Shown one piece after another: positions 1 through 64,000 of a stretch of 64,000 bases of DNA. The DNA comes from Bacilli bacterium (GTDB lineage Bacteria; Bacillota_I; Bacilli_A; RFN20; CAG-826). Each line of letters starts with the position of its first letter. Position 1 is the first letter of the stretch. The notes below the pieces were generated by a model that saw only the letters and a program-made list of their open reading frames with translations, made no database searches and had not been told where the DNA came from. The stretch spans positions 13,748 to 77,747 of the forward strand of contig JAGCDH010000015.1 of assembly GCA_017651165.1 (NCBI GenBank). The letters are read 5' to 3'. The translations under genes were made by a program, and so were the position numbers.

Positions 1-83
1 ACGGATTCATCTAAAGAAGAAAACATTTCTCTTAATGCTGTTTGGAATTCAGGTTCGTTACTAAATTTATCTAAATCAATCAT
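1..83 (-). CDS. hypothetical protein, first 27 codons only (gene runs off the window start)
   Basis: ATG at 83 with GGAGGA 7 nt upstream (tcctcc at 91-96 on + strand). Open frame MIDLDKFSNEPEFQTALREMFSSLDES continues to position 1. Absent from the ORF track because it is truncated. Confidence 0.3.
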   Translation of the reverse strand, partial: MIDLDKFSNEPEFQTALREMFSSLDES

Positions 84-96
84 GACTATATCCTCC

Positions 97-1875
97 TTAT
101 TCAACAGTCACGCTTTTGGCAAGGTTTCTTGGTTTATCAACATTTAAGCCTTTAGCAAGGGCGACGTAATAGGCTAAATAGAACGCTATTGAAGATACTG
201 CAACACTTGATAAGTAATAAGCATAATCTTCCACCATGATGGTGTCTTCTGGTCTAGATAAACTCTTAGTAGCGATTGTATAGACTTTCGCACCTCTAGA
301 TTTAACTTCTTCAATGTTGCCTCTCATACTAGCGGCGGTTTCTGGATCGGTAATAAAGACGATGACTGGAATACCTTTTTCAATTAAGGCAATTGGCCCA
401 TGCTTAAGTTCACCACCAGGAATAGCTTCGCTATGGATATAACTTATTTCTTTAAGTTTTAAAGAAGCTTCTAATGAAAGGAAGTAGTCAAAACTTCTTC
501 CTAAATAGAAAAGATTCTTTTTATCTTTAATCTCATCCGCCACTTTCATGATTAATGGTTTGTAGTGATCTTGGATGTCATAAATCACATCTAAAGAATC
601 AGTGAGGTCATCAATAAGCTTGTAATCTTTACTAAGGGACGCCGCTAACATCGCTAATAAAGTGACTTGGGCAACATAGGCTTTCGTGGAAGCCACGGAT
701 ACTTCAACACCACTATGCAATAACAACGAATACATGCAGTTTCTATCTAAAGTTGAGCCACCCGTGTTAGTGATAATGAGGTTTTTAAGATTATGCTCTT
801 TAATGATTTTTAAGCAGTGAATCAAGTCTGCGGTTTCACCAGATTGAGAAATCATAATAATGAATGGTTTCTTGCCTGGATATGTTGGATGGAAAGCCCA
901 TTCAGAAGCAATAAACCTTGAAGCGGACTTATCATATTTTTCAAAATAACGACCACCCACCAATCCAGCGTGATATGAAGTACCACAGGCGATAAAGATA
1001 ATATGATCTGATTCATCTAAATCTTTGATTAGTTGAGGATCAAATTGATATTTACCTTTTTGGTAATAGGTAGATATCAATCTTTTAATTGTTTGAGGAA
1101 TCTCTTCGATTTCCTTAATCATATAATGTGGATAGCCTTTTAAGTCGTGTGAAATTAATTCCACGTCTTTAGAAATGGTATCTTTTTTAATCTCTTCGCC
1201 TTTTTTATTAAAAACAGTGACTTTATCTTTGGCCACAATACCAAATTCTAAGTCATCTAATTCAATAAATGCATTAGTGTGTTCAATCATTGGGGAAGCA
1301 TCAGAGGCCACTAAGTTAAAGCCTTTGCCTAAACCAATGACTAATGGAGATGCTTTCTTAATGACGTATAAAGTATTTGCATCATCACTAGTGAAGAAAG
1401 TAAAAGCATAGCTACCTTTCACTAATGTCATAATTGTTTTAATGGCCTCAATAATGCCACCTTTTTGGATGTAGTAATATTCTAATAAATTAGCGATAAT
1501 TTCTGTATCGGTTTCACCATAGAATGAGTAGCCTTTTTCTAGAAGAAAACTTCTTAATTCTTTAAAGTTTTCAATCACACCATTATGGACGAGACAAATC
1601 TTTTGATGGAACGATAAATGCGGGTGAGTATTTAGTTTAGTAGGAGCACCATGAGTGGCCCATCTGGTATGGCCAATCATAATGTTCGTTTCAATCTTTT
1701 CTGGAACAATGGTTAAAAGATGTTCGACACTGCCGACATCCTTAAAGATTTGAATGCCATCATTAAAGTAAGCTACACCAGCGGAATCATATCCACGGTA
1801 ATCAAGCATCTTTAGCCCTTTGAAGACGTATTCTTTTGGGCTAATAAATCCAATTGCACCAACGATACCACACAT
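97..1875 (-). CDS. glmS: glutamine--fructose-6-phosphate aminotransferase
   Basis: N-terminal MCGIVG catalytic Cys of class II amidotransferases, two SIS domains, C-terminal KSVTVE. ATG start with AAGGAGAA RBS. Confidence 0.95.
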   Translation of the reverse strand: MCGIVGAIGFISPKEYVFKGLKMLDYRGYDSAGVAYFNDGIQIFKDVGSVEHLLTIVPEKIETNIMIGHTRWATHGAPTKLNTHPHLSFHQKICLVHNGVIENFKELRSFLLEKGYSFYGETDTEIIANLLEYYYIQKGGIIEAIKTIMTLVKGSYAFTFFTSDDANTLYVIKKASPLVIGLGKGFNLVASDASPMIEHTNAFIELDDLEFGIVAKDKVTVFNKKGEEIKKDTISKDVELISHDLKGYPHYMIKEIEEIPQTIKRLISTYYQKGKYQFDPQLIKDLDESDHIIFIACGTSYHAGLVGGRYFEKYDKSASRFIASEWAFHPTYPGKKPFIIMISQSGETADLIHCLKIIKEHNLKNLIITNTGGSTLDRNCMYSLLLHSGVEVSVASTKAYVAQVTLLAMLAASLSKDYKLIDDLTDSLDVIYDIQDHYKPLIMKVADEIKDKKNLFYLGRSFDYFLSLEASLKLKEISYIHSEAIPGGELKHGPIALIEKGIPVIVFITDPETAASMRGNIEEVKSRGAKVYTIATKSLSRPEDTIMVEDYAYYLSSVAVSSIAFYLAYYVALAKGLNVDKPRNLAKSVTVE

Positions 1876-1908
1876 TTTTATTCTCCTTGGTTAATTATTA
1901 TACATAGA

Positions 1909-4476
1909 TTAGAAAATCTCTTCCCTAATAATTGTTTGGTTTTTATCTGGACCAGTAGATACGATGACGATTGGGACGCCAACTTCTTTTTCAATAAACT
2001 CAATATACTTTTTAGCGTTCTCAGGTAATTCATCATATGTTTTATAGCCACTGATATCTTCTTTCCAGCCAGGTAAAGTCGCATAGACTGGTTTACATTC
2101 TCTTAAAACTCTATCTGACGCTGGTAAGGTATCAATTAAAGTACCTTTATAGTCATAGTGAGTACAAATATGTACTTCATCAAAGACGTCCAAAACATCA
2201 AGTAACGTTAAACATAAGTATGAAATTGAGTTAATTTGAATGGAATATTTAAGAGCGGGTAAATCTAAGAAGCCAGTTCTTCTTGGTCTATGAGTGACTG
2301 TGCCATATTCATGGCCTCTTTCTCTAATGAGATTACCAACTTCATTTAATTGTTCAGTTGGGAAAGCTCCTTCACCCACTCTAGTTTCGTAAGCTTTAAC
2401 AATACCTAAGATATCATCAACACCATGACAGCCAATACCTGTACCATCAACCGTACCACCAGAAGTGACGTTTGAAGAGGTGACATAAGGATAAGAACCA
2501 AAGTCGACATCAAGTAACGCACCTTGAGCGCCTTCAAACAAAATATTCTTCTTGGACTTTCTCGCTTCGCCAATCATGGAAATGGTATCCACCACCATTG
2601 GTCTAACAAAATCCGCGAGGACCGTGTATTCTTTGACGGTCTTTTCATAGTCGATTGGATTACCACCCATATCGATGATTTGTTTATTTTTGATTGTTAA
2701 TAAATCTTTGTATAAAGTTGGGAATTCTGGAGAGATAAAATCACACATTCTCATACCGACACGAGAGATCTTATCAGCATAGGCTGGACCAATACCTCTT
2801 TTAGTGGTACCAATCTTTTTGCTGCCTAAAGATTCTTCATTTAATCTATCTAGTTCAATATGGTGATCAAATAAGACGTGCGCTCTATCGGAGATATAGA
2901 GGTTTTGACATGGGAAACCAGCATTTCTTAATTCATCAACTTCTTCTTTGAAAGCGCGTGGATTAATGACCATACCATTAGCCAAAATGCATTTAACACT
3001 TTCGTTAAAGACACCAGATGGGATGAGTCTTAAAGCGTATTTATGACCATCAAAAACGATTGTGTGACCAGCGTTATTACCACCTTGATATCTGATGACA
3101 ATGTCAGCTTTTTCTGAAAGAAAGTTCGTAATTTTGCCTTTGCCTTCATCACCCCATTGGCTACCAAGCACAAGCAATGATTTACCTGGTCTCATGCGTT
3201 TATAAATGTTTTCAGTATTTTTTAAATAATACTTTTCATCAAAGCATTCAGTGATTTCTGATTTAGAAAGGTATTTAGTAACCTGTTCATTTTCAAGCAA
3301 TAAATGTCTAAAGAGTTTCTTATCGCTTAATGCTTTGAATGCGATTGGTTGAATCAAATCATAGGCTTCTTCTCTAGACATATCTTTGTTGATTAATTTA
3401 TTAAGTACACCACCAGAGAATGTGACTCCATAGTTAAGGAAGATGTTTTCATTCATCTTTTCAGTATTAACTACAAGATCTCTACAAATACCTGTAAATC
3501 TCTTGAGCATATAATCTAAAAGAGTACAGGCATCAGGAAGCATAATTCTTTCAGCAGAACTATGAGAAATATCTCTTTCGTGCCACAAGTTATTATCTTC
3601 AAAAGCCACTCCAACGTAGGAGCGCATCATACGAGCGCAGCCACAGATGTTTTCACAACCAATTGGGTTCTTTTTGTGTGGCATGGCACTGCTACCTTTT
3701 TGGCCTTTAGAGAATGGTTCTTGCACTTCACCAATTTCACTTTGGGCTAAAAGTCTAATTTCAGTGGCCATCTTTTCTAAACAAGATGCGATTTGCGCTA
3801 AAGCGAAGATATAACCAGTATGTCTATCTCTACTTAATACTTGAGTGGAGATTCTCGCATATTCCATATTGAACTTTTTAGCGACATATTCTTCCACTTC
3901 CAATGGAATGTTAGCGTAGTTACCAACTGCGCCTGATAGTTTAATAACTTCGATTCTTTTTCTTTCTTCTAAGAATCTCTCTTTACATCTTTTGAGTTCG
4001 TCATACCATAAAGCCCATTTAAGACCAAATGATGTGATTTCCGCATGCATACCATGAGTTCGACCCATGATTGGTTGATCTTTGTACTCATAGGCTTTTT
4101 CTTTGACCACGATCATTAAGGTACTAAGGTCTTCTAAGATTTGTTCATTCGCAGTCTTCAAGGTAAGGGACTGAGCACTATCGACAACATCCGTGGAAGT
4201 TAAAGAATAATGGAACCATTTCTTTTCTTCGCCAAGTTGTAAAGATATCGACCTCGTGAATGCAATAACGTCGTGTTTTGTTATCGCTTCAAGCTCCTCG
4301 ATTGACTTTAAATCAACATGAGCTTTTTTAACAACATTTAAATAGTCTTTTTCTGGAACAAGGCCTAACTTAAAGTATGCTTCGATAACCGCCTCTTCGA
4401 TGAGTAAGTAGTTATTGAATCTATTTTGATCAGAGAAGATGTCTTCGAATTGTTTAGAGGAATATCTTTTAATCAT
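1909..4476 (-). CDS. purB/purA: fusion protein: adenylosuccinate lyase (N-terminal about 427 aa) joined to adenylosuccinate synthetase (C-terminal, from Met428 at 3195)
   Basis: One uninterrupted 855-codon frame. The N-terminal half carries the fumarate-lyase signature GSSAMPHKKNP. The C-terminal half begins MRPGKSLLVLGSQWGDEGKGK...GGNNAGHT (PurA P-loop). Confidence 0.9.
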   Translation of the reverse strand: MIKRYSSKQFEDIFSDQNRFNNYLLIEEAVIEAYFKLGLVPEKDYLNVVKKAHVDLKSIEELEAITKHDVIAFTRSISLQLGEEKKWFHYSLTSTDVVDSAQSLTLKTANEQILEDLSTLMIVVKEKAYEYKDQPIMGRTHGMHAEITSFGLKWALWYDELKRCKERFLEERKRIEVIKLSGAVGNYANIPLEVEEYVAKKFNMEYARISTQVLSRDRHTGYIFALAQIASCLEKMATEIRLLAQSEIGEVQEPFSKGQKGSSAMPHKKNPIGCENICGCARMMRSYVGVAFEDNNLWHERDISHSSAERIMLPDACTLLDYMLKRFTGICRDLVVNTEKMNENIFLNYGVTFSGGVLNKLINKDMSREEAYDLIQPIAFKALSDKKLFRHLLLENEQVTKYLSKSEITECFDEKYYLKNTENIYKRMRPGKSLLVLGSQWGDEGKGKITNFLSEKADIVIRYQGGNNAGHTIVFDGHKYALRLIPSGVFNESVKCILANGMVINPRAFKEEVDELRNAGFPCQNLYISDRAHVLFDHHIELDRLNEESLGSKKIGTTKRGIGPAYADKISRVGMRMCDFISPEFPTLYKDLLTIKNKQIIDMGGNPIDYEKTVKEYTVLADFVRPMVVDTISMIGEARKSKKNILFEGAQGALLDVDFGSYPYVTSSNVTSGGTVDGTGIGCHGVDDILGIVKAYETRVGEGAFPTEQLNEVGNLIRERGHEYGTVTHRPRRTGFLDLPALKYSIQINSISYLCLTLLDVLDVFDEVHICTHYDYKGTLIDTLPASDRVLRECKPVYATLPGWKEDISGYKTYDELPENAKKYIEFIEKEVGVPIVIVSTGPDKNQTIIREEIF

Positions 4477-4497
4477 AAGTTAGGCCTTCTTTCCTTT

Positions 4498-6591
4498 TTA
4501 TTGTTCTGAGAATAAGAGTTCTTCGTATGTTGGCATTGGCCAATAGTTCTTTGGCATCATTGTTTCAGATTCATCAATGACTTTTCTGAGAGACGCCATT
4601 AATGGGAGTAAAGTATCTTTAATGAAGAAAGCTTGTTTTTCAATATCACTAATCTTGTTAGCTTCAAAATACTTAGCTTCTAATTCACTCGTGAATTCAT
4701 CAATCTTAGCGAGGTTCTCACTAAGTTTCTTTAATGTCTTCTTTTGATAAGAAGAGCTGATGGAACTATCAATAGCGGAAACAGTTTCAATGTTCTTGGC
4801 TAATTTACCAATGTATTTGTTAATAGCAGGCATGATGTCTCTATTAGCGATATGAATCATTGTCTTAACTTCAATTTCTAAAGTCTTAACGTAGTTTTCA
4901 TAATCGATTTCTTGTCTAGCTTTGAGCTCTTCGCTTGTTAAGACATGATGTTCTTCAAAAAGTTTGATGTTCTTTTCATCAGTCATATGCACGAGAGCAT
5001 CTGGTGTAGTTGGGAAGTTACAAAGACCACGCTTTGCGGCTTCTTCCACCCAAGCATCGTTATAACCATTACCAGAGAACAAAATCTTTTGATGTTCTTT
5101 GATTGTGTATTTAACGATGGAATGAATGGTTTTATCAATGTCATCACTCTTTTCTAAGAGTTCTGCGAATGTTCTTAAAGATTCTGCAACTGCGGTGTTA
5201 AGAATGGTGTTTGCATCACTAACACCTTTATTACTACCTGGCATTCTGAATTCGAATTTATTTCCAGTATAGGCAAATGGGGATGTTCTATTTCTATCAG
5301 TGTTGTCTTTGACAAGACTTGGTAAAACTTCACTACCTAAGAGAATCATTTCCTTGTGTGATTCATAGTCAGTATCATCATTAGCAATAGCTTTTAAGAC
5401 ACCGGTTAAATCATCGCCTAAGAAGATAGAGATAATGGCTGGTGGCGCTTCGTTTTTACCTAAACGGTGATCGTTAGAAGCGGAGGCGACACTGATTCTT
5501 AATAAGTCTTGATAATCATCAACGGCTTTAATGACCGCCGCTAAGAAGAGCAAGAAGATTTGGTTCTTGAATGGAGTATCTCCTGGGGATAAGAGGTTGA
5601 TACCTGTATCTGTGGAGATAGACCAGTTATTGTGTTTGCCACTACCATTAACACCTTCAAATGGTTTTTCATGGAATAAGATAACAAAGTGATGCTTATC
5701 AGCAATTTTAGTCATCATTTCCATCACCAATTGGTTTTGGTCACACGCTAAGTTACATGTTGTATAGATCGTGGCGAGCTCGTGTTGAGAAGGTGCCACT
5801 TCATTATGTTCGGTCTTTGCAGAGATGCCTAATTTCCAAAGTTCTCTATCAACTTCTTCCATAAAAGAGGCGACACGTGGCTTAATTACACCGAAATAAT
5901 GGTCATCTAATTCTTGACCTCTTGGGGATGGCGCACCAAATAAGGTACGACCAGTAAGAATTAAGTCTAATCTCTTTTCAAAAACACCTTTATCCACTAA
6001 GAAGTATTCTTGTTCTGGACCAACGTTTGTAACGATATGTTTAACATCGTTCATCTTTAAGGCTTTGAATAATCTAAGAGCTTCTTTATTTAAGGCATCG
6101 ATGCTTCTAAGTAATGGTGTTTTCTTATCTAAAGCGTGACCGCCATAGGAACAGAACGCTGTTGGGATGCAGAGTGTATTGCCTTTAATAAAAGCGAAGC
6201 TTGTTGGATCCCAAGCGGTATAACCTCTGGCTTCAAATGTGCTTCTTAAGCCACCTGATGGGAAACTTGAAGCATCTGGTTCACCTTTAATAAGTTCTTT
6301 ACCGGATAACTCTAAGATTGGACTACCACTAGAAACGGTTGTTAAGAAACTTTCATGTTTTTCAGCGGTAATACCCGTTAATGGTTGGAACCAGTGTGAG
6401 TAATGGGTTGCACCATTAGCGATGGCCCAGTCTTTCATAGCTTCCGCTACGGAATTGGCTAATGATGAATCTAAAGATTCACCGTTTTTAATTGTTTGTT
6501 CAAGTTTTTCAAAAACGTCTTTGGCTAACGCTTTTCGCATCGCGTTTTCATTAAAGACTAGTTTTCCGAATTCTTCTGGAACTATTTTCAT
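4498..6591 (-). CDS. glnN: glutamine synthetase, type III (about 700 aa class)
   Basis: 697 aa. N-terminal region ...WAIANGATHYSHWFQPLTGITAEKHESF is typical of type III GS. ATG with AAGGAGAAAA RBS. Confidence 0.9.
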   Translation of the reverse strand: MKIVPEEFGKLVFNENAMRKALAKDVFEKLEQTIKNGESLDSSLANSVAEAMKDWAIANGATHYSHWFQPLTGITAEKHESFLTTVSSGSPILELSGKELIKGEPDASSFPSGGLRSTFEARGYTAWDPTSFAFIKGNTLCIPTAFCSYGGHALDKKTPLLRSIDALNKEALRLFKALKMNDVKHIVTNVGPEQEYFLVDKGVFEKRLDLILTGRTLFGAPSPRGQELDDHYFGVIKPRVASFMEEVDRELWKLGISAKTEHNEVAPSQHELATIYTTCNLACDQNQLVMEMMTKIADKHHFVILFHEKPFEGVNGSGKHNNWSISTDTGINLLSPGDTPFKNQIFLLFLAAVIKAVDDYQDLLRISVASASNDHRLGKNEAPPAIISIFLGDDLTGVLKAIANDDTDYESHKEMILLGSEVLPSLVKDNTDRNRTSPFAYTGNKFEFRMPGSNKGVSDANTILNTAVAESLRTFAELLEKSDDIDKTIHSIVKYTIKEHQKILFSGNGYNDAWVEEAAKRGLCNFPTTPDALVHMTDEKNIKLFEEHHVLTSEELKARQEIDYENYVKTLEIEVKTMIHIANRDIMPAINKYIGKLAKNIETVSAIDSSISSSYQKKTLKKLSENLAKIDEFTSELEAKYFEANKISDIEKQAFFIKDTLLPLMASLRKVIDESETMMPKNYWPMPTYEELLFSEQ

Positions 6592-6605
6592 AATTATTTT
6601 CTCCT

Positions 6606-8144
6606 TTATTCATATTCGATAGTGGCTGGCGGCTTACTAGTGACATCGTAGACAACACGATTCACTCCTTGCACTTCATTCACTATTCTTCTACTTGCCT
6701 CATCTAAGATGCGGTAAGGTAATTTGGCATAATTAGCAGTCATAAAGTCATCTGTGGAAACTGCACGGAGTGCAATAGCGTACTGATATGTTCTCATATC
6801 CCCCATGACCCCTACGCTTCTTACATTAGTTAAGACAGCGAAGTACTGACTGATTTTGTTTTGATATTTGTTTTTAGCGATTACTTCTCTAAAGATGTAA
6901 TCTGCATCTTTTAAGATGTTTAGTTTTTCTTCAGTAATCTCTCCGATAATTCTGACCGCTAACCCAGGTCCTGGGAAAGGTTGTCGGAATACTAAGGCTT
7001 CATCAACACCCATTTCTAAGCCAAGCTCTCTGACTTCGTCTTTGAATAACTTAGAAAGAGGTTCGATGATTTTCTTGAATGGTAAGTGCTCTGGAAGACC
7101 ACCAACGTTATGGTGACTCTTGATGGTATTTCCATTTATGGAACCAGATTCAATGACATCTGGATAAATTGTGCCTTGGGCTAAATAATCAACGTCTTTA
7201 AGTTCACTAGCGACTCTAGAAAAGACATCAATAAATGTTTTACCAATGATATGTCTTTTCTTTTCTGGTTCGCTTACTCCCTTAAGGGCATTCATAAACT
7301 CTTTTCTAGCGTCCACTTTAATAAAATTAAGATCGTATTTTGAAAACGTTGAAACAATTTCTTCGGTTTCGTTTTTTCTCATAAAGCCATGATCAACATA
7401 AACACATGTGAGATTTTTACCAATCGCGTTGCTTAATAAAACCGCAGCAACAGAAGAATCAACACCCCCTGAGAGGGCTAAAAGAACTTTCTTATTGCCC
7501 ACTTCGTTTTTAATATCTTCAATGGCTTTTTTATAGTAGTCTTTCATGGACCAGTCACCTTTAGCGTGACAGACATTAAGAAGGAATCTTTGAATCATTT
7601 CTTTGCCGCATTGGGTATGTTCCACTTCTGGATGAAACTGCACACCATAGAAGTTTTTGTTTTCATTAACAATCGCCGCGTTTTCACAGTTTTTAGTGTG
7701 GGCCACTACTTTGAAGCCTTCTGGGATTCTTGTGGTGTGATCGCCATGGCTCATCCAGGCCACACTCTTATTTGGTAAACCTTTAAAGATTTTGCATCTA
7801 GTATCAAAAGAAGCAATGGCTTTGCCATATTCTCTGCCTTTTTCACTTTCCGCTGGGACGACTTCTCCACCTAGTAAGGTGACCATAAGTTGCATGCCAT
7901 AGCAGATGCCTAAAACAGGTACTCCTAAATCAAAAATGGATTTATCCACTCGTGGTGAGCTTTTTTCATAAACACTATTTGGGCCACCAGAGAGAATAAT
8001 GCCTATTGGAGATTTGCTTTGGATGAAAGTTGTCGAGGTAGTCCAAGGCAGAACCTCACAATAGACATTACACTCCCTAATCCGACGGGCTATAACCTCG
8101 GAATATTGGGCACCAAAATCGATAACAAGCACTGTCTCATTCAT
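6606..8144 (-). CDS. guaA: GMP synthase (glutamine-hydrolysing)
   Basis: GATase domain (GICYGMQ) plus PP-loop SGGVDSSV, C-terminal PPATIEYE. Confidence 0.95.
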   Translation of the reverse strand: MNETVLVIDFGAQYSEVIARRIRECNVYCEVLPWTTSTTFIQSKSPIGIILSGGPNSVYEKSSPRVDKSIFDLGVPVLGICYGMQLMVTLLGGEVVPAESEKGREYGKAIASFDTRCKIFKGLPNKSVAWMSHGDHTTRIPEGFKVVAHTKNCENAAIVNENKNFYGVQFHPEVEHTQCGKEMIQRFLLNVCHAKGDWSMKDYYKKAIEDIKNEVGNKKVLLALSGGVDSSVAAVLLSNAIGKNLTCVYVDHGFMRKNETEEIVSTFSKYDLNFIKVDARKEFMNALKGVSEPEKKRHIIGKTFIDVFSRVASELKDVDYLAQGTIYPDVIESGSINGNTIKSHHNVGGLPEHLPFKKIIEPLSKLFKDEVRELGLEMGVDEALVFRQPFPGPGLAVRIIGEITEEKLNILKDADYIFREVIAKNKYQNKISQYFAVLTNVRSVGVMGDMRTYQYAIALRAVSTDDFMTANYAKLPYRILDEASRRIVNEVQGVNRVVYDVTSKPPATIEYE

Positions 8145-8145
8145 A

Positions 8146-9738
8146 CTATTTGCCTTCTAATGCGTTAGCGATTAAGCCGGTAAATAATGGATGAGGCTTA
8201 GTGGGTCTTGATTTAAATTCTGGATGGAACTGAGAACCGATGTGATATCTATTCGCTGGAACTTCAACGATTTCCACTAAGCTCTTATTTGGGGATAAGC
8301 CACTTAGTTTCATACCATTATCGATATAATCTTGACGATAGATATTGTTGAATTCATATCTATGTCTATGACGTTCATTAATCATGTCTTTGCCATATAA
8401 AGATTTAGCGAGACTATCTTTTTGTAAGGCACATGGATAGCTACCTAATCTCATAGTGGCGCCTTTGGCGACGATATTAACTTGTTCAGGTAATAAATCG
8501 ATGACAGGATGAGTTGTGTTTTCATTAAATTCTCTTGAATTAGCGTCTTTAAATCCAAGCACGTGTCTAGCATATTCAATAACCATGACTTGCATACCTA
8601 AACAAATGCCTAAGCATGGGATATTGTTTTCTCTAGCGTATTTAGCGGCATCGATCATACCTTCAATACCACGGACACCGAAACCACCAGGGATGACCAT
8701 GCCATCAGCGTCTTTAAGTGTTTCTTTGACGTTCTTTGTGGTGATCTTTTCCGAATCAATCCAAAGGATTTCCGCTTTCGCGTCTAATGCTGATGCAGCG
8801 TGGAAGATAGATTCTTCAACACTTAAGTAAGCATCATGGAGCTGAGTATATTTACCAACGAGGGCAATCTTAACTTTCTTATGAGCGTTTTTGATCTTTT
8901 CCACCATTGCGGTCCATTTTTCTAAATCTGGTTTAGTAATTGGAAGATGGAGTTTTTCACAAACGATATCGGTTAAACCTTCGTTTTCTAAAAGAAGTGG
9001 CACTTCATAAATACTAGAGGCGGTTAAGTTTTCAATAATCGCTCTTTTATCGATATCGCATAATAATGCAATTTTATCTTTAATTTCTTGCGTTAATGGT
9101 TGTGTACTTCTACAAACGAGAACATCTGGTTGTATGCCTAAAGAGTTAAGTTCTCTAACGGAGTGTTGGACTGGTTTACTCTTAAGTTCGCCACTACCTG
9201 GGATTTCCACAACAAGGGGGACGTGTATATAAATAACGTTCTCTCTGCCTTTATCTTGACCAACTTGTCTAATCGCTTCTAAGAATGGTAATGATTCAAT
9301 ATCACCGACTGTACCACCAATTTCGCAAATAGCGATATCAATGTTTTGTTTTTCAGAGATATAGATCCAGTTTTTGATTTCATCAATCACATCAGGAATG
9401 ATTTGAACGGTTCTACCTAAATAGCCACCTGTTCTTTCTCTATTAATGACGTTCCAATAAACCTTACCAGAAGATACTGAGCAAGATGCATCCAATGGGA
9501 CATTAGTGAATCTTTCATAGTGACCTAAGTCTAAGTCTGTTTCCGCACCATCATCGGTGACAAACACTTCCCCGTGTTGATAAGGAGACATTGTGCCTGG
9601 GTCAACATTCAAATAAGGATCAAATTTTTGATTCTTAACAGAGTACCCTCTTTGTTTTAATAAACGGGCTAATGAAGCGGCGCAGATGCCCTTACCTAAT
9701 CCTGATACAACACCGCCTGTAACAAATATGTATTTCAT
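8146..9738 (-). CDS. pyrG: CTP synthase
   Basis: [18 protein letters not shown]-terminus; C-terminal GATase with GICLGMQ and HRHRYE. Confidence 0.95.
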
Positions 9739-9863
9739 AACTCGACAACCAACTATGGCGATATACTATCACGCACATTACACAATATAAAAATACCTAT
9801 AACATTATGGTTATCATATTTTTTTCGTATGTTATATTTTGTTTACTTAATGTAGTTTAAAGC

Positions 9864-11051
9864 TTATCTATTTTTATAATAGTTATGGAGTTTTTTGAAA
9901 GCAGGAATGGAATTTACAATCTGTTTATAAGAGACACAATAGGCAATTCGTACATAACCTTTATAGTCGAATGGATCGCTAGGAACAAGAAGCAACTCAA
10001 ACTGTTTAGCAACCTCACTAAACTTTTCAGCATCAGCCTCTAAAGCTTTCATAAATAAATAGAAAGCACCTGTCGGGTTAACAACTTCAAAACCAATCTC
10101 TTTAAGAGCGGTCACTAAAGTCTCTTTATTCTTTTTATATTCTTCTAAATTGGATGTATGACCCAAAACATAAGGCACCATATGTTGGAATAGCGCAGGA
10201 GCGCATATGTAGCCAAGCATCGATGCGGCGCCACATATCACTGCGTAGACATCATTAACATCATTTGCGTTAGGATTAACTAGGATATAACCAATTCTTT
10301 CTCCTGGAAGAGATAAACTCTTAGAGAATGAATAACAAACTATAGAATTATCGTAATAATTAGTGACAAATGGATATTCTTCACCTTTATAAAGAAGCTC
10401 TCGATATGGTTCATCAGACACTAAATAGATTGGATGATCATATTCTTTTTCTTTCTTTGAAAGAACACTTGCCATTCTCTTAATAACTTCTTCGGTATAG
10501 AAAGCACCAGTAGGATTGTTAGGAGAATCATAAATCACCAATCTTGTCTTGCTTGTGATTTTCTTTTCTAGATCCACGAAATCTGGAAAGAAATCTTTAT
10601 CTGGATTAACGTTAACTAAGACACCACCCACTGCTTCTGTATATGTTCTATATTCTGGAAAATGAGGGGCAAATGTAATCACTTCTTCACCTGGTTTAAC
10701 AAAAGCTTTAGTAACTATCGCTAATGAGGCGGCAGCGCCACAAGTTAAGAAGATGAAATCACCTTTTGTAGTAGCGTGAAAAGTTTTATTTAAATAACTA
10801 GCAATCACATCACGTACCTCTTTATTTCCTGGTGAAACAGTGTATCCGTGTATCTTTACTGAGTCTTCTTCAGTTAATAGTTTAACTAATGTGTCATTAA
10901 CAATCTTTGGAGCGGGAATAGAGGGATTACCAATGCTAAAATCAAAGACTTTATCTTCTCCGATTTCTTTCTTTCTTGCTAATCCATATGTATATAAATC
11001 TCTAATCGTGGATTGACTATAGCCAATCTCTAACATCTTTTGATCAAACAT
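9864..11051 (-). CDS. class I/II PLP-dependent aminotransferase (aspartate/alanine aminotransferase-like)
   Basis: 395 aa; NPTG motif and PLP-lysine context YSFSKSLSLPGERIGY. Confidence 0.8.
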   Translation of the reverse strand: MFDQKMLEIGYSQSTIRDLYTYGLARKKEIGEDKVFDFSIGNPSIPAPKIVNDTLVKLLTEEDSVKIHGYTVSPGNKEVRDVIASYLNKTFHATTKGDFIFLTCGAAASLAIVTKAFVKPGEEVITFAPHFPEYRTYTEAVGGVLVNVNPDKDFFPDFVDLEKKITSKTRLVIYDSPNNPTGAFYTEEVIKRMASVLSKKEKEYDHPIYLVSDEPYRELLYKGEEYPFVTNYYDNSIVCYSFSKSLSLPGERIGYILVNPNANDVNDVYAVICGAASMLGYICAPALFQHMVPYVLGHTSNLEEYKKNKETLVTALKEIGFEVVNPTGAFYLFMKALEADAEKFSEVAKQFELLLVPSDPFDYKGYVRIAYCVSYKQIVNSIPAFKKLHNYYKNR

Positions 11052-11083
11052 AACGACACCTTTTCTTTACTTATGCATACTAG

Positions 11084-11097
11084 CACATTGAAATGTG
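11084..11097. promoter_or_regulatory. palindrome CACATT-GA-AATGTG in the divergent aminotransferase/LysR intergenic region; candidate LysR-type operator
   Basis: Perfect 6-2-6 inverted repeat read directly from the sequence, located between divergent starts at 11051 and 11159. Confidence 0.3.
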
Positions 11098-11158
11098 TAT
11101 ACATAAATACATATAATTGAATGGTAATCATACATTTTTCGTATAGTAGGAGATTATT

Positions 11159-12040
11159 ATGGATCTAAAGACTTTGAGATATTTCGTAGTTGTCGCGGAA
11201 GAATTAAATATTACGAGGGCCGCTAAAATCTTAATGATGAGTCAACCACCGCTTTCTAATCAAATTAAGAATTTGGAAGAGGAATTAAATACTACTTTAT
11301 TCATTAGAGGTAAAAGACATTTAGAACTTACTGAAGAAGGAAAATACTTATATCAAAAAGCCAAAGATATATTAATGCTCTCTGATAAAACCACGAATGA
11401 GATCCTTTTAATGAACAAAGGCTTAAGCGGCACAATTGGTATTGGCCTAGTCGAAGGCACCGCTCCTGATATCGCTGCGGAATGGATTAGTGAATTTTTA
11501 AAAATTCATCCCAATGTTAGATTTAGAATCTTAGATGGTAACAGTGACGATCTCATTGAAAAGATGAGGGCGGGTATTATTTCATTAGCGGTTATTACTT
11601 CTCCATATGATCAAATCTTATTAAATAGTTTTAAAGTTGGTGAAGAAAAGATGGTTGCCTTAATGAATAAAAACCACCCATTAGCGAAATCCCCTAACGA
11701 AAAGATAAGAATCGAAGACTTAAAAGACGAAAAGATCATCGTTCCTTCTCGAAAGATTCATGTCGATGGCATTATCAAATGGTTTAAGAAAGAACACATT
11801 GATCCAAACATTGTTTGTGAAATGGATAACTATTTGGACGCTGCCGCTATGGCGGGTAGAGGTGTTGGTATCTCTATCTTCCCTAAGACTGCTTATATTA
11901 TGAATAGTTCCTTAGTTTCTAGAGAAATTGAAGGAGAAGAGAAAAAAGTCGACTACTTATTCGTCTGGAGAAAGGGACATCAATTATCCACTCTCGAAGA
12001 GAATTTCATCGACTTTATTAAAAATAAATACAGTAAGTAG
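11159..12040 (+). CDS. LysR-family transcriptional regulator
   Basis: N-terminal wHTH LNITRAAKILMMSQPPLSNQIKNLEEEL followed by a substrate-binding domain. Divergent from the aminotransferase gene. Confidence 0.85.
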   Translation: MDLKTLRYFVVVAEELNITRAAKILMMSQPPLSNQIKNLEEELNTTLFIRGKRHLELTEEGKYLYQKAKDILMLSDKTTNEILLMNKGLSGTIGIGLVEGTAPDIAAEWISEFLKIHPNVRFRILDGNSDDLIEKMRAGIISLAVITSPYDQILLNSFKVGEEKMVALMNKNHPLAKSPNEKIRIEDLKDEKIIVPSRKIHVDGIIKWFKKEHIDPNIVCEMDNYLDAAAMAGRGVGISIFPKTAYIMNSSLVSREIEGEEKKVDYLFVWRKGHQLSTLEENFIDFIKNKYSK

Positions 12041-12042
12041 AA

Positions 12043-13773
12043 CTACTCTACATCTTGAAGAGCGTCATAGCCTTCTTCACCAGTTCTTACTTTAACAACG
12101 TTTTCCACGTCATAGACGAAGATTTTGCCATCTCCAATATGTCCGGTATAAAGGACGCTTTTCGCGGTTTCTATGACTTCTCTAGCCGGAATCTTACTAA
12201 CCACAATATCCACTTGGACTTTTGGCATTAAGTTAGTCTCTACGGCAACACCACGATACATCTCTGTTTGTCCTTGTTGGACACCATACCCCATGACATG
12301 GGAAACCGTCATACCAGTAATACCTAATTTACTCATCGCATCTTTCAAAGCGTATAAACGCTCTTCTTTAAAGATGATTTCCACTTTAGTGAACTTAGGA
12401 CCACTCTTTTTAACTTTGCTAACCGTAGGCATAACGTTAACTTCAATCGCTTCCGCTGGTGGAACATCACCGCTCACAACCTTGGTGCCTTCTTCAATAT
12501 AATCGGCATAGGCCACCGTGGAAGGTGCAAAGTCTGCATAAGCAGATGGAAGACCATGCTCAGTACTATCAAGACCTTTAAGTTCTTCATTTCTTCCGAC
12601 ACGTAAACCAACAGTCTTTTTGATTAAGAAGAAACATCCTGTCATTAATATAGCGGTATAGACCGCGACAGAAATAAAGCCTAAACATTGGACTCCAAAT
12701 TGATACCATTTGCCAGTATAGAATAAGCCATTTAATCCCGCTGGAGCATTTGGATTGGCTAATAAGCCAACTGCAAGTGTACCCCAAATACCATTAGCCA
12801 TATGAACACCAACAGCACCAACTGGATCATCGATATGAAGCTTGAGATCAAGCACTTCAACAACAACGACCACTAAGACGCCAGAAACGATGCCAACTAC
12901 TGATGCACCGACAGCATCTAAGGCATCACATCCTGCGGTAATACCAACTAAACCTGCTAAGCAAGCATTGATACACATTGAAACATCTGGCTTACCATTT
13001 TTAATCCAGGTATAAATCATTGTGGTGACTGTCGCTACTGCTGGCGCAATTGTGGTGTTTAAGAAGATGGTGGCTAACTCTGATGTACTTGTTGCAGCAG
13101 CACCATTAAAGCCATACCAGCCAAACCATAAGATAAATGCACCTAAGGCACCAAGAGGAATAGAATGACCTGGAATAGCATTTACTTTTGTAACTTTACC
13201 ATCTTTATTGCGGACATATTTACCAATTCTTGGTCCTAAGAATATGGCGCCGATTAAAGCGGATATACCACCAACCATGTGAATTGCGGTAGAACCAGCA
13301 TAATCATGGAAACCAAGATTGGCCAACCAACCACCACCCCAGATCCAGTGGGCTTCAATTGGGTAAACCACTAAAGAAATAATCGCGGAATATAAGCAAT
13401 ACGAAGAGAACTTGGTTCTTTCCGCCATTGAGCCAGAAACAATTGTGGCCGCAGTAGCACAGAACACTAAGTTAAAGACAAATGTCGAAGCACCAGTAAA
13501 TCCTGACGCTGGTTCTTTAATGAAATCCGCGAACTTAGCGAACAAATCCATATTAGGAACGCCAATCAAACCAAAGAATGTATCTTCGCCCATCATTAAT
13601 CCAAAGCCCAATAACATAAACACTACTGTACCAATACAGAAGTCCATTAAGTTTTTCATAATGATATTGCCAGCGTTTTTTGCTCTGGTAAAACCAGTTT
13701 CCACCATGGCAAATCCGGCTTGCATAAAGAAGACTAATGCCGCACCAATTAAATACCAAAATTCTATAGTCAT
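12043..13773 (-). CDS. amt: ammonium transporter (Amt) fused to a C-terminal P-II (GlnK/GlnB-like) signal domain
   Basis: Amt TM core (AGFAMVETGF...WFGWYGFNG). The C-terminal ~115 aa (12043-12393) read KVEIIFKEERL...GYGVQQGQTEMYRGV...GDGKIFV, i.e. P-II with a T-loop Tyr. The track start at 13788 is TTG inside GGAGGA, so ATG at 13773 (SD + 7 nt) was chosen. Confidence 0.9.
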   Translation of the reverse strand: MTIEFWYLIGAALVFFMQAGFAMVETGFTRAKNAGNIIMKNLMDFCIGTVVFMLLGFGLMMGEDTFFGLIGVPNMDLFAKFADFIKEPASGFTGASTFVFNLVFCATAATIVSGSMAERTKFSSYCLYSAIISLVVYPIEAHWIWGGGWLANLGFHDYAGSTAIHMVGGISALIGAIFLGPRIGKYVRNKDGKVTKVNAIPGHSIPLGALGAFILWFGWYGFNGAAATSTSELATIFLNTTIAPAVATVTTMIYTWIKNGKPDVSMCINACLAGLVGITAGCDALDAVGASVVGIVSGVLVVVVVEVLDLKLHIDDPVGAVGVHMANGIWGTLAVGLLANPNAPAGLNGLFYTGKWYQFGVQCLGFISVAVYTAILMTGCFFLIKKTVGLRVGRNEELKGLDSTEHGLPSAYADFAPSTVAYADYIEEGTKVVSGDVPPAEAIEVNVMPTVSKVKKSGPKFTKVEIIFKEERLYALKDAMSKLGITGMTVSHVMGYGVQQGQTEMYRGVAVETNLMPKVQVDIVVSKIPAREVIETAKSVLYTGHIGDGKIFVYDVENVVKVRTGEEGYDALQDVE

Positions 13774-13860
13774 AACCAATTCCTCCAAGAAGAAACAACT
13801 AATTGAAAGATGACTTTAAAAATCATCATAGCCAGTATCTTAGGCTTCTGTTATTTAATA

Positions 13861-13877
13861 TGTCAACATTATTTTAC
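13861..13877. promoter_or_regulatory. GlnR/TnrA-type nitrogen regulator box (TGTNA-N7-TNACA) upstream of amt
   Basis: TGTCA-ACATTAT-TTACA matches the Bacillus GlnR/TnrA consensus exactly. It lies about 90 nt upstream of the amt start. Confidence 0.5.
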
Positions 13878-14051
13878 ATATCACTATTTTAAGTAGTTTA
13901 TGTATATTTGTTCATGTAGCGAAATGTTTACAATAAAAGCAATACTTTTTAATTTTAATTAAAAGAAAAGTGCATTCCATTGAATAGATGCACTTATTAG
14001 TGTTTTGAATAAAAATATAATTGTTTTTGTAAACTACAATTTACATAGCAA

Positions 14052-14080
14052 CAAAAAAGCCGATATTTTCCAATCGGCTC
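14052..14080 (-). terminator. rho-independent terminator after hepT
   Basis: Minus strand AGCCGAT-TGGAAAAT-ATCGGCT followed by TTTTTTG. Confidence 0.65.
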
Positions 14081-14089
14081 AAATGACGT

Positions 14090-14434
14090 TTATTTGTTTT
14101 CTCGAAGAATCCTTTCGCAATATTCTCTCAATGGTTTGATATCTTTGTTGGCAGTTGCCCAAACTCTTTCGACTTTGATGGTTCCGTATCCATGAACTAT
14201 TCTGTTTCTCATACCACGCATTTTCCCCCAAGGGACACCGGAATAATCCTTTAGAAACTCCTTTCCATATTTGCCTGCCAATTCTCCTATTTGGAGTAGA
14301 TGGAAACAGACAATTTCTTTAATGTCTTGGTTCTCTGAGAACTCTTCTTTGGTCACTCCTTTGATTTTTTCTTCAATTCGATCGCAGTGTGCAATCATAG
14401 AAAGGAGCAATCCTTTGTCTGGTACAGTCAGCAT
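14090..14434 (-). CDS. hepT: HepT-like HEPN ribonuclease toxin (DUF86)
   Basis: 114 aa with RNRIVHGY (Rx4HxY HEPN motif). Overlaps the upstream NTase gene by 7 nt. Confidence 0.8.
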   Translation of the reverse strand: MLTVPDKGLLLSMIAHCDRIEEKIKGVTKEEFSENQDIKEIVCFHLLQIGELAGKYGKEFLKDYSGVPWGKMRGMRNRIVHGYGTIKVERVWATANKDIKPLREYCERILRENK

Positions 14435-14883
14435 ATTCTTATTTTATCCTCCTCAAGTTGCTGTCTAAAGAAATCCTGCATTTCAGATCCGATGGTAACA
14501 ACATCAACATTCTTACCCAAAGCTTCTTCCAATTCTTCGACAAGGCCGACTTCGTCTAAAAGTGTTTCGACATCCCCTGAGGAGCAATAGATGTCGACAT
14601 CACTATTTTCATTAGCTTCACCTCTGGCGTAACTTCCAAAGAGATACACCTCTTCAATGTGATGTTTTTCCACCACTGGTCTTATTCTGTTTTTGATTTC
14701 TTTGATGGTTAAGATTCCTGGCTTGATATCATTTAGAACCAAGCTAGTTAAATAAGCATTCCTATTTTCAACATTATCCAATTTGTCGATTAAATCGGTA
14801 TCACTTTTCTTCACGCGAAATTGATACATCTTATAGTTTTGCTTATTGTAATTAGAAATGTATTCTATTTGATTTGACGCCAT
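14428..14883 (-). CDS. mntA: MntA-like nucleotidyltransferase antitoxin with an N-terminal RHH-like extension
   Basis: LFGSYARGEANENSDVDIY (GSx10DxD minimal NTase). The first ~60 aa (YQFRVKKSDTDLIDKLDNVENRNAYLTSLVLNDI) resemble a strand-helix-helix DNA-binding module. Confidence 0.8.
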   Translation of the reverse strand: MASNQIEYISNYNKQNYKMYQFRVKKSDTDLIDKLDNVENRNAYLTSLVLNDIKPGILTIKEIKNRIRPVVEKHHIEEVYLFGSYARGEANENSDVDIYCSSGDVETLLDEVGLVEELEEALGKNVDVVTIGSEMQDFFRQQLEEDKIRIC

Positions 14884-14904
14884 AATCTTATTACCTTTTG
14901 TACT

Positions 14905-14920
14905 TATATGATATCATATA
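14905..14920. promoter_or_regulatory. perfect 16-bp palindrome TATATGATATCATATA upstream of mntA; candidate TA operator overlapping the promoter
   Basis: Read directly; it ends 22 nt upstream of the mntA ATG. Confidence 0.4.
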
Positions 14921-14973
14921 TAAGAAAAGATGTAAAACAAAAAGAAGATTATTTTAATAATCTCCTCTGCTAA

Positions 14974-16176
14974 TTATTTCACAAGTTTAACCGCTAAACA
15001 AATAACTCTAGTCGCGGTTTCTAATTCATCATCCGCTAAATAAGTAGGCGCAATTCTAATATGTGAATTATCTGGATCTTTTCTATATGGATAGGCACTT
15101 CCCGCTTTAGTGAGGGTAACACCCATTTCTTTACATTTCTCTACCACTTCTTTAGCTTTGTCTTTGACATATAAAGAAATGAAATATCCACCCGTTGGTT
15201 TGCTCCATATAGCGATATCTTTTAATTCTTCGTCAAAGATTTTTAATACCAAATCAAATTTTGGTTTTAAGATCTTCGCGTGCTTCTTCATATGTTCGAT
15301 AATGGTTTTCTTATCTTTTAAGAACAAAGCGTGTCTTAATTGATTGAGTTTATCAAAGCAGATTAATTGATATTGGAGATAATTCAAATAATCTTTTTTA
15401 TTGTTATCACTTAAAGCAACCGCGGAAACACCACTACCTGGGAATGTCATCTTTGAAGTGGACGCAAATTCATACACGAGGTCTTCGCTTCCATATTTTT
15501 TACATTCATCAAAGATATTGAGGATTGGTTCTTCTTCACCGTTAAAAGATAACTGTGAAATATAGGTGTTATCCCAATAGATTCTGAAGTCTTTAGCGGC
15601 AGGTTTTAATCTCGCAAATCTTCTAACAACTTCATCACTATAAATAATGCCTGTTGGATTAGAATACTTAGGAACACACCAAATACCTTTTACTTGGGGA
15701 TCTTTAACATATTCCTCAATTAAATCCATATCTGGACCATTATCATCCATTGGTATGTTAATCATTTCAAAACCGAAATATTCGGTCATAGCGAAATGTC
15801 TATCGTATCCAGGAACAGGACATAACCATTTAATCTTTCCTTGTTTAGAGAAAGGCTTTTCACCACATATACCAGAAATAATAGATTTACTAAGTAAGTT
15901 ATGCATGATATTCATGCTAGAAGCGCCTTCTACAAGGATGTTTTCCGAAGGAATGTCTAAAATATCAGCAAATAACTTTTTGCAGTCAGGAATGCCTTCT
16001 AAGGCACTATAGTTACGGCAATCAATGTCTTCATCAAAACAATTTGATTTGGAATTAACGATATCAAGCATTGGTAAAGATAGATTCAATTGTTCAGGGC
16101 AGGGTTTGCCTCTTGCCATATTGATATCTAGTTTCTGAACTTTATAGTTTTCAAATTGTTTTAATAAGTCACTCAT
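14974..16176 (-). CDS. class I/II PLP-dependent aminotransferase
   Basis: ARGKP...NPTG...STSKMTFPGSGVS motifs. The track start at 16194 is GTG; the first ATG is at 16176. The start is uncertain. Confidence 0.75.
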   Translation of the reverse strand: MSDLLKQFENYKVQKLDINMARGKPCPEQLNLSLPMLDIVNSKSNCFDEDIDCRNYSALEGIPDCKKLFADILDIPSENILVEGASSMNIMHNLLSKSIISGICGEKPFSKQGKIKWLCPVPGYDRHFAMTEYFGFEMINIPMDDNGPDMDLIEEYVKDPQVKGIWCVPKYSNPTGIIYSDEVVRRFARLKPAAKDFRIYWDNTYISQLSFNGEEEPILNIFDECKKYGSEDLVYEFASTSKMTFPGSGVSAVALSDNNKKDYLNYLQYQLICFDKLNQLRHALFLKDKKTIIEHMKKHAKILKPKFDLVLKIFDEELKDIAIWSKPTGGYFISLYVKDKAKEVVEKCKEMGVTLTKAGSAYPYRKDPDNSHIRIAPTYLADDELETATRVICLAVKLVK

Positions 16177-16213
16177 AATGTAGTAGTTTATCACTATTAC
16201 TATTTGAGTTCAC

Positions 16214-17800
16214 TTATAAAAGAGGAGAAATTAATCTTAATAAGGAACAGACCTTTCTTTTGAACCAATTGAGTTTGAAGTCTTTTGGTACAGGTGTGGA
16301 GACGCTAAGCATCTCTAAAAAGTCTTCTTTAATATCCTTTAAGCAAGGATTCTTATACAAAAGCGCTGCGCATTCAAAATGATGTACTAAGCTTCTAAAG
16401 TCATAGTTAATTGTACCAACGAGTGAAAGAGTATCATCTGAAAGAATGCTCTTCATATGGTTAAAGCCAGGGGTGTATAAATAGATATTAACTCCTGCAT
16501 CTAATAGATATCTAAAGTTACTCTTAGCGATCATATACACTAGTTTCTTATCTGGAATACCAGGAAGGATGAGATGAACTTTTACTCCTCTAAGCGCAGC
16601 GTTCCTTAAAGCGTCTAACAAACTGTATGTTGGAATTAGATATGGAGTAGAAATAAATACTTCGTCTTTAGCGTAGTTAAGAATATTGATATATGTTTGT
16701 TCACCCACTAAGGCGTCATCAATACCACCAGGACCATCACCAAATGGAAGGACAAAGCCTTCTTCTTCACACCATGGATATTCATAATCAAGATATTTTT
16801 GATATTCAGCGACTTTGAGGGACGCTAAAGAGTAGTTTTGCAAAAAGACGGTAATTAAGTTATCAATACCAGGTCCTTCAATCTTGACCATGGTGTCTTT
16901 CCAATAACCAAATCTCTTTATTTCATTAGCGTATTCATCGGCTAAATTGATGCCACCCGTGAATGCCATTTGATGGTCGACGAGAACTATTTTACGATGG
17001 TCTCTATTGTTATAGACACCAGAAAGGATTGGCCTAAATGGATGGAACTTTAAGCATTCAATACCAAACTCTTTTAAGATCTTTGGAGTTCTTGAAGAAA
17101 TTGTGCCACCACAACCCATATCATCGTAGATGATTTTAATCTCCACTCCTTCTTTAGCTTTTTCTTTTAAGATTTCTTGCACTGCGGACCATTCTTTACC
17201 ATCACTAATAATAAAGAATTCCATAAAGATGAACTCTTTAGCTTGCTTAAGCCCTTCTAGGAAGGCCGGGAAGAATGTTTCCCCGTTTTTATAGTAAGTT
17301 ACTTTATTGTGTTTGGTCGCAAATAAACCTGCGGTATTGTTAATGTAATTAAACGCACCTACCGCTCTTCCGAGTTCTTGTTTGTAACGTTCTTCTCTTC
17401 TTGTACTGATACGGCAGTATTCATCATAGGCTTCTCTATTCGCAGCGATTAACTTCTTATCTCTTTTTCTTAAGCCGTGATTTCCGAAGATTAAGAATAA
17501 GACAGAGAAGAAAAACGGCATTAATAACATACCAACAATCCAAGGAATCTTAAATTCTGGATCTTCTAGTTTGCTAATGATTCTAAAGAAAATAATAAAT
17601 GCGATGATAAAAACAATAATTCTAAATAAAGCGTAAATGAGTCCAACAGTTAAGAAGACATCATAGTTATATTCACCAATAAAAAGAATAATGATGTCGT
17701 CCAAGAAGAATTGGACCACAATGAAAACGCCTATCTCAATAAGCAAGAGTAGTAAGATGAGAAAATAACCGGAAAATACACCCCTAAAGAATTTTTTCAT
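16214..17800 (-). CDS. cls: cardiolipin synthase (PLD family)
   Basis: N-terminal TM helices plus two HKD motifs (HRKIVLVD, HMKSILSD). Confidence 0.9.
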   Translation of the reverse strand: MKKFFRGVFSGYFLILLLLLIEIGVFIVVQFFLDDIIILFIGEYNYDVFLTVGLIYALFRIIVFIIAFIIFFRIISKLEDPEFKIPWIVGMLLMPFFFSVLFLIFGNHGLRKRDKKLIAANREAYDEYCRISTRREERYKQELGRAVGAFNYINNTAGLFATKHNKVTYYKNGETFFPAFLEGLKQAKEFIFMEFFIISDGKEWSAVQEILKEKAKEGVEIKIIYDDMGCGGTISSRTPKILKEFGIECLKFHPFRPILSGVYNNRDHRKIVLVDHQMAFTGGINLADEYANEIKRFGYWKDTMVKIEGPGIDNLITVFLQNYSLASLKVAEYQKYLDYEYPWCEEEGFVLPFGDGPGGIDDALVGEQTYINILNYAKDEVFISTPYLIPTYSLLDALRNAALRGVKVHLILPGIPDKKLVYMIAKSNFRYLLDAGVNIYLYTPGFNHMKSILSDDTLSLVGTINYDFRSLVHHFECAALLYKNPCLKDIKEDFLEMLSVSTPVPKDFKLNWFKRKVCSLLRLISPLL

Positions 17801-17811
17801 ACTATTATTTT

Positions 17812-17835
17812 ATAATAAAAACGACCTAAAGTCGT
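17812..17835 (-). terminator. weak rho-independent terminator after the TIM-barrel gene
   Basis: Minus strand ACGAC-TTTAG-GTCGT followed by TTTTATTAT. The stem is only 5 bp. Confidence 0.35.
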
Positions 17836-17847
17836 ATTATTAACTAA

Positions 17848-18615
17848 TTAAAGTCTTCTGAATAATGGTACAGAAGTTAATAAGTCACTTTCTTGTTTAA
17901 CTTCTAAAACAACATAAGCGTTATTCTTTTCTGCGAGTCTTTTGTACTTAGCGATATCTAGTTCGCCTTCATTTAACGCTAAATGGCATTTTAAGCGGTT
18001 TTTCGCATCATGGATGTGAAACTCATCAAAAGGTAAACAAACTTCGTTTAAAAGGCCTAAAAGGATATCATTAGTTAAATGATCATGACCAATGTCATAA
18101 CAGAATCTAAAGCCTTCTTTATATAAGTCTTTATAAGTTCTTACTTGATAACTAGAAGCGGTATCAGTATTTTCGATCACTAAGTTCATATCATATTTAT
18201 GACAAATAGCTTCTGCTTTCTTAAGATTATTAATTAAGCGTTTGATATAAGAATCATATTCCTTTTCATAGACATAGTGCTTAACTCCAGAGATAGTCAC
18301 TACTGGACCAGGAATGAGATGGATATTAATTTGTTTAACAAAGCCCCTACCTAAAGAAGCATATTTATCTAATAAGTCTAAATAAGCCTTCACTACTTCA
18401 TCATAGGTACCTAAGTCCGCTTCATCATAGAAGTGTAATGTCACTTCTTTTTGATATTTATTAACTAAATCTAAAACAAGATGTTTTTCTAAAGCCTCTC
18501 TACAATTAGAAAAGTTTAAGTTTAATTCAATAAAGTCTAAATCTAATTTCTGGGCAAGTTTAAAATTATCTTCAATACTGTTATATTCGAATAATTCTGG
18601 CATGCCTAGTTTCAT
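17848..18615 (-). CDS. xylose-isomerase-like TIM-barrel protein (sugar phosphate isomerase/epimerase, AP_endonuc_2 family)
   Basis: VIENT, YDIGHDH, FHIHDA and VLEVK metal-ligand pattern of the family. The start lies 2 nt after the serA stop. Confidence 0.6.
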   Translation of the reverse strand: MKLGMPELFEYNSIEDNFKLAQKLDLDFIELNLNFSNCREALEKHLVLDLVNKYQKEVTLHFYDEADLGTYDEVVKAYLDLLDKYASLGRGFVKQINIHLIPGPVVTISGVKHYVYEKEYDSYIKRLINNLKKAEAICHKYDMNLVIENTDTASSYQVRTYKDLYKEGFRFCYDIGHDHLTNDILLGLLNEVCLPFDEFHIHDAKNRLKCHLALNEGELDIAKYKRLAEKNNAYVVLEVKQESDLLTSVPLFRRL

Positions 18616-18617
18616 AT

Positions 18618-19763
18618 TTAGATCACTCTCACTCTAATAATACTCTCAACACTAGCGATGCTATCAATGTCAACTGTTCCATCAACATCAAAAACGCTAT
18701 AGGCATATTCACCTCTGGATTTGTTGATGAAGTTAACAATATTAGTATTACTGCTAGAAATAATCGCAGTAATTTTATTAATAATACCAGGGATGTTCTT
18801 GTGAAGAACACAGACTCTCTTCTCAGTTTCTTTTGGACCACAGTTCACATCTGGATAATTAACGGAGTGGTTAATACTACCAGTTTCTAAATAATGCTTA
18901 AGTTCATCAATCGCCATAAAAGCACAGTTATCTTCCGCTTCTTCTGTAGATGCCCCTAAATGAGGAATAACGATGGTATTAGGCATATTAACGACTTTTG
19001 GATTAGCAAAGTCAGTGACATACTTTTTGACTTTGCCACTATTTAAAGCGTCTAATAAATCATCATCATTCACTAAGGTATCTCTTGAGAAATTCAATAG
19101 GACCGTGTCATCAAATAACGAGAATAGTTTCTTATTAAGCATACCTTTCGTGGAATCCACAAGTGGGACATGGATAGTAACGAAGTCCGCACCACTAATG
19201 GCGTCTTCTAACTTTTCAAAGTAGTTAACACTCTTAGATAATTTAACTGCGTTATTAACTGTAAGATATGGATCATAGCCTCTGACTTTCATACCAAGAT
19301 GGACACAGGCATTAGCGACCATTAAGCCGATTGCACCTAAGCCAATGACAGTAATGGTTTTACCTAAGATTTCATGGCCAGCAAATTGTCCTTTAGCTTT
19401 TTCTGCTGTTTTAGCGATATCACTATCGTTTTTGTTTTCTTTGATCCATTCCGAACCACCAACGATATCTCTACTAGCTAAGAATAGGCCACAAAGAACG
19501 AGTTCTTTAACTGCGTTAGCGTTAGCGCCAGGCGTATTGAAAACAACGATACCTTCACTAGCGAATCTATCAACTGGGATATTATTAACACCTGCACCCG
19601 CTCTTGCGACTGCTAAGATGTTTTTGCCAAGTTCCATATCATGCATGGCTTGACTTCTTACTAAAATACTATCAGCAGCGTTAATATCATCTACTGTGGT
19701 ATCTGGTGCCTTTAATGCTTTTAAAGCAATCGGCGATATTTTATTCAAACAATAAGCTTTCAT
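18618..19763 (-). CDS. serA: D-3-phosphoglycerate dehydrogenase with C-terminal ACT-like domain
   Basis: 2-hydroxyacid dehydrogenase NAD site GLGAIGLMVA, catalytic region PHLGASTEEA. Confidence 0.85.
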   Translation of the reverse strand: MKAYCLNKISPIALKALKAPDTTVDDINAADSILVRSQAMHDMELGKNILAVARAGAGVNNIPVDRFASEGIVVFNTPGANANAVKELVLCGLFLASRDIVGGSEWIKENKNDSDIAKTAEKAKGQFAGHEILGKTITVIGLGAIGLMVANACVHLGMKVRGYDPYLTVNNAVKLSKSVNYFEKLEDAISGADFVTIHVPLVDSTKGMLNKKLFSLFDDTVLLNFSRDTLVNDDDLLDALNSGKVKKYVTDFANPKVVNMPNTIVIPHLGASTEEAEDNCAFMAIDELKHYLETGSINHSVNYPDVNCGPKETEKRVCVLHKNIPGIINKITAIISSSNTNIVNFINKSRGEYAYSVFDVDGTVDIDSIASVESIIRVRVI

Positions 19764-19765
19764 AT

Positions 19766-20875
19766 TTATAAGTTCTCACTTTCGAACTTCTTCATAAAGT
19801 TAACTAAGGCAATCACACCTTCTTTAGGCATAGCATTATAGATTGACGCTCTCATACCACCAACAGAACGGTGTCCTTTTAAGTTTTCTAAGCCTGCTTC
19901 TTTGGCTTCTTTAACAAACTTAGCTTCTAGTTCTTCTTTTCTAGCTGGATCAGTTATGACATTAGGATTAACAATAAATGGGGCATTCATTAATGAACGG
20001 GATTCTTTTTCTACTGTTCCTAAGAATAGTTTTGAACTATCTAGATAATCATAGAGAATCTTAGCCTTTTCTTCGTTTCTCTTTTTCATTTCAGAAAGAC
20101 CACCATTATTAAGTAAGTATTTAAAGACTAAACCACAGACATAGATACACCAGCAGTTAGGAGTGTTATATAAAGATTCGGCATCTGCATGTGTCTTATA
20201 TTTAAGCATTGTAGGTGTACCAGGTAAGGTATCTTCACTAATTAAGTCTTCTCTAATAATGACGATGACCATACCAGCAGGACCAACATTCTTTTGAACA
20301 CCCGCAAAGATGAGTCCATATTTACTAACATCCACTGGTTCAGATAAGAAACATGATGATTGATCTGCCACTAAGATCTTACCTTTAGTGTTTGGTAGTT
20401 CTTTGAACTTAGTGCCATAGATTGTATTGTTTTCACAAATGTAGACATAGTCTGCATCTTCTCTAATTGGTAAATCTTTGCAATCAGGGATATATGAAAA
20501 TGTTTTATCCGCAGAACTTGCTACTGCAATACAATCACCATAGCGTTTACCTTCTTCAAAGGCCTTCTTAGCCCATTGTCCTGTAACAATATAATCGGCT
20601 TTCTTATTCTTCATTAAATTCATAGGTACTGCCGCAAATTGCTGAGAAGCACCACCTTGAAGGAATAAGACTTTATAGTTATCTGGGATATTTAATAATT
20701 TTCTTAAATCAGACTCTGCAGTTTTAATGATGTTATCAAAGACTTTAGATCGATGAGACATCTCCATAACGGACATACCAGAGCCTTGATAATCTAACAT
20801 ATCATTAGCGCATTCTTTTAAGACTTCTTCTGGTAAAACCGCTGGACCAGCGGAGAAATTATAAACACGTTTCAT
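19766..20875 (-). CDS. serC: phosphoserine aminotransferase
   Basis: NFSAGPAVLP N-terminus, class V aminotransferase, 369 aa. Confidence 0.9.
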   Translation of the reverse strand: MKRVYNFSAGPAVLPEEVLKECANDMLDYQGSGMSVMEMSHRSKVFDNIIKTAESDLRKLLNIPDNYKVLFLQGGASQQFAAVPMNLMKNKKADYIVTGQWAKKAFEEGKRYGDCIAVASSADKTFSYIPDCKDLPIREDADYVYICENNTIYGTKFKELPNTKGKILVADQSSCFLSEPVDVSKYGLIFAGVQKNVGPAGMVIVIIREDLISEDTLPGTPTMLKYKTHADAESLYNTPNCWCIYVCGLVFKYLLNNGGLSEMKKRNEEKAKILYDYLDSSKLFLGTVEKESRSLMNAPFIVNPNVITDPARKEELEAKFVKEAKEAGLENLKGHRSVGGMRASIYNAMPKEGVIALVNFMKKFESENL

Positions 20876-20931
20876 ATTTGATAAATACCTTTAATGTGAT
20901 TACGTATATTATGTTTGAAATCAAACATCAA

Positions 20932-21474
20932 TTACAAATACTTTTTAAAAGCGTTGTTCCAATCTTCTTGTTTGTAGAAGCGGAAACCATAGACATATTC
21001 TATTTTATTTTTAAGATGATTCTTCTCTGCGATTTTTAATAAAGCATTATATGCATTCTTACTATTGGCGAGCATCACGATATTTTCATCAATGCCTTTG
21101 AATGCTTCATAATCTAATTTGATATCTTCTAAATCATCATCTAGAGATGAGTTCTTAGGATTAGAACAGGATTCTACAACATCAAGGAACGCTATTTTCT
21201 TTTCTTTGAGCTCTTCAATAATTGCGGGCACGTCCCCTATCTTTTTATTTTTAACAAAGCTAGTATCTTTAAAAAAGGCATCAATGATGCGATACATCGG
21301 ATTATATGGGCTCATATAGTAAAAGTCTTTGTTGGCACCCCTTCCTTGAGGGGAAGTAATTGTGCCCACGATAATGACTTTTGTGTCTTCTCTAACAAGA
21401 TGATAATCACTATTGAAACTTTTGAATGGGCCACCTTGGCCATCTTCAACAATTGCTTTTGAAAACTTGCTCAT
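20932..21474 (-). CDS. uracil-DNA glycosylase superfamily protein (family 6 / DNA-deoxyinosine glycosylase-like)
   Basis: VIIVGTITSPQGRG...FYYMSPYNPMYRII and LDVVESCSNPKNSSLDDDL resemble the two conserved blocks of hypoxanthine-DNA glycosylase family proteins. Recognised by eye only. Confidence 0.45.
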   Translation of the reverse strand: MSKFSKAIVEDGQGGPFKSFNSDYHLVREDTKVIIVGTITSPQGRGANKDFYYMSPYNPMYRIIDAFFKDTSFVKNKKIGDVPAIIEELKEKKIAFLDVVESCSNPKNSSLDDDLEDIKLDYEAFKGIDENIVMLANSKNAYNALLKIAEKNHLKNKIEYVYGFRFYKQEDWNNAFKKYL

Positions 21475-21482
21475 TGAAGTTA

Positions 21483-22022
21483 TTAATTATCTTTAATGAT
21501 GATGTGCTTCCCACCATTTTCAAATTTATCAAATGGTTGGCTAGCAGATCTAATCCACATCGTTTTTATCTCAAAACCAGCTTGTTTCAATTTGTCTTCC
21601 AGATTTTTGCAATGTGAAAAATCAGTTTTGAAAGCGCTTAGTCCTTGCGAATTAAAGAGTTTAATCAACCCTTTAACATCTTTGATGTTGCTACAGGAGA
21701 AAACTATCTCTTCTTCAAATCTTTTGACGGACATCAAAAAGATAATATCTTTGCCTTCGATAAAAGCGATTCTTTTTAGTGTTTTGATGTTTTCTTCCAA
21801 GATCGAAGTGTTTTCGACATCTGTGTCAAAAACAAAGACAATCCGAGTGTCTCTTTTAATAGTTCTTGCTTTTGTTTCACTTATTTTGGAAGTAACGGGG
21901 TTGAGTTTTTCAATCTTGCCAGGATGAATGATATACTCGCTGCTTTTTGCGTGCATAAAAGAACTTAAAAAGTTCTTCTCACATTCTCCTTCGACGTAGT
22001 ATTGATAAACCCTTCTATCCAT
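21483..22022 (-). CDS. RloB-like / TOPRIM-type protein (AbiLii-like)
   Basis: YYVEGECEKNF (CEGExxExxY-type TOPRIM Glu) and VFVFDTDVE (DxD). The start lies 2 nt after the ATPase stop. Confidence 0.55.
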   Translation of the reverse strand: MDRRVYQYYVEGECEKNFLSSFMHAKSSEYIIHPGKIEKLNPVTSKISETKARTIKRDTRIVFVFDTDVENTSILEENIKTLKRIAFIEGKDIIFLMSVKRFEEEIVFSCSNIKDVKGLIKLFNSQGLSAFKTDFSHCKNLEDKLKQAGFEIKTMWIRSASQPFDKFENGGKHIIIKDN

Positions 22023-22024
22023 TA

Positions 22025-23131
22025 TTAGCTCTCCGCGATATTTAAAATATCGTTAACATCAGGACTAGCATTAAAGAAGTCGTTGTCATAAAGGTTCTTA
22101 ATGTTAACGTTATTACGTTTTTCAATAGAGGCGTTTGTCCAAAGAATTCTTGTGCCTTCTTCGTCTTTAAACTTGCTAATGAAATTAAATGTATGATTTG
22201 GTAATGGGAGCGCTAAAAGCTCTTCGTTATGAGTGGTAAAGAATAATTGTTCACCATCATCCAATAAAGAAATCATCTTCATCAAGCAGGCAATTTCTAT
22301 ATCCGAATTAACATAAGAGAATTGCTCATCTACAAAGTAAAAGCCATTTTTATGTTTCTTAATAGAATGGATAACACCAGCGATATTAACAGCGTATTTA
22401 GTGCCAGAAGATAATCTCTTAATAGAACTGAGTTTAGAACCATTAGTGACCGCTACTGCATCATCGTCTTCAAAAACAACAATGAATGAGTCTGGAATTT
22501 CTGAAGAAGGATAAACATTTTTGATTGTTGGATCCATAGTCTGCAAAACCTTTTTATATACTTCACAGAATTCTTCTTTTTCAGAATCGTCATATTTACA
22601 TTCAATTTTATCAAAGCCATTTTCAATAGATGGGAAGGCGAAATTCCAACCACCAAACACGAACTTATCTAAAGCGGTAAGATAGTTTTCAAATGGTTTA
22701 CTATCATCTAACTTATTAACAAGTGACTCATATGTATCATCATGTTGTGCTTGTAGTTGTCTTAATCTCACTAATAATTCATCCGTTTCTAAGTCTTTTT
22801 TAATCTCAACACGGAAAAAGACACCATTATTAAACATGCAGTCCATTAAGACAAAAAAGTTTCTGCTATCATCTTTAACAAGACTAGTAATATTATTAGA
22901 TTCTTTTTCTTTTAAAAACAAAAATACATGCCAAATAGCTCTACCTAAGGATGTTTTTCCAGAAGCATTAGAACCCACAACAATATTGACTTTGCGGTAT
23001 CTAACGCTTGGATAATTAGCAAAGTACTCTCCATTTAGGTTGCTACTTACCAATTTTTTAGGGTAAGAAAAATCAGTAGAGAAGTTATCAAAACAAAGGA
23101 AATTATCAAACTCCACTTTTAAGACTGCCAT
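22025..23131 (-). CDS. AAA_21/ABC-like ATPase (AbiLi / RloA-like)
   Basis: Walker A VGSNASGKTS, Walker B FYFVDEQ, H-loop FFTTHNEELL. Strong GAGGAG RBS. Confidence 0.65.
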   Translation of the reverse strand: MAVLKVEFDNFLCFDNFSTDFSYPKKLVSSNLNGEYFANYPSVRYRKVNIVVGSNASGKTSLGRAIWHVFLFLKEKESNNITSLVKDDSRNFFVLMDCMFNNGVFFRVEIKKDLETDELLVRLRQLQAQHDDTYESLVNKLDDSKPFENYLTALDKFVFGGWNFAFPSIENGFDKIECKYDDSEKEEFCEVYKKVLQTMDPTIKNVYPSSEIPDSFIVVFEDDDAVAVTNGSKLSSIKRLSSGTKYAVNIAGVIHSIKKHKNGFYFVDEQFSYVNSDIEIACLMKMISLLDDGEQLFFTTHNEELLALPLPNHTFNFISKFKDEEGTRILWTNASIEKRNNVNIKNLYDNDFFNASPDVNDILNIAES

Positions 23132-23265
23132 AATGTTCTCCTCATTAGTTCAAAGTTTTTGAACAAATACATTATAATAGAGCAATCACCATGGTGTCAA
23201 CGAACCATTAAAAAAGTTAAGTATGTAAAAACATTCAACTATAAAATAGTCTGATTTGATGACCG

Positions 23266-24471
23266 CTAATTCCAAAAATAAGAAGGAACACCATCTAAAA
23301 GAGGCAACTCACAAGAAACAATTCTTCCCTGGGTCGTTAAAGAATCAAGCAATCTTTCTGGATTGGTTTGATAACCTTTGAAAATAGCATATGCTGAAAA
23401 AAGTTCTTGGATTGCTTTTCTATGTGCCTGTTTTATTTGGTAAGACTGATCTTGTTTATAGATAGTGAACGCAAACACTATTGTCATATTAGAAGTAAAA
23501 TCAGTCATCTCTAATTTATCTAATAGCGGAAAGAAGTAGCTGTAGTCGCTTTTGTTTAAAGAATGACCATACACTACTACATTATTAAAACTTGGTTCAA
23601 TAGAGGCATTATGGACAATCATATCCATTTCCATCCTTCTGTTTGTCTTGGAGAATATAAATCTAACATCATCACTCTTGAAAACAGTAGAATCTATGCC
23701 AAATATAGGCATATCTAGTGTTCCATTAATACGTCTTAGAATCGCATCATACTTTTCGTTGTTGAAAGTTCCAAAGTTAAAGCTATCAATTGAAACCAAA
23801 GATGAATCCTCTCCTAAAGAAGAAATGGTTTCTGCGGCCTTCATATCATAATCAGCATTATGATGGTTGATAAAATGGTCGAAATAATCGTGCTGACGTT
23901 TTAAATATTTGCCAAAGTTAATCTCAAATTTGCGTAATTCATTAAGTAAAAACTCATAAAAAGAGTTTTCGTCTTCAAATAACAAACCACCGTGTTTTTT
24001 AAAAACAAATGCAGAAAGCGCTATAAAGTTAAAAGTCTTATTCTCGAACTTTTTCTCACCATTAATAATGCTGTAAACATCTTTCCAACAGATGGGTTGT
24101 TTTTTAACATTGATTCCATCTATAGAAGGTATAACAAGAGAAAAAAGTATTTCTTCTTCTATATCGCACCATCTGGCTTTCTCTTTTAATTGAGAATCAT
24201 CTGTAATAATTTCAAAAAATAAATCCCAGACATTTACTTCGTCAAATTTGTCAAAAGGTTCCCAACAATCAAGCAAGGTTGGTCCAAAAAAGCGTTTAGC
24301 AACAAGATTGCCTGAATACTTTTGAATCCATGATTTTATATAATTGTACTTTGCTTCATAATACTCGAAATAGTTGCCGTAAGAAGACATTAATCCGCAA
24401 TGAAGATCAAAGCCATTGCCTATTACTATTTTTACTTTTTTATTATTTTCGATAAACTCTGTTTTTTCCAT
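23266..24471 (-). CDS. AbiH-like abortive infection protein
   Basis: N-terminal VKIVIGNGFDLHCGLMSSY matches the AbiH family hallmark (GNGFDL...Y); 401 aa. Confidence 0.65.
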   Translation of the reverse strand: MEKTEFIENNKKVKIVIGNGFDLHCGLMSSYGNYFEYYEAKYNYIKSWIQKYSGNLVAKRFFGPTLLDCWEPFDKFDEVNVWDLFFEIITDDSQLKEKARWCDIEEEILFSLVIPSIDGINVKKQPICWKDVYSIINGEKKFENKTFNFIALSAFVFKKHGGLLFEDENSFYEFLLNELRKFEINFGKYLKRQHDYFDHFINHHNADYDMKAAETISSLGEDSSLVSIDSFNFGTFNNEKYDAILRRINGTLDMPIFGIDSTVFKSDDVRFIFSKTNRRMEMDMIVHNASIEPSFNNVVVYGHSLNKSDYSYFFPLLDKLEMTDFTSNMTIVFAFTIYKQDQSYQIKQAHRKAIQELFSAYAIFKGYQTNPERLLDSLTTQGRIVSCELPLLDGVPSYFWN

Positions 24472-24478
24472 AATTATA

Positions 24479-25264
24479 TTATGACACTATTAAACCATAA
24501 ATATACATATGCTTCATAAAAAATGGCACCCGTGTGTAAATGGGTGCCAATATCTTATATAGAGGCGAACTATTGCGTTTTTTGTTTAAAGTGAAATGAT
24601 AATAATCAAATAGGAGTGAATCGCTACTAATGGCTACACCACCAGAAGTGAATGGATCTGAACTATCTACGAGTTCTTTTCTAGGGAAAGCATAGTAGAT
24701 ATCATCTTCAACATAATAACCACATATATACTTTTCATTTGTGGGTGCTTGTACCACTACATAGTTATTATCTGTCTTAGATGTATTAACTCTTTCATCT
24801 AGAGATGAATATTGTCTTACATTAACCGTGCCATCTAGATAATAACTAGTTAATCCTAATAGATAAGGCACTAGTTCTTTATTATCTTCTTCATACCTGG
24901 CATTAGGTACTGAATAGTAATAGAAGTTAGTACCACTTCCAGAAGCAGAGATATATAACTCAAAGGTATTATCGTTTGTTTTATTATCTACCCAGTTCAC
25001 TGCATAGATCTTATTAACACTATCATCAATACCTAGATCTTCTAATCCCGCTTTGACTATTAGTTTAAAGACATTGTCTAAATCACTAGTGATATATCTT
25101 TCTGTATACGAAGTAGAAGAACCACTACTAGTTCTAGAAGAACATTTCTTTAAACCAAATAACACAAACAACAAGAGGATGATAATAAAAAGAAGTGTAC
25201 AAATAACACTAATAAAGGCTACCTTAAAAGTATATTTCTTCTTCCCCTTACCTTCTTCACTCAT
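24479..25264 (-). CDS. membrane-anchored protein of unknown function (paralog B of 32856..33581)
   Basis: Charged N-terminus, a single TM (ISVICTLLFIIILLLFVLFGLKKC), Tyr-rich ectodomain. Collinear similarity to the 241-aa ORF (DNVFKLIVK / DEVFKGIVK; LVPYLLGL / FVPYLLSL). Confidence 0.55.
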   Translation of the reverse strand: MSEEGKGKKKYTFKVAFISVICTLLFIIILLLFVLFGLKKCSSRTSSGSSTSYTERYITSDLDNVFKLIVKAGLEDLGIDDSVNKIYAVNWVDNKTNDNTFELYISASGSGTNFYYYSVPNARYEEDNKELVPYLLGLTSYYLDGTVNVRQYSSLDERVNTSKTDNNYVVVQAPTNEKYICGYYVEDDIYYAFPRKELVDSSDPFTSGGVAISSDSLLFDYYHFTLNKKRNSSPLYKILAPIYTRVPFFMKHMYIYGLIVS

Positions 25265-25346
25265 AGTGTAATTCTAATAAATTAGACCCCACAAATAAAG
25301 CCCTAATATCGGCGAGCATCGCACACATAGTAGCAATGCGAGCCAT
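25257..25346 (-). repeat. hairpin/mini-ORF element, full copy A (38-nt core 25309-25346; mini-ORF MARIATMCAMLADIRALFVGSNLLELHYE)
   Basis: Minus strand ATGGCTCGCATTGC-TACTATGTGT-GCGATGCTCGCCGA. The arms pair as GGC/GCC plus GCAUUGC/GCGAUGC. The mini-ORF stop TGA overlaps the paralog B start (ATGAGTGA). Confidence 0.5.
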
Positions 25347-25433
25347 GTGCCATTTCATCTGCTTTATTATAAAGCACAACAAGCAATTTGTCATTTTCGT
25401 TCATAAATGCAAAGTGTCTTTTAAGCATTAGTT

Positions 25434-26009
25434 TTATTGTATTCCTTCTAAAAAGTCTCTAACAGCTAAATCAAAAACACTTTTTAGCTCTTCACCATAC
25501 AATTCCGGTAAATATAACAGCGAATCATATTTCCCGCTATATTTATGATGCATAACAGCATATGAAAAAGCATACGCATCTAATTCGCAATCTTGTTTAA
25601 AATATTTGATGTTTTCATTTCCGTCCTTATCTAAAGACTTGATATAGTTCTCCCCTTCTACAATCCATCTTTTTATATATTCTTCACCAATTTCCGATTT
25701 GCCATCTTTATACAAAACTATCTGAATGTGCTGATAGATGTGCCTTATTTCATGAAGTATAAAATATTCAATTTCATATACTTTATTGCATTTAAAAGCG
25801 GCATCGACAAAAGCTAAATTAATAGACAAAACATTGGTTATTCTGTTGACTGTTGCAGTAATTGAAACATTATCATCCCAAGCAAAACACCACTTGATTG
25901 GTTCATCGATGTCTGTATAAATTTGGTTAGATTCAATAAGTAACTTGATTAGTGGACTATATACTTCTATCAAACGCTTAAAATGATCTTTATTCGTGCT
26001 GATACTCAT
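25434..26009 (-). CDS. HExxH zinc metallopeptidase-like protein (ImmA/IrrE-like)
   Basis: FILHEIRHIYQH plus downstream ELDAYAFSYAV (E..A..FA third-ligand block of COG2856-type peptidases). ATG at 26009 lies 4 nt after the NACHT gene stop; the track start at 26168 overlaps that gene. Confidence 0.5.
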   Translation of the reverse strand: MSISTNKDHFKRLIEVYSPLIKLLIESNQIYTDIDEPIKWCFAWDDNVSITATVNRITNVLSINLAFVDAAFKCNKVYEIEYFILHEIRHIYQHIQIVLYKDGKSEIGEEYIKRWIVEGENYIKSLDKDGNENIKYFKQDCELDAYAFSYAVMHHKYSGKYDSLLYLPELYGEELKSVFDLAVRDFLEGIQ

Positions 26010-26013
26010 AAAA

Positions 26014-29000
26014 TTAAAGCAATTGAAAGTATATTGAAACAATTGATGCTTTAGAAAAATGAATGCTAGACAAATTATCAAGCAATTCTTGGTATTTTTG
26101 CTTAAGAGCGTTGTTAGATTTAATCGTCTCTCGATATTCAAAGTACAATTCACAAACAAAAGTTTCAAGAATAGTTTTTGATTCTCTTAGTTTGTTAAGC
26201 TCATCGTCATTAATTAAACTTTTAACAAAACTATTAATAACTTCTAAAACTTCCGGCATCAAAGAATCGGATGGGTATGTTAAAATCTTACGGAGAATGG
26301 CATTTAAGCAAATAGGATTATTAAGTTTGTATAAAGCAATCAATTTATGCTTTTGGAAAACATTCAAAGATAGATTGCTTCTTTTCTTAGAAGAACCATA
26401 ATTATTTTTTATAAATGCCATTCCTAATTTAATTTCATTATTAATATCAAGTTCTTTAATGCTTTCGAATGAAGCCAATTCAAAATCTATTACCTTAAAT
26501 AAGTATTCTTTGGCATCATCAGAAGCAAATAATAATGATTCCAATTCACACAGAGCGCGATTAATTGTTTCAAACACCGCTCTGCAATATTTGTGTGTGC
26601 TAATATACGAAAAAAGGAATTCAATAGTTTTTGTGGCAGAAGGATAATCTGCGAATAACGGTTTGCTTATATGCACCGCAAGATTGCTTTTAGAAAAGCT
26701 GAGTGGTCTTCTTTGATCCTCAATCATCATTTTATCAAATAAGGCTCCCACCATTTTAAGCCCTTCACCAAGCCTGCAGTTTTGGACTGTCAAAAACAAC
26801 TCACAAGCCTTTTCTAAATAATACGGATCACACTTTTTAAAATCCAATGAATCAATATGAAACTTTTTATTATTAAATAAACAAGCTTCTATAATTATTT
26901 GTTTTTTCTCTTCCTCTTTACTTTTTAAAGACTCAAACTGTTCTTGAGAAAACAACTTATTTGGATTGTTACCAAAAATCTCATAATGAACAGTCGAACA
27001 ACCTATCAAAGCATTGAGGCAACTGTTTCTAAGTTCTTCATCTACTGCTAGAAATCCTACTATGTAAGGAGCTTGTTGCGCTGTGTCTATATCGTTAATT
27101 GAACTAGTCAGCACCTTGAAAGCATATCTCTTAATCCAATCTCTTTGTTGCTCGGAAATATCGAACTTGATTTGCCCTACCAAAGCCAAAATAAGGGAAT
27201 TATCAAAAACAAATACCCTATCAGCGTCAATGCCGTTCATCCATATTTCGCAATGCTTATTTCTTTCATCATAAGTGATCGTTTTATCAATAATGATGAC
27301 AGATATAGAATATACAAGCCACCTTGAGAAAACGGTCATTTCGTTTGTAGGCAACGACAAGATATAGTCAACAAGAGCTTTTGCTCGTTCAATGTCTCTG
27401 CGGTGCAAGATTTCAGCCACTTCATTTTCGATATATTTACTTCTGTCAATATAGTTTTCTTTCTTTTGAATTTGTTCTTTTCTTTCGGCCAACATTTGCT
27501 TTGGACTTTTGATACTGCCGTCGTATCCTTCGTAGTAAGTTGTAATTCGCTTGTCTTTTTTATATTTGGAATAAATGATAGAAAACTTTTCTTTATAAAC
27601 ATTTTGATCATAGTTATCAACAAAGAAAAGATTGTATAAGGATGAGCCCAAATCTAATTTGCGTCTCAAGTCATACTTTTTCTTATAAGGAACTCCCAGG
27701 GAAGCAAAAATATGGTTCTCAAAAAATTGCTTGTTTGAATCTACCTCGTTTTCTTCGTGAAAAAGTATTATATCGTTAATTACTATTTCATACGAATTAG
27801 CTAATGCAAAAATGCCATCAGGATAATAACAAAACAAATAATAATCGATAAAAGATAATAGCGAAAGAGAAGCAACAGTAGCCGAATTCTTAACACATAT
27901 TTCATATATTCGTTTAACAACCGCCTTACATAGTTCTTTGTTCGAAGCGCTATTTTTTAAAAGTTTTTCTGTTTCAAGTTTTGCAACATAAAACATATCC
28001 GAGATGAAAGTTGAACTAGACAATTCTGACTCGCCCAAAGAAAACAAATCACTATGAAAAACAAATGATTTGTTTATTCCGTTAGCTAAAGTAACTTCTA
28101 TCTTACTGGCGTTTTCTTTTGTAAGAAGATTGCCCCCAGCAAAATCCGCAAGTTTAAACAGATAACACAAAGCAAGAGAAAAATTGGATCTTATTAAAGT
28201 GATGAAAAAATTAGAAACAAGAGGATAATAACGATAATCAAGTTCGTCAGATAAACTATGAGCTCCTTCAGAAAAACCAAAGCGATCTTTAAATCTGGTA
28301 TCAAAACCATCATAATGCGGAAAAATAGTCGCTCCGGTTTTTTTATTTGGATTAAGCGTGAAAAACTTATATGAAATATCTGTCATAAAAGAAGCAAAAT
28401 CTTCCGAATAAACTATTTGTTCGTTGAGAGAATCTTCGATATGGTATTTTAATAGACTTATCAAAATCCTCTTTCCGTCTTCGTAAAAATTATAGAGGTA
28501 TTTTTCAAGGATGCCGTTCATGAGAGGGATAAACCATTTAACAGAATGTTGCTGAATATAAAAAGGGACAGTCATTAAAACATCTATCAAATCAAAATCA
28601 ATCCATTCCTCATTGATTAACAGATTAAATACTTCTTCTGTGATATCACTGATATGTTTGGAAGCTACTGAGATATATGTCTTTTGCTGAATTAAGCCAT
28701 TTAAAAGACCAATAACATCTGCCAAATTAATCTTTCCGTGGCGAATCAAATCTAAAGGAAGATTTTCTAATAGTGCCAATCTACCAGCACCTATCGGTTT
28801 AAAAACAAAGTCCGAATTGCGCTTTGCTGCTTCGAACGCATATTCGTTACATATTTCGATAAAAGTTGAATAATCAATGTCGTTATACTTTGCGAGGAAA
28901 CTAATAAATGCTTGGCAATTATCCGAAATCAATATGCCAGCAACTGTGCTCTTGAAATATCTCTCGCGATGACACCCAATGAGTATTTCAGCGACAGCAT

Positions 29001-30585
29001 CATAATTCATTTCGTAGATTAAATCGCCAATCCAAATCTGATATCTCCTAAAGCCGCTTTCGCCATATTTGATGATGCCATCTAAAAACGAGTCAACGCT
29101 TTCTTTGTTTTTAAAGTCATCGGATAAATATTGGCAAAAACATATATCTTCAAAAAGATCGTATTTCATCCTTATTCCATACTTTTCATTTTTTAAAACG
29201 ACGCCGTTGTTAATAAGGATGCTTAAAACCTTTTCATCAACAAGAGATTCGTCAATTCCTAGTTTTCTTTCTTTAGACCTCTCAATAACAATGTCTTTGA
29301 CTGTTTTTATCAATAGGTGTCTATTATCTATTTTCTTCTCTGAAAGACAAATACATTTGTCATAAATCACCCTTTTAAGTTCGGCAACGCTGGTAATATT
29401 ACTATCAATAGAATTCTTAACAATAATATCAACGTATAAAGGTGTCGTAACAACCTCGGAAAAGCTTTTTCCAAGTTTCTTCAAAACAGGAAACTCTTTG
29501 AGCAAGATATTCTTTTCTTCTGTTGAAAGGTTGTCTATGGCAACAGAACATAGGTCTTTTTCGTATTTTAAAAAGAGGTTTTGAAAATGAAGATAATCAC
29601 GTGTCCTACAGGTGACAAAGATTTTTAAATTATCGTACTCTCTGGTTAATAGTAGTAATTCGTCGATAGTTTTATCTTTGCCGAGATAATCTGACACAAA
29701 TTCCAGAGAATCAATACAAAATGTCACTATTTTATTTTTTGTATAATTCAACAATTTTCTTAAATCTATTGACCAAAGATCGTTAATGTTTTTTGCATTA
29801 ATCACTTCTTCTGCTCTGGCAAACAAAAGAATCTCACTATCTTTTATTACTTCCTTGCAAATGGCAGACTTACCAGAACCGGCATCACCTTTGATAACAA
29901 TTATCTTTGATTTACTGCCGCGAATTGTTTTAATTGTTGCTGATCTATCCAAATGAAACCCGTTATTGCCGATTGTTGTGAATATGTCATCCAAAAAGCA
30001 TCCTTTTGATTTTTTTACGGCATTAATTAATTTCGCGCTTATATCACCGACACTAACCGCTTCTTCATAAAGATATTCATATACTCTATTCCTAAACGTT
30101 TTATCATATCTTGATTTTTTTATGACGTCACTCAAAAACACAATATCGCTTTCAGGATTAAATTCGATTCCGTCTATATTTTCTTTAGAAAGCGATTTGA
30201 TATCAGCCATATTAAGAAGAAAGAAAGTAATCCTTTTTATGTCTTTGACATCTTTGTCTTCCTTTTTCCTCAATTCTTTAAATGATTTCAAAGTACTCGT
30301 TATTTTAGCCTTTGAATATTTGGTAACACTCACTTGTATAAACACGTCACCATCTCTGGACTTTAAATCAACGCATTTCCATCCGGGTTTGATAGCATTT
30401 AAATTGCAAAAATCTTGATTGTAATATGCCTCACATATTTCTTTTGCAAAATCCTCAAAAAGAATAGCTTCATCAATTAAACCCGCCGATATGCTTGCAT
30501 TAACTACATTTGTATAGTTTTCAATTCTGTCCTTGATGAAATCTATTTGTTTTTTGATAGGTGTTTTATCCATAATTGCTTTCAT
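26014..30585 (-). CDS. NACHT/STAND-class NTPase, 1523 aa, with N-terminal effector-like domain and long helical C-terminal region
   Basis: Walker A IKGDAGSGKSA, Walker B IVTFCIDSLEF (hhhhDxhDE-like), sensor-1-like IFVTCRTRDY. N-terminal CVDLKSRDGDVFIQVSVTK is a possible Mrr/PD-(D/E)xK-like core. About 1100 aa of helical repeats follow. Confidence 0.6.
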   Translation of the reverse strand: MKAIMDKTPIKKQIDFIKDRIENYTNVVNASISAGLIDEAILFEDFAKEICEAYYNQDFCNLNAIKPGWKCVDLKSRDGDVFIQVSVTKYSKAKITSTLKSFKELRKKEDKDVKDIKRITFFLLNMADIKSLSKENIDGIEFNPESDIVFLSDVIKKSRYDKTFRNRVYEYLYEEAVSVGDISAKLINAVKKSKGCFLDDIFTTIGNNGFHLDRSATIKTIRGSKSKIIVIKGDAGSGKSAICKEVIKDSEILLFARAEEVINAKNINDLWSIDLRKLLNYTKNKIVTFCIDSLEFVSDYLGKDKTIDELLLLTREYDNLKIFVTCRTRDYLHFQNLFLKYEKDLCSVAIDNLSTEEKNILLKEFPVLKKLGKSFSEVVTTPLYVDIIVKNSIDSNITSVAELKRVIYDKCICLSEKKIDNRHLLIKTVKDIVIERSKERKLGIDESLVDEKVLSILINNGVVLKNEKYGIRMKYDLFEDICFCQYLSDDFKNKESVDSFLDGIIKYGESGFRRYQIWIGDLIYEMNYDAVAEILIGCHRERYFKSTVAGILISDNCQAFISFLAKYNDIDYSTFIEICNEYAFEAAKRNSDFVFKPIGAGRLALLENLPLDLIRHGKINLADVIGLLNGLIQQKTYISVASKHISDITEEVFNLLINEEWIDFDLIDVLMTVPFYIQQHSVKWFIPLMNGILEKYLYNFYEDGKRILISLLKYHIEDSLNEQIVYSEDFASFMTDISYKFFTLNPNKKTGATIFPHYDGFDTRFKDRFGFSEGAHSLSDELDYRYYPLVSNFFITLIRSNFSLALCYLFKLADFAGGNLLTKENASKIEVTLANGINKSFVFHSDLFSLGESELSSSTFISDMFYVAKLETEKLLKNSASNKELCKAVVKRIYEICVKNSATVASLSLLSFIDYYLFCYYPDGIFALANSYEIVINDIILFHEENEVDSNKQFFENHIFASLGVPYKKKYDLRRKLDLGSSLYNLFFVDNYDQNVYKEKFSIIYSKYKKDKRITTYYEGYDGSIKSPKQMLAERKEQIQKKENYIDRSKYIENEVAEILHRRDIERAKALVDYILSLPTNEMTVFSRWLVYSISVIIIDKTITYDERNKHCEIWMNGIDADRVFVFDNSLILALVGQIKFDISEQQRDWIKRYAFKVLTSSINDIDTAQQAPYIVGFLAVDEELRNSCLNALIGCSTVHYEIFGNNPNKLFSQEQFESLKSKEEEKKQIIIEACLFNNKKFHIDSLDFKKCDPYYLEKACELFLTVQNCRLGEGLKMVGALFDKMMIEDQRRPLSFSKSNLAVHISKPLFADYPSATKTIEFLFSYISTHKYCRAVFETINRALCELESLLFASDDAKEYLFKVIDFELASFESIKELDINNEIKLGMAFIKNNYGSSKKRSNLSLNVFQKHKLIALYKLNNPICLNAILRKILTYPSDSLMPEVLEVINSFVKSLINDDELNKLRESKTILETFVCELYFEYRETIKSNNALKQKYQELLDNLSSIHFSKASIVSIYFQLL

Positions 30586-30639
30586 ACTTATATTATGCGA
30601 TATCTAAAGGAACGATGGAATTAGTTTGAAAATCTAGGC

Positions 30640-30670
30640 AAAAAAAGATGATGCCAATAAAAGCATCATC
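30640..30670 (-). terminator. rho-independent terminator between rfbB and the NACHT gene
   Basis: Minus strand GATGATGC-TTTTATTG-GCATCATC followed by TTTTTTTG. Confidence 0.7.
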
Positions 30671-30702
30671 GGTATTGTTTCATCTTCTGTTAAATTCTAG
30701 AC

Positions 30703-30719
30703 AGTAATGCGAGCCATGT
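30703..30719 (-). repeat. hairpin/mini-ORF element, truncated copy B (left arm only)
   Basis: Minus strand ACATGGCTCGCATTACT. It shares the first ~16 nt with copies A and C and then diverges (MARITV-stop). Confidence 0.45.
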
Positions 30720-30728
30720 ACTATTTTG

Positions 30729-31757
30729 CTATTTCCTGTTATCGTAGTTCTTCTTTAGCCATTCGGCGTTTTGTGCCATACATTCATTGAGCCAAGTAGA
30801 ACCTTTATCCGATAAATACCATTCAATGGTTTTCTTAATGCCAACTTCAAAAGTGGTAATTGGATCCCAACCTAATTCTTTATTAGCTTTCGCAGGATCA
30901 ATCGCATATCTTTGGTCGTGTCCATGTCTATCCGCGACAAATTCAATTAATGATACTGGTTTATTCAGTTCAGAAAGAATGCGTTTAACAATATACAAGT
31001 TATTTCTTTCGTTATGACCACCTAAGTTATATACTTCCCCTACTTTGCCTCTTTCTAATACCGCAAGGATACCTCTACAGTGGTCTTCAACATATAACCA
31101 GTCTCTAACATTAATGCCTTGACCGTAAACAGGTAGTTTTTGATCATGGTTAGCTTTATATATCATTAAAGGTATTAGTTTTTCTGGGAATTGATATGGG
31201 CCATAGTTATTAGAACATCTAGAGATAGTAACTGGTAGACCATAGGTACGGTAGTACGCTAATACTAATAGGTCCGCACTAGCTTTAGATGTGCTATATG
31301 GGCTAGATGTATGTAATGGAGTATCTTCGTGGAAGAATAAGTCTGGTCTATCTAATGGTAAATCACCATATACTTCATCAGTAGATACTTGATGATATCT
31401 TTCAATGCCGTATTTCCTACACGCATCCATTAAAACTTCTGTACCAATAATATTAGTGGTTAAGAAACTTTCTGGATCTAAGATAGATCTATCAACATGA
31501 GATTCTGCTGCAAAGTTAACAACAATATTTGGTTTTTCTTCTTCAAATATCTTATTAATTGCTTCTCTATCTCTAATATCAGTCTTATAGAACTTATAGT
31601 TAGGATTATTTAATTCTTCTTTGATAGTATTAGGATTAGCGGCATATGTTAAAGAATCAACATTCACCACTTTCCAGTCTTTTCTTTCATTTAATAATAA
31701 TTTGCAGAAGCAGTTACCAATAAAACCCGCTCCACCTGTCACTAATATTGTTTTCAT
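30729..31757 (-). CDS. rfbB: dTDP-glucose 4,6-dehydratase
   Basis: ILVTGGAGFIGNCF Rossmann motif, STDEVYG, YSTSKASAD (YxxxK); 342 aa. Confidence 0.9.
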   Translation of the reverse strand: MKTILVTGGAGFIGNCFCKLLLNERKDWKVVNVDSLTYAANPNTIKEELNNPNYKFYKTDIRDREAINKIFEEEKPNIVVNFAAESHVDRSILDPESFLTTNIIGTEVLMDACRKYGIERYHQVSTDEVYGDLPLDRPDLFFHEDTPLHTSSPYSTSKASADLLVLAYYRTYGLPVTISRCSNNYGPYQFPEKLIPLMIYKANHDQKLPVYGQGINVRDWLYVEDHCRGILAVLERGKVGEVYNLGGHNERNNLYIVKRILSELNKPVSLIEFVADRHGHDQRYAIDPAKANKELGWDPITTFEVGIKKTIEWYLSDKGSTWLNECMAQNAEWLKKNYDNRK

Positions 31758-31807
31758 ATCATTCTCCTTTCGGCGAGCAATGCATGAATCGATGCAATGC
31801 GAGCCAT
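31754..31807 (-). repeat. hairpin/mini-ORF element, full copy C (38-nt core 31770-31807; mini-ORF MARIASIHALLAERRMI)
   Basis: Minus strand ATGGCTCGCATTGC-ATCGATTCAT-GCATTGCTCGCCGA, directly followed by AAGGAGA. The mini-ORF stop overlaps the rfbB ATG as ATGA. Confidence 0.5.
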
Positions 31808-31814
31808 ATATTGC

Positions 31815-32846
31815 TTAGGTAACCTTCTTTGGTTTAAGTTTCAAAGTGTTGCCAATTATTACCGTCTTCATTATATAAACGTCTAGTTCCTTTTTGCGCG
31901 CAATTTCAATAATTGCGCCCTTGTCATATTCGCTTATCTTTTCGCCTAAATAAACTGCTTTGGGTTTTGCGACCCCTAGTTTAACATAATTATCATTTGC
32001 TCGACCAATGATGGGGTTGTAATTATAGCCAATGAGCCTCCATTCGTTTTCATAATACCACGGAAGTTTCTTTCTATAATATGCGTTTTGAATAAAATGA
32101 ATTGTCTCTTTTTCGTTATAGTTTTTAAGAGATTGCTCAAGAGGAAAAACAATTGGATTGTATCCTCCATCGGCATCAATCTTCTCCAAAACCGCATCTA
32201 TGTAATTATTGCACAAATCCGTAACATTGTATTTATCGTTTTGATAAATAACAGGTAGTAATGGATCATGAATGATGTCTTTATTGAAAGAATAGCCTTT
32301 AATGACATCTAGTTCCGAAACAATATCAAAGATAGATTCTTGATGCTCGATGCCTATTCTTCTTAAGGTACTGTAGTCATATTCAAGAACAAATCCAGTT
32401 GCCAATCCTGCATAATGTGCCCACATTATTTCTTGGTTAACATCAGTGGAAAAGCAAGCAAATGCATACACATTATTGCCAAATTGAATGTCTGGGGCCA
32501 AATCTCTCTCATAAATACAATTAACAAGTTCGTTTATTTGGCTACAATGTAAATTGTTTTGCTTTAATAATCTCTTTAAGAATTTATTATTCTTAACAAG
32601 ACTGCTTTTGATATGTTTTTTAATCTGTCTTTCAGAAAATCTAACAGCAGCATCGTATGGATCGTTAAACGCTACTGGGCAAGTTGCATATATCTCATCT
32701 TTTATGAATTGATTGATTGTGTGCTTATTAATTGGTCTATATCGGTATAGGGAAAACTTGTCATTATTGATAGCAATATTGACCTCTGTTTCTTTTTCCG
32801 TCCTAATTACTTTGACAGTGTAGTTTTTATTTTTCGCTATTTTCAT
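31815..32846 (-). CDS. DUF2971-family protein
   Basis: LYRYRPINKHTINQFIKDEIYATCPVAFNDPYD matches the DUF2971 N-terminal hallmark (Y.Y....l..l....l.f..p..fNDP.D). The start lies 9 nt after the paralog A stop. Confidence 0.55.
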   Translation of the reverse strand: MKIAKNKNYTVKVIRTEKETEVNIAINNDKFSLYRYRPINKHTINQFIKDEIYATCPVAFNDPYDAAVRFSERQIKKHIKSSLVKNNKFLKRLLKQNNLHCSQINELVNCIYERDLAPDIQFGNNVYAFACFSTDVNQEIMWAHYAGLATGFVLEYDYSTLRRIGIEHQESIFDIVSELDVIKGYSFNKDIIHDPLLPVIYQNDKYNVTDLCNNYIDAVLEKIDADGGYNPIVFPLEQSLKNYNEKETIHFIQNAYYRKKLPWYYENEWRLIGYNYNPIIGRANDNYVKLGVAKPKAVYLGEKISEYDKGAIIEIARKKELDVYIMKTVIIGNTLKLKPKKVT

Positions 32847-32855
32847 AGTCTACTT

Positions 32856-33581
32856 CTAATCCATCAGTTTTTGAAAATATCCATAAAGCGGACTATCTAA
32901 TCCAATAACTTGATTAGATGTCTCACTAAATGGATTACTAATCAATATTTTATTTTGATAAATATAATATTCGTTATTTTGATAATAAAAGCCAGAGAAA
33001 TATTTATCAGTGCCACTCATATTGCTGCTTATTAGATATCTACATTCTTTATCAGTAGTTATTGTTTCTGACGTTGGTAAATATGTATCAAGGGATATAG
33101 TTCCTTCATCTAAAGATAATTTAGTATCTAAATCTAAAGATAATAAATATGGAACAAAATTATCAAAGCCACTATAAGGATAATTGCTTAATCTATAATA
33201 ATAGACTTTAGATTCACTTCTAACTTCAATATTAAGATCAAATGATGTAGAAATATCACTATATGTTACTGATACCACATCCGTTAATATATCTTCATCA
33301 AATCCATCCACAACCAATTGATTCTTAACAATACCTTTAAATACCTCATCTATCTTATTAACACCATAATCATACTTTATAGAGGAACTATTACTAGATT
33401 GAGGGTCACTACTATTGTTATTACATTTCTTTAAACCAAGAAGAACAAGTAATAAAAGGATAACAATAAAAAGAAGAGTACCAATAACAGAAGCAATAAC
33501 TATTTTTAAGTCACGTTTCGCTTGTTTTTTCTTCTGCTCCTTATTATCTTGTTCCAACTCTTTTTTCTCTTTGTTTAACAT
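32856..33581 (-). CDS. membrane-anchored protein of unknown function (paralog A of 24479..25264)
   Basis: Lys/Glu-rich N-terminus, a single TM (IASVIGTLLFIVILLLLVLLGLKKC), Ser-rich linker, Tyr-rich ectodomain. Confidence 0.55.
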   Translation of the reverse strand: MLNKEKKELEQDNKEQKKKQAKRDLKIVIASVIGTLLFIVILLLLVLLGLKKCNNNSSDPQSSNSSSIKYDYGVNKIDEVFKGIVKNQLVVDGFDEDILTDVVSVTYSDISTSFDLNIEVRSESKVYYYRLSNYPYSGFDNFVPYLLSLDLDTKLSLDEGTISLDTYLPTSETITTDKECRYLISSNMSGTDKYFSGFYYQNNEYYIYQNKILISNPFSETSNQVIGLDSPLYGYFQKLMD

Positions 33582-33645
33582 AATATATTCCTTTTAATAG
33601 GCTATTCTAATAATAGTAAGATAAGGTTTATATTCTAACGAAATA

Positions 33646-34416
33646 TTATTTTAAACCGCAAATAATTCTATGATTTATTTCGTTACAAATATTATCTAAG
33701 TCTGGCATTAAATGGAATTCATCATAACCAAGTTTCTCTAAATATAAGAGCGCTTCCGCTCTGATGGCATCATCAATAATGATAATTTGAGATTTCTCGG
33801 CGATTCTATTCTCTACAGATTCTTTTGTTAATTTGGTCGGAACAACAAAAAGCCCTTGTTGGACAAGCATCCTTTGATTGCGATAGTTAGGCTTCGCTGT
33901 GTATATTCCAGTTTTCTTTGATAGTTTCTTAAATTCCTTATTTAGTATATCGCAATAAGGCACATCTATTTGAAATGCCATATCATCTAACGTCAGGGTT
34001 GCTGTTTTTGAATTAAAATATGGCTCTGACTTAATTGAGTCATATATAACGTTGGTATTTGTTTTATCGAGCGCATATATGATATATTCTCCGTCTTTTC
34101 CCTTGGCGTTTCTTAGGCAAAAGAATAATGCAACATAAGGATTGCTCGTGAAATCAATTAATCTAGTCATTAACCCACAATGTTGCGCCAGTGCAAGAAA
34201 TTCCCAACAGTTATTAGCGGTTGAATATAAACCATAGTATTTTTCGAATGTTTTTAATATTTGATATTCCTTTTTCGAATAGTCATTATCTCTGATTATT
34301 TTTGGATACAATTGATTCTTATTATTGACGCCACGAAATATAGCATTTCTTTCCATCAACTCGTCAAATAGTTGTTTTAATTCTACTAAAGTTTTTATTC
34401 TAATAACGCTTCCCAT
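33646..34416 (-). CDS. FRG-domain protein
   Basis: IFRGVNN (FRG motif) and LALAQHCGLMTRLIDFTSNPYVALFF (AQHyG.pT.llD.T block). AGGAG RBS. Confidence 0.65.
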   Translation of the reverse strand: MGSVIRIKTLVELKQLFDELMERNAIFRGVNNKNQLYPKIIRDNDYSKKEYQILKTFEKYYGLYSTANNCWEFLALAQHCGLMTRLIDFTSNPYVALFFCLRNAKGKDGEYIIYALDKTNTNVIYDSIKSEPYFNSKTATLTLDDMAFQIDVPYCDILNKEFKKLSKKTGIYTAKPNYRNQRMLVQQGLFVVPTKLTKESVENRIAEKSQIIIIDDAIRAEALLYLEKLGYDEFHLMPDLDNICNEINHRIICGLK

Positions 34417-34494
34417 AAAATCTCCTAATAATACATTTTTGAATCCAACGGCTTATAATCCTGACTCATTTTAGTGAACCCGACGTTTTATAAA

Positions 34495-36774
34495 CTATTC
34501 CTTGTTATCAATAGTCCACTTCAAAACATCTTCGAAATCTAAAAGGCAACAGTCAAATCCATACGATAATTCTTGATAAAAGCGATTGAGGTATTTATAT
34601 ATTTCATCCATGTTTGTTAGATTTCCACAATACAGGAACCTAAAACCAGTTTTATGAGTTCTAAGGCCTGTATTGATCAAATCGTTGAACGTTTTTAATT
34701 CTTGGTTTAATTGATTTAGGGTGCCATCAGCATTTCTTTGAAGAAGCATTCCGCTACTATCCACTGGAGCAAAATTATTAACGACCATTACAAGTGATCT
34801 GGATTTTTGTATTATTCTCGTTGTGTTGTTAAAACCAAGATCTCTATCTTCTTCATTGCAACAATAATTATTCAAAAACACTCTTATTCCATTTACACTT
34901 AATAAATCGCATAGTTTCTTGGCGGCGGCATAAGTGCCGTTTTCGCTACATGTCCCATGATACGCAATAAAAACATCGTAATCATAGTCTTCGTTAAGAT
35001 TTATCGTCGTCTCTGAAGCCATTATTTCGTTGATTCTATTTTGTATAATATCTCTTACCAAATCGCTTTTGGCATAAATGTTTAATGATGCAGTAGCACG
35101 AGTCATCAAAGTATATAGTTGCATATAAATATGTTGAAGGTTCTTCGTGTCTTTGTATGAAAACTCTTGCATTACATCTGGAATATATAAATAAATCGAT
35201 TCTGCTTCCCTAGAGATAATTTCGTATGGAGTTAAATAATACTTGGGAGCTATTTCATCGCTGAATAAGTAGTTAAAATAATCACTATAATTAGGTGGGA
35301 TTTTTGTTATGGTTTTATCACCACTTTCAAAATAATAACTAGTGACATTAGAAAGCGCTATCGAAACATAATGTTTTCTCTTACTTAAATCTTCTTCAAA
35401 AGCTTCTATAAAATCATCAGCATTATCAAAATTGATAATTTGATATTCACCAGGATTGATCGGTTTTATGCCGTCAAATCCTAACAGATATAAAATATTG
35501 GCCATTATTTCTTTTGGTATGCCTATAGTTTCATAAAACTTATGTTGTCTAAATGGCTTATCTGAGTAATACTCTTTGATTACATCAAATCCTTCGTCTT
35601 TATTAACGTTAATTCTTTGAAGATTATCACCAAAAAAGATTGTGCATTTATGGTTTTTAATATTCTTTATTGCCTCGAATGGATTAAACGCTGAATAATG
35701 CTTACCTGTATAGAAGCTGTTATAACTACCCATTCTTCCTAATCTTTGTGCTTCATCAACTATCAAAAAAGAAAAATCATCCACAAAAGATTTATCCATT
35801 TTGCTCTTTAGCCAACAACCGGTCTGCCTTGAAAAGTCATGATGATAAATCCTATTGCCAGGAAACTCTAAATTCATTGTTTTAAAAGCGCTCTTTAAAT
35901 CTTTATAAAACTTGTAATTCATCAAGAGAAGTTTGCAGTCTGGATACTTATTCAACAAAAGCATAGATAAAATGGTTTTGCCGCTTCTAGCCGGGCCTTC
36001 TATCGTAATATATTCAACGTTATTATCTATTTCAAAACAAATGTCATCATAGTTTTCCTTCGTTTGCTGAAATAATTCGAATTCACGTTCTCCCTTTGTA
36101 TAGGCATTAACACAATCAATTAATTCTTTATCTTTTGCTTCTGCTAAAACAAGTTCATCACTAACATTTTGAACAAATCTTACATAACGGGTAGCACCAA
36201 ATATTTCTGTTTTATTTGGATACTTTTTAAAAACAGAACTCGTATTCCAATAAAATATAGAAAAGTCATTCTTAGTTATTTGGCTCTTAGAATCGCAAAA
36301 GACCAAAACAATATAGACATACGAATGGACAAACCAAGCAAGGTGTCGCTTTTTAAGATTTCTAAAAATCATGTTGGCCAACCATTCGTCAAGAACCCCA
36401 CGATTTGTGGTTTCAGAGGCTAATAAACTGCTATTGATTGACCAATGAACATCAACATCTGGTTTATAAACAATAACATCTCTTTTAAGATTTGGAACAC
36501 GCGTACCAAAGGTAGTATTCCATAGGTTTTTATCAATAAAGCAGAAAAAACATGTTCTGGAATTGCGTTGCATTAAACGTCTGGTTTTGGTCAATCTTTC
36601 TGTCGTATCTTTAACAATGCTTGCATAAAAACAGTCAAAAGAAGGCATTGATAGTTTTTCAGAGATTGGTTTATCGAATTTAATATCCGCAATATGTTTG
36701 AAAAAATAGGAAATGTAGTCCTCCTCACGAGAAGGTGTGCTATTTAGTAGGAAATCTCTATAATTCACTTTCAT
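34495..36774 (-). CDS. multidomain protein: N-terminal putative PD-DxK nuclease-like region, DUF2075-type P-loop NTPase, C-terminal TIR domain
   Basis: Walker A EGPARSGKT, Walker B FLIVDEAQRL. C-terminal YDVFIAYHG...IRVFLNN...SLVMVVNN follows the TIR_2 pattern. N-terminal YKPDVDV...IVLVFCDSK is a tentative nuclease core. The track start at 36870 is TTG, so ATG at 36774 (GAAGAGGA upstream) was chosen. Confidence 0.6.
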   Translation of the reverse strand: MKVNYRDFLLNSTPSREEDYISYFFKHIADIKFDKPISEKLSMPSFDCFYASIVKDTTERLTKTRRLMQRNSRTCFFCFIDKNLWNTTFGTRVPNLKRDVIVYKPDVDVHWSINSSLLASETTNRGVLDEWLANMIFRNLKKRHLAWFVHSYVYIVLVFCDSKSQITKNDFSIFYWNTSSVFKKYPNKTEIFGATRYVRFVQNVSDELVLAEAKDKELIDCVNAYTKGEREFELFQQTKENYDDICFEIDNNVEYITIEGPARSGKTILSMLLLNKYPDCKLLLMNYKFYKDLKSAFKTMNLEFPGNRIYHHDFSRQTGCWLKSKMDKSFVDDFSFLIVDEAQRLGRMGSYNSFYTGKHYSAFNPFEAIKNIKNHKCTIFFGDNLQRINVNKDEGFDVIKEYYSDKPFRQHKFYETIGIPKEIMANILYLLGFDGIKPINPGEYQIINFDNADDFIEAFEEDLSKRKHYVSIALSNVTSYYFESGDKTITKIPPNYSDYFNYLFSDEIAPKYYLTPYEIISREAESIYLYIPDVMQEFSYKDTKNLQHIYMQLYTLMTRATASLNIYAKSDLVRDIIQNRINEIMASETTINLNEDYDYDVFIAYHGTCSENGTYAAAKKLCDLLSVNGIRVFLNNYCCNEEDRDLGFNNTTRIIQKSRSLVMVVNNFAPVDSSGMLLQRNADGTLNQLNQELKTFNDLINTGLRTHKTGFRFLYCGNLTNMDEIYKYLNRFYQELSYGFDCCLLDFEDVLKWTIDNKE

Positions 36775-36873
36775 CTTAGATCTACTATCCTCTTCACAAA
36801 AATAATAAGAAAAGATGATTGATAAATCAATCCAAACTAAGGAGCCAAACGCAATTAATATAATTAACAATCA

Positions 36874-36902
36874 ATAATAAAAATGGCGTTGTTTCCAACG
36901 CC
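36874..36902 (-). terminator. rho-independent terminator after the Abi_2/HEPN gene
   Basis: Minus strand GGCGTTG-GAAA-CAACGCC followed by ATTTTTATTATT. Confidence 0.7.
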
Positions 36903-36931
36903 ACTTATTTAAAATAGCAATAATATATTGC

Positions 36932-37603
36932 TTAAATAGTTTTCACAAACTTTCTTAAATCGGCAGTAATACCGCCATGACCATTTTTACCATGTCTATA
37001 TCTTTCAGGTAATAACTGTCTTAGATTCTTAATGTTGTTCTCCAGAGAATTTGATTGATATCCATCGACAGTGCAGCTCTTAAAATTATATGTTTTTAAA
37101 AACTTATGATGACCTATGCAATTCCTTAATTCTTTAACTGCTTGTAAGTTCTCGTTGGTGCCCACTCCACCAAATAGTTCGTCTTTATCCGACCGCGGTA
37201 ATGCTTGCACTTGTTGAATCAATGTTCCTAAATCTGTATCTTGAAGAATTTCAAATAATGGCTTTCCTTTAGTAATATTATCTTTAATGCTATTGTGGTT
37301 GCCTTTCCCGTTAATCCAGAACGATTGATTCAGATCATTTTCATATTTATTGGATATATAGGCTCTTATATATTCTTCTAATGTCGCTAGATAAATATAT
37401 AAAGTATCCCTTAATCCTTTATCTAAGCGTAGTTCGTCTGATATTTGTTTCCAGATTATTGCTTGGTTATTGTTCTCTTTTAAAAGATAATCATAAATCT
37501 CTTTATGAAGAGATAAACCCTTTACTTTAATGTAAAAAAGCGCGTCATCGCGCTCCTCATTACTATTGAATATTATTTTAGATAAGAATTGTTCTTTGGT
37601 CAT
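36932..37603 (-). CDS. Abi_2 (AbiD/AbiF-like) HEPN-domain protein
   Basis: LRLDKGLRDTLYIYLATLEEYIRAYISN and ELRNCIGHHKFL (Rx4H) fit the Abi_2 family pattern. The start overlaps the upstream stop as ATGA. Confidence 0.55.
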   Translation of the reverse strand: MTKEQFLSKIIFNSNEERDDALFYIKVKGLSLHKEIYDYLLKENNNQAIIWKQISDELRLDKGLRDTLYIYLATLEEYIRAYISNKYENDLNQSFWINGKGNHNSIKDNITKGKPLFEILQDTDLGTLIQQVQALPRSDKDELFGGVGTNENLQAVKELRNCIGHHKFLKTYNFKSCTVDGYQSNSLENNIKNLRQLLPERYRHGKNGHGGITADLRKFVKTI

Positions 37604-38241
37604 TTTGGTTGGTATTTATTATAGAAGTTATTCACTCCTTCATAGAATATATCAATTGTTGGAATTCTATTATTTTCGTGTTTTTTCTTTTCTTCTATGA
37701 TACGTGGTATCACAAACTCTTCAAGTAGTTCTCTTTGAGCGTTGCCACATAGATTATTAAATCTTTGATAAATATATGTATTCTTACTAGGTAGTTCAAC
37801 CCAAGTATATTGGTCTTTTCCGTTTCTTCTGATTCTTAGTGATTCAGTATGATCGATAATGACAAAATCAAAAGAGAACTTTTCTAAATCTGCATCAAAC
37901 TTATTATTGCTTTTAGAACATCTAACGGTCACCACTGTTGTGGAATCTTCCACCTTCTCATTCTTATTAGCGCATTCAGTGAAAGCACACAAAAATGCTT
38001 TCTTAATATCAGTGGGTTTAAGACTACCTTTGCAGTTATGTGTTAACACTATTTGGTAATCTAAATCATATTTACCATTACTATCTTGGATAACACATCT
38101 ACGTTTTTGAGAACCAATTAGTTTGATATTGAACTTATATAGCTTATGAATCTTCTTATGCTTTCTTACATCATGTATCAATTTATTCGCTCTAGCACGA
38201 GCTTCACGATATGAGTTGTAAGGAAGAAGTATGGGGATCAT
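37600..38241 (-). CDS. minimal nucleotidyltransferase-fold protein (MNT/SMODS-like)
   Basis: LIGSQKRRCVIQDSNGKYDLDYQIVL (GS...DxD) with a later acidic strand FSFDFVIID; 213 aa. Confidence 0.5.
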   Translation of the reverse strand: MIPILLPYNSYREARARANKLIHDVRKHKKIHKLYKFNIKLIGSQKRRCVIQDSNGKYDLDYQIVLTHNCKGSLKPTDIKKAFLCAFTECANKNEKVEDSTTVVTVRCSKSNNKFDADLEKFSFDFVIIDHTESLRIRRNGKDQYTWVELPSKNTYIYQRFNNLCGNAQRELLEEFVIPRIIEEKKKHENNRIPTIDIFYEGVNNFYNKYQPK

Positions 38242-38247
38242 TATATG

Positions 38248-40191
38248 CTATTCGTTGTTTTTAATAATATCTATAAACAATTTGTTTCTTGCGTTTGCAT
38301 CTGCACAAATGGTTTTAGCCGAAATGATATATGTATGGCATGGTATAGGTTTATTATCAGCATTCAAAATGTTCTCGTTATAATAGTAAAACATATGCTC
38401 ATCATTGTTATCAAACATTCTTTTAATTCCGTGTATCTTTTTAATTCTGTTTAAAAACACATCATCAAAAGAAGTGATTATGAATCCATAAAGAGCATTG
38501 ATGTCTTCTAAGTTTGCAGCGATTATTCCATTATTTCTATCTATTTCTGAAATCGCATCTATTTTCTTGTTGTAGTCCGCACCAAGCGCTTTAAATTCTA
38601 CGACCACTGCAGATTTATTAGAGTAAAACAGCGCCAAATCAGGCTCAACAGCATCATCAACTCCATCAGCAATATCTGCATTTTTAATTTCTTCTAGAAT
38701 TTTCTTAACCTTTTTGTCACTAAATGCATTATTGCAAGACATAAACTTGTCATCTAACAACCAAATATTATTTTTCAGCCTATCCTTCAAAGATTCACCA
38801 AGTACAAGTCCTTGTGGAATAAAGAGATCGTGTAGTAATTTTTCAACTGGTTCATTTCTCTCGATGTATTTTGCAAGGCAATCTATAACTTGTTGTCTGT
38901 ATAAGAAATATTTCGATAGTTCTCGATTGGAAAAATCGCTTAAATTAACAATTCCTTCCACGAGTTCTTCTCTATTGATGTCGTCAACCATAAAGATTTT
39001 TGATACTTCGTCTAACGCCTTTTCCTTATCTTTGCCATACTTGGTTTCAGATGCAGAAATTAGTTTCTTTTCGTCAACGATGATTGAATCATCTTCTTCT
39101 ATATATTTCTTAAGATATGGGTATTTGTTAATACATTCTAGTTTTTTCTTTGCGTTATCTTCTACAACAGCTGGATATTCACTGACGATTATTTTTTCAA
39201 TTTGTTTGGTGATTTCTTCTTGAATCTCTTTTGAGGAAAAACTAAATAAGGCATTTTCGCTATTGCCAAAAACAAAACCGGTTCTAGAATCGTTAACACT
39301 GTTGTTCAAATAATTTGATTTGACGAGACAAATCATCGAATCATCATTCGGCAACGAAGAAATAATATCTCCTTTTTCATTTATGTCGGTTATGCCCCTA
39401 TCATCTGCGCACAAAACAATTTGTCTTTTTTTGGCACCATCTTTAATAAAGCGATAATACAATTTAAACGATTCGCTATATGAATCTTTTGACATTGTAA
39501 ATAGCACTTTTTTAAGGATAAGCAAATCTTTATTGGTTATCGTTTGTTTGTTTTCTTCGGAATCATCAGATATTTCGATGAAAAAATTTCTTCCCTTTTC
39601 ATTCAACAGGAATAGCTTAATAGCAAAAGTATTTAAGATTGTCTTGCGAATTTCTTCGAGTGGTAAGAACACGTAGTTGTTTTGATTTAATATGCACTCA
39701 GTAAAATCAATTCTTGTCTCATTAACCGCAACTTTTTTAGAAGAGACATTATCTATAATTGACAAGCATTCTTCGTTTGCTTCATCAAATTCTTTACTAA
39801 AATTGATTATTACTCTTTTTGTTTTGATTTGACTATTAATTTTCACCATCGAAAATGCCTTAAGCCAAGTAAATCTGCCAACTCCCTTACACCCCAATCC
39901 TAGCTTATAAGTTGATAGGTATTCTAAGAACGAATCAATGTTGTCCTGATTAAAGCCATCACCATCATCAAATATACTAAAACTATCGTAAACTTTAGAA
40001 TCAACTATTGATGGTACTGTATGAAAAACTATTTTAATGTTTTGTGCATTTGCTTCGAGCGAGTTCGAAAGAGCTTCATAAAGAACTTGTAAAATTGAAA
40101 TCTTTACTTTGAAACTATCAACGATATTTTTAACTTTTGCTTTCATACTATTTATTATTGTGACCGCTTTTCTTATTTGAATAAAATGCAA
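38248..40191 (-). CDS. GHKL (Bergerat-fold) ATPase with C-terminal PD-ExK nuclease-like domain
   Basis: N-box EALSNSLEANA, G1 DDGDGF, G2 GCKGVGRFTW. C-terminal EPDLALFYSNKSAVVVEFK (PD...ExK). The track start at 40191 is TTG; the first ATG is at 40146 (MKAKVKN). The start is uncertain. Confidence 0.55.
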   Translation of the reverse strand: MHFIQIRKAVTIINSMKAKVKNIVDSFKVKISILQVLYEALSNSLEANAQNIKIVFHTVPSIVDSKVYDSFSIFDDGDGFNQDNIDSFLEYLSTYKLGLGCKGVGRFTWLKAFSMVKINSQIKTKRVIINFSKEFDEANEECLSIIDNVSSKKVAVNETRIDFTECILNQNNYVFLPLEEIRKTILNTFAIKLFLLNEKGRNFFIEISDDSEENKQTITNKDLLILKKVLFTMSKDSYSESFKLYYRFIKDGAKKRQIVLCADDRGITDINEKGDIISSLPNDDSMICLVKSNYLNNSVNDSRTGFVFGNSENALFSFSSKEIQEEITKQIEKIIVSEYPAVVEDNAKKKLECINKYPYLKKYIEEDDSIIVDEKKLISASETKYGKDKEKALDEVSKIFMVDDINREELVEGIVNLSDFSNRELSKYFLYRQQVIDCLAKYIERNEPVEKLLHDLFIPQGLVLGESLKDRLKNNIWLLDDKFMSCNNAFSDKKVKKILEEIKNADIADGVDDAVEPDLALFYSNKSAVVVEFKALGADYNKKIDAISEIDRNNGIIAANLEDINALYGFIITSFDDVFLNRIKKIHGIKRMFDNNDEHMFYYYNENILNADNKPIPCHTYIISAKTICADANARNKLFIDIIKNNE

Positions 40192-40322
40192 CGATAAATT
40201 ACGCTTACTCCATTTTCATCGTTTTCAAATCTAATTAATTGTAACAGAAAAACTCTTCATTAATCATATTAATACCGTTATTGATAATTATTAAATAGTC
40301 TAAATAGAAAAAGAGGGAACCT

Positions 40323-41327
40323 TTATTGTGGTTTTGTTTCTTCTTCCTTTGGTTCGTCCTCTGCTTCGTTGTTTGAAGATTCTTCGACTCTTTTTGGGTC
40401 GTTGTTTTTGTTTTCCAGTTTTTCTTTCTTTAATTGAAGATATTCTCTTAAATATTTTTCTCTTTTTTGCTTCTTTTCAGAATCTGACAAAGTATCATCG
40501 AGATCAATATCATTTAATGCCTTTACAAATAATTCCTCCTCAAAAGCACAAACTATTGTTTCGATAATAATGTCATAATCTTTTTTCATATATGGCTTTT
40601 CTAAGAGGGCCTTCTTTTTTCGGGAAAAAACTGTCACAACATCCATAAACACCTGAACAAAAGTGTTTGTTGTAAAGAATAAAGATAAAGTAAACAAAAG
40701 CGAGAGCACTTCTTTGTTTATAGCTCTATCCAAAAAGAACAAGCCACCAGAAAAAAGGGTTAAGAAAAAAGCGTTAATTATCAAGAAAACTAAAACAAAA
40801 TTCATATCAGAAAACTCTTCTTTAAGATTGTTGATAAACGATACTTGTTCGAGTCTTTGTTTTCCAATCATCTCATCAGGGTTTAATGTTGACGCTTGCT
40901 CAATTTTTGCTTCTTGATTTTGTATCCTGAAAAGAAAGATAGCTGCAGACACACCAAAAATAGCCCATTCAATACCTAGCAAAGAATCACAAAGCGTTAA
41001 ATCAACATGAGAAGAGTTATAAATCGCAACCGAAAAAATAGATAAGAGAATAAGGAAAGTTAATAATGATCTCAAATGAGTCATTACAAATTTTGACAAC
41101 TTGTTATATCTGTTAATTGAATACATTATAATCGCCGTGATAACAAGAGACAGCATTAAAGAAACGACAATAAAAACAATTAAAATAACATCTCTGTTCT
41201 TTATTGTATAAATGCTATCTAAATAAAATAATATTGGAGTTCCGATTGAGAAAAACAAAAACCAAAAAACAATGGTAAGCAGAATAATAACAACTACCAA
41301 TTTGATAACCGATATAATTTTTTTCAT
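40323..41327 (-). CDS. polytopic membrane protein of unknown function with acidic/Lys-rich C-terminal tail
   Basis: Several hydrophobic helices in two clusters separated by a polar loop. The C-terminal ~90 aa are highly charged. No motif recognised. Confidence 0.4.
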   Translation of the reverse strand: MKKIISVIKLVVVIILLTIVFWFLFFSIGTPILFYLDSIYTIKNRDVILIVFIVVSLMLSLVITAIIMYSINRYNKLSKFVMTHLRSLLTFLILLSIFSVAIYNSSHVDLTLCDSLLGIEWAIFGVSAAIFLFRIQNQEAKIEQASTLNPDEMIGKQRLEQVSFINNLKEEFSDMNFVLVFLIINAFFLTLFSGGLFFLDRAINKEVLSLLFTLSLFFTTNTFVQVFMDVVTVFSRKKKALLEKPYMKKDYDIIIETIVCAFEEELFVKALNDIDLDDTLSDSEKKQKREKYLREYLQLKKEKLENKNNDPKRVEESSNNEAEDEPKEEETKPQ

Positions 41328-41383
41328 AAATTTTTCTATAGCTATTTTAAAATGTTTAAAGTATCATTACTCGCTATTGTTAA

Positions 41384-42697
41384 TTAATAGCCATTCCAAT
41401 CCCATTCAAATCTTTCAATGTCTTCTTCTATAAGTTCATCTCCGATTTGAACTTCTATAATATGTAATTCTTCTATTGCTTTAATTGAGTAGCGGTCTTC
41501 TTTATTAATAATAACGCTTTCACCAGCATTAACTTCTCTAACAGAATCGTTTATTAATAATAGGCCTTTACCTTTAACGATAGTCCATGTTTCGCTTCTA
41601 TGTTTATGCTTTTGATAGCTGATGCTCTTGCCTGGTATAATCACTAGTTCTTTAGTGAGCGATTTAATACCATTATCAAATTGTTGGAAATATAGCACTC
41701 TATATTCGCCCCATATTCTCTTTTCAAACATCGGACGATTATCAGGAACATATTTCTTTAAGTATGAGCTGGCGTGTTTGTCAGATACTAAGATGCCGTC
41801 TGGTGACGCTGCAACAATAATATTCTTTAATCCTAAACCCACGATTGGTATCGCAAGTTCATTAACGATATGTGTGTTTTCACAGTTTTCACCTAACACG
41901 CAGTTATTACCTGTTGGGTCTTGCATGGCCTCAGTAAATGTATTCCATGTACCTAAGTCCTTCCATTCACCATCATATTCAATAACTTTAATATCTTTTT
42001 CATGCTCCGCCACTGCGTAGTCAAAGCTAATCTTTGTTAAATTAGCATAGTTATCAAATAGCTCTTTATAGTTAGATGTTCCACATAACTCTTTTGCTTT
42101 ATCTAAAAGATATTTAATCTTAAATGCGAAAACACCACCATTCCATAAAGCACCTTGTTTGATATATTCTTCAGCAGTTGCTAAATCTGGTTTTTCTTTA
42201 AACTGAACCTCGTCTTTTTTAGGAATGATGTAACCATACTTCTCAGATGGATATGTTGGTTTAATACCCATTAATGTAAGATTACTTTTGCCTGCAACCT
42301 CATACATCTTTTGTAGTGTTTTAAAATAGCCTTCTTCCACAAGTGGGTCAACAGGGCATATCACAACCCCTTCGTTTTCACTAATTCCTAAAACATAATG
42401 AAAATACGCTACAGAAAGCGCTACTGCGGGGAAGGTATCTCTACGACAAGGCTCAATTGATATTTCAACATTTTCACGCAGCTGTCTTTTAATTGACGCT
42501 ACTTGTGTTTCTGAAGTAGCGACTACAATTCTGGCATCAGGAGATACCTTTTTTATCATTCTATACATTCTTTGAACCATGGACTCATGTCGTCTATCTT
42601 CCGTTCTAAGAATTTTTAGAAACTGTTTGGATCTAACCTCATTAGAAAGAGGCCAAAGACGTGTGCCTGATCCGCCAGACAGTAGAATAATATTCAT
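41384..42697 (-). CDS. manC: mannose-1-phosphate guanylyltransferase with C-terminal cupin (type II PMI-like) domain
   Basis: MNIILLSGGSGTRLWPLS nucleotidyltransferase motif; C-terminal cupin (YQKHKHRSETWTIVKG). The track start at 42727 is TTG, so ATG at 42697 was chosen. Confidence 0.8.
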   Translation of the reverse strand: MNIILLSGGSGTRLWPLSNEVRSKQFLKILRTEDRRHESMVQRMYRMIKKVSPDARIVVATSETQVASIKRQLRENVEISIEPCRRDTFPAVALSVAYFHYVLGISENEGVVICPVDPLVEEGYFKTLQKMYEVAGKSNLTLMGIKPTYPSEKYGYIIPKKDEVQFKEKPDLATAEEYIKQGALWNGGVFAFKIKYLLDKAKELCGTSNYKELFDNYANLTKISFDYAVAEHEKDIKVIEYDGEWKDLGTWNTFTEAMQDPTGNNCVLGENCENTHIVNELAIPIVGLGLKNIIVAASPDGILVSDKHASSYLKKYVPDNRPMFEKRIWGEYRVLYFQQFDNGIKSLTKELVIIPGKSISYQKHKHRSETWTIVKGKGLLLINDSVREVNAGESVIINKEDRYSIKAIEELHIIEVQIGDELIEEDIERFEWDWNGY

Positions 42698-42874
42698 AAA
42701 ATTGACTTTTTTTCCTTTTTTAAACAAATTCTCTATATAAAGATATTAATTCGTGGATTATTAGTAAACGCCGTTATGCTTTCATTTGATGACATAAATG
42801 GCTCTTCCACTCTTTAGGCTACAAATAGCAAAAAGACGCTTTACCACAAATAGGTGATTTTTTATTTTTAATGC

Positions 42875-44119
42875 TTACTCCTTGCTAATAATGAAAACAA
42901 AATTCGTTGTAGCACTACCGCCAATGTTAAGCATCATAGCGTTTTTTGCGTTCTTAATTTGATATTCGCCGGCCTTACCGGACACTTGCTTGTAACAATC
43001 TAAGAACATTCTTGCTCCGCTTGCGCCAACAGGATGGCCGCATCCAATTAAGCCACCGCTTGGATTAATTGGTTTTTTGCCACTAAAAGCAATTGTTCCG
43101 TTTTCAACTGCTTCACATTCTTTTCCTGGTTCAGTTATACCAAATGCAGAAATCGCGGCATATTCACTAGAAGTAAAACAATCGTGTGTTTCAAAAACAT
43201 CAATGTCATCAACGGTTAAGCCACTTCTTCTATATGCATCCAATACAGCTTGTCTTGTCCAAGGAAGGACATATTCTGAATTAGCATTATCCTTAATTTT
43301 CTTGTCAAACAACAACGGAGCATTTCTATGGCCGTATCCTTTGACCACTACTTTGCTATCAATTCCTTTTTCTTTGACATATTTTTCAGAACAAAGAATA
43401 ACACAGCAAGCACCATCTGTTACTTGAGAGCAATCAGAAACCGCTAATCTTCCACCAACAAGAGGGTTTGTGTCATTTCCTCTTTGTGAGGCTTGTTCAA
43501 AACTCATAAACCATTTTCTAGTTTGGGCTTTTGGATTTCTTTTGGCGTTTTCATAGTTAATAACAGATATCTTAGCGAGAGCATCCATAAATCTCTTTTC
43601 ATCAAGATCTGGATATTTTTCTAAAATAGCATCCGCTAATCTACCAAAGAGTTTAGGGAACGGAAATTCAATGCCCTTTCCCTCTTTTTCGTAGTAAGCT
43701 GCTCTACCTAAAATATCTCCACCGACTTTTGAATCAACATATTTCATAATTTCAAAGCCAACAACAATAGCAACATCTATTTCACCGGCATTTATCTTTG
43801 TGATAGCAGCATCTAGCGCAACAGAACTCGATGCACATGCCGCTTCAAATCTAGCAGAAGGAACACCATAAAAGGCTTCATCTACTTCTGTTAAAAACGA
43901 TCCTAAATGACCTTGGTCGATATACAACTCACCAATGAAGTTGCCAACAAATGATTCGACCCTATTTTCTTTGTTGAGTCTTCTTAATTCTTCAAAAGAA
44001 AAACCAGTTTCTTCAAAGCCATCATGGATAACTTCTTTTAACAAGGCAACAAGATTTTTACCTTCTTTTTTCCAATTTCTTTCAAAATCGGTTTGAGCAC
44101 CACCTAATACATGTACCAT
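42875..44119 (-). CDS. thiolase-fold protein (acetyl-CoA acetyltransferase-like)
   Basis: Active-site Cys context [13 protein letters not shown]-terminal [11 protein letters not shown] and [11 protein letters not shown] at 44119 lies 1 nt after the upstream stop; the ATG at 44188 would overlap by 68 nt. Confidence 0.7.
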
Positions 44120-44120
44120 A

Positions 44121-45344
44121 TTACTTACCTGCCTTAAAGAAACTTCGATAGTCATACTTTGTCGGATAGTTTGTGCCAAATAAAGCATTAGATAATGCTA
44201 GAGGTGGGCACCAGCCAAAACCAGTAGCCAATGCATCATCAACACCACTCATATCATCACAAACTTCTTTCCCCACAAATAATGCATAATTAACATATCG
44301 TTTTAATAAGTTTTTGCAAATTATTGCTTCTTGAGAATTATCTTCTCTTAAAACATTGAACGCTAATTGATAATCACCGTTTTGTAAATACGCTTTCATT
44401 TTTTCTGCGAATGGGAATTTATATCTATTCTTTACACGGTATTGTTTTGTTTGAATGTCGTACACCAATGGAATCTTGGTGCCATCTTCGTTGATTTGGA
44501 GTTTAAACAAACCTTCACCAGATTTCCTGCCGAGTTTTTTATTGCCAACCAACTCTTTCAAATAATCAGTCAAAACATATGACTGTTTTTCGTAATCATC
44601 TGTGTTTGCAGATAAGTTATCAATAATAGCCTTATGAACATCTAACCCCACGAAGTCAGCGGTATTACATGGCGCCATTAATCTACCGGTAAATGTGCCA
44701 AAAATAGCATCAATATAATCTAAGCCACCCTCGTTAGCATATTTATCTGCCAATTGAAGAGCAGCGTTAATAAATTGGAACCCAACTCTATTTCCAACAA
44801 ACGCCGGTCTGTCTTTGCAGACCACTACTGTTCTAAGCAATTGTTTAGATAAGTAGTCTTTTAAATAATCAACATCAGATTGCTCTGATGTATCAGTCTT
44901 GATTAGTTCACACAAAGTCATATTGTAAGGAGGATTGAAGAAATGTACTCCAAAGTATTTTTTCCTAAAATCTTCTGGTAATGCTTTTGAAATTTCATTG
45001 ATTGATAATCCAGATGTGCCAGTGCAAAAATAAGCACCTTGCTTTAAAAATTGAGATGCTTTTTTGGTGACATCTTTTTTAATATCAATGTTTTCAATAA
45101 CACTTTCAAAAACCAAATCAGATTCGGAAACGCATTCTTCAAGCATTGAATAATCTGCAGGTATTAATCTGTTTCTTATAGATTCTGCTCTAACAGACTT
45201 GACAGCTTTATCAATTGCTTTGTCAGGTTTTCCGATATCAAGCATATAAACCTTAGCCGCGCCAAATGACGCAAAAATAGCAGAAATGTTGGAGCCCATC
45301 GCACCGGCAGCTCCTAAAACTGTAACCGTTTTCATGCTTTTCAT
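44121..45344 (-). CDS. 3-hydroxyacyl-CoA dehydrogenase family protein
   Basis: Rossmann [14 protein letters not shown] and [17 protein letters not shown] (HFFNP signature). The start is ambiguous (GTG 45362, ATG 45344 or 45335). Confidence 0.7.
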
Positions 45345-45361
45345 AATTGATAAACCAACCA

Positions 45362-45934
45362 CTAAACCTTACTTAGGTTCTTGTAGATTTCTTTTTCCAT
45401 TTCAAGGCAGTCTTTTAATCGTTCCTTAATTCTTTTGCAAGGAATGCCTACATAAATCCCCCAAGGTTCTGTAGGTTTAGCGAGCAAAGACATGGCTCCC
45501 AGAGCAACACCTTCTGCTAGATAAGCATTTGGAAGAATAACGCTGTGAAGCCCAACAATGGCATGTTTTTCAATAACGATATCACTTGCTATTATTCTTT
45601 CATATTTTTCTCCAACAGTAGGATTGGTGATAGAATTTCCGCTGTAATCATCACTAGAAGCGTAGACAGTTGTATAGCTGCTTAATGCTGAAAAATCTTT
45701 CATTGTCACGCTGCCATCGCCAGTACCATGAATGCTTACGTATGGAGCAAGGTGAATAAAATTACCTAGCGTAATATTTCCAACAAGTAAACAAAAATCA
45801 TCAATCCTAACATCGTTGCCAATAGAAATATTCGAAGGATTATAGATGCTTGCTTTTTTGCTAATCAGCACTCTTTCACCAATTGATTTGAAACCCATTC
45901 TCTTAAGCTCTTCGTTGCTATAATAACCGTCCAT
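45362..45934 (-). CDS. left-handed beta-helix (hexapeptide) sugar N-acyltransferase
   Basis: Hexapeptide repeats IGNDVRIDDFCLLVGNITLGNFIHLAPYVSIHG; 190 aa. Located next to the DegT-type aminotransferase. Confidence 0.7.
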   Translation of the reverse strand: MDGYYSNEELKRMGFKSIGERVLISKKASIYNPSNISIGNDVRIDDFCLLVGNITLGNFIHLAPYVSIHGTGDGSVTMKDFSALSSYTTVYASSDDYSGNSITNPTVGEKYERIIASDIVIEKHAIVGLHSVILPNAYLAEGVALGAMSLLAKPTEPWGIYVGIPCKRIKERLKDCLEMEKEIYKNLSKV

Positions 45935-45969
45935 ATTTGTTCTCCTAAATTCGTAAACTATTATCTAAC

Positions 45970-47061
45970 TTAATTTTTGGTATAAAAAAACCTTATTTTT
46001 TCACAAATATACTTAATTTGTTCATCTGTGACAAAAACACTTGATGGCAACCATAAGCCTTTGCAAGCAATTTCCTCTGTAACAGGAAAACTTAAATTGT
46101 TGTAGCCATAGGCTGGTTCTGAATGAAGAGGTGGATAAAAAATGCGGCTGCCAATATTATTATCTTTCAAGAATTGTTGTAGCTCTTCTCTTTTTTCGCA
46201 CAAGATATCGAAAAACCAAGGGGCAACGTCGTTATAATCGTTCTTAACTAATTTAACCCCCGGGATATCTTTGAGATATTTATCATACAGTTTGCCCATT
46301 TCTTTTTTTCTTTCAACGCGTTCAGGTAGTTTTTTCATTTGTTCAATGCCGATGACCGCTTGAAAATCAGAAAACTTAAAATTCCATCCTTTTGTTAAAT
46401 AGTGGTCGCTACCACCTTTGTCGCGTCCAAAATCTCTAATCTTTTTAATCTTTTCAGACAACTCATCGTCGTCTGTGATTAAAGCGCCACCTTGGCCTGT
46501 GGTAATGATTTTAGGCATACTGAAGGAGAAACTACCAATTTCGCCGAATCTTCCCAAATGCTTGCCGTTTTTAAAACTACCCAAAGATTGAGCAGCATCT
46601 TCAATAAGATGGATGCCTTTTCCTTTGCAGAAGGACACAAATTCTTCAATATTATCAGGACATCTGCCATTAATGGACACCAATAAAACTGCCTTTGTTT
46701 TTGGAGTAACAGCGGCTTTCATCTTTTCGAAATCCATACACAAATCTTTTCTGTTAATATCAACAAAAACAGCTTTTGCGCCAATCAACTCAGCAGAATT
46801 TGGCGTGGCCACCATTGTATAATCTGGACAAATGACTTCATCACCAACTCCAACACCCACCGCCATCAGAGCAGCGGAAAGAGAAACTGTACCATTGGCC
46901 ATAATCCAACAATGCTTAGCGCCTGTATAGGCCTTAATCATGTCTTCAAATTCTCTGGTTTTTTTAAATTCAGTTCCCCAGCCACCACTTAATAAATACT
47001 CATCTAAAGCTTTTCTTTCTTTTTCATCAAAGCTTGGTTCCATTTGATTAATAAAATCCAT
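45970..47061 (-). CDS. DegT/DnrJ/EryC1/StrS-family sugar aminotransferase
   Basis: 363 aa; PLP-lysine context SFSFSMPKIITTGQGG; N-terminal ANGTVSL block. Confidence 0.85.
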   Translation of the reverse strand: MDFINQMEPSFDEKERKALDEYLLSGGWGTEFKKTREFEDMIKAYTGAKHCWIMANGTVSLSAALMAVGVGVGDEVICPDYTMVATPNSAELIGAKAVFVDINRKDLCMDFEKMKAAVTPKTKAVLLVSINGRCPDNIEEFVSFCKGKGIHLIEDAAQSLGSFKNGKHLGRFGEIGSFSFSMPKIITTGQGGALITDDDELSEKIKKIRDFGRDKGGSDHYLTKGWNFKFSDFQAVIGIEQMKKLPERVERKKEMGKLYDKYLKDIPGVKLVKNDYNDVAPWFFDILCEKREELQQFLKDNNIGSRIFYPPLHSEPAYGYNNLSFPVTEEIACKGLWLPSSVFVTDEQIKYICEKIRFFYTKN

Positions 47062-47081
47062 ACTAATTTTCTCCTTATCTA

Positions 47082-47492
47082 TTATTTAGGTTGAAATTTT
47101 GTTTTATCTTTTTCTACGCCCATAAATGGACCATTTTTAATTTCTAAAACAGTTGTGTCATCTTCTAAAATTGTATAGCCATGAGCGGATTCCAAAAGAA
47201 TAAGGATTTCTCCTTGTTTTACTGGAAATGTTTCCACTGGCACCAAATCTAAATCAAATATTCTTGCTTCAATAGCGCCTTTAACAACATATACAGCTTC
47301 ATATGTTCTAGTTGCTGATCTTTCAAATTCATTGTGCCAATGATCTTGTAAGTATTTTCCTTTTTCATAATGGCCCCATGCCACCACTTGCAAAAACTCA
47401 TTATCGTTTGAAAATGAGATTAGACCTGGCTTTATATCTTCTTGTAAAATATGTCTCGCAAGTATTTTTCCGTCTTTAATAATTTCACGCAT
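47082..47492 (-). CDS. small cupin protein (possible sugar-nucleotide ketoisomerase, FdtA/WxcM-like)
   Basis: 136 aa with His-containing beta-barrel motifs (DHWHNEFERS...YVVKG). Its start overlaps the upstream stop (TAATG). Confidence 0.45.
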   Translation of the reverse strand: MREIIKDGKILARHILQEDIKPGLISFSNDNEFLQVVAWGHYEKGKYLQDHWHNEFERSATRTYEAVYVVKGAIEARIFDLDLVPVETFPVKQGEILILLESAHGYTILEDDTTVLEIKNGPFMGVEKDKTKFQPK

Positions 47493-47863
47493 TAAAATTC
47501 TACCTCCGTATAAATATCCTTCGTTCCATCTTCTTTTTCGACTGGCCTATCATACATTTGTACCATCAAGCAATCTGATAAAAACAACATATTATGCAAA
47601 ACAAAAGGATGTATTTCAAAGAAATCTCCTTTGTTGAATACCACTTCTTCTTTTTCGTTTTTACTCCAAAGAATTACTTTAACACTACCACTAATGACAT
47701 AGAACGCCTCTATGGACTCTTTGTGGAAGTGAGAGCCTCTTTCAACACCTTTTTTGGATTCTAAAACATTGATTTGTTTGAAACCATCATGAATCAATTG
47801 AGAAAGACTTCCTCTTTCGTCAATATGTTGGAAGTCTATTTTTCTTGCAGTATATAAGCTCAT
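47492..47863 (-). CDS. small cupin protein (WxcM/FdtA-like)
   Basis: IDERGSLSQL and ERGSHFHK motifs typical of WxcM-like cupins; 123 aa. TAATG overlap with the upstream gene. Confidence 0.5.
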   Translation of the reverse strand: MSLYTARKIDFQHIDERGSLSQLIHDGFKQINVLESKKGVERGSHFHKESIEAFYVISGSVKVILWSKNEKEEVVFNKGDFFEIHPFVLHNMLFLSDCLMVQMYDRPVEKEDGTKDIYTEVEF

Positions 47864-48363
47864 TATTTATCTCTTTCTGAAATAACGCTGGCTTCGCTAG
47901 GCCATTTAATCCCAAATCTTGGATCGTTATATTTATAAGTGAATTGTTTAAATTCACCATAATATGTCGATTGTTTATACGAATAAACCGCTTCATCACT
48001 CAAAACAAAATAACCATTTCCGTACATTGGTGGAATATATAATTGATGTTTGTTTTCAGACGACAAAATAAATGATTCCCATTTACCAAAATCAGGAGAA
48101 TTCTCATCACAATTTAAGATGACAGCATAAACTTTTCCATACACGCATTGCACCAATTTATAAGTACCAGCATCACCGTGCATGCCTTTAAGAACTCCTT
48201 GAATGGATTTAGAAATATCATCTTGAACAAAGTCGGCCGTTAGTCCAGCTTCTTTATATTCTTTTTCATTATATGTTTCATAAAAATTTCCACGTGCATC
48301 TTCGTGGACAGATGGTTTAACTAAGTATACCCCTTTTAATGTTGTCTCTTCAAAAACAAGCAT
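47863..48363 (-). CDS. RmlC-like sugar-nucleotide 3,5-epimerase (cupin)
   Basis: HEDARGNFYETY...FVQDDISKSIQGVLKGMHG matches the dTDP-4-dehydrorhamnose 3,5-epimerase family pattern; 166 aa. Confidence 0.7.
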   Translation of the reverse strand: MLVFEETTLKGVYLVKPSVHEDARGNFYETYNEKEYKEAGLTADFVQDDISKSIQGVLKGMHGDAGTYKLVQCVYGKVYAVILNCDENSPDFGKWESFILSSENKHQLYIPPMYGNGYFVLSDEAVYSYKQSTYYGEFKQFTYKYNDPRFGIKWPSEASVISERDK

Positions 48364-48375
48364 AGTATTTCTCCT

Positions 48376-49278
48376 TTATATTTGTATCCAATATGGCGGA
48401 ATAATGTCAATCTGATCGCCGTTTTTAAACCATTCTTTTGGAGCAATCACAACCTTTTCTTTATTTTCTATCAGCCACGCGCCCCAAAAATTAAATGTTG
48501 AATTAGAAATAATGGCGTGTTTGCACGAAGCCATAACAAACAATTCTTCAAAATTATTAAAGATGAGGCTCTTGTCTCTATATTCAATCTGCCTCTTACT
48601 AATCCCGAGGATTTCAAAATTAAGGTTATCTTTTACCCATTCGATATCATCTGAAAAGATAACAAAAAATGGGTTCTCGACTTTTTCATTAATAATTCGT
48701 ACTGCTTCTTCATAGTAATGAATTGATGGTGCTCCCCACATTTTTAATGACTTGGATGATTTTGCATAATCGCCTCTTCTAACTCCAACAAATACACTAT
48801 TAAGCCGTTTGTAACGCTCAGTTGATTCTTTTGTCAGTGAGGATAAACCATTTTTAGGTTGAAAATCCTTGAGAATAATTCCATTAACAGGCTCCAAATA
48901 TTTCCAAGACTGCCAATATCCATCAAAATAAGAATACTTCAAGATTGAGTCGACATCTACAAACTGTCTGTTTTTTTCGAAATAGTATTTTTTATTGAAA
49001 AGCGCCTGCATACCAGCAACAAATCTGTGCAAAAAATGATGCGGTTGAAAACTGTTGTACGGGACCCCTATTCTTTTTAAATCCTTTTTCGATGCAATTG
49101 TAAAATCTACCGATAACATTTGTAGACCGTTTTCTAGATATTTTTTAACATTTTTGCGTGAAAAATATGATGTGTCAATCAACACATTATCCAATCCATA
49201 TTTTGTTTCAAGCAACTTGCAAAAAGCATATTGAAACATTTGGTTTCCTAATCCCGCTTTCAATTTGACTATTTTCAT
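48376..49278 (-). CDS. glycosyltransferase family 11 (alpha-1,2-fucosyltransferase-like)
   Basis: AGLGNQMFQYAF and VGVRRGDY (GT11 motifs). Confidence 0.8.
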   Translation of the reverse strand: MKIVKLKAGLGNQMFQYAFCKLLETKYGLDNVLIDTSYFSRKNVKKYLENGLQMLSVDFTIASKKDLKRIGVPYNSFQPHHFLHRFVAGMQALFNKKYYFEKNRQFVDVDSILKYSYFDGYWQSWKYLEPVNGIILKDFQPKNGLSSLTKESTERYKRLNSVFVGVRRGDYAKSSKSLKMWGAPSIHYYEEAVRIINEKVENPFFVIFSDDIEWVKDNLNFEILGISKRQIEYRDKSLIFNNFEELFVMASCKHAIISNSTFNFWGAWLIENKEKVVIAPKEWFKNGDQIDIIPPYWIQI

Positions 49279-49295
49279 ATTATTGCATTTAAAAA

Positions 49296-50312
49296 CTAAT
49301 GTAGATCAGATTCAACCATCATTTTAACTAATTCTTCAAAAGATGTCTTGTTTGGATTCCAACCCAGGACGCTTTTAGCTTTTGTGGGATTTCCCCATAA
49401 GTTAACAACATCGGTTGGCCGATAATATTTAGGCGATACACAAACTAGCATTCTTCCAGTTGCCTTGTCATAGCCTTTTTCATCAACACCATTCCCTCGC
49501 CACTCAATTTCGATTCCAGCATAATGAAAAGCCAATGTGCAAAACTCTCTTACGGTATGTTGAACCCCTGTGGCAATAACAAAATCATCAGGGTCGTTTT
49601 GTTGAAGCATTAACCACATACACTCAACATAATCTTTCGCGTATCCCCAGTCTCGCAAAGAATCCAAATTTCCCAATTCTAAGTGTTCTTGCTCCCCCTT
49701 TTTGATTTTGTTAATTGCCAAAGTAATTTTTCGAGTGACAAAATGTTCTCCGCGTCTAGGAGATTCATGATTAAAAAGGATACCATTAACAGCAAAGATG
49801 TCATACGCCTCTCTATATTCCTTACAAATCCAATAGCCATATTGTTTGGCAACAGCATAAGGGCTGTAAGGATGAAATGGGGTGGTTTCGCTTTGCGGTA
49901 CCTCTTCAACTTTACCAAATAGTTCAGAGGTTGATGCTTGATATAATTTTGTCTTTTTCTCAAGCCGCAATATTCTAATTGCTTCCAATAGCCTTAAAAC
50001 CCCAATAGCGTCGACATCTCCTGTATATTCTGGCACATCAAACGAAGTGCCCACATGAGATTGAGCAGCAAGATTATATATTTCGTCTGGTTGGATTTCG
50101 CCGATAAGTCTAATCAAACAGGAAGAGTCGGTTAAATCTCCGTCATGAATTGTAATTGATCCATTTGCCAATAAGTGATCTATTTTGGAAGTATTTGAAA
50201 CAGAAGACCTCCTAACAATCCCATGAACCTCATAATCCTTTTCTAGTAAAAATTCTGCTAAATAAGAACCATCTTGGCCATTAATGCCAGTAATTAACGC
50301 TTTCTTTTTCAT
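49296..50312 (-). CDS. gmd: GDP-mannose 4,6-dehydratase
   Basis: [26 protein letters not shown] (YxxxK), NHESPRRG. The track start at 50342 is TTG, so ATG at 50312 with an AAGGAG upstream was chosen. Confidence 0.9.
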
Positions 50313-50355
50313 GTGACAAAAATGTCTCCTTTCACAGCGCAATGCATATAATAAA

Positions 50356-51918
50356 TTAAATATTGTTTCTCGAAAACTTCGATTTTATTATTCTAAAAAC
50401 ACCGATAAACTCCTTCTGTTTCAAAAGAATTAAAAACAGTGAATTCAAGACCAAAAAGATCAATGAGTAAGCTAGGAGAGAAATCAGCCGATTAGAAATT
50501 GGATTAAAGTGTTTTAAAAGCAAAATGTATAGGCAAGATAAAATAGCCGAACATATTACTTTGAAAATATTTAAAAAAGTTGAACGATTTAGTAATTTTG
50601 AATGGGTATGCTTTTTTAAAGTAAAAAGGAGAAAAACCGAAACAAGCATCAAAGATATAGAAGTAGCAATCGCAATTCCTAAAACGCCAACAAACCTGGA
50701 AAAAACCAAACTCAAAAACGTATTTACGACCACCGCACCAATACTACCTATCATTGGCCAAAAAGTGTCCGAGAACGCATAATGTATTTTAGAAATGACT
50801 TCATATAATGCCAAAAAAACAAAACCAATCGCATATCCCATGGCAACTTGATAAACTTTTGCCGAATCAGAAGAAACAAATTTTCCTCTTTCAAAAAACG
50901 CAGAAACCAATTCTCTACCAACAGCTACATATAGTCCAACAATAGTAAAAATAATTATACAAACGAATGACAAGATAGTACGGATGGTTTCAATAATTTC
51001 GTCGTTTGTTGTTCTTGAAACTATTTTCTTAGTTAAATTAGGAAGAAGGATAGTGCTTATTACCAATATGACCGCCGCGTTAACAATGTCGTTACTGATA
51101 ACTTGACCATAATACAAAACAGATACACTACCAGTCTCCATACTAGAAGCAATGATTCGATCAATCAAATGTCCGAAATCAATTATTGACACGCTTATTA
51201 GCAAAGGAACAAATTTTTTTAATAAAAATAAGAAGTCTTTATTTTTGAACGGATTAACAAACCTAAATCTAAATCTCCTGTTCACAAAAAACAGCATTAC
51301 AACGCAATGAACAAGATAACTTGCGAGCAAACCAATCAAGATAGACACTATTCCAAGCGAATTACGAAAGGCTACAACAAAGCCAATCATTAAAGCGCTG
51401 ATGATAAAACTAAATATTTTGCCCGGCAAAAAAATGTGTTTTGATTCCAAGAAGCCTTGAGAAACACCTGTAATAGAAGACAAAAAGATTACTGGGCATA
51501 GAGAAATTAAATATATCCTGAGCGTGTTTTTTTGATCCAAAGAATAAGAAAAGCCAATCAAGTTAGAAATAAGCGGCGATAACAAAACACTAATTCCACA
51601 TATTACAAAGGCAACAAGCGGAAAAAAAATGAAAGCAGATCTCACAAGATTAACCGCCTCTTCTTTTTTGTTTTCTTCATCCAAGGAGATGGTGTTAGTA
51701 AGAACTGCTGGACTTATAGATTGATTAGTAATCTGTCCAAACATTGACGTGTATCCATCTGCGGCAAACAGAACATCTGTGCTGCCGTCTGCCCCAAAAG
51801 CCCAAGCAATAACGGCTTGTTTGACAAAGCCTAAAGCTTTTCCAATTAGAACAAAAAAGCTAATCAAAAAACCTTTTTTAATATCATTGTTTATTTCGCT
51901 ATTCTTTTTTTCTTCCAT
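50356..51918 (-). CDS. MOP-superfamily flippase (MurJ/Wzx-like)
   Basis: About 14 TM helices; N-terminal [28 protein letters not shown] resembles MurJ. Confidence 0.7.
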
Positions 51919-51933
51919 AATCACATAATGAGC

Positions 51934-53265
51934 CTATCGCCGAATAAGTATCTTGTTGTTCTTTGCAATGCCGATGATAATCCAAAAAACTGGATTAAAA
52001 TAGTTAGACTGCAAAAACCAAAAGAAAAGTGAGACAACAAATAAAATTGAATATCTAAGCCAACGATTGCGTTGAGAATTGCCTGAATACAAGAATAACA
52101 AAAAGAAAACCACAAAGACACCTATGGTGCCAATGAGGTTTGGTATATAGGCTTGCGCATCAAGAGCGGCATCTAAACCGGTGGTATAAAGAAAATGGCC
52201 GTTTTGAGTAACGTCGATGTGAAAAGAATTGGCAATAGACAACCATCTTTCAGTTAATCCGCCATAGCCGGCTCCAAACGGCCACATAAAAATTGAGAGA
52301 ATGTAGATTACATTTATAAGTAGTCTAAAACCGCCAGATGCATCAGCAAAAAACAAAGTATCAATCAATCCATTTGTTTTAACAGATTGAACAATACTAC
52401 TTAGTGCTTGCAAGAACCTATTGTTTGTCTGAGGTATTGAAACGTTCATCATCAAGTAAAACATTAACGGCAAAACTATAAGCGCTAGGCAAATCAAAAC
52501 TGATATTATCTTCTTTTTTGAAAAAAAGCGAATTAACCTTTGCCCTATATAAATAATTATGAACAAATACACGAAGGCTGATTTCGTCATCAGACCCATC
52601 AAGACAACCATTAATCTATACAACACGCTCTGCCTATTCGAAAACTTATTCAAACCATTCAAATAATCAATTGAAAACATTAAAAGAATAGCAAAGTATA
52701 CAAAATAACTTGGTTCAGTAGTCAAAATACAAAGACCTCTAGAACCTTCTCCGAAGATATACCTATCAAAAAAACTATTGTAAATAATGTCTAACAGATT
52801 ATTGAGAACTGGAACCCTCAAAAACTCAATAATAGCAACAGCAAATAAAACAAATAGTACAAATTTTACACTTTTAGGGCTTAGATAATGGGAGTTCTTT
52901 AAAAACAAGAGATATGCTAAAGGCAAAACCAACAATCTCAGGGAATACAAGAATACCTTTGATATATCCTGCTTAAAAACCAAAAAAGACAATAGCCCAT
53001 AGATTAAAAGAACAAACCAAAATAGGATTAAAAACTTTTCGCTTTGAGAAAGCCTGTTCTTGCTCCTCAAACTAGCAAAAAGCATAATAGGCGTAAGCGC
53101 CAAAATAGCTAAAGGCTGGGTTTCAGCATTTAAAGGAGTTAACCTAAAATACATAAACAACACGCTTATGTAGGCCAAATTGAAGACATAATAATTTAAA
53201 TTAAAACCCTTCGCTAAAGTAAAGCTTAAATCATTTTTGGTCCTTGTTAAACATATCTGGATCAT
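51934..53265 (-). CDS. polytopic membrane protein, probable O-antigen/EPS polymerase (Wzy-like)
   Basis: 443 aa, at least 10 TM helices with a large loop. The call rests on its position between the flippase and the GT2 gene; there is no diagnostic motif. Confidence 0.5.
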   Translation of the reverse strand: MIQICLTRTKNDLSFTLAKGFNLNYYVFNLAYISVLFMYFRLTPLNAETQPLAILALTPIMLFASLRSKNRLSQSEKFLILFWFVLLIYGLLSFLVFKQDISKVFLYSLRLLVLPLAYLLFLKNSHYLSPKSVKFVLFVLFAVAIIEFLRVPVLNNLLDIIYNSFFDRYIFGEGSRGLCILTTEPSYFVYFAILLMFSIDYLNGLNKFSNRQSVLYRLMVVLMGLMTKSAFVYLFIIIYIGQRLIRFFSKKKIISVLICLALIVLPLMFYLMMNVSIPQTNNRFLQALSSIVQSVKTNGLIDTLFFADASGGFRLLINVIYILSIFMWPFGAGYGGLTERWLSIANSFHIDVTQNGHFLYTTGLDAALDAQAYIPNLIGTIGVFVVFFLLFLYSGNSQRNRWLRYSILFVVSLFFWFLQSNYFNPVFWIIIGIAKNNKILIRR

Positions 53266-53289
53266 TTTTAATTGAATCCTTCGATACCA

Positions 53290-54051
53290 TTAATGGTGTT
53301 TGATAATTCCTTTGATGGCGTATAAACAAAAATAGAAGAGACTTTTAATGTAAGAAAAACCAAGAAACTTGCGATAAATGTTCCATTGTTTTTTTGCGGT
53401 CTTTTTTTTGTTAGAACTCAGCGATTTATTACTAATTCGATATGAAGCTAAAGGTTCAGAAACACAGACGGCAACAAAACCTCTTTTCATTAATTCATAC
53501 CAAGTTAGCATATCTTCGCCGTGGTCAAGGTCAGGCATTAAAAAATCTCCAGTAACTGATTTATTTACGACCACAGTAAGGCATCCCATAAAGTTGGATT
53601 TTAGAATTGATTTGTAAGTTGCTTTCTTTGGACATTTGATAAGCTTTGTTGGCTTGCTAGCATCAGAAGAAAAAGTCTCATAATATGAATAAGTGATGGC
53701 TATATTGTTCTCTTCCATAAAACCAATATGCTTGGTTAGTTTGTTTTCCTTCCACAAATCATCACTATCTAAAAAAGCGATGTATTTCCCTTTGGCCGCT
53801 TTAATGCCGTTGTTTCTAGACCGAGCAACACCTTGATTAGATGGGTTATTAATCACAACAATTCTCTTATCTTTTTTGGAATACTCATCGATGATCTTTC
53901 CCGTGGTATCGCTCGAAAAATCGTTGATAATTATCATTTCCCAATTGGAATAGTCTTGTTTAATGACGGAATCTATTGTTGCTTCAATAAACGAGGAAGC
54001 GTTATACGCCGGGGTAATAATAGATACTAAAGGGCAAAAGGAATCTGACAT
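53290..54051 (-). CDS. glycosyltransferase family 2
   Basis: VSIITPAYNASSFIEATIDSVIKQDY...IINDFSSD...FLDSDD. Confidence 0.85.
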   Translation of the reverse strand: MSDSFCPLVSIITPAYNASSFIEATIDSVIKQDYSNWEMIIINDFSSDTTGKIIDEYSKKDKRIVVINNPSNQGVARSRNNGIKAAKGKYIAFLDSDDLWKENKLTKHIGFMEENNIAITYSYYETFSSDASKPTKLIKCPKKATYKSILKSNFMGCLTVVVNKSVTGDFLMPDLDHGEDMLTWYELMKRGFVAVCVSEPLASYRISNKSLSSNKKKTAKKQWNIYRKFLGFSYIKSLFYFCLYAIKGIIKHH

Positions 54052-54052
54052 A

Positions 54053-55456
54053 TCATTTATTTCCGTCCTGAGAGGCTCCTTGCTCGGTTACGCTTGCTGT
54101 AGTTGCGTTATCATCAATACCGCTTGTACTTTCCTTAGAAAATAAAATCTTAACCGTAAATAACATCAACTTGAAATCTTCAATAGGTGACATTCTATTT
54201 ATATACATCAAATCCATCTGCATTTTGTCGTATGGGTCTGTGTTGTAGCGGCCATATACTTGCGCATAGCCAGTTAGGCCCGCTTTAACTTGAAGTCTCA
54301 ACGCAAATGCAGGGATTTCTTTTTCGTATTTTTCGGCGATTTCTGGCCTTTCTGGTCTTGGGCCCACTATTGTCATATCGCCTTTGAGAATATTAAATAA
54401 CTGTGGCAACTCATCTAGCCTTAATTTCCTAATGAATTTGCCAACAGGAGTTATACGATCGTCGTGTTCTGTGGATAACCTAGGTACACCATCTTTTTCA
54501 GCATCTACTCTCATACTTCTAAATTTAAGAATCTTGAATGGCTTTCTATCTTTTGTTAAACGGATGTGGGAATAGAAAACAGGTCCCCTATCGTATAGTT
54601 TGATGATTAAAGCAGTTATCAACATGAATGGAGACAAGGCGATAATCCCAATTAGCGATAACACGATATCAAAGAAACGCTTTAGAAATAGGTAAGCAGG
54701 ATTAGGCGCTACTCTTCTCACGGCAAAAATAGGAGTTGAAAACTGTTGAATGTTTAAACTGCCCATGAGAATAATGTCACCCACATGTGGAGCGAAAAAT
54801 CCTTGAATGCCTTTATCAACGCAGTATTTAGCAATACCGTTTCTCGTTGAAGCTTGTACACCTGCCACAAAGACATTTTCATAGCCATCAATTATTTTGA
54901 CAATTTCTTCAAAATGCATATCGGCAACATTTACTTTTTCTGCAACATTAAATCTCTTGTTGTGTTTATACGCTTCTTTAATCCTCACTAGATCAGCATC
55001 TTTGGTGTAGAGCAAAATAGTTTTCTTTGGTCTGTGTATCTTAAAGTAAATGAAATGAGTCAAATACGTCCAAAGAAAAGAGAATACTAGTGAGGCACCA
55101 AAGAAAGCTAATAGCCATAACGGATTATGGAAATGCGCTCTTCTAATTGTGTGAATGAAATAAGCTAAGCCATATGTACAGAATAACGTTAAAAATTGAG
55201 CGAAGATTAAATCTGTTCTTCTTTGATAGGCAATCTTATAGATACCGTAAACGCCAGCAAAAAAGAAAAAGGCCACAAAGATGACAACGGATAACAAAAT
55301 ATCATATGTCGACATTTGAATACCGTCTTCAATAATGCGAGCATAAAAGAAATACCAACAAGTAATAAATGCTCCATAAACCGCAAAGAAATGAAACCAT
55401 TTGAGCAAAAGCATTAATGTGGATTTCCATAAAGAACGTTTTTTAGGTTGATTCAT
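54053..55456 (-). CDS. polyprenyl-phosphate glycosyl-1-phosphate transferase (WbaP/CpsE-like initiating transferase)
   Basis: N-terminal TM block plus C-terminal bacterial sugar transferase domain (KFRSM...DELPQLFNILKGDMTIVGPRPERP). Confidence 0.85.
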   Translation of the reverse strand: MNQPKKRSLWKSTLMLLLKWFHFFAVYGAFITCWYFFYARIIEDGIQMSTYDILLSVVIFVAFFFFAGVYGIYKIAYQRRTDLIFAQFLTLFCTYGLAYFIHTIRRAHFHNPLWLLAFFGASLVFSFLWTYLTHFIYFKIHRPKKTILLYTKDADLVRIKEAYKHNKRFNVAEKVNVADMHFEEIVKIIDGYENVFVAGVQASTRNGIAKYCVDKGIQGFFAPHVGDIILMGSLNIQQFSTPIFAVRRVAPNPAYLFLKRFFDIVLSLIGIIALSPFMLITALIIKLYDRGPVFYSHIRLTKDRKPFKILKFRSMRVDAEKDGVPRLSTEHDDRITPVGKFIRKLRLDELPQLFNILKGDMTIVGPRPERPEIAEKYEKEIPAFALRLQVKAGLTGYAQVYGRYNTDPYDKMQMDLMYINRMSPIEDFKLMLFTVKILFSKESTSGIDDNATTASVTEQGASQDGNK

Positions 55457-55510
55457 AAAACAAAACTCCTAAACAGTAGTTTGAAAAAATAAACAGGATG
55501 CAATCTTAAA

Positions 55511-56842
55511 TCAAGCAATTCTCTTCTGCTTTCTTATAGCACGAGTCAAATAATAGATAGAAATACCTAACATGGTGATGAGCATAATTGGAAGGGCTAC
55601 TTTGATGGCGTGAACAATAAAGCTCACGGATAACAAGGAACTAGATTGATATCTGACTTGACCTTTAGCGATAACACCTTCGCCCATATATTTAGCGTTA
55701 TAAGCGTTGAGTAAATTTTCAAAATCAGCTTCTAATTGTTCATATTTGGTCTTAATGTTACCAATACGAATAGTAACATTGCTAATCTCTTGAGCGGTGA
55801 CATTATCAATCTTATTTCTTAAGAGAGTGATATCGTTGATTTCTGCAAGGAGAGAAGCAACGGTATTTTCTAAAGAGAGTTTTCTATTAACTAAAGCATC
55901 ATATGTTTCCGCGGAGTTATTGCCCACCGGAACGATGGTTTCACCATTCGCAACATAGACTGTCTTATCAATGGTATAAGTATTGAGTTCAGTGGAAACC
56001 GCTTGTAAGTCTTTTTCATACTTATCGTAGTCTTTTTGTAAGAGCTCTAATTGATAGTTATAGTAATCTTTCAATCTTTGAGGATTCTTAGTGACAGACT
56101 TTAAGTTGATATAGTCCGCAATAGTATTTAAGTTTTCGATGTATTGATTACCAATCGCATTGAGATCTCTAAATGACACATCATTCACTGAGAAATCATT
56201 GTGTCTAGCGTGTAATTCGTTACCGAAATTCATAATGACACTGATCTTTCTTGAAAGAAGTTGTGTTTGATATGAATAATCATAAGCATCAAACTCTAAT
56301 AATTCATCAAAGGCAGTTTTATCAAGAGTATTAGTATAGACATCATTGAATTTAGCGACATACTCATCAACGAGGTTCTTCACTAATTCATTGAGTTTAC
56401 CTTGTGAGACGCCCAAGTCTTGATAGACCACGATACGATATCTGACTGGGTGATAATCCTTAGTGGTAATCTTATCTGTTGATGGATTTTGGACATCTAA
56501 GATAGATTCATATGAATTAATTTCTTTGACAATGTTCTTTGGGACAACGTTTTCAATAGCGATGTATTGTTTGACCGCTTCCACGTCAAAGTTAGCGTCA
56601 ACGAGTTCGCTCTTTTGGAATGCGGATGTAATAACATCATCAGTCATGAAGTTACGCGCATCAAAGGAACGACCATTTGGATCTAAGCCATCAGAAGCAC
56701 CATCGTGGTTGAATTGGACAGTCGCCGCGGCATAGCTTAATTGTTTATTTGGACCTTTAAAGTCGACCGCAGAGGCGATTAAGGAAACAAGTCCTGCGCC
56801 TAAAAAGATGAATAATGGAATATAAATGTGTTTGTTTTTCAT
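55511..56842 (-). CDS. polysaccharide co-polymerase (Wzz/chain-length determinant-like) membrane protein
   Basis: TM helices at both ends flank a long coiled-coil-rich ectodomain. ATG at 56842 lies 1 nt after the upstream stop (TAATATG). Confidence 0.5.
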   Translation of the reverse strand: MKNKHIYIPLFIFLGAGLVSLIASAVDFKGPNKQLSYAAATVQFNHDGASDGLDPNGRSFDARNFMTDDVITSAFQKSELVDANFDVEAVKQYIAIENVVPKNIVKEINSYESILDVQNPSTDKITTKDYHPVRYRIVVYQDLGVSQGKLNELVKNLVDEYVAKFNDVYTNTLDKTAFDELLEFDAYDYSYQTQLLSRKISVIMNFGNELHARHNDFSVNDVSFRDLNAIGNQYIENLNTIADYINLKSVTKNPQRLKDYYNYQLELLQKDYDKYEKDLQAVSTELNTYTIDKTVYVANGETIVPVGNNSAETYDALVNRKLSLENTVASLLAEINDITLLRNKIDNVTAQEISNVTIRIGNIKTKYEQLEADFENLLNAYNAKYMGEGVIAKGQVRYQSSSLLSVSFIVHAIKVALPIMLITMLGISIYYLTRAIRKQKRIA

Positions 56843-56843
56843 A

Positions 56844-58373
56844 TTAGGCATCCTCCTCCATTTCTTCGTTGGCTTTCTTGACCGCTTTGAATTCGAGGAC
56901 GAAAGCATCCACGACCCAAATAGCGACGCCTAAGAATAAGCCTAAGGCTGCCCCTAAAACGAATTTCTTTAAGTTATCCTTGAGTGATTCGCTTTCATAA
57001 GTAGTGACAGCGTGCATATATCTATTTTGATAAGCATTGCTATTAAAGAGTTCTTTACTGTTTTCAGTAGCGATATTGAAGAGGTTTTTAGTTCTCGCTA
57101 AGATTTCAGTAATTTCCTCTTCCACTGCCGCGATTTCCGCAGGAGTTGGTTCAGCACCATTTGTTAATAAATCAATACGGAAGTCGATGACGGCTAATTG
57201 TTCTTCTAAGGCTGATTTTTGATTGAGGAGATCAAGACGTTCAAGAAGGAGTTGGTTATAGCCTTCACTCTTCATCGTATATGTCTTGGTTTCACCACCT
57301 GCTTGAGTGGTTGTGACTTCGACATATTTATTTGGATATCTATCAATTTCATCATCTTTCTTATCAATGTTGGTTTGGCACACTGTTAAGGCAGAGGCCA
57401 CGCCCATTCTTTGATTTTGATAAGAAGAGACTAAAACATCTCTATCTTTACAAACATTGTTTAAGTAGATGTATGAATATAAATCTTCAATACTTGCTGA
57501 TCTAAGAGTGCCAATCATACCCGCTAAGTCAGAGAATGACAAACCGTTATCGCTGCCTCTGAAACCAGCCATTAAGCCCGCTCTATTGTTGCAGTAGGCT
57601 TGTAAGTTAGTTAAGGAACTAGAAGCTTTGTCTAAGAGTTCAAGATAGTCTAAGAATTCAACGTTAATCGCATCGACTTCGTTAACTGGTAATTCAATAT
57701 CTTGATATGTTTCAACAAAGTAATCGTTATACGCAATGGTGACCGCATTAAGTAAGTGTGAAAGGTCACTACTACTTAATTTGATTTTGCTTCTTCCTTC
57801 ACCAAAGGAGTTATTTAAAGAAACAATGTATTGGGCTCTGTATTTCTTAGTGAATTCCGCGAGCATTTTAGAGAAATCATTATTCTTGACCTCTTCTAAC
57901 TTATTGATGATTTCCATTTGTTGTCTGGTTTCATCAGTTAAGATACCAGTAATCACTAAGTTAGATTGGACTTGAGCAGTACTCACTTCTTTAGAAAGAG
58001 TGACACTGTTTAAAGCGTTTTGGACGATGTATGACGATTTGAGATAAGTGATATCAAGACCGGAGCCATCTGGCGCTAATCCGGCATCAGCACCGCCATA
58101 ATCGAGTCCTAAGACCGCGACAGCGGATTCTTGCTTATCTTTAAATGTGTACATGAGTGTTGGGGCTAATAAACCAGCGAATAAGCCGATTAACATGACC
58201 CACACATAAATGTGGAACCTTTGCTTCAAGCGTGAAAAAACATTCATGATAGAGATGCCTTTTGGTTCATCTTTATCAGAATTGTTGATGTAAAGATCAA
58301 TCTTCTTGCTGTCCGCTAAAGATTCGTTTTGCTGTTCTTTGGCCTTTAATTCTTCATCATTACTTTTAGGCAT
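56844..58373 (-). CDS. polysaccharide co-polymerase (Wzz/chain-length determinant-like) membrane protein
   Basis: N-terminal Wzz-type segment (ISIMNVFSRLKQRFHIYVWVMLIGLFAGLL), C-terminal TM, helical ectodomain. Strong GAGGAGG RBS. Confidence 0.55.
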   Translation of the reverse strand: MPKSNDEELKAKEQQNESLADSKKIDLYINNSDKDEPKGISIMNVFSRLKQRFHIYVWVMLIGLFAGLLAPTLMYTFKDKQESAVAVLGLDYGGADAGLAPDGSGLDITYLKSSYIVQNALNSVTLSKEVSTAQVQSNLVITGILTDETRQQMEIINKLEEVKNNDFSKMLAEFTKKYRAQYIVSLNNSFGEGRSKIKLSSSDLSHLLNAVTIAYNDYFVETYQDIELPVNEVDAINVEFLDYLELLDKASSSLTNLQAYCNNRAGLMAGFRGSDNGLSFSDLAGMIGTLRSASIEDLYSYIYLNNVCKDRDVLVSSYQNQRMGVASALTVCQTNIDKKDDEIDRYPNKYVEVTTTQAGGETKTYTMKSEGYNQLLLERLDLLNQKSALEEQLAVIDFRIDLLTNGAEPTPAEIAAVEEEITEILARTKNLFNIATENSKELFNSNAYQNRYMHAVTTYESESLKDNLKKFVLGAALGLFLGVAIWVVDAFVLEFKAVKKANEEMEEDA

Positions 58374-58450
58374 ATAGTACTTACCTCCTCTTCTTCAGCA
58401 AATCTTTTTAGCTTTATTTTATATTAATTTTATTAATATGTTTAACTACG

Positions 58451-58474
58451 TCAAAAGGCGAGTATTATCTCGCC
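58451..58474 (-). terminator. intrinsic terminator-like hairpin between the loaP-like gene and the first polysaccharide gene
   Basis: Minus strand GGCGAG-ATAATA-CTCGCC followed by TTTTGA. Confidence 0.55.
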
Positions 58475-58497
58475 GTCTATGAGTTTAAATGTATGTT

Positions 58498-59031
58498 TTA
58501 TTTGTTGATGATGTTTGTAATGATATTGATTCCGATACCGGATGTGACTAGTCGACCGCAGAAAACATGGGCCACTGTCACTTTTCTTTTGTGTAAGTTG
58601 ACTTTGATGATTTGCGTTTCAAGTCCTGCTAAAGGACCATCTAACACTCTAATCATTTCTCCTTCTCTCACTTCGATGTTTGATATTTCAGTGATACGGT
58701 CGTTGTTTCTAGAGTAAAGGATATCGATCATTCTTGATTCGTCTTTATTAAGTGGGACAAAGTTATTCGTGTCTGCTTCTCGTCCGAGGAGTTTGGTGAA
58801 TCCTGGTGTCCAATAAAGCTGTTCAAATAGACCTTTAACATTATCGGTCTCGACAAAGACATAACCAGGGAAGCATCTTTCAATGACTTCTTTTTCGATA
58901 CCTTTGTATTTACGGATACTTTTTCTATGAGGAGCGAACACATCAAAATTAGGATCATCGGGTTTATTTTTTAGGATATCCTCGATGGCCTGTTGTTCTT
59001 TACCAGTTTTGACTTGAATGACGTAATACAT
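58498..59031 (-). CDS. loaP: specialised NusG paralog (LoaP-like processive antiterminator)
   Basis: NGN domain MYYVIQVKTGKEQ...CFPGYVFVETD; KOW GEMIRVLDGPLAGLETQIIKV. 177 aa, first gene of the polysaccharide locus. Confidence 0.8.
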   Translation of the reverse strand: MYYVIQVKTGKEQQAIEDILKNKPDDPNFDVFAPHRKSIRKYKGIEKEVIERCFPGYVFVETDNVKGLFEQLYWTPGFTKLLGREADTNNFVPLNKDESRMIDILYSRNNDRITEISNIEVREGEMIRVLDGPLAGLETQIIKVNLHKRKVTVAHVFCGRLVTSGIGINIITNIINK

Positions 59032-59498
59032 AGCGGTTTTTTAAAGCATGAAAGTTCATAGATATACGCGCGTTATACCTAGAAAAAGTATGACCTCTAC
59101 CCCCTATTGAGGTGCCACAGGCTTCGACTTAGTGAGATAGATTAAGAAGGAGTTAGTTAGATAGCTATTTTACATATACCAATAAGGTATAGACGGCTTC
59201 CTAACTTTAAGCGGTATTATAAACTCATTAGATTAAATAAATCAATGAGGGCCACAAAAAAACTAGAACAATACCTTTAATCTGTATACATTCTAGTATT
59301 TGATAACAGTGACCGATTGACCATCAAAAGAAGATGTCATCAAAACATTTTCGTTTTTTATACTCATTTTTCTAATGATGGTATTCATATTCATTAATCA
59401 GTTAGTTTATAACTATCCGCTTATTCATTATAGCGAATAATAAATATTATACAAATATTTTTTATGCTCTTATAGGTTAATGAATATCGAATTAATGT

Positions 59499-60416
59499 TT
59501 ATAGACTATGCAGTTTTAAGAAAGATAAGAGCTCTTCTAATGATGAACGACAAGCCTCATACGAGCATTGCTCATATAAGAGAGGTTTTGTCAATTTGTT
59601 ATAGTCTTGTTTGAACACTTCTTCATTAACGATGCTGGTTAGAATGGTAGAGAGCACCACTCCTTCTTTAGCGGATAAGCAAATAGGACTGCTCTTGCGG
59701 TATTCTTTCACCTGTTTAAACAAATCACACACTGATTCATCGAGATTTATGACTGTCAAAATCTTTGTGATGTCATAAAGGTGACGAGAATGTTTTTGGC
59801 ATTTGTTTGAAAGATAGTAATCGCAAATCGCAAATGTCTTGTCCACTAGTGTCCTTGCTAAAGACTGGGTTTTGACAATAAATGGCTCTAGTTCATATTT
59901 CATAGTGAGATCATGCCTTCCAGTCTTATCAAAGTATTCGCCAATGAATGATTGAACTTGTTTTTCTTCACAAGGAAATGATGGTGTTTGCGCCGCTAGT
60001 TCCACGATCACTTTCTTTTCAATTTTATTGTCTTCAAAGATTGAGGGATAAGGACACTCAAATCGATTAAAATAACCCGTTCTTTTAAGTCTTTCTGAAT
60101 TCACTAATGCAAAATTAAGGGCCTTGATAGAGCGGGAAATACCTTTGAACTTCTTGCCCTTTAAATTAGAATCAATTTCTACAAAAGGTTCTTCATAGGA
60201 AATATCAATGTCTTCTGAAAAGCGTTTTATAAGGCGATGACATTTGGAAAGTGATGTCCCACCTTTAAACACATATTCTTGGTCTTGATGAAAAATTTCT
60301 TTCAGTAGCAAAACAATCCAATAGTCTTTTTCGACATATTCTCTTAAAATCTTGTTCTCTTTTTCTACTGCTTCGATGGCTGTTTTGAATAACTCTTGGT
60401 CGCTATCTAAACGCAT
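59499..60416 (-). CDS. abiEii: AbiEii/AbiGii-family nucleotidyltransferase toxin (type IV TA)
   Basis: FKGGTSLSKCHRLIKRFSEDIDISY hallmark; overlaps the upstream gene by 14 nt. Confidence 0.8.
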   Translation of the reverse strand: MRLDSDQELFKTAIEAVEKENKILREYVEKDYWIVLLLKEIFHQDQEYVFKGGTSLSKCHRLIKRFSEDIDISYEEPFVEIDSNLKGKKFKGISRSIKALNFALVNSERLKRTGYFNRFECPYPSIFEDNKIEKKVIVELAAQTPSFPCEEKQVQSFIGEYFDKTGRHDLTMKYELEPFIVKTQSLARTLVDKTFAICDYYLSNKCQKHSRHLYDITKILTVINLDESVCDLFKQVKEYRKSSPICLSAKEGVVLSTILTSIVNEEVFKQDYNKLTKPLLYEQCSYEACRSSLEELLSFLKLHSL

Positions 60417-61035
60417 TAATTAATCCTCCTTCGACAATGAGCTTCAGCGTACGTGTGCTGTACAAGCCAATGTAGTTTTCGAAGTCGGACTTTACTAAAT
60501 TCTGTTGAATGTACTTAAAAAGAAGGTCGTGGTGTTTTTTGACGTCATCAGCATCAAGCAAATAAAAGGCATCAAAAAATTGTAATGCTTTGTAATTAAA
60601 CCTATCGATTTTAATTTTCCCTTTTCTTAGCAAAGCTTTAAAACCACTACAGGCGAAATATCTTTTGCAGCTTGTGTTATTAGTAGTAATCTCTAACACC
60701 GCTGGAACCTGTTGTGATAATCCGATTTTGTTCAAAAATGTTTGGCCAGTATAGTAGCCGTAGGTATTCAAATCAAGGCCAGGGAAACCATAATCATCTC
60801 TGATAAATTTCTTTTCCACTATTTTTTCAAACGAAAGCACACTTGGAGTTCCAAGAAGTGTCTCTTCAGAAAGATAGTAGATGCCTTTGGACTCTCTAAC
60901 TAGTTGCCCTTTTTCGACAGCACGAGAAAGTTCTTTTCTAACAGCAGCTTTGCTCTTTCCTCCTATGCGAATGTCTTTTAGGAAGATGGGTACTGAATAA
61001 CCATAGATTTCTTTTAAGTAATCAACAACTTTCAT
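60403..61035 (-). CDS. abiEi: AbiEi-like antitoxin / transcriptional regulator (wHTH)
   Basis: N-terminal wHTH-like AAVRKELSRAVEKGQLVRESKGIYYL, plus its position and overlap with abiEii. Confidence 0.65.
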   Translation of the reverse strand: MKVVDYLKEIYGYSVPIFLKDIRIGGKSKAAVRKELSRAVEKGQLVRESKGIYYLSEETLLGTPSVLSFEKIVEKKFIRDDYGFPGLDLNTYGYYTGQTFLNKIGLSQQVPAVLEITTNNTSCKRYFACSGFKALLRKGKIKIDRFNYKALQFFDAFYLLDADDVKKHHDLLFKYIQQNLVKSDFENYIGLYSTRTLKLIVEGGLINAFR

Positions 61036-61072
61036 GTCTATATTTTAAATCATCTAAACAAAAATGTAAATA

Positions 61073-61128
61073 TTGTGACATTTTAGTTTTATAGAATAAT
61101 ATTAATATTATCTATAATTTTGTGACAT
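61073..61128. promoter_or_regulatory. two copies of TTGTGACAT (61073-61081, 61120-61128) upstream of abiEi; candidate autoregulatory operators
   Basis: A 9-nt direct repeat spaced 47 bp apart, read directly. It lies 38-93 nt upstream of the abiEi start. Confidence 0.3.
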
Positions 61129-61240
61129 ATATCGTTAATAAAAAACCGCTGGTTATTTTCCCAATGGTTCCTATTTGTTTTGAGTTATTTCCCAAAGACC
61201 ACTAAATTAATACATTAATGGATCAACTGATGCTGGTCTT

Positions 61241-61432
61241 TTAAGTTCTTTCTTCCTTGTGTTTGTTTTTGTAATAGGCATCTATAATTTCTTCTAGTTC
61301 CGTAAGAGTAATTTCACCTTCAATATATCTTTGTGCTTGGCTCACAAAAAAGGGAGAGCATTTAAGCCCATCGACTGCTTGTAAGCCCATTCCTGTTTCT
61401 ATGATGTGTTTTCTATATAACTTTTCTTCCAT
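61241..61432 (-). CDS. VbhA-like (Fic-antitoxin-type) small protein, no adjacent Fic gene
   Basis: 63 aa. GLQAVDGLKCSPFFVSQAQRYIEGEITLTELEEII resembles the VbhA-domain pattern (..EGl..s......yi.GEit..E). Confidence 0.4.
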   Translation of the reverse strand: MEEKLYRKHIIETGMGLQAVDGLKCSPFFVSQAQRYIEGEITLTELEEIIDAYYKNKHKEERT

Positions 61433-61500
61433 AGGAAGATTATAGCATATTCCACTTTGATATACGACCTTAATAGCGGAATTAATGAATAAAAAAATAG

Positions 61501-61540
61501 CGGTTTCCCACTATTCTTCTATTTTTCCGTATCTGTCTTC
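61501..61540 (-). repeat. duplicated copy of the uppS 3' end (direct repeat partner of 62451-62488)
   Basis: tattcttctattttTccgtatct here versus tattcttctattttCccgtatct at 62460-62482 (22/23 identical), with looser similarity on both sides. It encodes RYGKIEE-stop, like the uppS terminus. Confidence 0.6.
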
Positions 61541-61549
61541 ATGAGAAGT

Positions 61550-62395
61550 TTAGCCAACAACATATTTAGACCAATCAGATGGAAGATCAATATTAAGTTT
61601 TGATGGATAAGTGTAATTAATTGTTATATCGTTAAAAGATTTTTCTTCCAAATCTTCACGACCTGTCCGTCCATAATATTTGGTGAAACGCGAATTCTCG
61701 AAAGTAATCGTGCCATAACCTATATTAACACCTAAACTGTAATCTGGTTTTGAAACCAACTTCATTTCGCTTTTGATTTCTAAACTCTTGCTATTCTTTG
61801 AAGAATAAGTTGTTTCCATGGTGTATTGAAGGCCAGTACCAGAATCCGCAAAAGGTTGAACGGCCATTTGTTCTAAATAATAGAACGGTAAACTGGTATA
61901 TGTGTCTTTAAGTTTTAAATAGGAAAAAGTTTGTCGAAGCTCGTAAGGAGCCCGACCATTAGAATCGTTTTCATAGTCATAAGTGCCGACATAGGCAACC
62001 TTTGTTCGAACCTTTCCATCCCCATCTGTTTCAATATAATACCCCACGTCCTCACCACGAGATTGCGCATAATAGAATTCTTCTTTAGAGACTAGGCCAC
62101 TCTCATCACGGCTTGCCTCTACAGCAAAATAGAAATGACGATCTTCAGTTATTTTTAAAATATATTTTTCTCTCTCCCAACTCTTGGCTTTGTCTTCTTT
62201 CCAATAGTTTTCAGAATAATAATCATATTCCATAATGACATTGGATTTAGACGTATCGACACCAAAGATATTATCTTCGTAAATATGTTTGGCTTTGGCG
62301 CTATCGATTTTGCCACCGCCAAAAGCACCAATTATAGACCCGTTAGTGCATGCAGAAAGCGCAAAAAGAGGTAATAAAAGCAACAGTTTCTTCAT
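61550..62395 (-). CDS. lipoprotein of unknown function
   Basis: Signal peptide with lipobox MKKLLLLLPLFALSAC; GAGGAAAA RBS. Confidence 0.7.
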   Translation of the reverse strand: MKKLLLLLPLFALSACTNGSIIGAFGGGKIDSAKAKHIYEDNIFGVDTSKSNVIMEYDYYSENYWKEDKAKSWEREKYILKITEDRHFYFAVEASRDESGLVSKEEFYYAQSRGEDVGYYIETDGDGKVRTKVAYVGTYDYENDSNGRAPYELRQTFSYLKLKDTYTSLPFYYLEQMAVQPFADSGTGLQYTMETTYSSKNSKSLEIKSEMKLVSKPDYSLGVNIGYGTITFENSRFTKYYGRTGREDLEEKSFNDITINYTYPSKLNIDLPSDWSKYVVG

Positions 62396-62458
62396 AAGTA
62401 TTTTCCTCAGTAATTATCTTCATTGTAAAAGAAAAGGGCTTACCATTCAACGATTGCC

Positions 62459-63166
62459 CTATTCTTCTATTTTCCCGTATCTTCTATCGCGGTTTTGATA
62501 TTGTTTTAAGCATTCTTCAAAGTCTTCTTTATGGAAGTCAGGCCAATAGATCGGAGTGAAGATGAACTCAGAGTAGGCTAGTTGGTAGAGTAGATAGTTT
62601 GATAACCTTTGTTCACCACTAGTTCTGATCATTAAGTCCACTGGTGGGAGATTCTTTGTGTATAAGTGATTGCTGATAGTGTCCATATCAATGCTATCGA
62701 TGTCTAATTTGCCGTCTTTCACTTCTTGAGCTATTTCTTTCGTGGCTTTGACTAGTTCTTGTCTAGAACCATAGTTTAAAGCGATATTGAAAACGTAATT
62801 ATCGTTGTCTTTGGTTTTGTTGATCGCATCCGTGACTGTCTTTTGACTATGCTTTGGGAGTCTTGATATATCACCCATAACTTGCACACGTATCCCGTCT
62901 TTCATGAATGTAACAATGTTATCTTTAAAGAATTTATCGAGATATCTAAATAACAAACTAATCTCTGATTTTGGTCTGTTCCAGTTTTCAGTGGAGAACG
63001 CATAAAGAGTCATCGCGTAGATGTGATTAGCTTTGACCGCATCAAAGATCTCAATGATTCTCTTACAGCCTTCTTCGTGGCCTTTGGTTCTAGAGAGACC
63101 TCTTTGTTTGGCCCAACGACCATTGCCATCCATGATAATCGCGACGTGATTGATTTGATTACTCAT
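62459..63166 (-). CDS. uppS: undecaprenyl-diphosphate synthase (isoprenyl transferase)
   Basis: HVAIIMDGNGRWAK, FSTENWNRP and IRTSGEQRLSN motifs. Confidence 0.95.
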   Translation of the reverse strand: MSNQINHVAIIMDGNGRWAKQRGLSRTKGHEEGCKRIIEIFDAVKANHIYAMTLYAFSTENWNRPKSEISLLFRYLDKFFKDNIVTFMKDGIRVQVMGDISRLPKHSQKTVTDAINKTKDNDNYVFNIALNYGSRQELVKATKEIAQEVKDGKLDIDSIDMDTISNHLYTKNLPPVDLMIRTSGEQRLSNYLLYQLAYSEFIFTPIYWPDFHKEDFEECLKQYQNRDRRYGKIEE

Positions 63167-63231
63167 ATTTCTTAGTCCACTTGTATTGTATGCTTTCTAA
63201 AAGAATATCGCAAATTAAATGTCTTTCTGTA

Positions 63232-63260
63232 TTGACATTGTATTACATTGTCGTTACAAT
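63232..63260 (+). promoter_or_regulatory. sigma-70-type promoter of the relB-PIN operon with embedded repeats
   Basis: TTGACA (63232-63237), a 17-nt spacer, then TACAAT (63255-63260). ACATTGT occurs twice and ATTGT-CGTT-ACAAT forms an inverted repeat in the spacer/-10 region. AGAGGA RBS lies before ATG 63299. Confidence 0.6.
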
Positions 63261-63298
63261 AATAGCGGTAGAAAGAAAACGATTAGAGGAATTAATCT

Positions 63299-63595
63299 AT
63301 GGCAGTCTTACAAGTGAGAGTTGATGACGAATTAAAAAATCAAGCAAGCGCCATTTTCGAACAAATGGGTTTGGATTTATCAACTGCGGTTAGGATGTTT
63401 TTAAAAAGAACAGTCGCAGTTGAAGGTTTCCCTTTCGAAATGATGCTGACTGAATCTGGTTTAAGAATGCACAAGCTTATCACCAGTATTCAAAAGCATT
63501 CAGAAGAAATTGGCAATTCTGAAATGACTCTTGACGAAATCAACGAAGAGATTAGACTAGCCAGAGAGGAACGGAGGAGAAAGGAGGTCAAGTGA
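63299..63595 (+). CDS. relB: RelB/DinJ-family type II antitoxin
   Basis: MAVLQVRVDDELKNQASAIFEQMGLDLSTAVRMFLKRTV is the DinJ/RelB RHH N-terminus. Confidence 0.8.
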   Translation: MAVLQVRVDDELKNQASAIFEQMGLDLSTAVRMFLKRTVAVEGFPFEMMLTESGLRMHKLITSIQKHSEEIGNSEMTLDEINEEIRLAREERRRKEVK

Positions 63596-64000
63596 CCTAT
63601 TATGCAGTGATAGACACAAACGTTATCGTTTCGTCTATGCTTAAAACCGATTCAATTCCTGGATCAATTATTAATTGTGTTAACACAAACACCATCATCC
63701 CTTTGTTAAGTGATGAAATTATTAACGAGTATGTTGATGTTTTAACGCGAAATAAGTTTGACATTGATAACAACAAAGTTTCTCAGTTGATATCACTATT
63801 TTATGAAAAGGGTATCTTTTTAAAGAGAGAACAAACTCTTGAAGATTTTATTGACCAAGACGATATTGTTTTTTATGAAATCGTCATGAGTGCGAGAAAC
63901 ACAATGGATGCTTATCTAGTAACTGGCAATATGAAACACTACCCTATTAGAAACTACATTGTGACTCCTAGGGAAATGATTGAAATTATTGAAAAAGATC
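63592..64000 (+). CDS. PIN-domain toxin (TIGR00305-like), 3' end beyond the window
   Basis: GTG at 63592 overlaps the relB stop (GTGA), with AAGGAGG upstream. My translation VTYYAVIDTNVIVSS...DDIVFYEIV...AYLVTGNMKHYP is open to position 64000. Not in the ORF track. Confidence 0.7.
   Translation, partial: MTYYAVIDTNVIVSSMLKTDSIPGSIINCVNTNTIIPLLSDEIINEYVDVLTRNKFDIDNNKVSQLISLFYEKGIFLKREQTLEDFIDQDDIVFYEIVMSARNTMDAYLVTGNMKHYPIRNYIVTPREMIEIIEKD

Follow-up and report, generated by a model that had tools for sequence, protein, structure and literature searches.

Two diverged surface-protein paralogs beside AbiH-like and DUF2971 genes: probable independent cargo in a variable glycan and defence region

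In one chromosomal region of a Bacilli genome, two homologous membrane proteins are each encoded immediately ahead of a gene for a cytoplasmic protein, AbiH-like in one case and of the DUF2971 family in the other. The question that this raises is whether each pair forms a two-gene unit, a conserved surface component with a swapped intracellular partner, as the first-pass annotation proposed, or whether the partners are simply neighbours. Here the membrane proteins are termed memA and memB, and their family mem; the window is the whole stretch of 64,000 nucleotides that was analysed. We think it reasonably probable that memA and memB are diverged, genus-restricted surface proteins, that the AbiH and DUF2971 genes are independent cargo, and that mem is likely an accessory of glycan biosynthesis. 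The four open reading frames (memA, DUF2971, memB and AbiH) were all confirmed on the minus strand and are set out here with their surroundings.

41384-58373, minus strand: adjoining surface-polysaccharide locus (manC-like, amino-sugar pathway, RmlC-like, GT11, GDP-mannose dehydratase, MurJ/Wzx-like flippase, GT2 and Bac_transf genes)
33646-34416, minus strand: FRG-domain/PDC-S15 gene directly upstream of memA, 5'-side cargo (Pfam and PADLOC matches)
32856-33581, minus strand: memA, 241 aa (ORF, AF2 model)
31815-32846, minus strand: DUF2971/PDC-S31 gene, 343 aa, in the slot directly after the memA stop (Pfam, PADLOC)
30729-31757, minus strand: rmlB-like dTDP-glucose 4,6-dehydratase, a conserved framework gene
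25434-30585, minus strand: cargo block between rmlB and memB, comprising a 1523-aa SMEK_N/STAND-like NTPase (SMEK_N Pfam match 2.8e-20) and an overlapping 244-aa ORF
24479-25264, minus strand: memB, 261-aa paralog of memA
23266-24471, minus strand: AbiH-like gene, 401 aa (Pfam AbiH)
21483-23131, minus strand: AbiLi/AbiLii-like ATPase and RloB-like pair, cargo downstream of AbiH (PADLOC; the ATPase matches AbiLi at 3.2e-22 and AbiLii at 1.6e-3)
20932-21474, minus strand: 180-aa gene bounding the variable region on its distal side, conserved in relatives (73-83% identity to counterparts in L010, L011 and L020)

The proposed homology of the two membrane proteins was borne out. BLASTP aligns memA and memB at 35% identity over 231 aa (E=6e-16), and the transmembrane (TM) and ectodomain blocks picked out previously are present in both. 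memA is a type II (N-in/C-out) membrane protein with a K/E-rich cytoplasmic tail and a TM helix of ~24 residues, followed by a juxtamembrane Cys and then by a disordered Ser/Asn linker that leads into an alpha/beta ectodomain; the AF2 model (pLDDT 89.4) places a helix at residues 2-50, disorder at 53-65 and a fold at 74-241. memB has the same N-in/C-out topology. No relative of memA was found in Pfam, PADLOC, PDB or BFVD, and the memB ectodomain likewise belongs to no Pfam family and resembles no solved or viral structure. The range of mem is narrow: it occurs in one of the 48 genera of the taxonomic family and in 14 of the 23 genomes of that genus, as a single copy in most species, and only 90 representatives were found among 1.84 billion proteins.

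Lgt and LspA are encoded in the window's genome, but mem was rejected as a lipoprotein. The lipobox was defined as L-[ASTVI]-[GAS]-C following a short signal peptide, and mem has G-L-K-K-C after a hydrophobic span of ~24 residues and a charged tail of 25-60 residues. Its LKKC compares with L-[STA]-[AGS]-C in 36/36 other lipoprotein candidates from the same genome; furthermore, the juxtamembrane Cys is missing from fused forms of mem. Surface exposure of the C-terminal domain, as first supposed, is upheld by two kinds of relative. In fusions to a GT2 glycosyltransferase it stands behind the cytoplasmic GT2 domain and a single TM, and in other organisms it is found inside canonical lipoproteins. 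We infer that the job of the mem protein is extracytoplasmic.

The tight coupling originally read from the spacing of the genes did not hold up. The gaps are indeed short, 9 nt between memA and DUF2971 (stop at 32856, ATG at 32846) and 7 nt between memB and AbiH (stop at 24479, ATG at 24471), but 51 of the 52 genes in the 64-kb window share one strand, and their same-strand gaps have a median of 20 nt, with 19 of 49 at 10 nt or less; gaps of 7-9 nt are therefore not distinctive here. That behind memB is short because the native stop was lost and the frame continues for another 33 codons, across the terminator-like hairpin of memB itself.

24518-24549, minus strand: terminator-like hairpin of memB, UGGCACCC-N10-GGGUGCCA then U6, within the run-on tail; the AbiH ATG follows 46 nt downstream

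Residues 1-228 of memB are homologous to the family; the last 33 (residues 229-261, 24580-24482) are run-on tail and have no counterpart in any homolog. Where a 91%-identical relative has TAA, memB has AAA (24580-24578). Contigs from four runs, produced by two studies, show the identical loss, which is therefore taken as real for this strain; the native distance between memB and AbiH would be ~106 nt. The hairpin (24549-24524, then T6) has a dG of -18.9 kcal/mol (z -3.2), with none of 200 shuffles equally good. An analogous terminator-like hairpin, unrelated to that of memB, occupies the mem–AbiH junction of L032, so one separates the two genes at both loci where they are adjacent. The AbiH gene also has its own conserved -10-like box (ATAATATAATTATGG) directly before its ATG. 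The 9-nt gap behind memA contains no terminator, and memA and DUF2971 are thus probably co-transcribed.

The case against dedicated partners comes from comparison across the genus. In ~19 related contexts, the gene downstream of mem varies among at least 12 different types or is lacking, as follows.

L001: VanZ/Big_2
L003: opposite-strand ORFs, then rmlC
L004: rmlB, 18 nt downstream
L007: rmlA, 16 nt downstream
L010: DUF3800
L011: SLFN-type helicase
L013: AAA_30 helicase
L020: 463-aa protein without an assigned family, with DUF2971 upstream of mem
L021, L022, L026 and L028 (four species): Y_phosphatase3 lipoprotein
L024: AAA_21
L025: HigB
L030: opposite-strand gene
L038: HTH_3

These genes are mutually unrelated and often of housekeeping or envelope type, which speaks against a two-gene design with a dedicated AbiH or DUF2971 component, and DNA homology between strains extends to the mem stop codon and no further. 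Neighbour co-occurrence, which a conserved system of membrane component plus effector would show, is lacking across these contexts. The idea of a module with swapped partners survives in part: mem is fused to GT2 in three species and to an RT-protease in one lineage, but AbiH and DUF2971 do not look like dedicated partners.

The family assignments of the two downstream genes themselves stand. AbiH is an abortive-infection gene of Lactococcus lactis (Pfam PF14253) that is described as a single-gene system. The gene at 23266-24471 scores 58.6 bits against the curated PF14253 cut-off of 30.9 (E 1.3e-15) and matches nearly the full profile (residues 16-323 on positions 3-252 of 260); it lies in a defence island, and the PADLOC AbiH model matches it weakly (3e-4). 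It has at least 447 homologs, with PF14253 in all matches listed. Upstream of the relatives with 57% and 45% identity lie genes for HsdR or for an AAA_30 helicase, no mem homolog being present within 4 kb, and such unrelated neighbours are the genomic picture expected of a single-gene system. The locus departs from that picture in that AbiH follows mem at two loci of this genus: the closest relative (68% identity; L032/L033) also stands directly downstream of a mem module, so the adjacency has been seen twice. The mem modules beside the two AbiH genes share just 33% identity. We attribute the repeated adjacency to a shared insertion slot, a functional link being still conceivable, and read the AbiH gene as putative self-sufficient, single-gene cargo of the abortive-infection type.

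The gene at 31815-32846 matches the DUF2971 profile PF11185 at 27.8 bits against a cut-off of 22 (E 6.6e-6) and PADLOC PDC-S31 (PDLC04990) at 5e-33. The earlier statement that no role has been assigned to DUF2971 has been overtaken: the family is a predicted ADP-ribosyltransferase (PMC12522546), and a 316-aa DUF2971 protein, Aristaios, is listed among one-locus antiphage systems (PMC11381338). The window gene is likened to Aristaios and PDC-S31 by its DUF2971 domain and its strong PDC-S31 match, and differs from Aristaios in being chromosomal rather than plasmid-borne. Its weak AbiGi similarity in Pfam fits the relationship described between ART, DarT and AbiGi, where a modified H-Y-E with ExE makes up the conserved ART catalytic motifs (PMC12522546). 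A relative at 58% identity (L031) has no mem nearby, and one at 54% stands upstream of mem in the sister species G159 (L020). We read the gene as self-sufficient, predicted ADP-ribosyltransferase-type single-gene defence cargo.

Several junctions between framework and cargo carry a hairpin element.

31770-31807, minus strand: junction hairpin element, TGGCTCGCATTGC-N-GCATTGCTCGCC, lying between the stop of DUF2971 and the ribosome-binding site of rmlB
30703-30726, minus strand: 5' half-copy, directly after the rmlB stop
25309-25346, minus strand: full copy, 45 nt upstream of the memB ATG

Copies bracket the cargo block at 25434-30585. The copy before memB belongs to a leader of ~110 nt, which is conserved between memB and the S-type 5' module of L011 and L030. 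The window's genome has three copies, and 7 of the 23 genomes of the genus have one or two. An integron-like cassette array was rejected on account of this low copy number and the lack of an adjacent integron-type tyrosine recombinase; the genome's only two tyrosine recombinases lie on other contigs. As in defence-island hot spots and variable polysaccharide loci, near-identical strains have wholly different cargo between conserved framework genes (rmlB, the 180-aa gene and manC), with homology breaking off sharply at gene ends. Unlike in such hot spots, defence and glycan genes are interleaved gene by gene, mem, although a framework gene, is both hypervariable and mosaic, and a hairpin element of low copy number is found at several junctions.

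In essence, we propose a hypervariable chromosomal region in which surface-glycan genes (rml, man, glycosyltransferases) are interleaved with anti-phage genes, and in which memA and memB are two diverged copies of a resident, signal-anchored (N-in/C-out) surface protein. The slot directly after each mem stop would be a recurrent site of insertion or exchange, filled here by the AbiH-type gene and by the DUF2971 gene (ADP-ribosyltransferase-like, Aristaios-type), and the space between the hairpin elements preceding mem and flanking rmlB would be a second. The short gaps would then reflect the general gene packing of the genome and, for memB, also the lost stop.

The likeliest role of mem is that of an accessory of surface-glycan decoration, acting alongside a GtrB/GacI-type GT2 polyprenyl-phosphate sugar synthase. 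An envelope-glycan role is suggested by the fusion of its TM and ectodomain to a GtrB-type GT2 sugar-lipid synthase (GtrB/PgfS/PpgS-like) in three species (G069, G143 and G152), none of which has a stand-alone mem, and also by the polysaccharide locus that adjoins the region. In the GacI-GacJ and PpgS-Rv3632 systems, a GT2 polyprenyl-phosphate sugar synthase has a small membrane partner, sometimes fused to it (10.1101/180810). The same two arrangements are seen here, the GT2 enzyme being joined to the mem TM and ectodomain in some cases and separate from a stand-alone mem in others, and the context is again one of rhamnose and polysaccharide genes. The resemblance is one of functional analogy only, and mem was rejected as a GacJ/DUF2304 partner: it is not homologous to GacJ, has no DUF2304 Pfam match, and has one TM (AF2 model) rather than three, plus an ectodomain of ~170 aa. 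In the window's genome, the GT2 ortholog ends 5 residues past its single TM, and its gene is not adjacent to mem (C10 for mem against C7). The unusually conserved TM helix of mem may contact the single TM of the GT2 enzyme; such contact cannot be general, since in most species with a stand-alone mem the GT2 lacks a TM altogether. The argument from fusions is weakened by the RT-protease that is fused in frame to a mem module in one lineage (L032/L033), with AbiH again downstream, as this shows that partners extend beyond glycan enzymes.

A different view, which we consider unlikely though worth keeping in mind, is that mem is a stand-alone surface factor in phage-host conflict, acting independently of its neighbours, either as a phage receptor under diversifying selection or as a protein that blocks adsorption or injection in the manner of superinfection exclusion. 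The protein is surface-exposed, the family is very narrow and fast-evolving, and mem is a hypervariable mosaic of two modules in which ectodomains reassort, constantly associated with defence genes and variable glycan genes. Alleles are 45-77% identical in strains that share a flanking rmlB at 94-95% identity (dS ~0.5, dN/dS 0.07) and whose intervening genes are wholly different. The ectodomain dN/dS, at 0.24-0.58, is well above that of rmlB but stays <1. mem is unlike any known exclusion protein or receptor, a weak PHROG 'Sie-like' match spans the TM only, and a surface factor alone hardly explains a GT2 fusion conserved in three species. Most upstream neighbours of mem across the genus are defence genes, which counts against our main reading, since by guilt-by-association mem itself could be defence-related.

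More doubtful again is a modular arrangement in which the portable mem TM and ectodomain act as a sensor or anchor for interchangeable cytoplasmic effectors, AbiH and DUF2971 being coupled to it as neighbouring genes and the RT-protease through fusion. Were this true, cytoplasmic single-gene Abi systems would gain a cell-surface input. The terminator-free memA–DUF2971 gap is consistent with it, but in G159 DUF2971 precedes mem, and in L031 it has no mem beside it; the mem–AbiH adjacency recurs in L032/L033 with AbiH 68% identical, but a hairpin intervenes at both loci and the mem modules have diverged to 33%. The RT-protease is a defence-type enzyme, whereas the GT2 fusions point elsewhere. 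Likewise, a rapidly evolving ectodomain (by the dN/dS comparison with rmlB) and a setting nearly always amid defence genes would suit a sensor, but the downstream genes include rmlA, rmlB, a secreted lipoprotein phosphatase and a VanZ-like gene, and AbiH and DUF2971 are both described as single-gene or one-locus systems.

That memB is a decaying, functionless duplicate and neither mem copy is functionally linked to its surroundings is very improbable: the lost stop with its junk tail, the divergence from memA and the single copy in most species would fit, but memB has an unbroken frame over the 228 residues homologous to the family and retains every invariant family position, four runs give the identical sequence, the 91%-identical allele has a normal stop, and the position of memB is the ancestral one in sister species G159.

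Four ORFs underlie the first-pass annotation's proposal of a modular two-gene design, in which a surface component is joined to a swapped intracellular partner, and all four were confirmed.

32856-33581, minus strand: memA, membrane protein of 241 aa
31815-32846, minus strand: DUF2971 gene, 343 aa, 3' of memA
24479-25264, minus strand: memB, membrane protein of 261 aa
23266-24471, minus strand: AbiH-like gene, 401 aa, 3' of memB

The two membrane proteins, whose family is referred to here as mem, are indeed homologous along their length (35% identity over 231 residues, E=6e-16), and both partner assignments are sound: the AbiH-like protein scores 58.6 bits against PF14253 (cut-off 30.9) and the DUF2971 protein 27.8 bits against PF11185 (cut-off 22), the latter also matching the PADLOC candidate PDC-S31 at 5e-33. 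The reported near-identity of the TM segments was borne out as conservation at the protein level. Recent gene conversion of this segment was rejected, because the same codon is used at only about 6 of the 11 identical residues, with pS at 0.44. These sequence facts stand; it is the functional reading placed on them that mostly does not.

A fixed pairing of mem with a partner did not survive tabulation of its neighbors. The gene immediately 3' on the same strand was scored in about 19 distinct mem contexts, over which it varies.

Genes immediately downstream of mem in the window and in related loci (L numbers)
Window: DUF2971 (memA), AbiH (memB)
L032/L033: AbiH
L007: rmlA at 16 nt
L004: rmlB at 18 nt
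L001: VanZ/Big_2 protein, then glycosyltransferases
L010: DUF3800
L011: Schlafen-type helicase
L013: AAA_30 helicase
L038: HTH_3
L024: AAA_21
L025: HigB
L021, L022, L026, L028 (four other species): Y_phosphatase3 protein, a canonical lipoprotein
L020, L029: unknown-function proteins
L003, L030: no same-strand gene

The Y_phosphatase3 lipoprotein is the sole mem neighbor conserved across species. It is 365 aa long at L021 (9841-10938), with orthologs at L022, L026, and L028, and several paralogs at 24-31% identity are encoded elsewhere in the window's genome. In alignments of 3' ends, similarity between strains ends at the mem stop codon in every case.

The 7-9-nt gaps from which tight coupling had been argued are common in the window, where 51 of 52 genes lie on the same strand: same-strand gaps have a median of 20 nt, and 19 of 49 measure 10 nt or less. 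The 7-nt gap before AbiH is, moreover, secondary. All memB homologs end ~33 residues sooner, including a 91%-identical relative that reads AAT AAG TAA where the window has AAC AAA AAA (24580-24578), and DNA similarity between the two ceases at the lost stop codon. An assembly error was ruled out as the source of this loss, the contigs being identical over the stretch across four runs and two studies. The extended frame reads through UGGCACCC-N10-GGGUGCCA-UUUUUU (24549-24518), which folds at -18.9 kcal/mol (z=-3.2), with 0 of 200 shuffles folding equally well; memB thus carries its own terminator-like signal. AbiH starts 46 nt past the hairpin and is preceded by a conserved ATAATATAATTATGG. At the memA-DUF2971 junction, a hairpin was looked for and none was found, and, as only 9 nt separate the genes, read-through transcription from memA into DUF2971 is likely. 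The same can be said of the majority of gene pairs in this array. No RNA run was found to contain the stretch. The short spacing between mem and its partners is probably not meaningful, and neither short gaps in a dense single-strand array nor ORF ends made by lost stop codons should be taken as signs of functional coupling.

If AbiH and DUF2971 did work with mem, and so were tied to a surface sensor, the result would be a new trigger of abortive infection. We regard this as improbable: the idea gains from the recurrence of the mem-AbiH adjacency, seen in the window and at L032/L033, and from the fusion of a mem module to a defense-type enzyme, but the genes downstream of mem vary, and relatives of both partners are found elsewhere than directly downstream of mem. 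In the sister species (G159), the 54%-identical DUF2971 gene fills the rmlB-mem slot and so is upstream of mem, and no mem was detected within 4 kb of the 58% relative at L031, with hits accepted up to E<=10. HsdR or a helicase precedes the AbiH relatives of 57% and 45% identity, which are without mem, and members of the AbiH family number at least 447, compared with about 65 close mem homologs. A 316-aa DUF2971 protein, Aristaios, is listed as a one-locus antiphage system (PMC11381338), and its family has been predicted to consist of DarT/AbiGi-like ADP-ribosyltransferases (PMC12522546).

The closest AbiH relative (68% identity, L032/L033) lies directly 3' of a mem-containing ORF (profile E=7e-56). 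The 795-aa product of that ORF joins RVT_1 and Trypsin_2 domains to a full mem module spanning residues 559-793. The mem modules beside the two AbiH genes are only 33% identical, a terminator-like hairpin and T-run of unrelated sequence separates mem from AbiH at both loci, and similarity between the loci returns just 15-20 nt ahead of the AbiH ATG. Because mem has diverged relative to AbiH, hairpins stand at both loci, and similarity resumes so near the start codon, the two adjacencies are read as the same slot occupied twice rather than as an operon. The reverse transcriptase (RT)-protease-mem ORF occupies 1518-3920 in L032 and 412-2814 in L033 (representative P0214), encodes 795-800 aa, and includes the mem tail, TM, and ectodomain. 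No intergenic relic was found at its RT-protease/mem junction; if real, it would be a membrane-anchored RT-protease defense protein with an extracellular domain.

The sequence evidence points instead to AbiH and DUF2971 as ordinary single-gene cargo in recurrent slots. In essence, the region would be a hypervariable surface-glycan and defense locus in which resident genes (rmlB, mem, a 180-aa gene, and manC) frame slots filled by single-gene or small defense systems, AbiH and DUF2971 being two such fillers. No new kind of defense system is required by these data. The rmlB of the window is 94-95% identical to those of L007, L010, and L011 (dS about 0.5, dN/dS 0.07), whereas the cargo between the framework genes has nothing in common. 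The mem genes lie in a defense island of ~31% GC, compared with 35-37% outside, that contains FRG/PDC-S15, a Schlafen-type helicase fusion, Abi_2, a GHKL ATPase, an SMEK/STAND NTPase, and AbiLi/AbiLii, with an rmlB-like gene placed mid-island among them. Directly upstream is a surface-polysaccharide locus (41384-58373).

Past the polysaccharide locus lies an AbiEii-family nucleotidyltransferase toxin gene (59499-60416), so that the glycan genes have defense and toxin-antitoxin genes on either side. Sugar-nucleotide and polysaccharide genes are also interleaved singly with defense genes, both in the window (30729-31757, 41384-42727, and 47863-48363) and at L007, L010, L011, L032, and L038. The former include rmlA, rmlB, rmlC, UDP-glucose dehydrogenase, CapD-like, Wzy, and flippase genes and the latter FRG, STAND, GmrSD, SIR2, Pycsar, RT, and AbiH, with no separate island. 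Such gene-by-gene mixing in small-genome bovine gut bacteria joins the two main determinants of phage susceptibility. The 180-aa gene (20932-21474), which follows AbiLii and is often preceded by an AAA_21-type pair, is 73-83% identical in L010, L011, and L020, and the cargo before it differs; by this pattern, it acts as a conserved gene marking the edge of the variable region.

A conserved hairpin element, aAAatAGtACnTGGCTCGCATTGC-N8-14-GCGATGCTCGCCGA, brackets the variable cargo between rmlB and mem, lying immediately 5' of mem genes and immediately 3' of rmlB and, in the window, also 5' of rmlB.

Positions of the junction element
Window, minus strand: 25309-25346, 31770-31807, 30703-30726
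L003: 5957
L004: 10964
L007: 10932
L010: 1660, 5899
L011: 1870, 5920
L013: 2253
L020: 9167
L030: 108

The 1.14-Mb genome has only three copies; across the genus, 7 of 23 genomes carry one or two, and one of these seven lacks mem. RNAalifold predicts 10 pairs, 4 of them with compensatory changes; an Rfam search returned no family, and the ATG of a supposed 'MARIA' mini-ORF within the element is not conserved. Candidate roles for the element are those of a regulatory leader, a terminator, or a recombination anchor. An integron-like cassette system built on it was rejected, there being no recombinase near, few copies, and no tie to mem in other species.

The mem proteins themselves are an undescribed but real surface protein family that is worth noting. 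Searches of Pfam, PADLOC, PHROG, and NCBIfam gave no family, only spurious TM matches. When 1.84 billion representatives were searched exhaustively with a profile, 90 members were found; mem occurs in 1 of 48 genera sampled within the family and in 14 of 23 genomes of its genus, mostly as a single copy. The host is an uncultured bovine gut bacterium (genomes of 1.0-1.8 Mb), and the window's genome has exactly two copies. Scans of the genome_contigs set with the mem alignment and with AbiH as queries found nothing. The AlphaFold2 model (53 homologs, pLDDT 89.4) has a long TM-containing helix, a disordered Ser/Asn linker, and a compact alpha/beta domain, for which neither Foldseek against the PDB and BFVD viral models nor a sequence-profile search of solved chains in the PDB gave a significant match.

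The gene is a two-module mosaic with its breakpoint within the low-complexity linker. In the 5' module (leader, tail, and TM), memB is ~90% identical to the L011 copy, but their ectodomains are 24-64% identical in nucleotide sequence. The L003 and L010 copies show the reverse, with differing 5' modules and 86-99% identity between ectodomains. Between ectodomain classes, synonymous sites are saturated (dS>1), and dN/dS is 0.24-0.58 compared with 0.07 for rmlB. A very narrow, uncharacterized surface family with this hypervariable architecture and a fold unmatched among solved and viral structures is of interest in its own right.

The topology is N-in/C-out, because natural fusions place the mem domain after a single TM behind a cytoplasmic enzyme and two distant members carry it within canonical lipoproteins. 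These two, P0236 (441 aa) and P0240 (359 aa), have an extra N-terminal domain before the mem ectodomain, which is thus used in other surface proteins outside the close clade. Lgt and LspA are present in the window's genome, and in all 36 other lipoprotein candidates there a short signal peptide leads into L-[STA]-[AGS]-C, whereas in mem proteins a long charged tail and a ~24-residue hydrophobic span precede L-K-K-C. A lipoprotein reading of this invariant Cys was rejected, given the missing lipobox, an overlong hydrophobic span, and fused forms that are without the Cys. On these grounds and the topology, mem is interpreted as a type II membrane protein held by a signal anchor.

With moderate confidence, mem is considered most likely to serve as an envelope-glycan accessory, a role that its neighborhood of rml, man, and glycosyltransferase genes fits. 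In three genomes (G069, G143, and G152), none of which has a stand-alone mem, a protein of 447-480 aa has the mem TM and ectodomain as its C-terminal half, and its N-terminal half is a GtrB/PgfS/PpgS-type GT2 (Pfam Glycos_transf_2 4.6e-30; phrog_841 2e-32). Small membrane partners such as GacJ for GacI and Rv3632 for PpgS bind, stimulate, and sometimes fuse to such enzymes (10.1101/180810), although GacJ is not homologous to mem. Confidence is only moderate because the RT-protease fusion reveals that the cytoplasmic tail tolerates other fusions and because the GT2 of most species with a stand-alone mem lacks a TM. The natural fusions offer a testable lead, namely a possible joint action of the ectodomain and a GtrB-type sugar-lipid synthase. 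This GT2 is a core enzyme of the genus, present in 19 of 23 genomes (7 of 7 of high quality), and has three length forms.

About 239 aa: no TM
275-294 aa: one TM (window's genome, G156, and sister species G159)
451-480 aa: TM and mem ectodomain, fused

The GT2 of the window's genome (contig C7, 44619-45440) ends five residues past its single TM. Two genomes hold short and fused copies together.

Follow-up and report, generated by a model that had tools for sequence, protein, structure and literature searches.

A junction repeat confined to one genus and mostly fused to a truncated ugd gene: a probable mark of joining and swapping between sugar-synthesis and anti-phage modules

Results

A short GC-rich repeat, here called E, is confined to one genus and lies at gene junctions, in most cases fused to a 5′-truncated ugd (ugd′, the last ~64 codons of ugd), and it probably marks the places at which sugar-synthesis and anti-phage modules were joined and swapped. 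Its distribution, sharp edges, mosaic copies and arrays are observed directly in the copies collected. The starting point was a window of 64,000 nucleotides from the genome of a Bacilli bacterium (contig JAGCDH010000015.1), where the original prediction had seen, among other options, a recombination scar or site delimiting cassette-like units. This idea is supported, since in relatives E lies at the joints of modules that have nothing in common, and homology between loci breaks off abruptly at the borders of E.

The window holds three copies, all on the minus strand. Copy A (25309-25356) and copy C (31770-31817) each consist of a full 38-nt core (25346-25309 and 31807-31770, respectively) and the left linker, 10 nt long in copy A, and the two core sequences are exactly those first reported. 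Copy B (30703-30726) has the left linker and left arm only (ATGGCTCGCATTAC) and is broken in the element centre; the arm alone, with one mismatch, lies at 30719-30703 as predicted. Copies A and C are 79% identical over 38 nt, far above chance, and A and B share a longer left part (24 nt, 88% identity). An exact 14-mer is found twice, and a search allowing three mismatches gave 5 matches against 3.3 expected, which is uninformative by itself. Regex and model searches of the whole genome (1.14 Mb) gave no copies beyond these three, so the repeat is local, and a genome-wide motif was rejected.

The genes around the copies lie on the same strand. Copy C starts 7 nt past the stop codon of a complete DUF2971 gene (31815-32846), and its right edge merges into the Shine-Dalgarno sequence of rfbB (30729-31757; dTDP-glucose 4,6-dehydratase type), a lone sugar gene within the defence island that is bracketed by copies C and B and whose DNA is ~90% identical to rfbB of four other species in the genus. 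The homology of rfbB plus E to genome G009 ends within the arm of copy B, and in a single contig of run X3 (n = 1) copy B is followed by other DNA with a right-arm-like ..GCTCTCCGA. An intrinsic-terminator-like hairpin with a T-run (30647-30670) lies 33 nt past copy B. The next module, a SMEK-STAND NTPase gene (1523 aa) with a small downstream ORF (25434-30585), is bracketed by the half copy B and copy A, whose common 24 nt form direct repeats around it; relatives of this module (43-45% identity) are also found just past polysaccharide loci, where neither E nor ugd′ is present. Just upstream of copy A is a promoter-like site (ATGACA-17-TATAAT, 25366-25394), identified only by its 11/12 consensus match, and copy A would lie within the 5′ leader of the membrane and AbiH genes provided that this site is used. 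The first gene past copy A (24479-25264) encodes a 261-aa membrane protein, a paralog of that at 32856-33581. The core of copy A is identical from position 2 onward to a copy in metagenome locus L084, where ugd′ comes next, and its right flank (TATTAGGGCTTTATTTG...) resembles an 'E + TAGATATAGG + terminator' class minus the stem. At the head of the polysaccharide locus stands a NusG-family gene (177 aa, 58498-59031).

A search of relatives, as the original prediction had proposed, yielded further copies in species of the same genus. E is present in 7 of the 23 genus genomes and missing from the other 16 species (model search), and together with low-GC metagenome contigs this gave a collection of 34 copies. 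Genomes with E carry 1-3 copies, and every copy in the genus genomes lies in one locus, formed by the far end of the polysaccharide gene cluster and the adjoining defence island. E was absent from 47 other genera sampled in the family (model search), was not found in 400 genomes of the order (exact-pattern search) and had no match in phage and plasmid collections. The genes flanked by the 34 copies have STAND, YobI, CBASS-like, Abi, phosphonate and rhamnose functions.

E is ~48 nt long and comprises a 10-nt A-rich linker followed by an imperfect dyad of 38-42 nt, which begins (A/G)TGGCTCGC... and ends ...CTCGCCGA; (G/A)TAG is often found upstream. It always has the same orientation as the genes, and nearly every copy follows an intact gene whose stop codon is 7-22 nt ahead of it, the left flanks falling into 21 classes among 33 copies. 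The flanks show no consistent target-site duplications. Nucleotide diversity drops from 0.64 upstream to 0.025 in the left arm, rises to 0.285 in the centre, and is 0.069 in the right arm, 0.13 in ugd′ and 0.63 past the ugd′ stop. No other 15-mer of the module is as conserved as the left arm, which is less diverse than every 15-nt window of ugd′, the TC/TC internal loop is invariant between the conserved arms, and the centre, hypervariable in sequence and in length (8-14 nt), lies in the top 2% of diversity. Passive homology does not account for a left arm and a centre of this kind, and the pattern of arm conservation suggests a recognised site.

In 20 of 32 copies E forms the left border of the 5′-truncated ugd, giving a module of ~245 nt (E-ugd′). 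Homology to intact ugd begins ~8 nt past E, and the E|ugd′ junction is identical in all 20 copies, which implies one founding event. E-ugd′ is the commonest context of E and probably the one in which it arose, although E is not derived from ugd. An origin of E as diverged ugd coding sequence was rejected: only one Arg is retained when the proteins are aligned without gaps, a codon-by-codon alignment by eye matches ~9 of 39 nucleotides (random), and the segment that E replaces, FRASSIQG, is conserved in three intact ugd genes. The substitution pattern of the ugd′ remnants (0.124/0.080/0.202, against 0.109/0.077/0.262 in intact ugd) is coding-like and fits repeated exchange with intact ugd; 4 of 16 remnants are frameshifted, and some are decaying. 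E without ugd′ occurs in at least 10 other right-hand contexts, and it also precedes other truncated genes.

Several loci preserve arrangements in which these parts are multiplied or reshuffled. In genome G003, intact ugd and E-ugd′ bracket phosphonate genes, a Campbell-type structure, and in G017 tandem remnants are found in the order E-ugd′′ (frameshifted), a 185-aa gene and E-ugd′. Locus L084 reads E-ugd′-E, and L097 reads rfbB, E, a truncated SPFH-like ORF and E-ugd′; co-oriented arrays of E occur in both of these loci, in G017, in G008 and in the window. The same upstream gene can be followed by different right flanks (L095 versus L096; L091 versus G008), the same flanks can enclose different centres (G008c versus L096), and all four combinations of left type and right-arm type occur. 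In G008, rfbB is joined directly to the next gene with no E between. Six contigs carrying the same rfbB and the contigs assembled from four bovine gut runs all keep the arrangement of the window, with no polymorphic, excised or empty-site form, a comparison confined to assembled contigs, in which rare forms are invisible.

The original prediction had been of a regulatory leader hairpin with a peptide, for which the result was negative. The pairing of the arms can be drawn as claimed, but on the gene strand its folding energy is no better than that of shuffled sequences (z = −0.68 and −0.85). Single-sequence folds of the copies range from z = −2.2 to +0.3 with differing minimum-energy shapes, and most copies fold no better than shuffles. 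A conserved RNA hairpin finds no support from compensatory changes, which in the 34 copies do not exceed shuffled expectation (two-sided change in 1 cell versus 1.6 expected; covariation score 0.094 versus 0.093 in shuffles), and pair counts on a smaller set of 11 copies revealed no covariation either; two of the ten claimed pairs are broken in 15-17 of 28 distinct copies. Rfam gave no match in the window at gathering score, and permissive searches around two E copies returned nothing relevant. E is followed by GAAAAG or GATAG, with no T-run terminator layout on the transcribed strand, and a terminator scan did not report it as an intrinsic terminator. Separate terminator-like sites lie past copy B and past the G008 and L096 copies, and in one flank class a canonical terminator lies 9 nt past E.

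The peptide fares no better, and we consider it very improbable that a translated leader peptide (MARIA...) begins within E and couples translation to the downstream gene. Mini-ORFs of 17 and 29 aa do exist in the window as described, ending in ATGA and ATGAGTGA overlaps with the start codons of rfbB and the 261-aa membrane protein gene; position 1 is ATG or GTG in nearly all copies (CTG in one), and the frame of the 38-nt variants continues into ugd′, that of L097 into the SPFH-like fragment. However, the mini-ORFs lack a Shine-Dalgarno sequence, as the original prediction had already remarked, and are preceded by AAAACAATAG instead, whereas ~55% of long ORFs have one. The ORFs vary from 5 to 99 aa with unrelated tails, that of copy B ends after 6 codons, the reading frame is displaced in variants of 40 and 42 nt, those with a long centre no longer have the MARIA frame, and within E there is no third-position excess of variation. 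The conserved MARIA residues simply reflect the conserved left-arm DNA.

Discussion

Judged against its rivals, the explanation that E and E-ugd′ are recombination joints, providing short portable homology for inserting, duplicating and reassorting modules, has a slightly better than even chance of being right. Circular or incoming DNA with E-ugd′ would integrate at intact ugd via one cross-over, and the product would be intact ugd, cargo and E-ugd′, as in G003. Later exchanges between copies of E or E-ugd′ would reassort, duplicate or delete modules on either side, and in the window the outcome would be rfbB between copies C and B and the STAND module between the broken copy B and copy A. We infer both the order of these events and that the joining was by general homologous recombination, not a dedicated enzyme. 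Pfam scans detected no recombinase or transposase in any E locus, the bracketed genes encoding nothing but defence and sugar enzymes. Of the tyrosine, Y1 and serine families searched for, none is linked to E or follows its distribution: each genome has two Xer-like tyrosine recombinase genes (PF00589) on other contigs, with one extra in G009 and one in G017 and none in E loci; G000 and G008 lack Y1 transposase (PF01797), and G005, a genome without E, has it; and serine recombinase (PF00239) is absent from G000, G001, G008 and G010. E probably does not mimic a Xer/dif site: no site came within 7 mismatches of the Bacillus subtilis dif, and E is GC-rich whereas dif is not.

Some observations argue against portable homology. 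It gives no reason for the stop codons of 21 different genes to lie 7-22 nt ahead of E. At 38-48 nt the core offers little length for efficient RecA-dependent exchange, for which only the 245 nt of E-ugd′ comfortably suffice, and neither the six contigs nor the assembled bovine gut contigs showed a polymorphic or excised form.

The conserved arms also invite readings in which E is selected for a function of its own. One candidate is a signal acting in cis within the long polysaccharide operon, either between cistrons or where the operon ends. It would be recognised as RNA or as single-stranded DNA, for instance by an RNA-binding protein or by the NusG paralog at the head of the locus, and its flanks would vary only through gene turnover around a selected element in a compact genome with deletion bias. 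Arms conserved above the neighbouring ugd′ around a centre free to vary, the constant co-orientation and placement 7-22 nt past stop codons, the terminator 9 nt past E in one flank class, and the A-rich tracts on both sides, through which the opposite strand reads as a hairpin plus CUAUUGUUUU, would all suit such a signal. We nevertheless regard it as unlikely: covariation is lacking, most copies fold no better than shuffles, Rfam has no match, the terminator scan passed over E, the operon start, which is the usual place of such recruitment sites, has no copy, and 16 of 23 species of the genus do without it. Still less probable is a miniature attC-like site, a folded hairpin whose stem boxes and 2x2 internal loop are conserved and whose terminal loop varies, acted on by an unlinked recombinase so that 'gene + E' units are true mobile cassettes. 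The conserved arms, the invariant TC/TC loop, the 8-14-nt centre of varying length, the position directly past stop codons of many unrelated genes, and the co-oriented arrays in a single locus point in this direction, and 5′-truncated genes to the right of E are expected from secondary-site use. Against it, the loci and their surroundings contain neither an integron integrase nor any other recombinase, no such gene tracks the presence of E, the GTTRRRY / RYYYAAC core is absent, genomes carry only 1-3 copies, rfbB of G008 is joined to the next gene without E, and the break in copy B is not what a clean site-specific exchange would give. An integrase-independent attC analogue, a folded hairpin of 38-42 nt at which a housekeeping or still unrecognised enzyme captures 'gene + E' behind stop codons, has a slim chance; the cassettes would be polysaccharide-decoration and anti-phage genes of a small-genome, Bacilli-type lineage of the ruminant gut, in which integrons are not known.

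The reverse possibility is that E has no role, being a passive scar from one old deletion that fused foreign DNA to ugd, with later copies as chance-carried duplications. The shared E|ugd′ junction with its single founding event, the restriction to one genus and one locus, and the decay of some remnants are as expected of a scar, but a left arm less diverse than any remnant window beside a hypervariable centre, and E without ugd′ in at least 10 right-hand contexts after 21 different genes, make this improbable. If E and E-ugd′ are truly exchange handles, a gut bacterium with a reduced genome renews its surface sugars and phage defences at one hot spot, without mobile-element machinery, and searching rumen metagenomes for E would be an inexpensive way to new cassettes for defence and sugar decoration.

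Known systems resemble E in part. Like the sites of integrons and CALINs, E is an imperfect hairpin-like sequence with conserved ends and a variable middle, found directly past stop codons of promoter-less or co-oriented genes (directly 3′ of the ORF, as attC is in a cassette), arrayed in a single locus and homogeneous within the lineage. Unlike attC, it is only 38-42 nt long without R′′/R′ cores, shows no GTT/AAC pair at the edges in 34 copies, occurs 1-3 times per genome in genomes without any IntI, and delimits modules that can hold several genes with their own promoters. REPs, which stabilise mRNA 3′ ends and act as recombination hot spots, are likewise GC-rich, imperfect, orientation-specific palindromes of ~35-40 nt, intergenic and just past stop codons, but they occur genome-wide in tens to hundreds of copies with a RAYT gene, whereas E keeps to a single locus and is not tracked by Y1 transposase genes. 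The att sites of integrase-driven islands share with E the direct repeats around cargo (B/A around the STAND module; ugd/ugd′ around the G003 phosphonate genes), although the E-bracketed DNA has no recombinase inside. Campbell-type insertion-duplication by a single cross-over, known from islands inserted at 3′ gene ends, leaves an intact gene, cargo and a 5′-truncated copy of the gene's 3′ end, as in G003 and in the tandem remnants of G017, and the E-linked remnants stay similar to the intact gene; in contrast, E loci have no integrase, E also occurs alone, after many genes and before other truncated genes, and its arms are conserved beyond the neutral level. Finally, capsule and O-antigen loci have gene remnants and short repeats at their borders, and flank-mediated swapping by homologous recombination is the accepted mechanism there. 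E resembles these borders in its place, where a variable polysaccharide locus ends on its far side and a sugar-nucleotide gene remnant lies, and differs in being sharp to the nucleotide, repeated inside the adjoining defence island, and conserved above the adjoining remnant.

Copies of the junction element and their surroundings

The original prediction described three copies, A, B and C, of a junction element (hereafter E; 38–42 nt, with a left arm, a variable centre and a right arm), and we confirm their sequences and positions on the minus strand. Copy A (25346–25309) reads ATGGCTCGCATTGC-TACTATGTGT-GCGATGCTCGCCGA and copy C (31807–31770) reads ATGGCTCGCATTGC-ATCGATTCAT-GCATTGCTCGCCGA, while copy B (30719–30703) consists of ATGGCTCGCATTAC followed by unrelated DNA. 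All genes of the region lie on the minus strand, along which a polysaccharide locus comes first (a NusG-family gene at the head, 58498–59031, then a sugar transferase, glycosyltransferases, an amino-sugar pathway and manC), followed by a defence island and finally by serC-serA. The island comprises, in order, a GHKL ATPase, a pair of small nucleotidyltransferase and Abi_2, a Schlafen-type helicase, FRG, a membrane protein with DUF2971, copy C, rfbB, copy B, SMEK-STAND (1523 aa) with a small ORF, copy A, a paralogous membrane protein with AbiH, and an AAA_21 pair. This polysaccharide/defence region contains no recombinase or transposase genes.

Copy C lies behind the DUF2971 gene in the usual manner and abuts the rfbB ribosome-binding site, a junction (DUF2971-E-rfbB) not seen in any other genome. 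Copy B has the rfbB-E configuration common elsewhere (genomes G001 and G009, four metagenome loci), except that the element is interrupted in its centre; a terminator-like hairpin follows; in one bovine gut run, a contig diverges at this break point into other DNA with a right-arm-like GCTCTCCGA. Copy A is a full element, 87 nt past the small ORF and behind a strong promoter-like site. Its core is found again in locus L084, there preceding a 5′-truncated 3′ end of ugd (ugd′), and its right flank resembles a terminator class (TAGATATAGG plus hairpin) minus the stem. Copies A and B have 24 nt in common at 88% identity, extending 7 nt further left. Six contigs from different samples show an identical arrangement, as do contigs assembled from bovine gut runs, and the organism's own assembly (1.14 Mb, 26 contigs, 37% G+C, 79% complete) holds no further copies.

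Several neighbouring genes deserve comment. The NusG-family protein (177 aa, minus strand) is a specialised paralog of the LoaP/RfaH kind, and its place at the head suggests that the polysaccharide cluster as a whole is read under processive antitermination. An AbiEi-like/AbiEii toxin-antitoxin pair (59499–61035, minus) is situated upstream of the locus, flanked by the NusG paralog and the gene for undecaprenyl diphosphate synthase. The nucleotidyltransferase and Abi_2 pair (36932–38241, minus) is kept in five genus genomes at 78–91% DNA identity, always downstream of the E region and with all surroundings different (relatives G001, G003, G008 and G009; loci L047, L059, L046 and L049). The genome has two RmlB/GDP-mannose-dehydratase-type genes (30729–31757 and 49296–50342, both minus); the former, the island rfbB, is ~90% identical in DNA across five species, and its contig depth in gut metagenomes is 4–7 times that of its neighbours, so many related organisms share it.

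Distribution and flanks

A strict two-arm pattern gave no matches in 60 relatives or in 400 genomes of the order, and a scan of species-representative genomes returned one real match, G009 (a rumen MAG filed as Erysipelotrichaceae). There, E lies directly 3′ of an rfbB 90% identical to that of the window, and homology between the two genomes extends from the rfbB start into the left arm of E, where it ends. The left arm alone is present in 7 of 23 genus genomes, with no control matches; a sequence model built from 11 copies turned up nothing further in the genus, and nothing in 47 other genera of the family. Metagenomes yielded ~20 more low-GC copies, for a total of 34, including second copies found by the model.

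On the left, 33 copies fall into 21 unrelated flank classes, and in nearly all copies the stop codon of a complete gene, often the TAA of TAAAACA, lies 7–22 nt upstream. These genes include rfbB (seven copies, copy B among them), phosphonate-pathway genes, SDR-cytidylyltransferase and several defence genes. The right flank is ugd′ in 20 of 32 copies, TAGATATAGG plus a terminator hairpin in four and a 5′-truncated SPFH-like ORF in two, the last identified by reading the sequence, without a tool match; the remainder are single cases. The SPFH/band-7-like ORF (...YKINYTLKYKVKDPKEFY...; L097 ~640–935, minus, and L088 3198–3266) provides a second example of E with a truncated gene on its right, and in L097 it is in frame with the ATG of E, giving a 99-aa ORF.

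E is the edge of a truncated-ugd module

In G001, G003, G008, G010, G017 and 13 metagenome loci, the 38 nt of E are followed by AAAGAAAGCCAAAGGTGTTAAAGTTATTATCTATGAACC..., which corresponds to the final ~64 codons of the gene for UDP-glucose 6-dehydrogenase (ugd) through to the stop codon. E is foreign DNA that became joined to the middle of ugd on a single occasion, since in DNA alignments with three intact ugd genes homology starts ~8 nt past E, and the segment that E replaces, encoding FRASSIQGVMKRIK, is conserved in all three yet unlike E. That E might be diverged ugd sequence was considered and rejected; judged by eye, its likeness to the replaced segment is at random level. By tblastn over all contigs, the organism's own genome has no ugd gene or remnant, although in an assembly 79% complete this does not prove loss.

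Across 16 E-ugd′ copies, nucleotide diversity is 0.64 at −40 to −11, 0.28 at −10 to −1 (consensus AAAACAATAG), 0.025 in the left arm, 0.285 in the centre, 0.069 in the right arm, 0.132 in ugd′ and 0.63 beyond its stop; these values set E-ugd′ apart as a discrete ~245-nt module, bounded on either side by unrelated DNA. Variation in ugd′ by codon position (0.124/0.080/0.202) compares with 0.109/0.077/0.262 in the corresponding stretch of intact ugd, and 4 of the 16 remnants are frameshifted. This coding-like variation fits repeated exchange with intact ugd genes.

Hairpin and mini-ORF

E is a real imperfect dyad, as the proposed pairing is formed in 83–87% of cells. The idea of a conserved RNA hairpin is not supported: compensatory changes and covariation score across 34 copies are at the level given by shuffling, base pairing at positions 9 and 10 is lost in 15–17 of 28 distinct copies, single-sequence folds vary in shape between copies and are mostly no better than shuffles, and Rfam has no match for E. 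The original description of the two mini-ORFs, including their overlap with the start codons that follow, is correct. No Shine-Dalgarno sequence precedes the ATG/GTG of E, against ~55% of long ORFs by a crude count; the reading frame changes in variants of 40 and 42 nt, and ORF lengths range from 5 to 99 aa; and third positions within E carry no excess variation. The N-terminal MARIA residues thus reflect conserved DNA, not a conserved peptide, and we consider a leader peptide start highly improbable.

E as a recurring joint

Several loci carry E in arrays. In G003, intact ugd is followed by PEP mutase, decarboxylase and dehydrogenase genes and then E-ugd′, a layout that would be the expected product of a single cross-over between intact ugd and a circle carrying E-ugd′. 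G017 has the same three genes, then a frameshifted E-ugd″, a 185-aa gene and E-ugd′; L084 reads E-ugd′-E, L097 reads rfbB-E-SPFH′-E-ugd′, and G008 has three copies over 16 kb. Parts are also reassorted. G003 and G008 have E-ugd′ and the next gene in common at 95% identity, with homology from the first base of E, and a given upstream gene can be joined to ugd′ in one contig but to the terminator class in a second (L095/L096; L091/G008). The G008c and L096 copies have the same flanks on both sides and different centres, and the left type (G or A at position 1) occurs with the right-arm type (CAACAC or GATGC) in all four possible pairings.

In both G003 and G017 (L059 3839–7996; L062), a phosphonate set (PEP mutase fused to cytidylyltransferase, TPP-dependent decarboxylase, and nucleotidyltransferase fused to Fe-alcohol dehydrogenase) closes the polysaccharide locus just before E-ugd′ and predicts a phosphonate-decorated surface glycan. 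Between two E copies of G008 (L060 703–8912) lies a run of defence genes, which encode a YobI-like ATPase of 1180 aa, a 959-aa SF1 helicase and, CBASS-like, a reverse-oriented nucleotidyltransferase accompanied by a Cap15-type effector.

Together, these observations support the originally proposed recombination scar or site delimiting modules, and sharpen it: E forms the conserved border of a module with truncated ugd, and it recurs as a joint within a hot spot for polysaccharide and defence genes in a single genus. We lean towards the view that the copies are joints which homologous exchange both creates and uses. Every 15-nt window of ugd′ is more diverse than the left arm, while the centre, 8 to 14 nt long, falls in the top 2%. 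A conserved arm with a centre free in sequence and length is the pattern typical of a recognised site whose middle can vary, and it is unexpected under homology-driven homogenisation. An attC-like site is nevertheless rather unlikely, as no candidate enzyme was found: the tyrosine recombinases comprise two Xer-like genes per genome, both located on other contigs, plus one extra gene in G009 and one in G017, and the presence of Y1 transposases and serine recombinases does not track E. A passive scar, slightly less probable again, is not expected to leave the least diverse sequence beside a hypervariable one. The 21 different genes ending just before E may have been captured at a site, or genes may have turned over around an element under selection in a genome with strong deletion pressure; a cis-acting operon signal with genes turning over around it is the likeliest of the alternatives to homologous exchange, if still improbable. 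Beyond E itself, distant relatives of SMEK-STAND (43–45% identity; L107, L109 and L110) are encoded directly downstream of polysaccharide loci in other organisms, with no E present, and in this group the end of the polysaccharide locus may more generally be a hot spot for defence genes.

Follow-up and report, generated by a model that had tools for sequence, protein, structure and literature searches.

Layout of the locus

The 64,000-nucleotide stretch of an uncultured gut Bacilli metagenome-assembled genome (MAG) analysed here (the window) carries a gene for a 1523-aa Avs4-like protein, followed directly on the same strand by a gene for a 191-aa HExxH protein (Table 1). An earlier note on this DNA had described the two open reading frames, their motifs and the 4-nt spacing between them, all of which we confirmed on the sequence. 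The stop codon of the large gene (TAA, 26016-26014) is followed by TTTT and then by the ATG of the small gene. As listed, the small open reading frame begins at a TTG at 26168; the ATG at 26009, which yields 191 aa, is backed by the N-termini of 51 homologs.

Table 1. Features of the Avs4-like gene, the small gene and their surroundings, in window coordinates.
Feature	Position	Strand	Basis or remark
Upstream sugar-dehydratase gene	30729..31757		GDP_Man_Dehyd/Epimerase match
Terminator-like hairpin with T-run	30647..30670	(-)	
Avs4-like gene	26014..30585	(-)	ORF, 1523 aa plus stop codon
N-terminal SMEK_N / Mrr-like PD-(D/E)xK nuclease effector domain (predicted), aa 17-157	30115..30537	(-)	Pfam, NCBIfam, profile
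STAND NTPase core and winged-helix region, about aa 215-520	29026..29943	(-)	Invariant columns, AF2 model
Walker A G233-S240 (GDAGSGKS, aa 233-240)	29866-29889	(-)	
C-terminal helical sensor (predicted), aa 521-1523	26017..29025	(-)	Part to about aa 1080 aligns with EcAvs4 sensor
Spacer TTTT, Avs4-like stop codon to small-gene ATG	26010..26013	(-)	4 nt, read from sequence
Small gene, 191-aa stand-alone zincin (gluzincin-like)	25434..26009	(-)	Uncharacterised family
HEIRH, small protein	25740-25754	(-)	
ELDAYAF, small protein	25566-25586	(-)	
Promoter-like site ATGACA-17-TATAAT	25366..25394	(-)	11/12 consensus matches; consensus match only

No terminator-like or promoter-like site was found on the minus strand in or near the junction of the two genes, which makes their co-transcription in this genome probable. 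A gap of 4 nt is nothing out of the ordinary in this region: counted from coordinates, neighbouring genes on one strand between 9.8 and 47 kb are separated by 10 nt or less in about a third of cases. The pair had also been credited with its own upstream terminator. A hairpin with a T-run does exist there, but because it lies only 59 nt past the stop codon of the upstream dTDP-glucose-dehydratase-like gene, it would most simply be the terminator of that gene; it is predicted to separate the Avs4-like gene from the sugar-dehydratase gene. The best promoter-like site in the region lies directly past the small gene, which suggests that the next gene (24479..25264) begins a new transcription unit.

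Copies of the repeat ATGGCTCGCATTGC flank the pair as previously described, at 30703-30726 and 25309-25355, with a third copy at 31770-31816. An integron-like cassette marked by this repeat was considered and rejected: the repeat occurs just three times in the window and not at all in the first 50 related loci. It has no Rfam match, and hairpins of shuffled sequences are at least as stable as its own.

Domains and Avs4 membership of the large protein

The N-terminus of the 1523-aa protein matches SMEK_N (PF21941) in Pfam at E=2.8e-20, above the curated cut-off, and also NCBIfam NF033859. A profile of the protein's family further matches the solved Mrr domain of the Kordia jejudonensis Mrr-APAZ pAgo system (26bh_D, E=2.5e-9). 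In this domain E44, D73, Q84, S86 and K94 are invariant in all 16 family members that carry it, and D73 and Q84 sit in the N-terminal strand from which an Mrr/PD-(D/E)xK-like effector had earlier been proposed, a proposal that these matches bear out. The homology to the SMEK/Mrr-APAZ partner of the Kordia short pAgo covers the N-terminal 150 aa and includes a D...Q-x-S...K motif, and in the short-pAgo partner the SMEK/Mrr domain has been described as a nuclease effector (PMC10810196). Unlike that partner, the window protein joins the domain to a STAND ATPase and sensor instead of APAZ, and no Argonaute accompanies it.

Across 18 homologs, the Walker A motif, Walker B D292/E295 (IDSLEF) and sensor-1 R327 (TCRTRD) are invariant. 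Foldseek neighbours of the AF2 model of aa 1-640 (pLDDT 86.7) are Avs4, NLRC4, NOD2, Avs3, NLRP3, Avs5, CED-4 and Apaf-1, all of them STAND/NLR proteins, and the STAND NTPase core suggested before thus stands. The NACHT label attached to it does not. Pfam matches to nSTAND3, nSTAND5 and NACHT are all under cut-off, and the NACHT model (PF05729) covers the P-loop only (aa 228-247), at E=0.23 and with 11.7 bits where the cut-off is 26.7.

Searched against PDB, the family profile retrieved EcAvs4 (8dgf_A, E=7.6e-42), with profile positions 166-1083 aligned to Avs4 167-1096. The alignment spans about 920 positions, corresponding to the ATPase and about 500 aa of the sensor; the last ~440 aa of the sensor had no match in this search. 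In Foldseek, 8dgf is likewise the first match of the aa 1-640 model (E=6e-20), the next being NLRC4 (2e-8), a gap of eleven orders of magnitude. Single-sequence phmmer of the large protein against PDB returned nothing and the family profile alone succeeded, so that Avs4 membership of the window protein is transitive, via profile-level homology. The domain architecture, this homology and the conserved catalytic-type residues are direct observations on the protein.

EcAvs4 (PDB 8DGF), solved bound to the portal of phage PhiV-1, resembles the window protein in combining an Mrr-type nuclease, a STAND ATPase and a helical sensor at comparable length (1587 versus 1523 aa), in the Walker B variant hhhhDSxE and the sensor-1 Arg, and in being a single-gene system. 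It differs in that identity between the window clade and 8DGF is about 17% in the structural alignment, that the N-terminal domains do not align at the sequence level (the window's being of SMEK_N type), and that the window protein ends in the unmatched stretch and comes from a gut Bacilli MAG. The Avs-type architecture read earlier from the long helical region after the core is therefore that of a remote but clear EcAvs4 homolog. Judged by homology, the large gene encodes a divergent antiviral STAND protein of the Avs4 family, not a NACHT protein.

PADLOC gave no match to the window protein at E<=1, its Avs4 model PDLC02169 included, although that model does pick up 6 of its 18 family members, the best at E=1.7e-47; the window protein is too divergent for it. 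The protein represents a divergent Avs4 clade with a SMEK-type nuclease, from uncultured gut and rumen Bacilli. As the PADLOC Avs4 model misses this clade, such models undercount Avs in low-GC gut lineages.

The small protein and its family

In a 52-sequence alignment of the small family, which reaches down to 36% identity, E81, H86, E87, R89, H90, Q93, G130, E142, D144, A145 and Y157 are invariant. The AF2 model of the 191-aa protein (pLDDT 93.6) has H86, E87 and H90 in the helix 77-101, and E142 and D144 in the helix 140-156. Together, alignment and model give the arrangement expected of a zincin of gluzincin type, namely HExxH on a helix with a putative third acidic ligand on a later helix. 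The strict invariance of H86, E87, H90, E142 and D144 points to a functional gluzincin metal site, and members of the family are probably catalytically competent zinc peptidases. The family nearly always occurs as stand-alone proteins of 175-195 aa, with 408 representatives after clustering at 50% identity. Longer proteins in which the zincin domain occurs (GNAT, OEP and others) have the look of sporadic fusions or errors of gene calling and were set aside as giving no functional clue.

The small protein had no significant match in Pfam, NCBIfam or PADLOC, and a PHROGs scan gave no significant family. A search of the small-family profile against PDB sequences returned just a spurious MIT-domain match (E=0.07). 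With Foldseek, the model weakly matches minigluzincins, Wss1, IrrE and BlaR1 in PDB and SprT-like, IrrE-like and M48 phage proteins in BFVD. Among the 52 members, Pfam BSP (PF04450) is weakly matched by 22 (best 1.3e-5; window protein E=0.14) and SprT-like (PF10263) by 13 (best 0.0016).

Minigluzincins (jannalysin, selecase, abylysin) and the SprT, Wss1 and BSP zincins share with the 191-aa protein a small, soluble build and a helical HExxH followed by an invariant Glu/Asp on a later helix. They provide its top Foldseek and commonest weak Pfam matches, the former non-significant (E>=0.46, TM-score <0.5) and the latter under cut-off in most members. Unlike them, the 191-aa protein carries an additional helix at the N-terminus and a helical extension at the C-terminus. 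The ImmA/IrrE/CapP group (Peptidase_M78), to which the small protein had been likened, is also small and cytoplasmic, has the pattern HExxH ... E-x-x-A-x-x-F, and, like the small family, has members beside defence systems and on mobile elements. The HExxH...E pattern behind that likeness is indeed invariant, but the window protein has no match to Peptidase_M78 (PF06114) at E<=1, this family is not among the 25 commonest in the 52 members, and IrrE/PprI structures rank 15th-17th for the model (E>2.7). Nor is there a cognate HTH repressor: no HTH domain was found in the 10 flanking window genes scanned on either side. The likeness to ImmA/IrrE is a loose one, and the weak similarities favour BSP/SprT-like families and minigluzincins no less than IrrE.

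Gene neighbourhoods

The small gene was found at none of the five informative loci of closer homologs of the Avs4-like protein (P0003, P0004, P0005, P0006 and P0010), which have no recurrent neighbour gene at all. More distant relatives lack it too, at all 80 of their metagenomic Avs4-like loci, 58 of which have at least 700 nt of sequence downstream of the gene. The closest Avs4-like homolog (P0002, 58% identity) lies on a contig that stops 3 nt past its stop codon, and is hence uninformative on neighbours. This homolog, which comes from a neighbouring sample accession, was tested with the closest zincin homolog (P0023, locus L055) as possible halves of one pair; the 30-aa fragment upstream of P0023 does not match the Avs4-like C-terminus, and the end of the P0002 contig could not inform the comparison.

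Seen from the small gene, about 30 distinct loci outside the window include none with an Avs4-like gene. Its preceding genes there are SoFic, Gabija, HipA, helicases, ATPases, a MatE transporter and others. A co-directional gene precedes the small gene by <100 nt at about 20 of 33 loci, and is often one of defence (SoFic, Gabija GajA/UvrD, HipA, an OLD-like ATPase): the gap is 5 nt to SoFic, 12 nt to AAA_14/DUF4143 and 69 nt to HipA, while the small gene overlaps an upstream GajA and UvrD pair by 4 nt and also overlaps AAA_21/DUF4435. Non-defence genes occur upstream as well, among them MatE, a radical-SAM activase, a SASA esterase, a cyclophilin-like protein and a SAP-domain protein. Roughly one locus in three has an upstream gene that is >130 nt away or on the opposite strand, and at only 2 of about 30 loci does the upstream gene carry an HTH domain.

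A rumen MAG locus syntenic with the window (L012) has the small gene immediately behind the SLFN-like helicase; in the window five genes, the Avs4-like gene included, lie between the two. An HNH_5/ASCH backbone is preceded by an Avs4-like gene alone in L049, and by a 263-aa gene and the small gene in L051.

Because the small gene is absent at Avs4-like loci and adjoins unrelated genes elsewhere, we regard it as independent, often located in defence islands, and not as the dedicated partner of the Avs4-like protein. Absence of the peptidase gene beside homologs had been named beforehand as the observation that would count against a dedicated partner, and it is what the survey returned. The large gene is a single-gene system without an obligatory partner. 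A NACHT-type sensor with a dedicated metallopeptidase was an attractive idea; it is unsupported, and we have removed it. The window pair is a further member of the known Avs4 defence family with an adjoining, independent gene of an uncharacterised family.

Proposed function and alternatives

It is likely, in our assessment, that the 1523-aa protein is a stand-alone Avs4-family receptor and that the adjoining 191-aa zincin belongs to a separate, independently moving family. The large protein would then act on its own as a pattern-recognition receptor. The mechanism of Avs4 comprises portal recognition, tetramer formation and an Mrr nuclease (PMC11897194; bioRxiv 10.64898/2026.08.25.746987). By analogy, the C-terminal helical sensor would bind a conserved phage protein (the portal in Avs4), the ATP-bound STAND domains would oligomerise (tetramers in EcAvs4), and the oligomer would pair the N-terminal SMEK/Mrr-like nuclease domains into active dimers, with DNA degraded and infection aborted. 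For the window protein we infer ligand, oligomeric state and DNA degradation from this analogy, and as the last ~440 aa of its sensor are unmatched, its ligand may be something other than the portal. The 191-aa gene would be co-transcribed with the Avs4-like gene here, yet be no component of the Avs4-like system, its family moving on its own between the variable regions, defence islands and integrative elements that gut Firmicutes carry. Our best guess, held with low confidence, is that the small protein is autonomous, for instance a single-gene protease module in phage-host conflict. Given the 4-nt gap without a terminator- or promoter-like site, the two genes may be functionally linked locally in this genome, and since the small gene often lies <100 nt behind a co-directional, often defence, gene, its general role could be accessory instead of autonomous.

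Extended to a family-wide role, the latter possibility makes the small zincin a promiscuous accessory or regulator of many defence systems, this Avs4-like protein included, which we consider unlikely. Such a zincin could process, activate or turn over the upstream protein, or cleave a repressor or a phage inhibitor. The tight junction in the window would fit, as would the close spacing behind SoFic, GajA with UvrD, AAA_14/DUF4143, AAA_21/DUF4435 and HipA, and protease-coupled Avs has a precedent in the Avs2-trypsin-MBL system. The peptidase CapP, which regulates CBASS and other systems, offers a loose parallel. However, all 85 of the other Avs4-like loci lack the small gene, its upstream neighbours extend to the five non-defence types listed above and are distant or divergent in about a third of cases, short gaps are common in the island anyway, and there is no consistently adjacent HTH partner of the kind seen in CapH/CapP or ImmR/ImmA.

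A mobile-element origin would account for other features. A large serine recombinase is encoded within 4 genes of the small gene at 8 loci, some of the weak structural matches are to SprT-like and IrrE-like proteins of phages and to phage polyvalent-protein domains, and at locus L054 a gene with HTH and Peptidase_M78 domains lies near the small gene. The small protein would here be integrative-element cargo, an anti-defence or anti-restriction protease or an ImmA-like derepressor, beside which the Avs4-like gene had landed. This seems distinctly improbable to us: tblastn of the small protein against annotated phage and plasmid records (50,697 and 72,556) found no match, 2.9 million IMG/VR contigs yielded one weak match, PHROGs contributed nothing significant, and in the window and at L007, L009, L012 and L051 the small gene belongs to a chromosomal defence islet whose called genes include no recombinase. 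More improbable still, to the point that we give it hardly any weight, is an inactive zincin-fold protein serving in immunity or as an adaptor, with HExxH kept for structure alone; the dissimilarity to characterised peptidases is compatible with it, whereas the five invariant metal-site residues across 52 sequences are the signature of a working gluzincin.

The preferred reading, a stand-alone receptor beside an independent zincin, leaves room for a broader proposal on the ~190-aa HExxH/E family, which we offer as a doubtful one. Its members would be undescribed defence-island zinc peptidases, forming either a general module behind many defence systems or a stand-alone, Lit-like abortive-infection protease. 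As a general module they could serve Avs4-like, SoFic, Gabija, HipA, OLD-like ATPase and SLFN-like helicase systems, and could do so as a shared protease amplifier, a regulator or a guard against phage inhibitors. Compact, confidently folded, without a characterised member and recurring beside diverse defence genes, the small family is a reasonable candidate for experimental screening.

A divergent Avs4-family protein with an N-terminal nuclease domain

Its architecture, homology and conserved residues identify the large protein as a divergent antiviral STAND of the Avs4 family whose effector is a SMEK/Mrr-type nuclease. Across the 18 homologs recovered, Walker A (G233, G236, G238, K239, S240), Walker B (D292 and E295 in hhhhIDSLE) and the sensor-1 R327 within (T/S)CR are invariant, bearing out the STAND core that the earlier note had read from these motifs. 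Its NACHT label was not sustained, as Pfam matches to the ATPase were all sub-threshold (nSTAND3 0.0034, nSTAND5 0.0048, NACHT 0.23) and the NACHT match is confined to the P-loop. As a single sequence the protein found nothing in the PDB; a profile of its family, searched against all PDB sequences, matched the solved EcAvs4 (8dgf_A, E = 7.6e-42), with profile positions 166-1083 aligned to Avs4 residues 167-1096, a range that covers the ATPase, the winged-helix region and ~500 sensor residues. A structure search with an AlphaFold2 model of residues 1-640 (pLDDT 86.7) ranked 8DGF first (E = 6e-20), followed by NLRC4 (2e-8), NOD2, Avs3, NLRP3, Avs5, CED-4 and Apaf-1. The PADLOC Avs4 model matches 6 of the 18 family members (best E = 1.7e-47), and the PADLOC scan of the window protein gave no match. 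A 100%-identical homolog is a MAG record annotated 'SMEK domain-containing protein [Bacilli bacterium]'. The gene thus adds a divergent member to a family that is already known and structurally characterised.

At the N-terminus, Pfam places SMEK_N at residues 17-157 (E = 2.8e-20, exceeding the curated cut-off), and over its first 150 positions the profile matches a solved PDB entry, 'Mrr domain from Kordia jejudonensis Mrr-APAZ pAgo' (E = 2.5e-9). In short-pAgo systems, SMEK is described as a nuclease domain joined to APAZ (PMC10810196). Every one of the 16 family members with the domain has E44, D73, Q84, S86 and K94, and the strand previously singled out as possibly Mrr/PD-(D/E)xK-like holds D73 and Q84. 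The N-terminus differs in two homologs, P0015 and P0017, which lack SMEK_N and have an unrelated ~170-aa N-terminus with a hydrophobic stretch (FVSALITIASGLKGLL); these sequences are consistent with effector swapping inside the Avs4-like clade.

Avs4 is a portal-sensing STAND that forms tetramers, with activation of its N-terminal Mrr nuclease (PMC11897194; bioRxiv 10.64898/2026.08.25.746987). For the large protein we infer ligand, stoichiometry and DNA cleavage: its sensor would recognise a conserved phage structural protein, with portal the default expectation because the homology spans much of the Avs4 sensor; recognition would lead to ATP-dependent oligomerisation, and the proximity so induced would in turn switch on the SMEK/Mrr nuclease.

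The small protein belongs to an uncharacterised zincin family

The small protein has no significant match in Pfam, NCBIfam or PADLOC. We found 56 homologs, and a 52-sequence alignment has E81, H86, E87, R89, H90, Q93, G130, E142, D144, A145 and Y157 invariant. The confident AlphaFold2 model (pLDDT 93.6, pTM 0.90) has a helix at the N-terminus and a sheet of three strands; HExxH lies on helix 77-101, and E142 and D144 on a later one, 140-156. Foldseek matches to it are weak, every one a zinc peptidase: minigluzincins (E = 0.46), Wss1, IrrE/PprI and BlaR1, and among phage proteins SprT-like, IrrE-like and M48. Pfam searches of the 52 members individually matched BSP in 22 (best 1.3e-5) and SprT-like in 13 (best 0.0016); Peptidase_M78 is not among the families listed. 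An exhaustive profile search returned 408 representatives at E ≤ 1e-3, nearly all stand-alone proteins of 175-195 aa, and a C-terminal, zinc-binding SEC-C motif occurs in all four distant relatives scanned (P0174, P0189, P0190, P0200; 228-241 aa). From the invariant residues, predicted fold, weak zinc-peptidase matches and stand-alone size, we regard these proteins as an uncharacterised family with a gluzincin-type motif, probably active, and of modest interest as a lead.

The two genes are adjacent but not conserved as a pair

Both ORFs and their spacing are as first described: the TAA stop of the Avs4-like gene (26016-26014) is followed by TTTT and the zincin ATG, a 4-nt gap. The zincin ORF as listed begins with TTG at 26168; the ATG start is preferred since the N-terminus then aligns with 51 homologs. 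The two genes are probably co-transcribed in this genome, as no terminator-like or promoter-like site was found on the minus strand at their junction. About a third of the same-strand junctions in the co-directional array have gaps ≤10 nt, counted from coordinates, so the spacing by itself says little. The upstream terminator ascribed to the pair does exist as a hairpin with a T-run, and is most simply that of the upstream dehydratase gene.

Coordinates of features in the window and in homolog loci (L-numbers)
Feature	Position	Strand	Remark
Avs4-like ORF	26014..30585	-	1523 aa
Zincin gene	25434..26009	-	ATG at 26009, 191 aa
Hairpin and T-run	30670-30647	-	59 nt past stop of sugar-nucleotide dehydratase gene
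Repeat, core ATGGCTCGCATTGC	25309-25355, 30703-30726, 31770-31816	-	3 copies vs 0.28 expected by chance
Paralogous predicted membrane proteins, 261 and 241 aa	24479-25264, 32856-33581	-	no Pfam match; flank region
Three-gene backbone	window 34495-38241 vs L012:3301-7593		
HNH_5 (reverse strand), ~625-aa and ~122-aa ASCH module	L049:5262-8499 vs L051:4305-7517		
136-139-aa zincin-neighbour family	L007:6568-6987, L017:8580-8990, L035:1671-2081		
Two zincin gene copies	L041:2528-4442, L041:6749-8564		~4 kb apart

The earlier proposal of a dedicated peptidase partner fails from either gene. The zincin gene is absent from the loci of the Avs4-like homologs P0003, P0004, P0005 and P0006 (43-45% identity) and P0010 (26%), where the downstream genes encode a Big_2 protein, a dCMP-deaminase-like protein, an opposite-strand HNH_5 protein, an 81-aa ORF and an Eco57I-like protein; for P0002 (58%) the contig stops 3 nt past the stop codon. 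Scanning metagenomes contributed 80 further loci, from more remote relatives; 58 of these extend at least 700 nt downstream, and none of the 80 has a zincin homolog at E ≤ 1e-3. Conversely, no Avs4-like gene occurs at 36 zincin loci from species-representative genomes (gut/rumen Bacilli, Clostridia, Christensenellaceae and one Atopobiaceae MAG) or in additional contig look-ups.

Two locus comparisons, L012 with the window and L049 with L051, give INDEPENDENCE. In L012, from a rumen Bacilli MAG, the backbone proteins share 88% (213 aa), 68% (223 aa) and 36% (SLFN-like helicase) identity with those of the window, and this marked unevenness suggests that the helicase has been swapped or evolves rapidly. 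The zincin lies directly 3′ of the helicase in L012, whereas in the window the FRG, membrane-protein, DUF2971, dehydratase and Avs4-like genes separate them. In L049 the HNH_5/ASCH backbone comes after an Avs4-like gene with no zincin, and in L051 the same backbone comes after a 263-aa gene plus zincin; the two arrangements resemble alternative cassettes occupying a single hotspot. Together, the comparisons indicate that the Avs4-like gene and the zincin behave as independent components of the island and just happen to lie side by side here; a STAND-peptidase system is not supported. Homologs of the 223-aa backbone protein in L005 and L012 have a weak Abi_2 match.

Possible roles of the small protein

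We judge it likely that the large protein acts as an Avs4-type system and the zincin is autonomous, the highest-ranked of the readings considered. That the zincin is a promiscuous accessory or regulator ranks next and is rather unlikely. At the zincin loci the upstream genes are diverse, encoding SLFN-like helicase, Fic (PADLOC SoFic match), MatE transporter, AAA_14/DUF4143 ATPase, radical-SAM activase, DEAD/ResIII helicase, SASA esterase, DUF3732 ATPase, HipA, UvrD with GajA (Gabija), HTH, nucleotidyltransferase, SAP-domain, cyclophilin-like and AAA_21/DUF4435 ATPase proteins. A mobile-element or anti-defence role appears improbable; in its favour, 8 loci have a large serine recombinase no more than four genes from the zincin. 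A non-catalytic protein, with the HExxH residues invariant, is the least credible reading and very improbable. The findings support a cytoplasmic zinc peptidase that frequently occurs in defence islands.

Besides serine recombinases, the sole recurrent neighbour of the zincin is a 136-139-aa protein family lacking Pfam matches, which adjoins it in four loci. This family is upstream in L007 and L008, where the zincin is in both cases P0045, and downstream in the remaining two loci. In L041, an Eubacteriales MAG, both zincin copies are preceded by same-sized ORFs (99 and 161 aa), which suggests a duplicated small module.

Glycan setting and a local repeat

The locus is a defence islet within a polysaccharide-biosynthesis region, transcribed on the minus strand in the order SLFN-like helicase, FRG, DUF2971, Avs4-like gene, zincin, AbiH and AAA_21 ATPase, with the dTDP-glucose-dehydratase-like gene mid-islet. 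Glycosyltransferase, Wzz or epimerase genes also border several of the homolog loci. Defence genes inside such polysaccharide/capsule clusters (glycosyltransferases, Wzz, epimerases, the dehydratase-like gene) occupy window ~20900-38300 and recur at unrelated homolog loci (L001, L003, L007, L009, L050), a pattern suggesting that defence islets repeatedly occur at glycan loci in these gut Bacilli.

The repeat has no Rfam match and does not occur in the first 50 related loci, and its hairpin is no more stable than those of shuffled sequences. Of its two full copies, imperfect palindromes of the form GGCTCGCATTGC-N10-GCATTGCTCGCC, one is in the 5′ leader of the dehydratase gene and one in that of the 261-aa membrane-protein gene, and a half copy lies between the dehydratase stop codon and terminator. 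The 261-aa and 241-aa membrane-protein genes have in common a 67-nt stretch of 82% identity at the N-terminal hydrophobic segment.

Follow-up and report, generated by a model that had tools for sequence, protein, structure and literature searches.

The DUF2075-TIR gene of this Bacilli bacterium encodes what is, in our judgement, rather probably a stand-alone, single-polypeptide anti-phage protein, in which a nucleic-acid-sensing ATPase is predicted to control an NAD+-consuming effector. The gene lies in the window (the whole stretch of 64,000 nucleotides analysed here), and its product joins a family-specific N-terminal domain, a DUF2075 NTPase core with intact ATPase motifs, and a C-terminal domain of TIR-type fold with an invariant glutamate (Table 1). 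It is set in a defence island, relatives carry DarT in place of the TIR-like domain, and the TIR-like form has no conserved partner gene. The protein appears to recast known immune designs in a new, single-protein form, and no DUF2075-TIR fusion was found in the searched literature, in agreement with the preliminary description of this DNA, which had regarded the configuration as undescribed.

Table 1. Positions in the window of the DUF2075-TIR gene, its parts and its flanking features.
Feature	Position	Strand	Basis
FRG-domain gene, 256 aa	33646..34416	-	Pfam FRG (PF08867), PADLOC PDC-S15
78-nt intergenic spacer, AGGAG ribosome-binding site	34417..34494	-	Sequence, scan, fold z-score
Complete gene, 759-aa three-domain protein (N-domain, DUF2075 NTPase, TIR-like)	34495..36774, stop included	-	ORF list, translation check
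C-terminal TIR-like domain, aa ~595-759 (165 aa), 'DVFIAYHG' betaA motif	34498..34992	-	AF2, Foldseek, family profile
Glu692 codon (E724 in 791-aa numbering), candidate catalytic Glu	34699..34701	-	Conservation; translation check
DUF2075 / SF1 helicase-like NTPase core, aa ~251-590	35005..36024	-	Pfam PF09848
Motif VI-like MTRAT	35092..35106	-	Translation check
Motif III-like GDNLQR	35614..35631	-	Translation check
Walker B IVDEAQR	35743..35763	-	Translation check
Walker A GPARSGKT	35974..35997	-	Translation check
N-terminal domain, aa 1-250, family-specific	36025..36774	-	21-sequence alignment, AF2 model
Promoter-like TTGATT-17-TATTAT	36802..36830	-	Consensus scan; upstream of ATG 36774
Intrinsic-terminator-like hairpin + T-run	36881..36906	-	Scan; 11-pair stem, 5 GC pairs, T-rich tail

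The gene, its NTPase core and its N-terminal domain

The two minus-strand ORFs first described, 34495..36870 (791 aa from a TTG) and 33646..34416 (256 aa), were both found at these coordinates, and the strings YKPDVDV, IVLVFCDSK, YDVFIAYHG, IRVFLNN and SLVMVVNN are all present in the longer one. Neither is a chance ORF, since the DUF2075-TIR protein has full-length homologues (38-97% identity) from independent metagenomes and genomes, and the shorter ORF is recognised by Pfam FRG (7e-21; 75.4 bits, cutoff 25) and by PADLOC PDC-S15 (5e-43). The DUF2075-TIR family is very rare, with 31 clusters among 5.8 billion sequences. Read from the ATG at 36774 to the stop at 34495, the protein has 759 aa. 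This ATG is likely the start and the TTG form an over-extension, because the closest homologue (P0001, 759 aa, 97% identity) aligns from the same Met, and because a promoter-like site and the upstream gene's terminator are found within, or immediately ahead of, the ORF extended to the TTG. The terminator-like hairpin ends the upstream pair of a 213-aa gene and an Abi_2 gene and sets it apart from the DUF2075-TIR gene, which has its own transcription signals: this terminator upstream and the promoter-like site before the ATG, the latter a pattern match of a kind no commoner in the region than in its shuffles.

The middle of the protein had been recognised as a DUF2075/Schlafen-like P-loop NTPase, and this was borne out. 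PF09848 (DUF2075 / SLFN-g3_helicase) scored 34.3 bits on the whole protein against a curated cutoff of 24, and 37.7 bits on the NTPase core alone (E 2e-8 to 2e-9 across searches), with the match spanning only profile positions 4-151 of 354. Walker A and Walker B are present, and their key residues (DEAQR in the latter), as well as those of GDxxQ and TRA, are invariant in an alignment of 13 full-length homologues. We take GDNLQR and MTRAT to be the SF1 motifs III and VI. Judged from its sequence, the DUF2075/SF1 helicase core is real.

The N-terminal domain fared differently. The PD...DxK nuclease core tentatively assigned to it did not hold up: YKPDVDV falls in an insertion that half of the family lacks, and the lysine of 'DSK' varies. 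An alignment of 21 sequences gave F25, D56, R60, F77, N177, E207 and A224 as invariant residues. The AF2 model of the domain is confident (pLDDT 82.4, pTM 0.79), and a fold search with it against the PDB returned no match (best E 0.05, TM 0.13) and no nuclease; against BFVD there was no significant match, and the sequence matched nothing in Pfam and no PDB sequence or profile. The fold is confidently predicted, with no known structural match. A PD-(D/E)xK nuclease was considered for this domain and not supported, as the alignments contain no conserved signature of one. Proteins of herpesvirus UL24, a PD-(D/E)xK family, come up repeatedly in BFVD, but below significance (E 0.07-1.1, probability <= 0.18).

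The closest comparison for this half of the protein is with Nhi of S. epidermidis (SERP2475), a single-protein DUF2075 helicase-nuclease defence (bioRxiv 10.1101/776245), and with Nhi-like, which protects against phage (bioRxiv 10.1101/2022.05.11.491447). Shared with both are the single polypeptide, the defence context, the central DUF2075 (PF09848) SF1-type NTPase, and an N-terminal domain of about 200-250 aa that precedes it. Unlike Nhi, the window protein has an extra C-terminal TIR-like domain and an N-terminal domain with no PD-(D/E)xK signature or fold match, and it is predicted to kill through the use of NAD+ instead of by degrading DNA; the whole protein matched 0 families of the PADLOC-DB v2 HMMs at E <= 0.01, Nhi models included. 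The common domain order, the recurrence of UL24, the invariance of D56 and E207, and a group of relatives that have the N-terminal domain and NTPase and lack a C-terminal effector domain (P0020-P0030), so that the chassis may be active by itself, would all suit a cryptic N-terminal nuclease that destroys phage DNA together with the helicase, the TIR-like domain only regulating or oligomerising. However, the search results just given, together with the invariance of its Glu and the broad conservation seen in the TIR-like domain, which argue for a catalytic role of the latter, make such a nuclease quite unlikely.

The C-terminal TIR-like domain

The assignment of the C-terminus to the TIR domains had been left to structure prediction and a fold search, and these supported it. 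The AF2 model (pLDDT 84.2, pTM 0.83) has the alternating strands and helices of a flavodoxin-like alpha/beta fold, and in a Foldseek search against the PDB all of ranks 1-23 were TIR domains (E 3e-4 to 7e-3, probability 0.97-1.0), among them AbTir (7uxu, E 3e-4, TM 0.66 target-normalised), RUN1, RPS4/RRS1, TIR-STING, SARM1, TIR-1, PdTIR, BtpA and MAL. These matches are modest (best E 3e-4, TM-scores 0.4-0.66), and from rank 24 onward the matches include a nucleoside 2-deoxyribosyltransferase and several proteins of flavodoxin-like type. When a profile of 30 family sequences was run against PDB sequences, the top 8 were TIR-1 of C. elegans (E 0.006) and seven entries for the SARM1 TIR domain, with the stretch from betaA to betaC in register, and an hhalign comparison with a bona fide ThsB_TIR gave E 1.9e-4. 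Pfam was less forthcoming: TIR_2 appeared below threshold in 8 of the 30 members (best E 1.6e-4) and was the only family matched by more than one of them, with TIR, SEFIR and CAP12-PCTIR_TIR once each, and the window protein's own domain gave no match to the Pfam TIR clan (STIR), even at E <= 10. The TIR-type fold and the SARM1/TIR-1 profile match stand, but the 'TIR_2 pattern' that had been read in the sequence does not amount to Pfam membership.

Of special interest is Glu692, the candidate catalytic residue. Only three columns of the domain (F13, E103, F107) are invariant among 30 diverse family members. Glu692 is invariant in these members and in the 13 full-length homologues, and nearly so (at least 90%) across 71 representative proteins. 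In the AF2 model it is fragment residue 103, early in helix alphaC (fragment residues 99-112), and it comes after a long betaC-alphaC loop; the placement is drawn from the conservation of the residue and the secondary structure of the model, rather than from a 3D superposition. In SARM1 the catalytic Glu lies early in alphaC after a long betaC-alphaC loop, which the predicted arrangement resembles. The catalytic Glu that had been anticipated for the domain has a candidate here, but the Trp that should precede it in WxxxE is absent, being not conserved in the 30-member alignment. The family instead has a near-invariant His-Gly of its own after betaA, in the 'FIAYHG' motif.

Across 126 representative proteins the TIR-like domain is mostly N-terminal, and some of the 71 that were scanned also carry LRR, TPR, NACHT/STAND, HD or HATPase_c_3 regions, which suggests a module that behaves like an immune effector or adaptor. 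The domain is predicted to share its fold, and a Glu early in alphaC, with SARM1/TIR-1, AbTir, TIR-STING, TIR-bearing NLR/Avs-like proteins and ThsB. As in these TIR-effector proteins, it is joined to a sensor or NTPase module, and other family members are joined to NACHT/STAND, LRR and TPR regions. Unlike those proteins, it is too divergent for the Pfam TIR models, lacks the W of WxxxE and has its own motif, and its partner NTPase is of the SF1 helicase rather than the STAND type, with no ThsA-like partner.

Relatives, neighbours and the FRG gene

DarT is an ssDNA thymidine ADP-ribosyltransferase. In relatives that share the N-terminal domain and NTPase (about 32-36% identity), Pfam DarT occupies the same C-terminal slot, and a Macro-domain gene follows directly wherever context is available. 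These sister proteins recall DarTG, with the Macro-domain gene in the place of DarG, and both effector types, DarT and, by prediction, the TIR-like domain, use NAD+. The window protein differs in carrying the TIR-like domain instead of DarT and in having no Macro gene, and canonical DarTG differs from both in having a small, free-standing toxin that is not fused to a helicase.

The slot shared with an ssDNA modifier, and a helicase that would supply ssDNA, raise the question of whether the domain could be a TIR/DrHyd/SLOG-like Rossmannoid whose target is not free NAD+ but nucleotides or helicase-exposed DNA. It might then be an N-glycosidase, for instance, or an enzyme that modifies bases or carries out ADP-ribosyl chemistry on DNA. 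The missing tryptophan, the His-Gly after betaA and the nucleoside 2-deoxyribosyltransferase at rank 24, with a TM-score similar to those of the TIR matches, are in keeping with this. We give the idea little credence, because the best structural matches and the only sequence-profile matches are all TIR domains, and because the TIR-like form, unlike the DarT form, has no Macro-like eraser gene.

The surroundings are those of a defence island. Neighbours in the window include SMEK/STAND, DUF2971 (PDC-S31), FRG (PDC-S15), Abi_2, a cyclase-like gene, HATPase_c_3 and AbiH, and relatives adjoin Hachiman genes (HamA and helicase), a ThsB_TIR gene, Pycsar-like genes, ABC-3C components, type I R-M genes and recombinases. 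The ThsB_TIR gene, a bona fide one, lies directly upstream of the relative in lineage L004. Bacterial TIR proteins such as ThsB signal to separate effectors, and the TIR-like domain might do the same, making an ADPR-derived signal with no NAD+ depletion; its frequent N-terminal position on sensor-like repeat proteins would fit. This Thoeris-like working is nevertheless hard to credit: in about 16 lineages no ThsA-like (SIR2/SLOG/Macro) or other conserved partner was found beside the TIR-like form, the window neighbours included neither a ThsA partner nor any Thoeris component known to PADLOC, and the DarT in the same slot is a direct toxin, not a signal generator.

The FRG gene follows the DUF2075-TIR gene on the same strand, and the 78-nt gap with no terminator originally reported between them was confirmed by the coordinates, by a consensus scan that found no terminator-like hairpin in the spacer, and by its RNA, which folds less stably than its shuffles (z = +1.44). 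Read-through from one gene into the other is therefore plausible in the window genome. A two-gene module had been proposed on this basis, and the synteny check does not support it. An FRG gene comes directly after the DUF2075-TIR gene in only 2 of about 16 lineages, both times on the same strand: the window's own lineage (L005, a relative at 86% identity) and L011 (a relative at 38% identity, where the gap is 60 nt). In L001 it is found three genes upstream, and Pfam and a local FRG HMM found no FRG in the fetched surroundings in about 13 other lineages (L002, L003, L004, L006, L007, L008, L009, L015, L017, L022-L026). The three FRG proteins (256, 345 and 391 aa) are about 30-35% identical over about 70-100 aa only, and their best matches are to different sub-models of PDC-S15. 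The downstream gene clearly belongs to the FRG proteins/PDC-S15, and its place next to the DUF2075-TIR-like gene is not a conserved one.

FRG had also been described as of unknown function, but work of the Aravind group assigns FRG to the ADP-ribosyltransferase superfamily and predicts a NADase or effector (PMC9503650). Such an NAD+-using domain would imply chemistry related to that of its neighbour and, with the ribosome-binding site in the terminator-free gap, the three FRG-bearing loci and the fixed Macro partner of the DarT variants, would agree with co-transcription and joint action, in which the TIR-like domain might produce a signal or FRG might serve as co-effector or regulator. The absence of FRG from most lineages, the dissimilarity of the three proteins, and the reading of PADLOC PDC-S15 as a single-gene candidate system speak against it, and we consider such a module unlikely. 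The FRG gene is probably an independent defence-island gene and not an obligate part of the system. A facultative partnership is possible, since adjacency in two independent lineages exceeds what one would naively expect by chance.

Proposed working and significance

Our preferred reading is the single-protein one, with sensor/motor and effector in one chain. The SF1-type DUF2075 ATPase, of the domain class found in Nhi and at the C-terminus of Schlafen-11, would act with the family-specific N-terminal domain, and together they may sense infection through a nucleic-acid cue, for instance ssDNA or replication intermediates. This cue would activate the divergent TIR-superfamily domain, probably through a conformational change or oligomerisation, and the domain would use Glu692 to consume NAD+. 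The infected cell would then stop growing or die, and phage replication would be stopped.

A similar logic is found in the group III Schlafens, in which a DUF2075-type helicase domain is likewise joined to an effector domain. In SLFN11, as cited in PMC13056530, ssDNA binding to the helicase domain activates the fused nuclease, and this helicase-gated switch is the one we propose for the window protein. Unlike the Schlafens, with their N-terminal AlbA_2-type RNase, the window protein has its effector at the C-terminus and TIR-like, and no AlbA_2 domain was detected in it by Pfam.

It is improbable, in our view, that the helicase chassis instead delivers an interchangeable enzyme and that the TIR-like domain acts on exposed DNA, RNA or nucleotides and not on free NAD+. 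The domain might then carry out ADP-ribosylation, excise bases or form 2',3'-cyclic nucleotides, much as its DarT sisters act on DNA. To our knowledge, a helicase-coupled, nucleic-acid-directed mode has no precedent among bacterial TIRs; if true, it would mean a helicase-coupled TIR on a sensor fold that has no solved or viral-predicted counterpart.

The immediate impact of the single-protein reading is modest, because the family is rare and its function predicted only. If confirmed as defence, it would add to bacterial immunity an architecture in which a Schlafen/Nhi-type helicase ATPase drives a TIR-class effector in one chain, a bacterial analogue of the helicase-domain-gated effector activation described for SLFN11. 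The chassis would swap NAD+-using warheads, either TIR-like or DarT with its Macro antidote, and so offer a clean natural experiment of one sensor with different toxins. It would also bring to light a clade of TIR domains, with about 126 representative clusters, that escapes the current Pfam and PADLOC models, and because this clade is also fused to NACHT/STAND, LRR, TPR and HD modules, TIR-based immunity may be under-counted by profile searches.

Domains of the DUF2075-TIR-like protein

The study gene likely starts at ATG 36774. Its closest homolog (P0001, 97% identity) is likewise 759 aa long and aligns from the Met of this codon, while the 32 residues added by an upstream TTG start are hydrophobic, have no counterpart in P0001 and overlap a promoter-like site; for these reasons the 791-aa form was rejected. 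According to consensus scans, the gene would have its own transcription signals, namely a predicted upstream terminator and the promoter-like site (Table). All strings quoted in the preliminary description were found in the translated sequence.

The central domain matches PF09848 (SLFN-g3_helicase, formerly DUF2075) above the curated Pfam cutoff, with generic AAA families below threshold, in agreement with the DUF2075-type P-loop NTPase first proposed. In alignment A1 (the study protein and 12 full-length homologs, 38-97% identity), the residues of Walker A (G260, A262, R263, G265, K266, T267), Walker B (D340, E341, Q343, R344), GDxxQ (G382, D383, Q386) and TRA (T558, R559, A560) are invariant, and we take these to be SF1 helicase motifs I, II, III, and VI. 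Given their invariance, the domain seems to be a functional ATPase in the Nhi/Schlafen class of helicases.

The N-terminal domain had been tentatively assigned a PD-(D/E)xK nuclease core, a reading that we found unsupported because its motif is not conserved and a confident model of the domain has no structural match. Indeed, 'YKPDVDV' sits in an insertion missing from four homologs (P0004-P0006, P0008) and from every more distant relative, and of 'CDSK' the Lys varies, while the Asp is kept in close relatives only. The invariant residues among 21 sequences are F25, D56, R60, F77, N177, E207, and A224. The AlphaFold2 model (pLDDT 82.4, pTM 0.79) gave no significant Foldseek match in the PDB (best E 0.05, TM 0.13) or in BFVD, and neither Pfam nor a profile search of the PDB gave a hit for the domain. 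Herpesvirus UL24 recurs among the non-significant BFVD matches (E 0.07-1.1, probability <= 0.18), which is only a faint hint. We regard this region as a sensor or regulatory domain specific to the family.

The C-terminal domain very probably has a TIR-superfamily fold. The TIR domain originally read from its motifs is upheld by structure and by profile similarity to SARM1 and TIR-1, although not by Pfam: residues 590-759 match no Pfam model even at E <= 10, and no PADLOC or NCBIfam model. Searches of these three collections with the whole protein and single domains found no TIR, nuclease, or defense-system model, only PF09848 and generic AAA families. The AlphaFold2 model, built from a 12-sequence alignment (pLDDT 84.2, pTM 0.83), has alternating strands and helices, and its first 23 Foldseek matches in the PDB are all TIR domains (E 3e-4 to 7e-3, best target-normalised TM 0.66; AbTir, RUN1, RPS4/RRS1, TIR-STING, SARM1, TIR-1, PdTIR, BtpA, L7, IL-1RAPL2, RPP1, MAL). 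Nucleoside 2-deoxyribosyltransferase and flavodoxin-like proteins follow from rank 24 onward.

Among profile searches of PDB sequences, the whole-protein alignment returned nothing and a narrow 12-sequence C-terminal profile noise only. Signal appeared only after widening to 30 diverse members, when the top eight matches were C. elegans TIR-1 (E 0.006) and seven SARM1 TIR entries, aligned in register from betaA to betaC. Scanned singly against Pfam at lax thresholds, 8 of these 30 members matched TIR_2 (best E 1.6e-4, sub-threshold) and one each TIR, SEFIR, and CAP12-PCTIR_TIR, all other families being singletons. An hhalign comparison with a single genuine ThsB_TIR was supportive but weak (E 1.9e-4, 48% probability, betaA to betaB only).

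Searched with a profile, 1.84 billion representative proteins yielded 126 relatives of the domain, most of which have it at the N-terminus. Some of the 71 that were scanned also carry LRR, TPR, NACHT/STAND, HD, IF-2B-like, or HATPase_c_3 regions, and TIR is not among their 25 most frequent Pfam families (E <= 0.001). Clade members fused to FGE-sulfatase and methyltransferase regions were also seen (within P0038-P0155). From the model, family size, conservation, sequence profile, and sub-threshold Pfam matches, we conclude that this is a divergent TIR-superfamily clade (about 126 representative clusters) missed by Pfam TIR models at normal thresholds.

In A4, the alignment of the 30 diverse members, only F13, E103, and F107 (domain numbering) are invariant, and I14, A15, H17, G18, G24, A29, V75, N77, G86, and W164 are at least 90% conserved; the clade motifs are 'DVFIAYHG ... 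LLVxN ... E[ILV]xxF'. In the AlphaFold2 model, Glu692 lies early in predicted helix alphaC, past a long betaC-alphaC loop. This is presumably the site where TIR NADases bear their catalytic Glu, making Glu692 a candidate catalytic residue. The Trp of WxxxE is not conserved in the family. Residue 667, just past betaC, is Asn in the study protein and Asp in 12/12 other full-length homologs ('VVNN' vs 'V[IF]ND'); the position is not conserved across the wider TIR-like family.

Features of the study locus (window coordinates) and of related loci (L-numbers, own coordinates)
Feature	Position	Strand	Remarks
Study gene, longest form	36870..34495	minus	ORF list; TTG start; 791 aa
Study gene, likely form	ATG 36774 to 34495	minus	759 aa; homolog alignment, promoter/terminator positions
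Hairpin and T-run ending upstream gene	36906..36881	minus	11-bp, GC-containing stem; consensus scan
Promoter-like TTGATT-17-TATTAT	36830..36802	minus	between hairpin and ATG 36774; consensus scan
Glu692 codon (E724 in 791-aa form)	34699..34701	minus	invariant in A4
Residue 667 codon	~34774..34776	minus	
FRG gene	34416..33646	minus	256 aa; starts 78 nt after study gene
Abi_2/AbiD-like gene	36932..37603	minus	4-nt overlap with 213-aa gene
213-aa gene	37600..38241	minus	PADLOC 'oligonucleotide cyclase', weak, E 3.6e-6
HATPase_c_3 protein gene	38248..40191	minus	647 aa
SMEK protein gene	26014..30585	minus	1523 aa; N-terminal SMEK, Pfam 2.8e-20; weak STAND-type P-loop
dTDP-glucose 4,6-dehydratase-like gene	30729..31757		stranded among defense genes
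DUF2971 protein and 241-aa protein before it	31815..33581	minus	PDC-S31, 5e-33 for DUF2971
DarT-bearing sister locus, L013	3129..6614		DarT fusion, then Macro-domain (DarG-like) gene
DarT-bearing sister locus, L012	6001..10082		DarT fusion, then Macro-domain (DarG-like) gene
HATPase_c_3 protein, L001	6049..7965		
HATPase_c_3 protein, L015	3555..5552		
RES-domain gene, L017 (Bacilli MAG)	4917..6011		overlaps DUF2075-TIR-like start by 11 nt

Distribution of the family and its C-terminal slot

The protein family, including its variants, is rare, with 31 clusters in 5.8 billion sequences, eight loci in 185,579 species genomes, and 20 in metagenomes. Genome matches came from Mycoplasmatota, Erysipelotrichaceae, Bacilli, Anaeroplasmataceae, and Atopobiaceae assemblies, and an IMG/VR scan found no viral relatives. 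Searching the 5.8-billion-protein set with an N-domain profile added ten proteins, most of them fragments, and revealed no further architecture.

Four relatives (P0014, P0015, P0016, P0019) have the NTPase core in common with the study protein (34-36% identity), and the first two also have most of the N-domain. In each of the four, the ADP-ribosyltransferase DarT (Pfam, E 1e-15 to 1e-22) occupies the exact slot of the TIR-like domain. At its N-terminus, P0016 also bears LRR_5 and Flg_new repeats. A Macro-domain gene comes next in 2/2 DarT loci with downstream sequence, beginning 4 nt past the fusion's stop in L013; the L012 copy is truncated and 59% identical. A further group (P0020-P0030, about 760-790 aa) consists of N-domain and NTPase with no C-terminal effector domain, and has an internal insertion of about 170 aa shortly past the Walker A region. 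Because TIR-like and DarT domains occupy one slot, the N-domain/NTPase chassis appears to accept warheads that can be exchanged at its C-terminus, and the two that were identified are both of NAD+-using enzyme classes.

The FRG neighbor and the defense island

The gene downstream of the study gene is an FRG member (Pfam 7e-21; PADLOC PDC-S15 5e-43), and we read PDC-S15 as a single-gene defense candidate. The Aravind group regards Frg as a predicted NADase/effector that belongs to the ADP-ribosyltransferase superfamily (PMC9503650). The preliminary description proposed that the two genes may form a module and saw no terminator between them. Our scan likewise found none in the 78-nt gap, which carries an AGGAG ribosome-binding site and whose RNA fold is less stable than its shuffles (z = +1.44); the genes may be co-transcribed in this genome.

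We counted FRG synteny over lineages whose protein ends in a TIR-like domain and whose flanks were usable. FRG lies directly downstream in the lineage of the window and L005 (86% identity, entire island collinear) and in L011 (38% identity, 60-nt gap). In L001 it is three genes upstream, alongside DUF2971 and HATPase_c_3 genes, the former adjoining it. Precomputed Pfam calls, Pfam and PADLOC scans of unannotated neighbors, and a local FRG HMM run on every ORF found no FRG in the fetched flanks of L002, L003, L004, L006, L007, L008, L009, L015, L017, and L022-L026. By all-against-all BLAST, Pfam at E <= 0.1, PADLOC, and the local HMM, none of the unannotated ORFs that follow relatives is a cryptic FRG gene. 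Pairwise identity among the three FRG proteins is only about 30-35% across about 70-100 residues, and their lengths differ. The pair is not a conserved two-gene system. The two independent direct adjacencies exceed the naive chance expectation for one family among many, so a facultative association, or a common preference for the same islands, is possible. We think it likely that the study protein functions with no obligate partner gene.

The region at about 22-41 kb of the window is a defense island. It encodes an AAA_21/AAA_15 ATPase, AbiH, a SMEK_N/STAND-like 1523-aa protein matching no PADLOC model, DUF2971 (PDC-S31), FRG, Abi_2, a 213-aa protein with weak oligonucleotide-cyclase matches, and a 647-aa HATPase_c_3 protein. 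The 213-aa/Abi_2 pair, kept in L005 (85% and 79% identity), seems to form a small two-gene defense candidate in its own right; because a strong terminator at its end separates it from the study gene, a common operon was rejected. The 241-aa protein preceding DUF2971 has no family match; a hydrophobic stretch around residues 26-50 gives it the look of a single-pass membrane protein. In three lineages (window, L001, L015), an HATPase_c_3 protein of about 640-665 aa is encoded a short way upstream of the DUF2075-TIR-like gene, and the window and L001 proteins are 31% identical over their full length; such a region is also present in 3/71 proteins bearing the same TIR-like domain.

Within the region 22000..47000, sugar-nucleotide/polysaccharide biosynthesis genes surround the island. 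Relatives at L002, L007, and L017 also abut glycosyltransferase genes, which suggests that capsule/EPS loci are an insertion hotspot. Other neighbors of relatives include Hachiman genes, a ThsB_TIR gene, PycTM with a cyclase, ABC-3C components, PDC-S54, type I R-M genes, a RES-domain gene, and recombinases. The RES domain, found at L017, is an ART-superfamily NADase toxin class and is another NAD+-related neighbor, like FRG.

Predicted mode of action and relation to known systems

The analysis establishes a three-domain protein with intact ATPase motifs, a predicted TIR-type fold with an invariant Glu, an island setting, the lack of a conserved partner, and the DarT swap. We lean toward an overall picture in which a nucleic-acid-sensing ATPase acts through an NAD+-consuming TIR-like effector to cause abortive infection. 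The N-domain and helicase-like ATPase would sense a nucleic-acid feature of infection. Such sensing is plausible since phages mutated in their core replication proteins escape Nhi, the Nhi-like system is affected by methylation of phage DNA (bioRxiv 10.1101/2022.08.27.505566), and ssDNA binding by the SLFN11 helicase domain activates a fused nuclease (PMC13056530). Activation would then free the TIR-like domain to consume NAD+. This step would probably proceed via oligomerisation, by which other TIR enzymes are activated, and abortive infection would be the outcome.

By analogy, the protein resembles Nhi/Nhi-like proteins and group III Schlafens, with a DUF2075 motor/sensor and a fused effector, and the TIR-effector fusions SARM1, TIR-STING, and TIR-NLR/Avs-like proteins. 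It falls outside Nhi, since no nuclease was detected and no HMM matched, as well as outside the Pfam-defined TIR families and Thoeris, and it lacks the AlbA_2 nuclease domain of recent bacterial Schlafen work. In full-text literature searches, neither a DUF2075-TIR nor a helicase-TIR fusion turned up, consistent with the initial impression that the configuration is undescribed. The same literature, searched for other subjects, contained no account of a DarTG variant fused to a helicase. The family is tiny, its function is inferred, and a sensor NTPase joined to an NAD+-using effector follows a familiar general logic; its architecture and TIR-to-DarT swap would be of interest to defense-system specialists.
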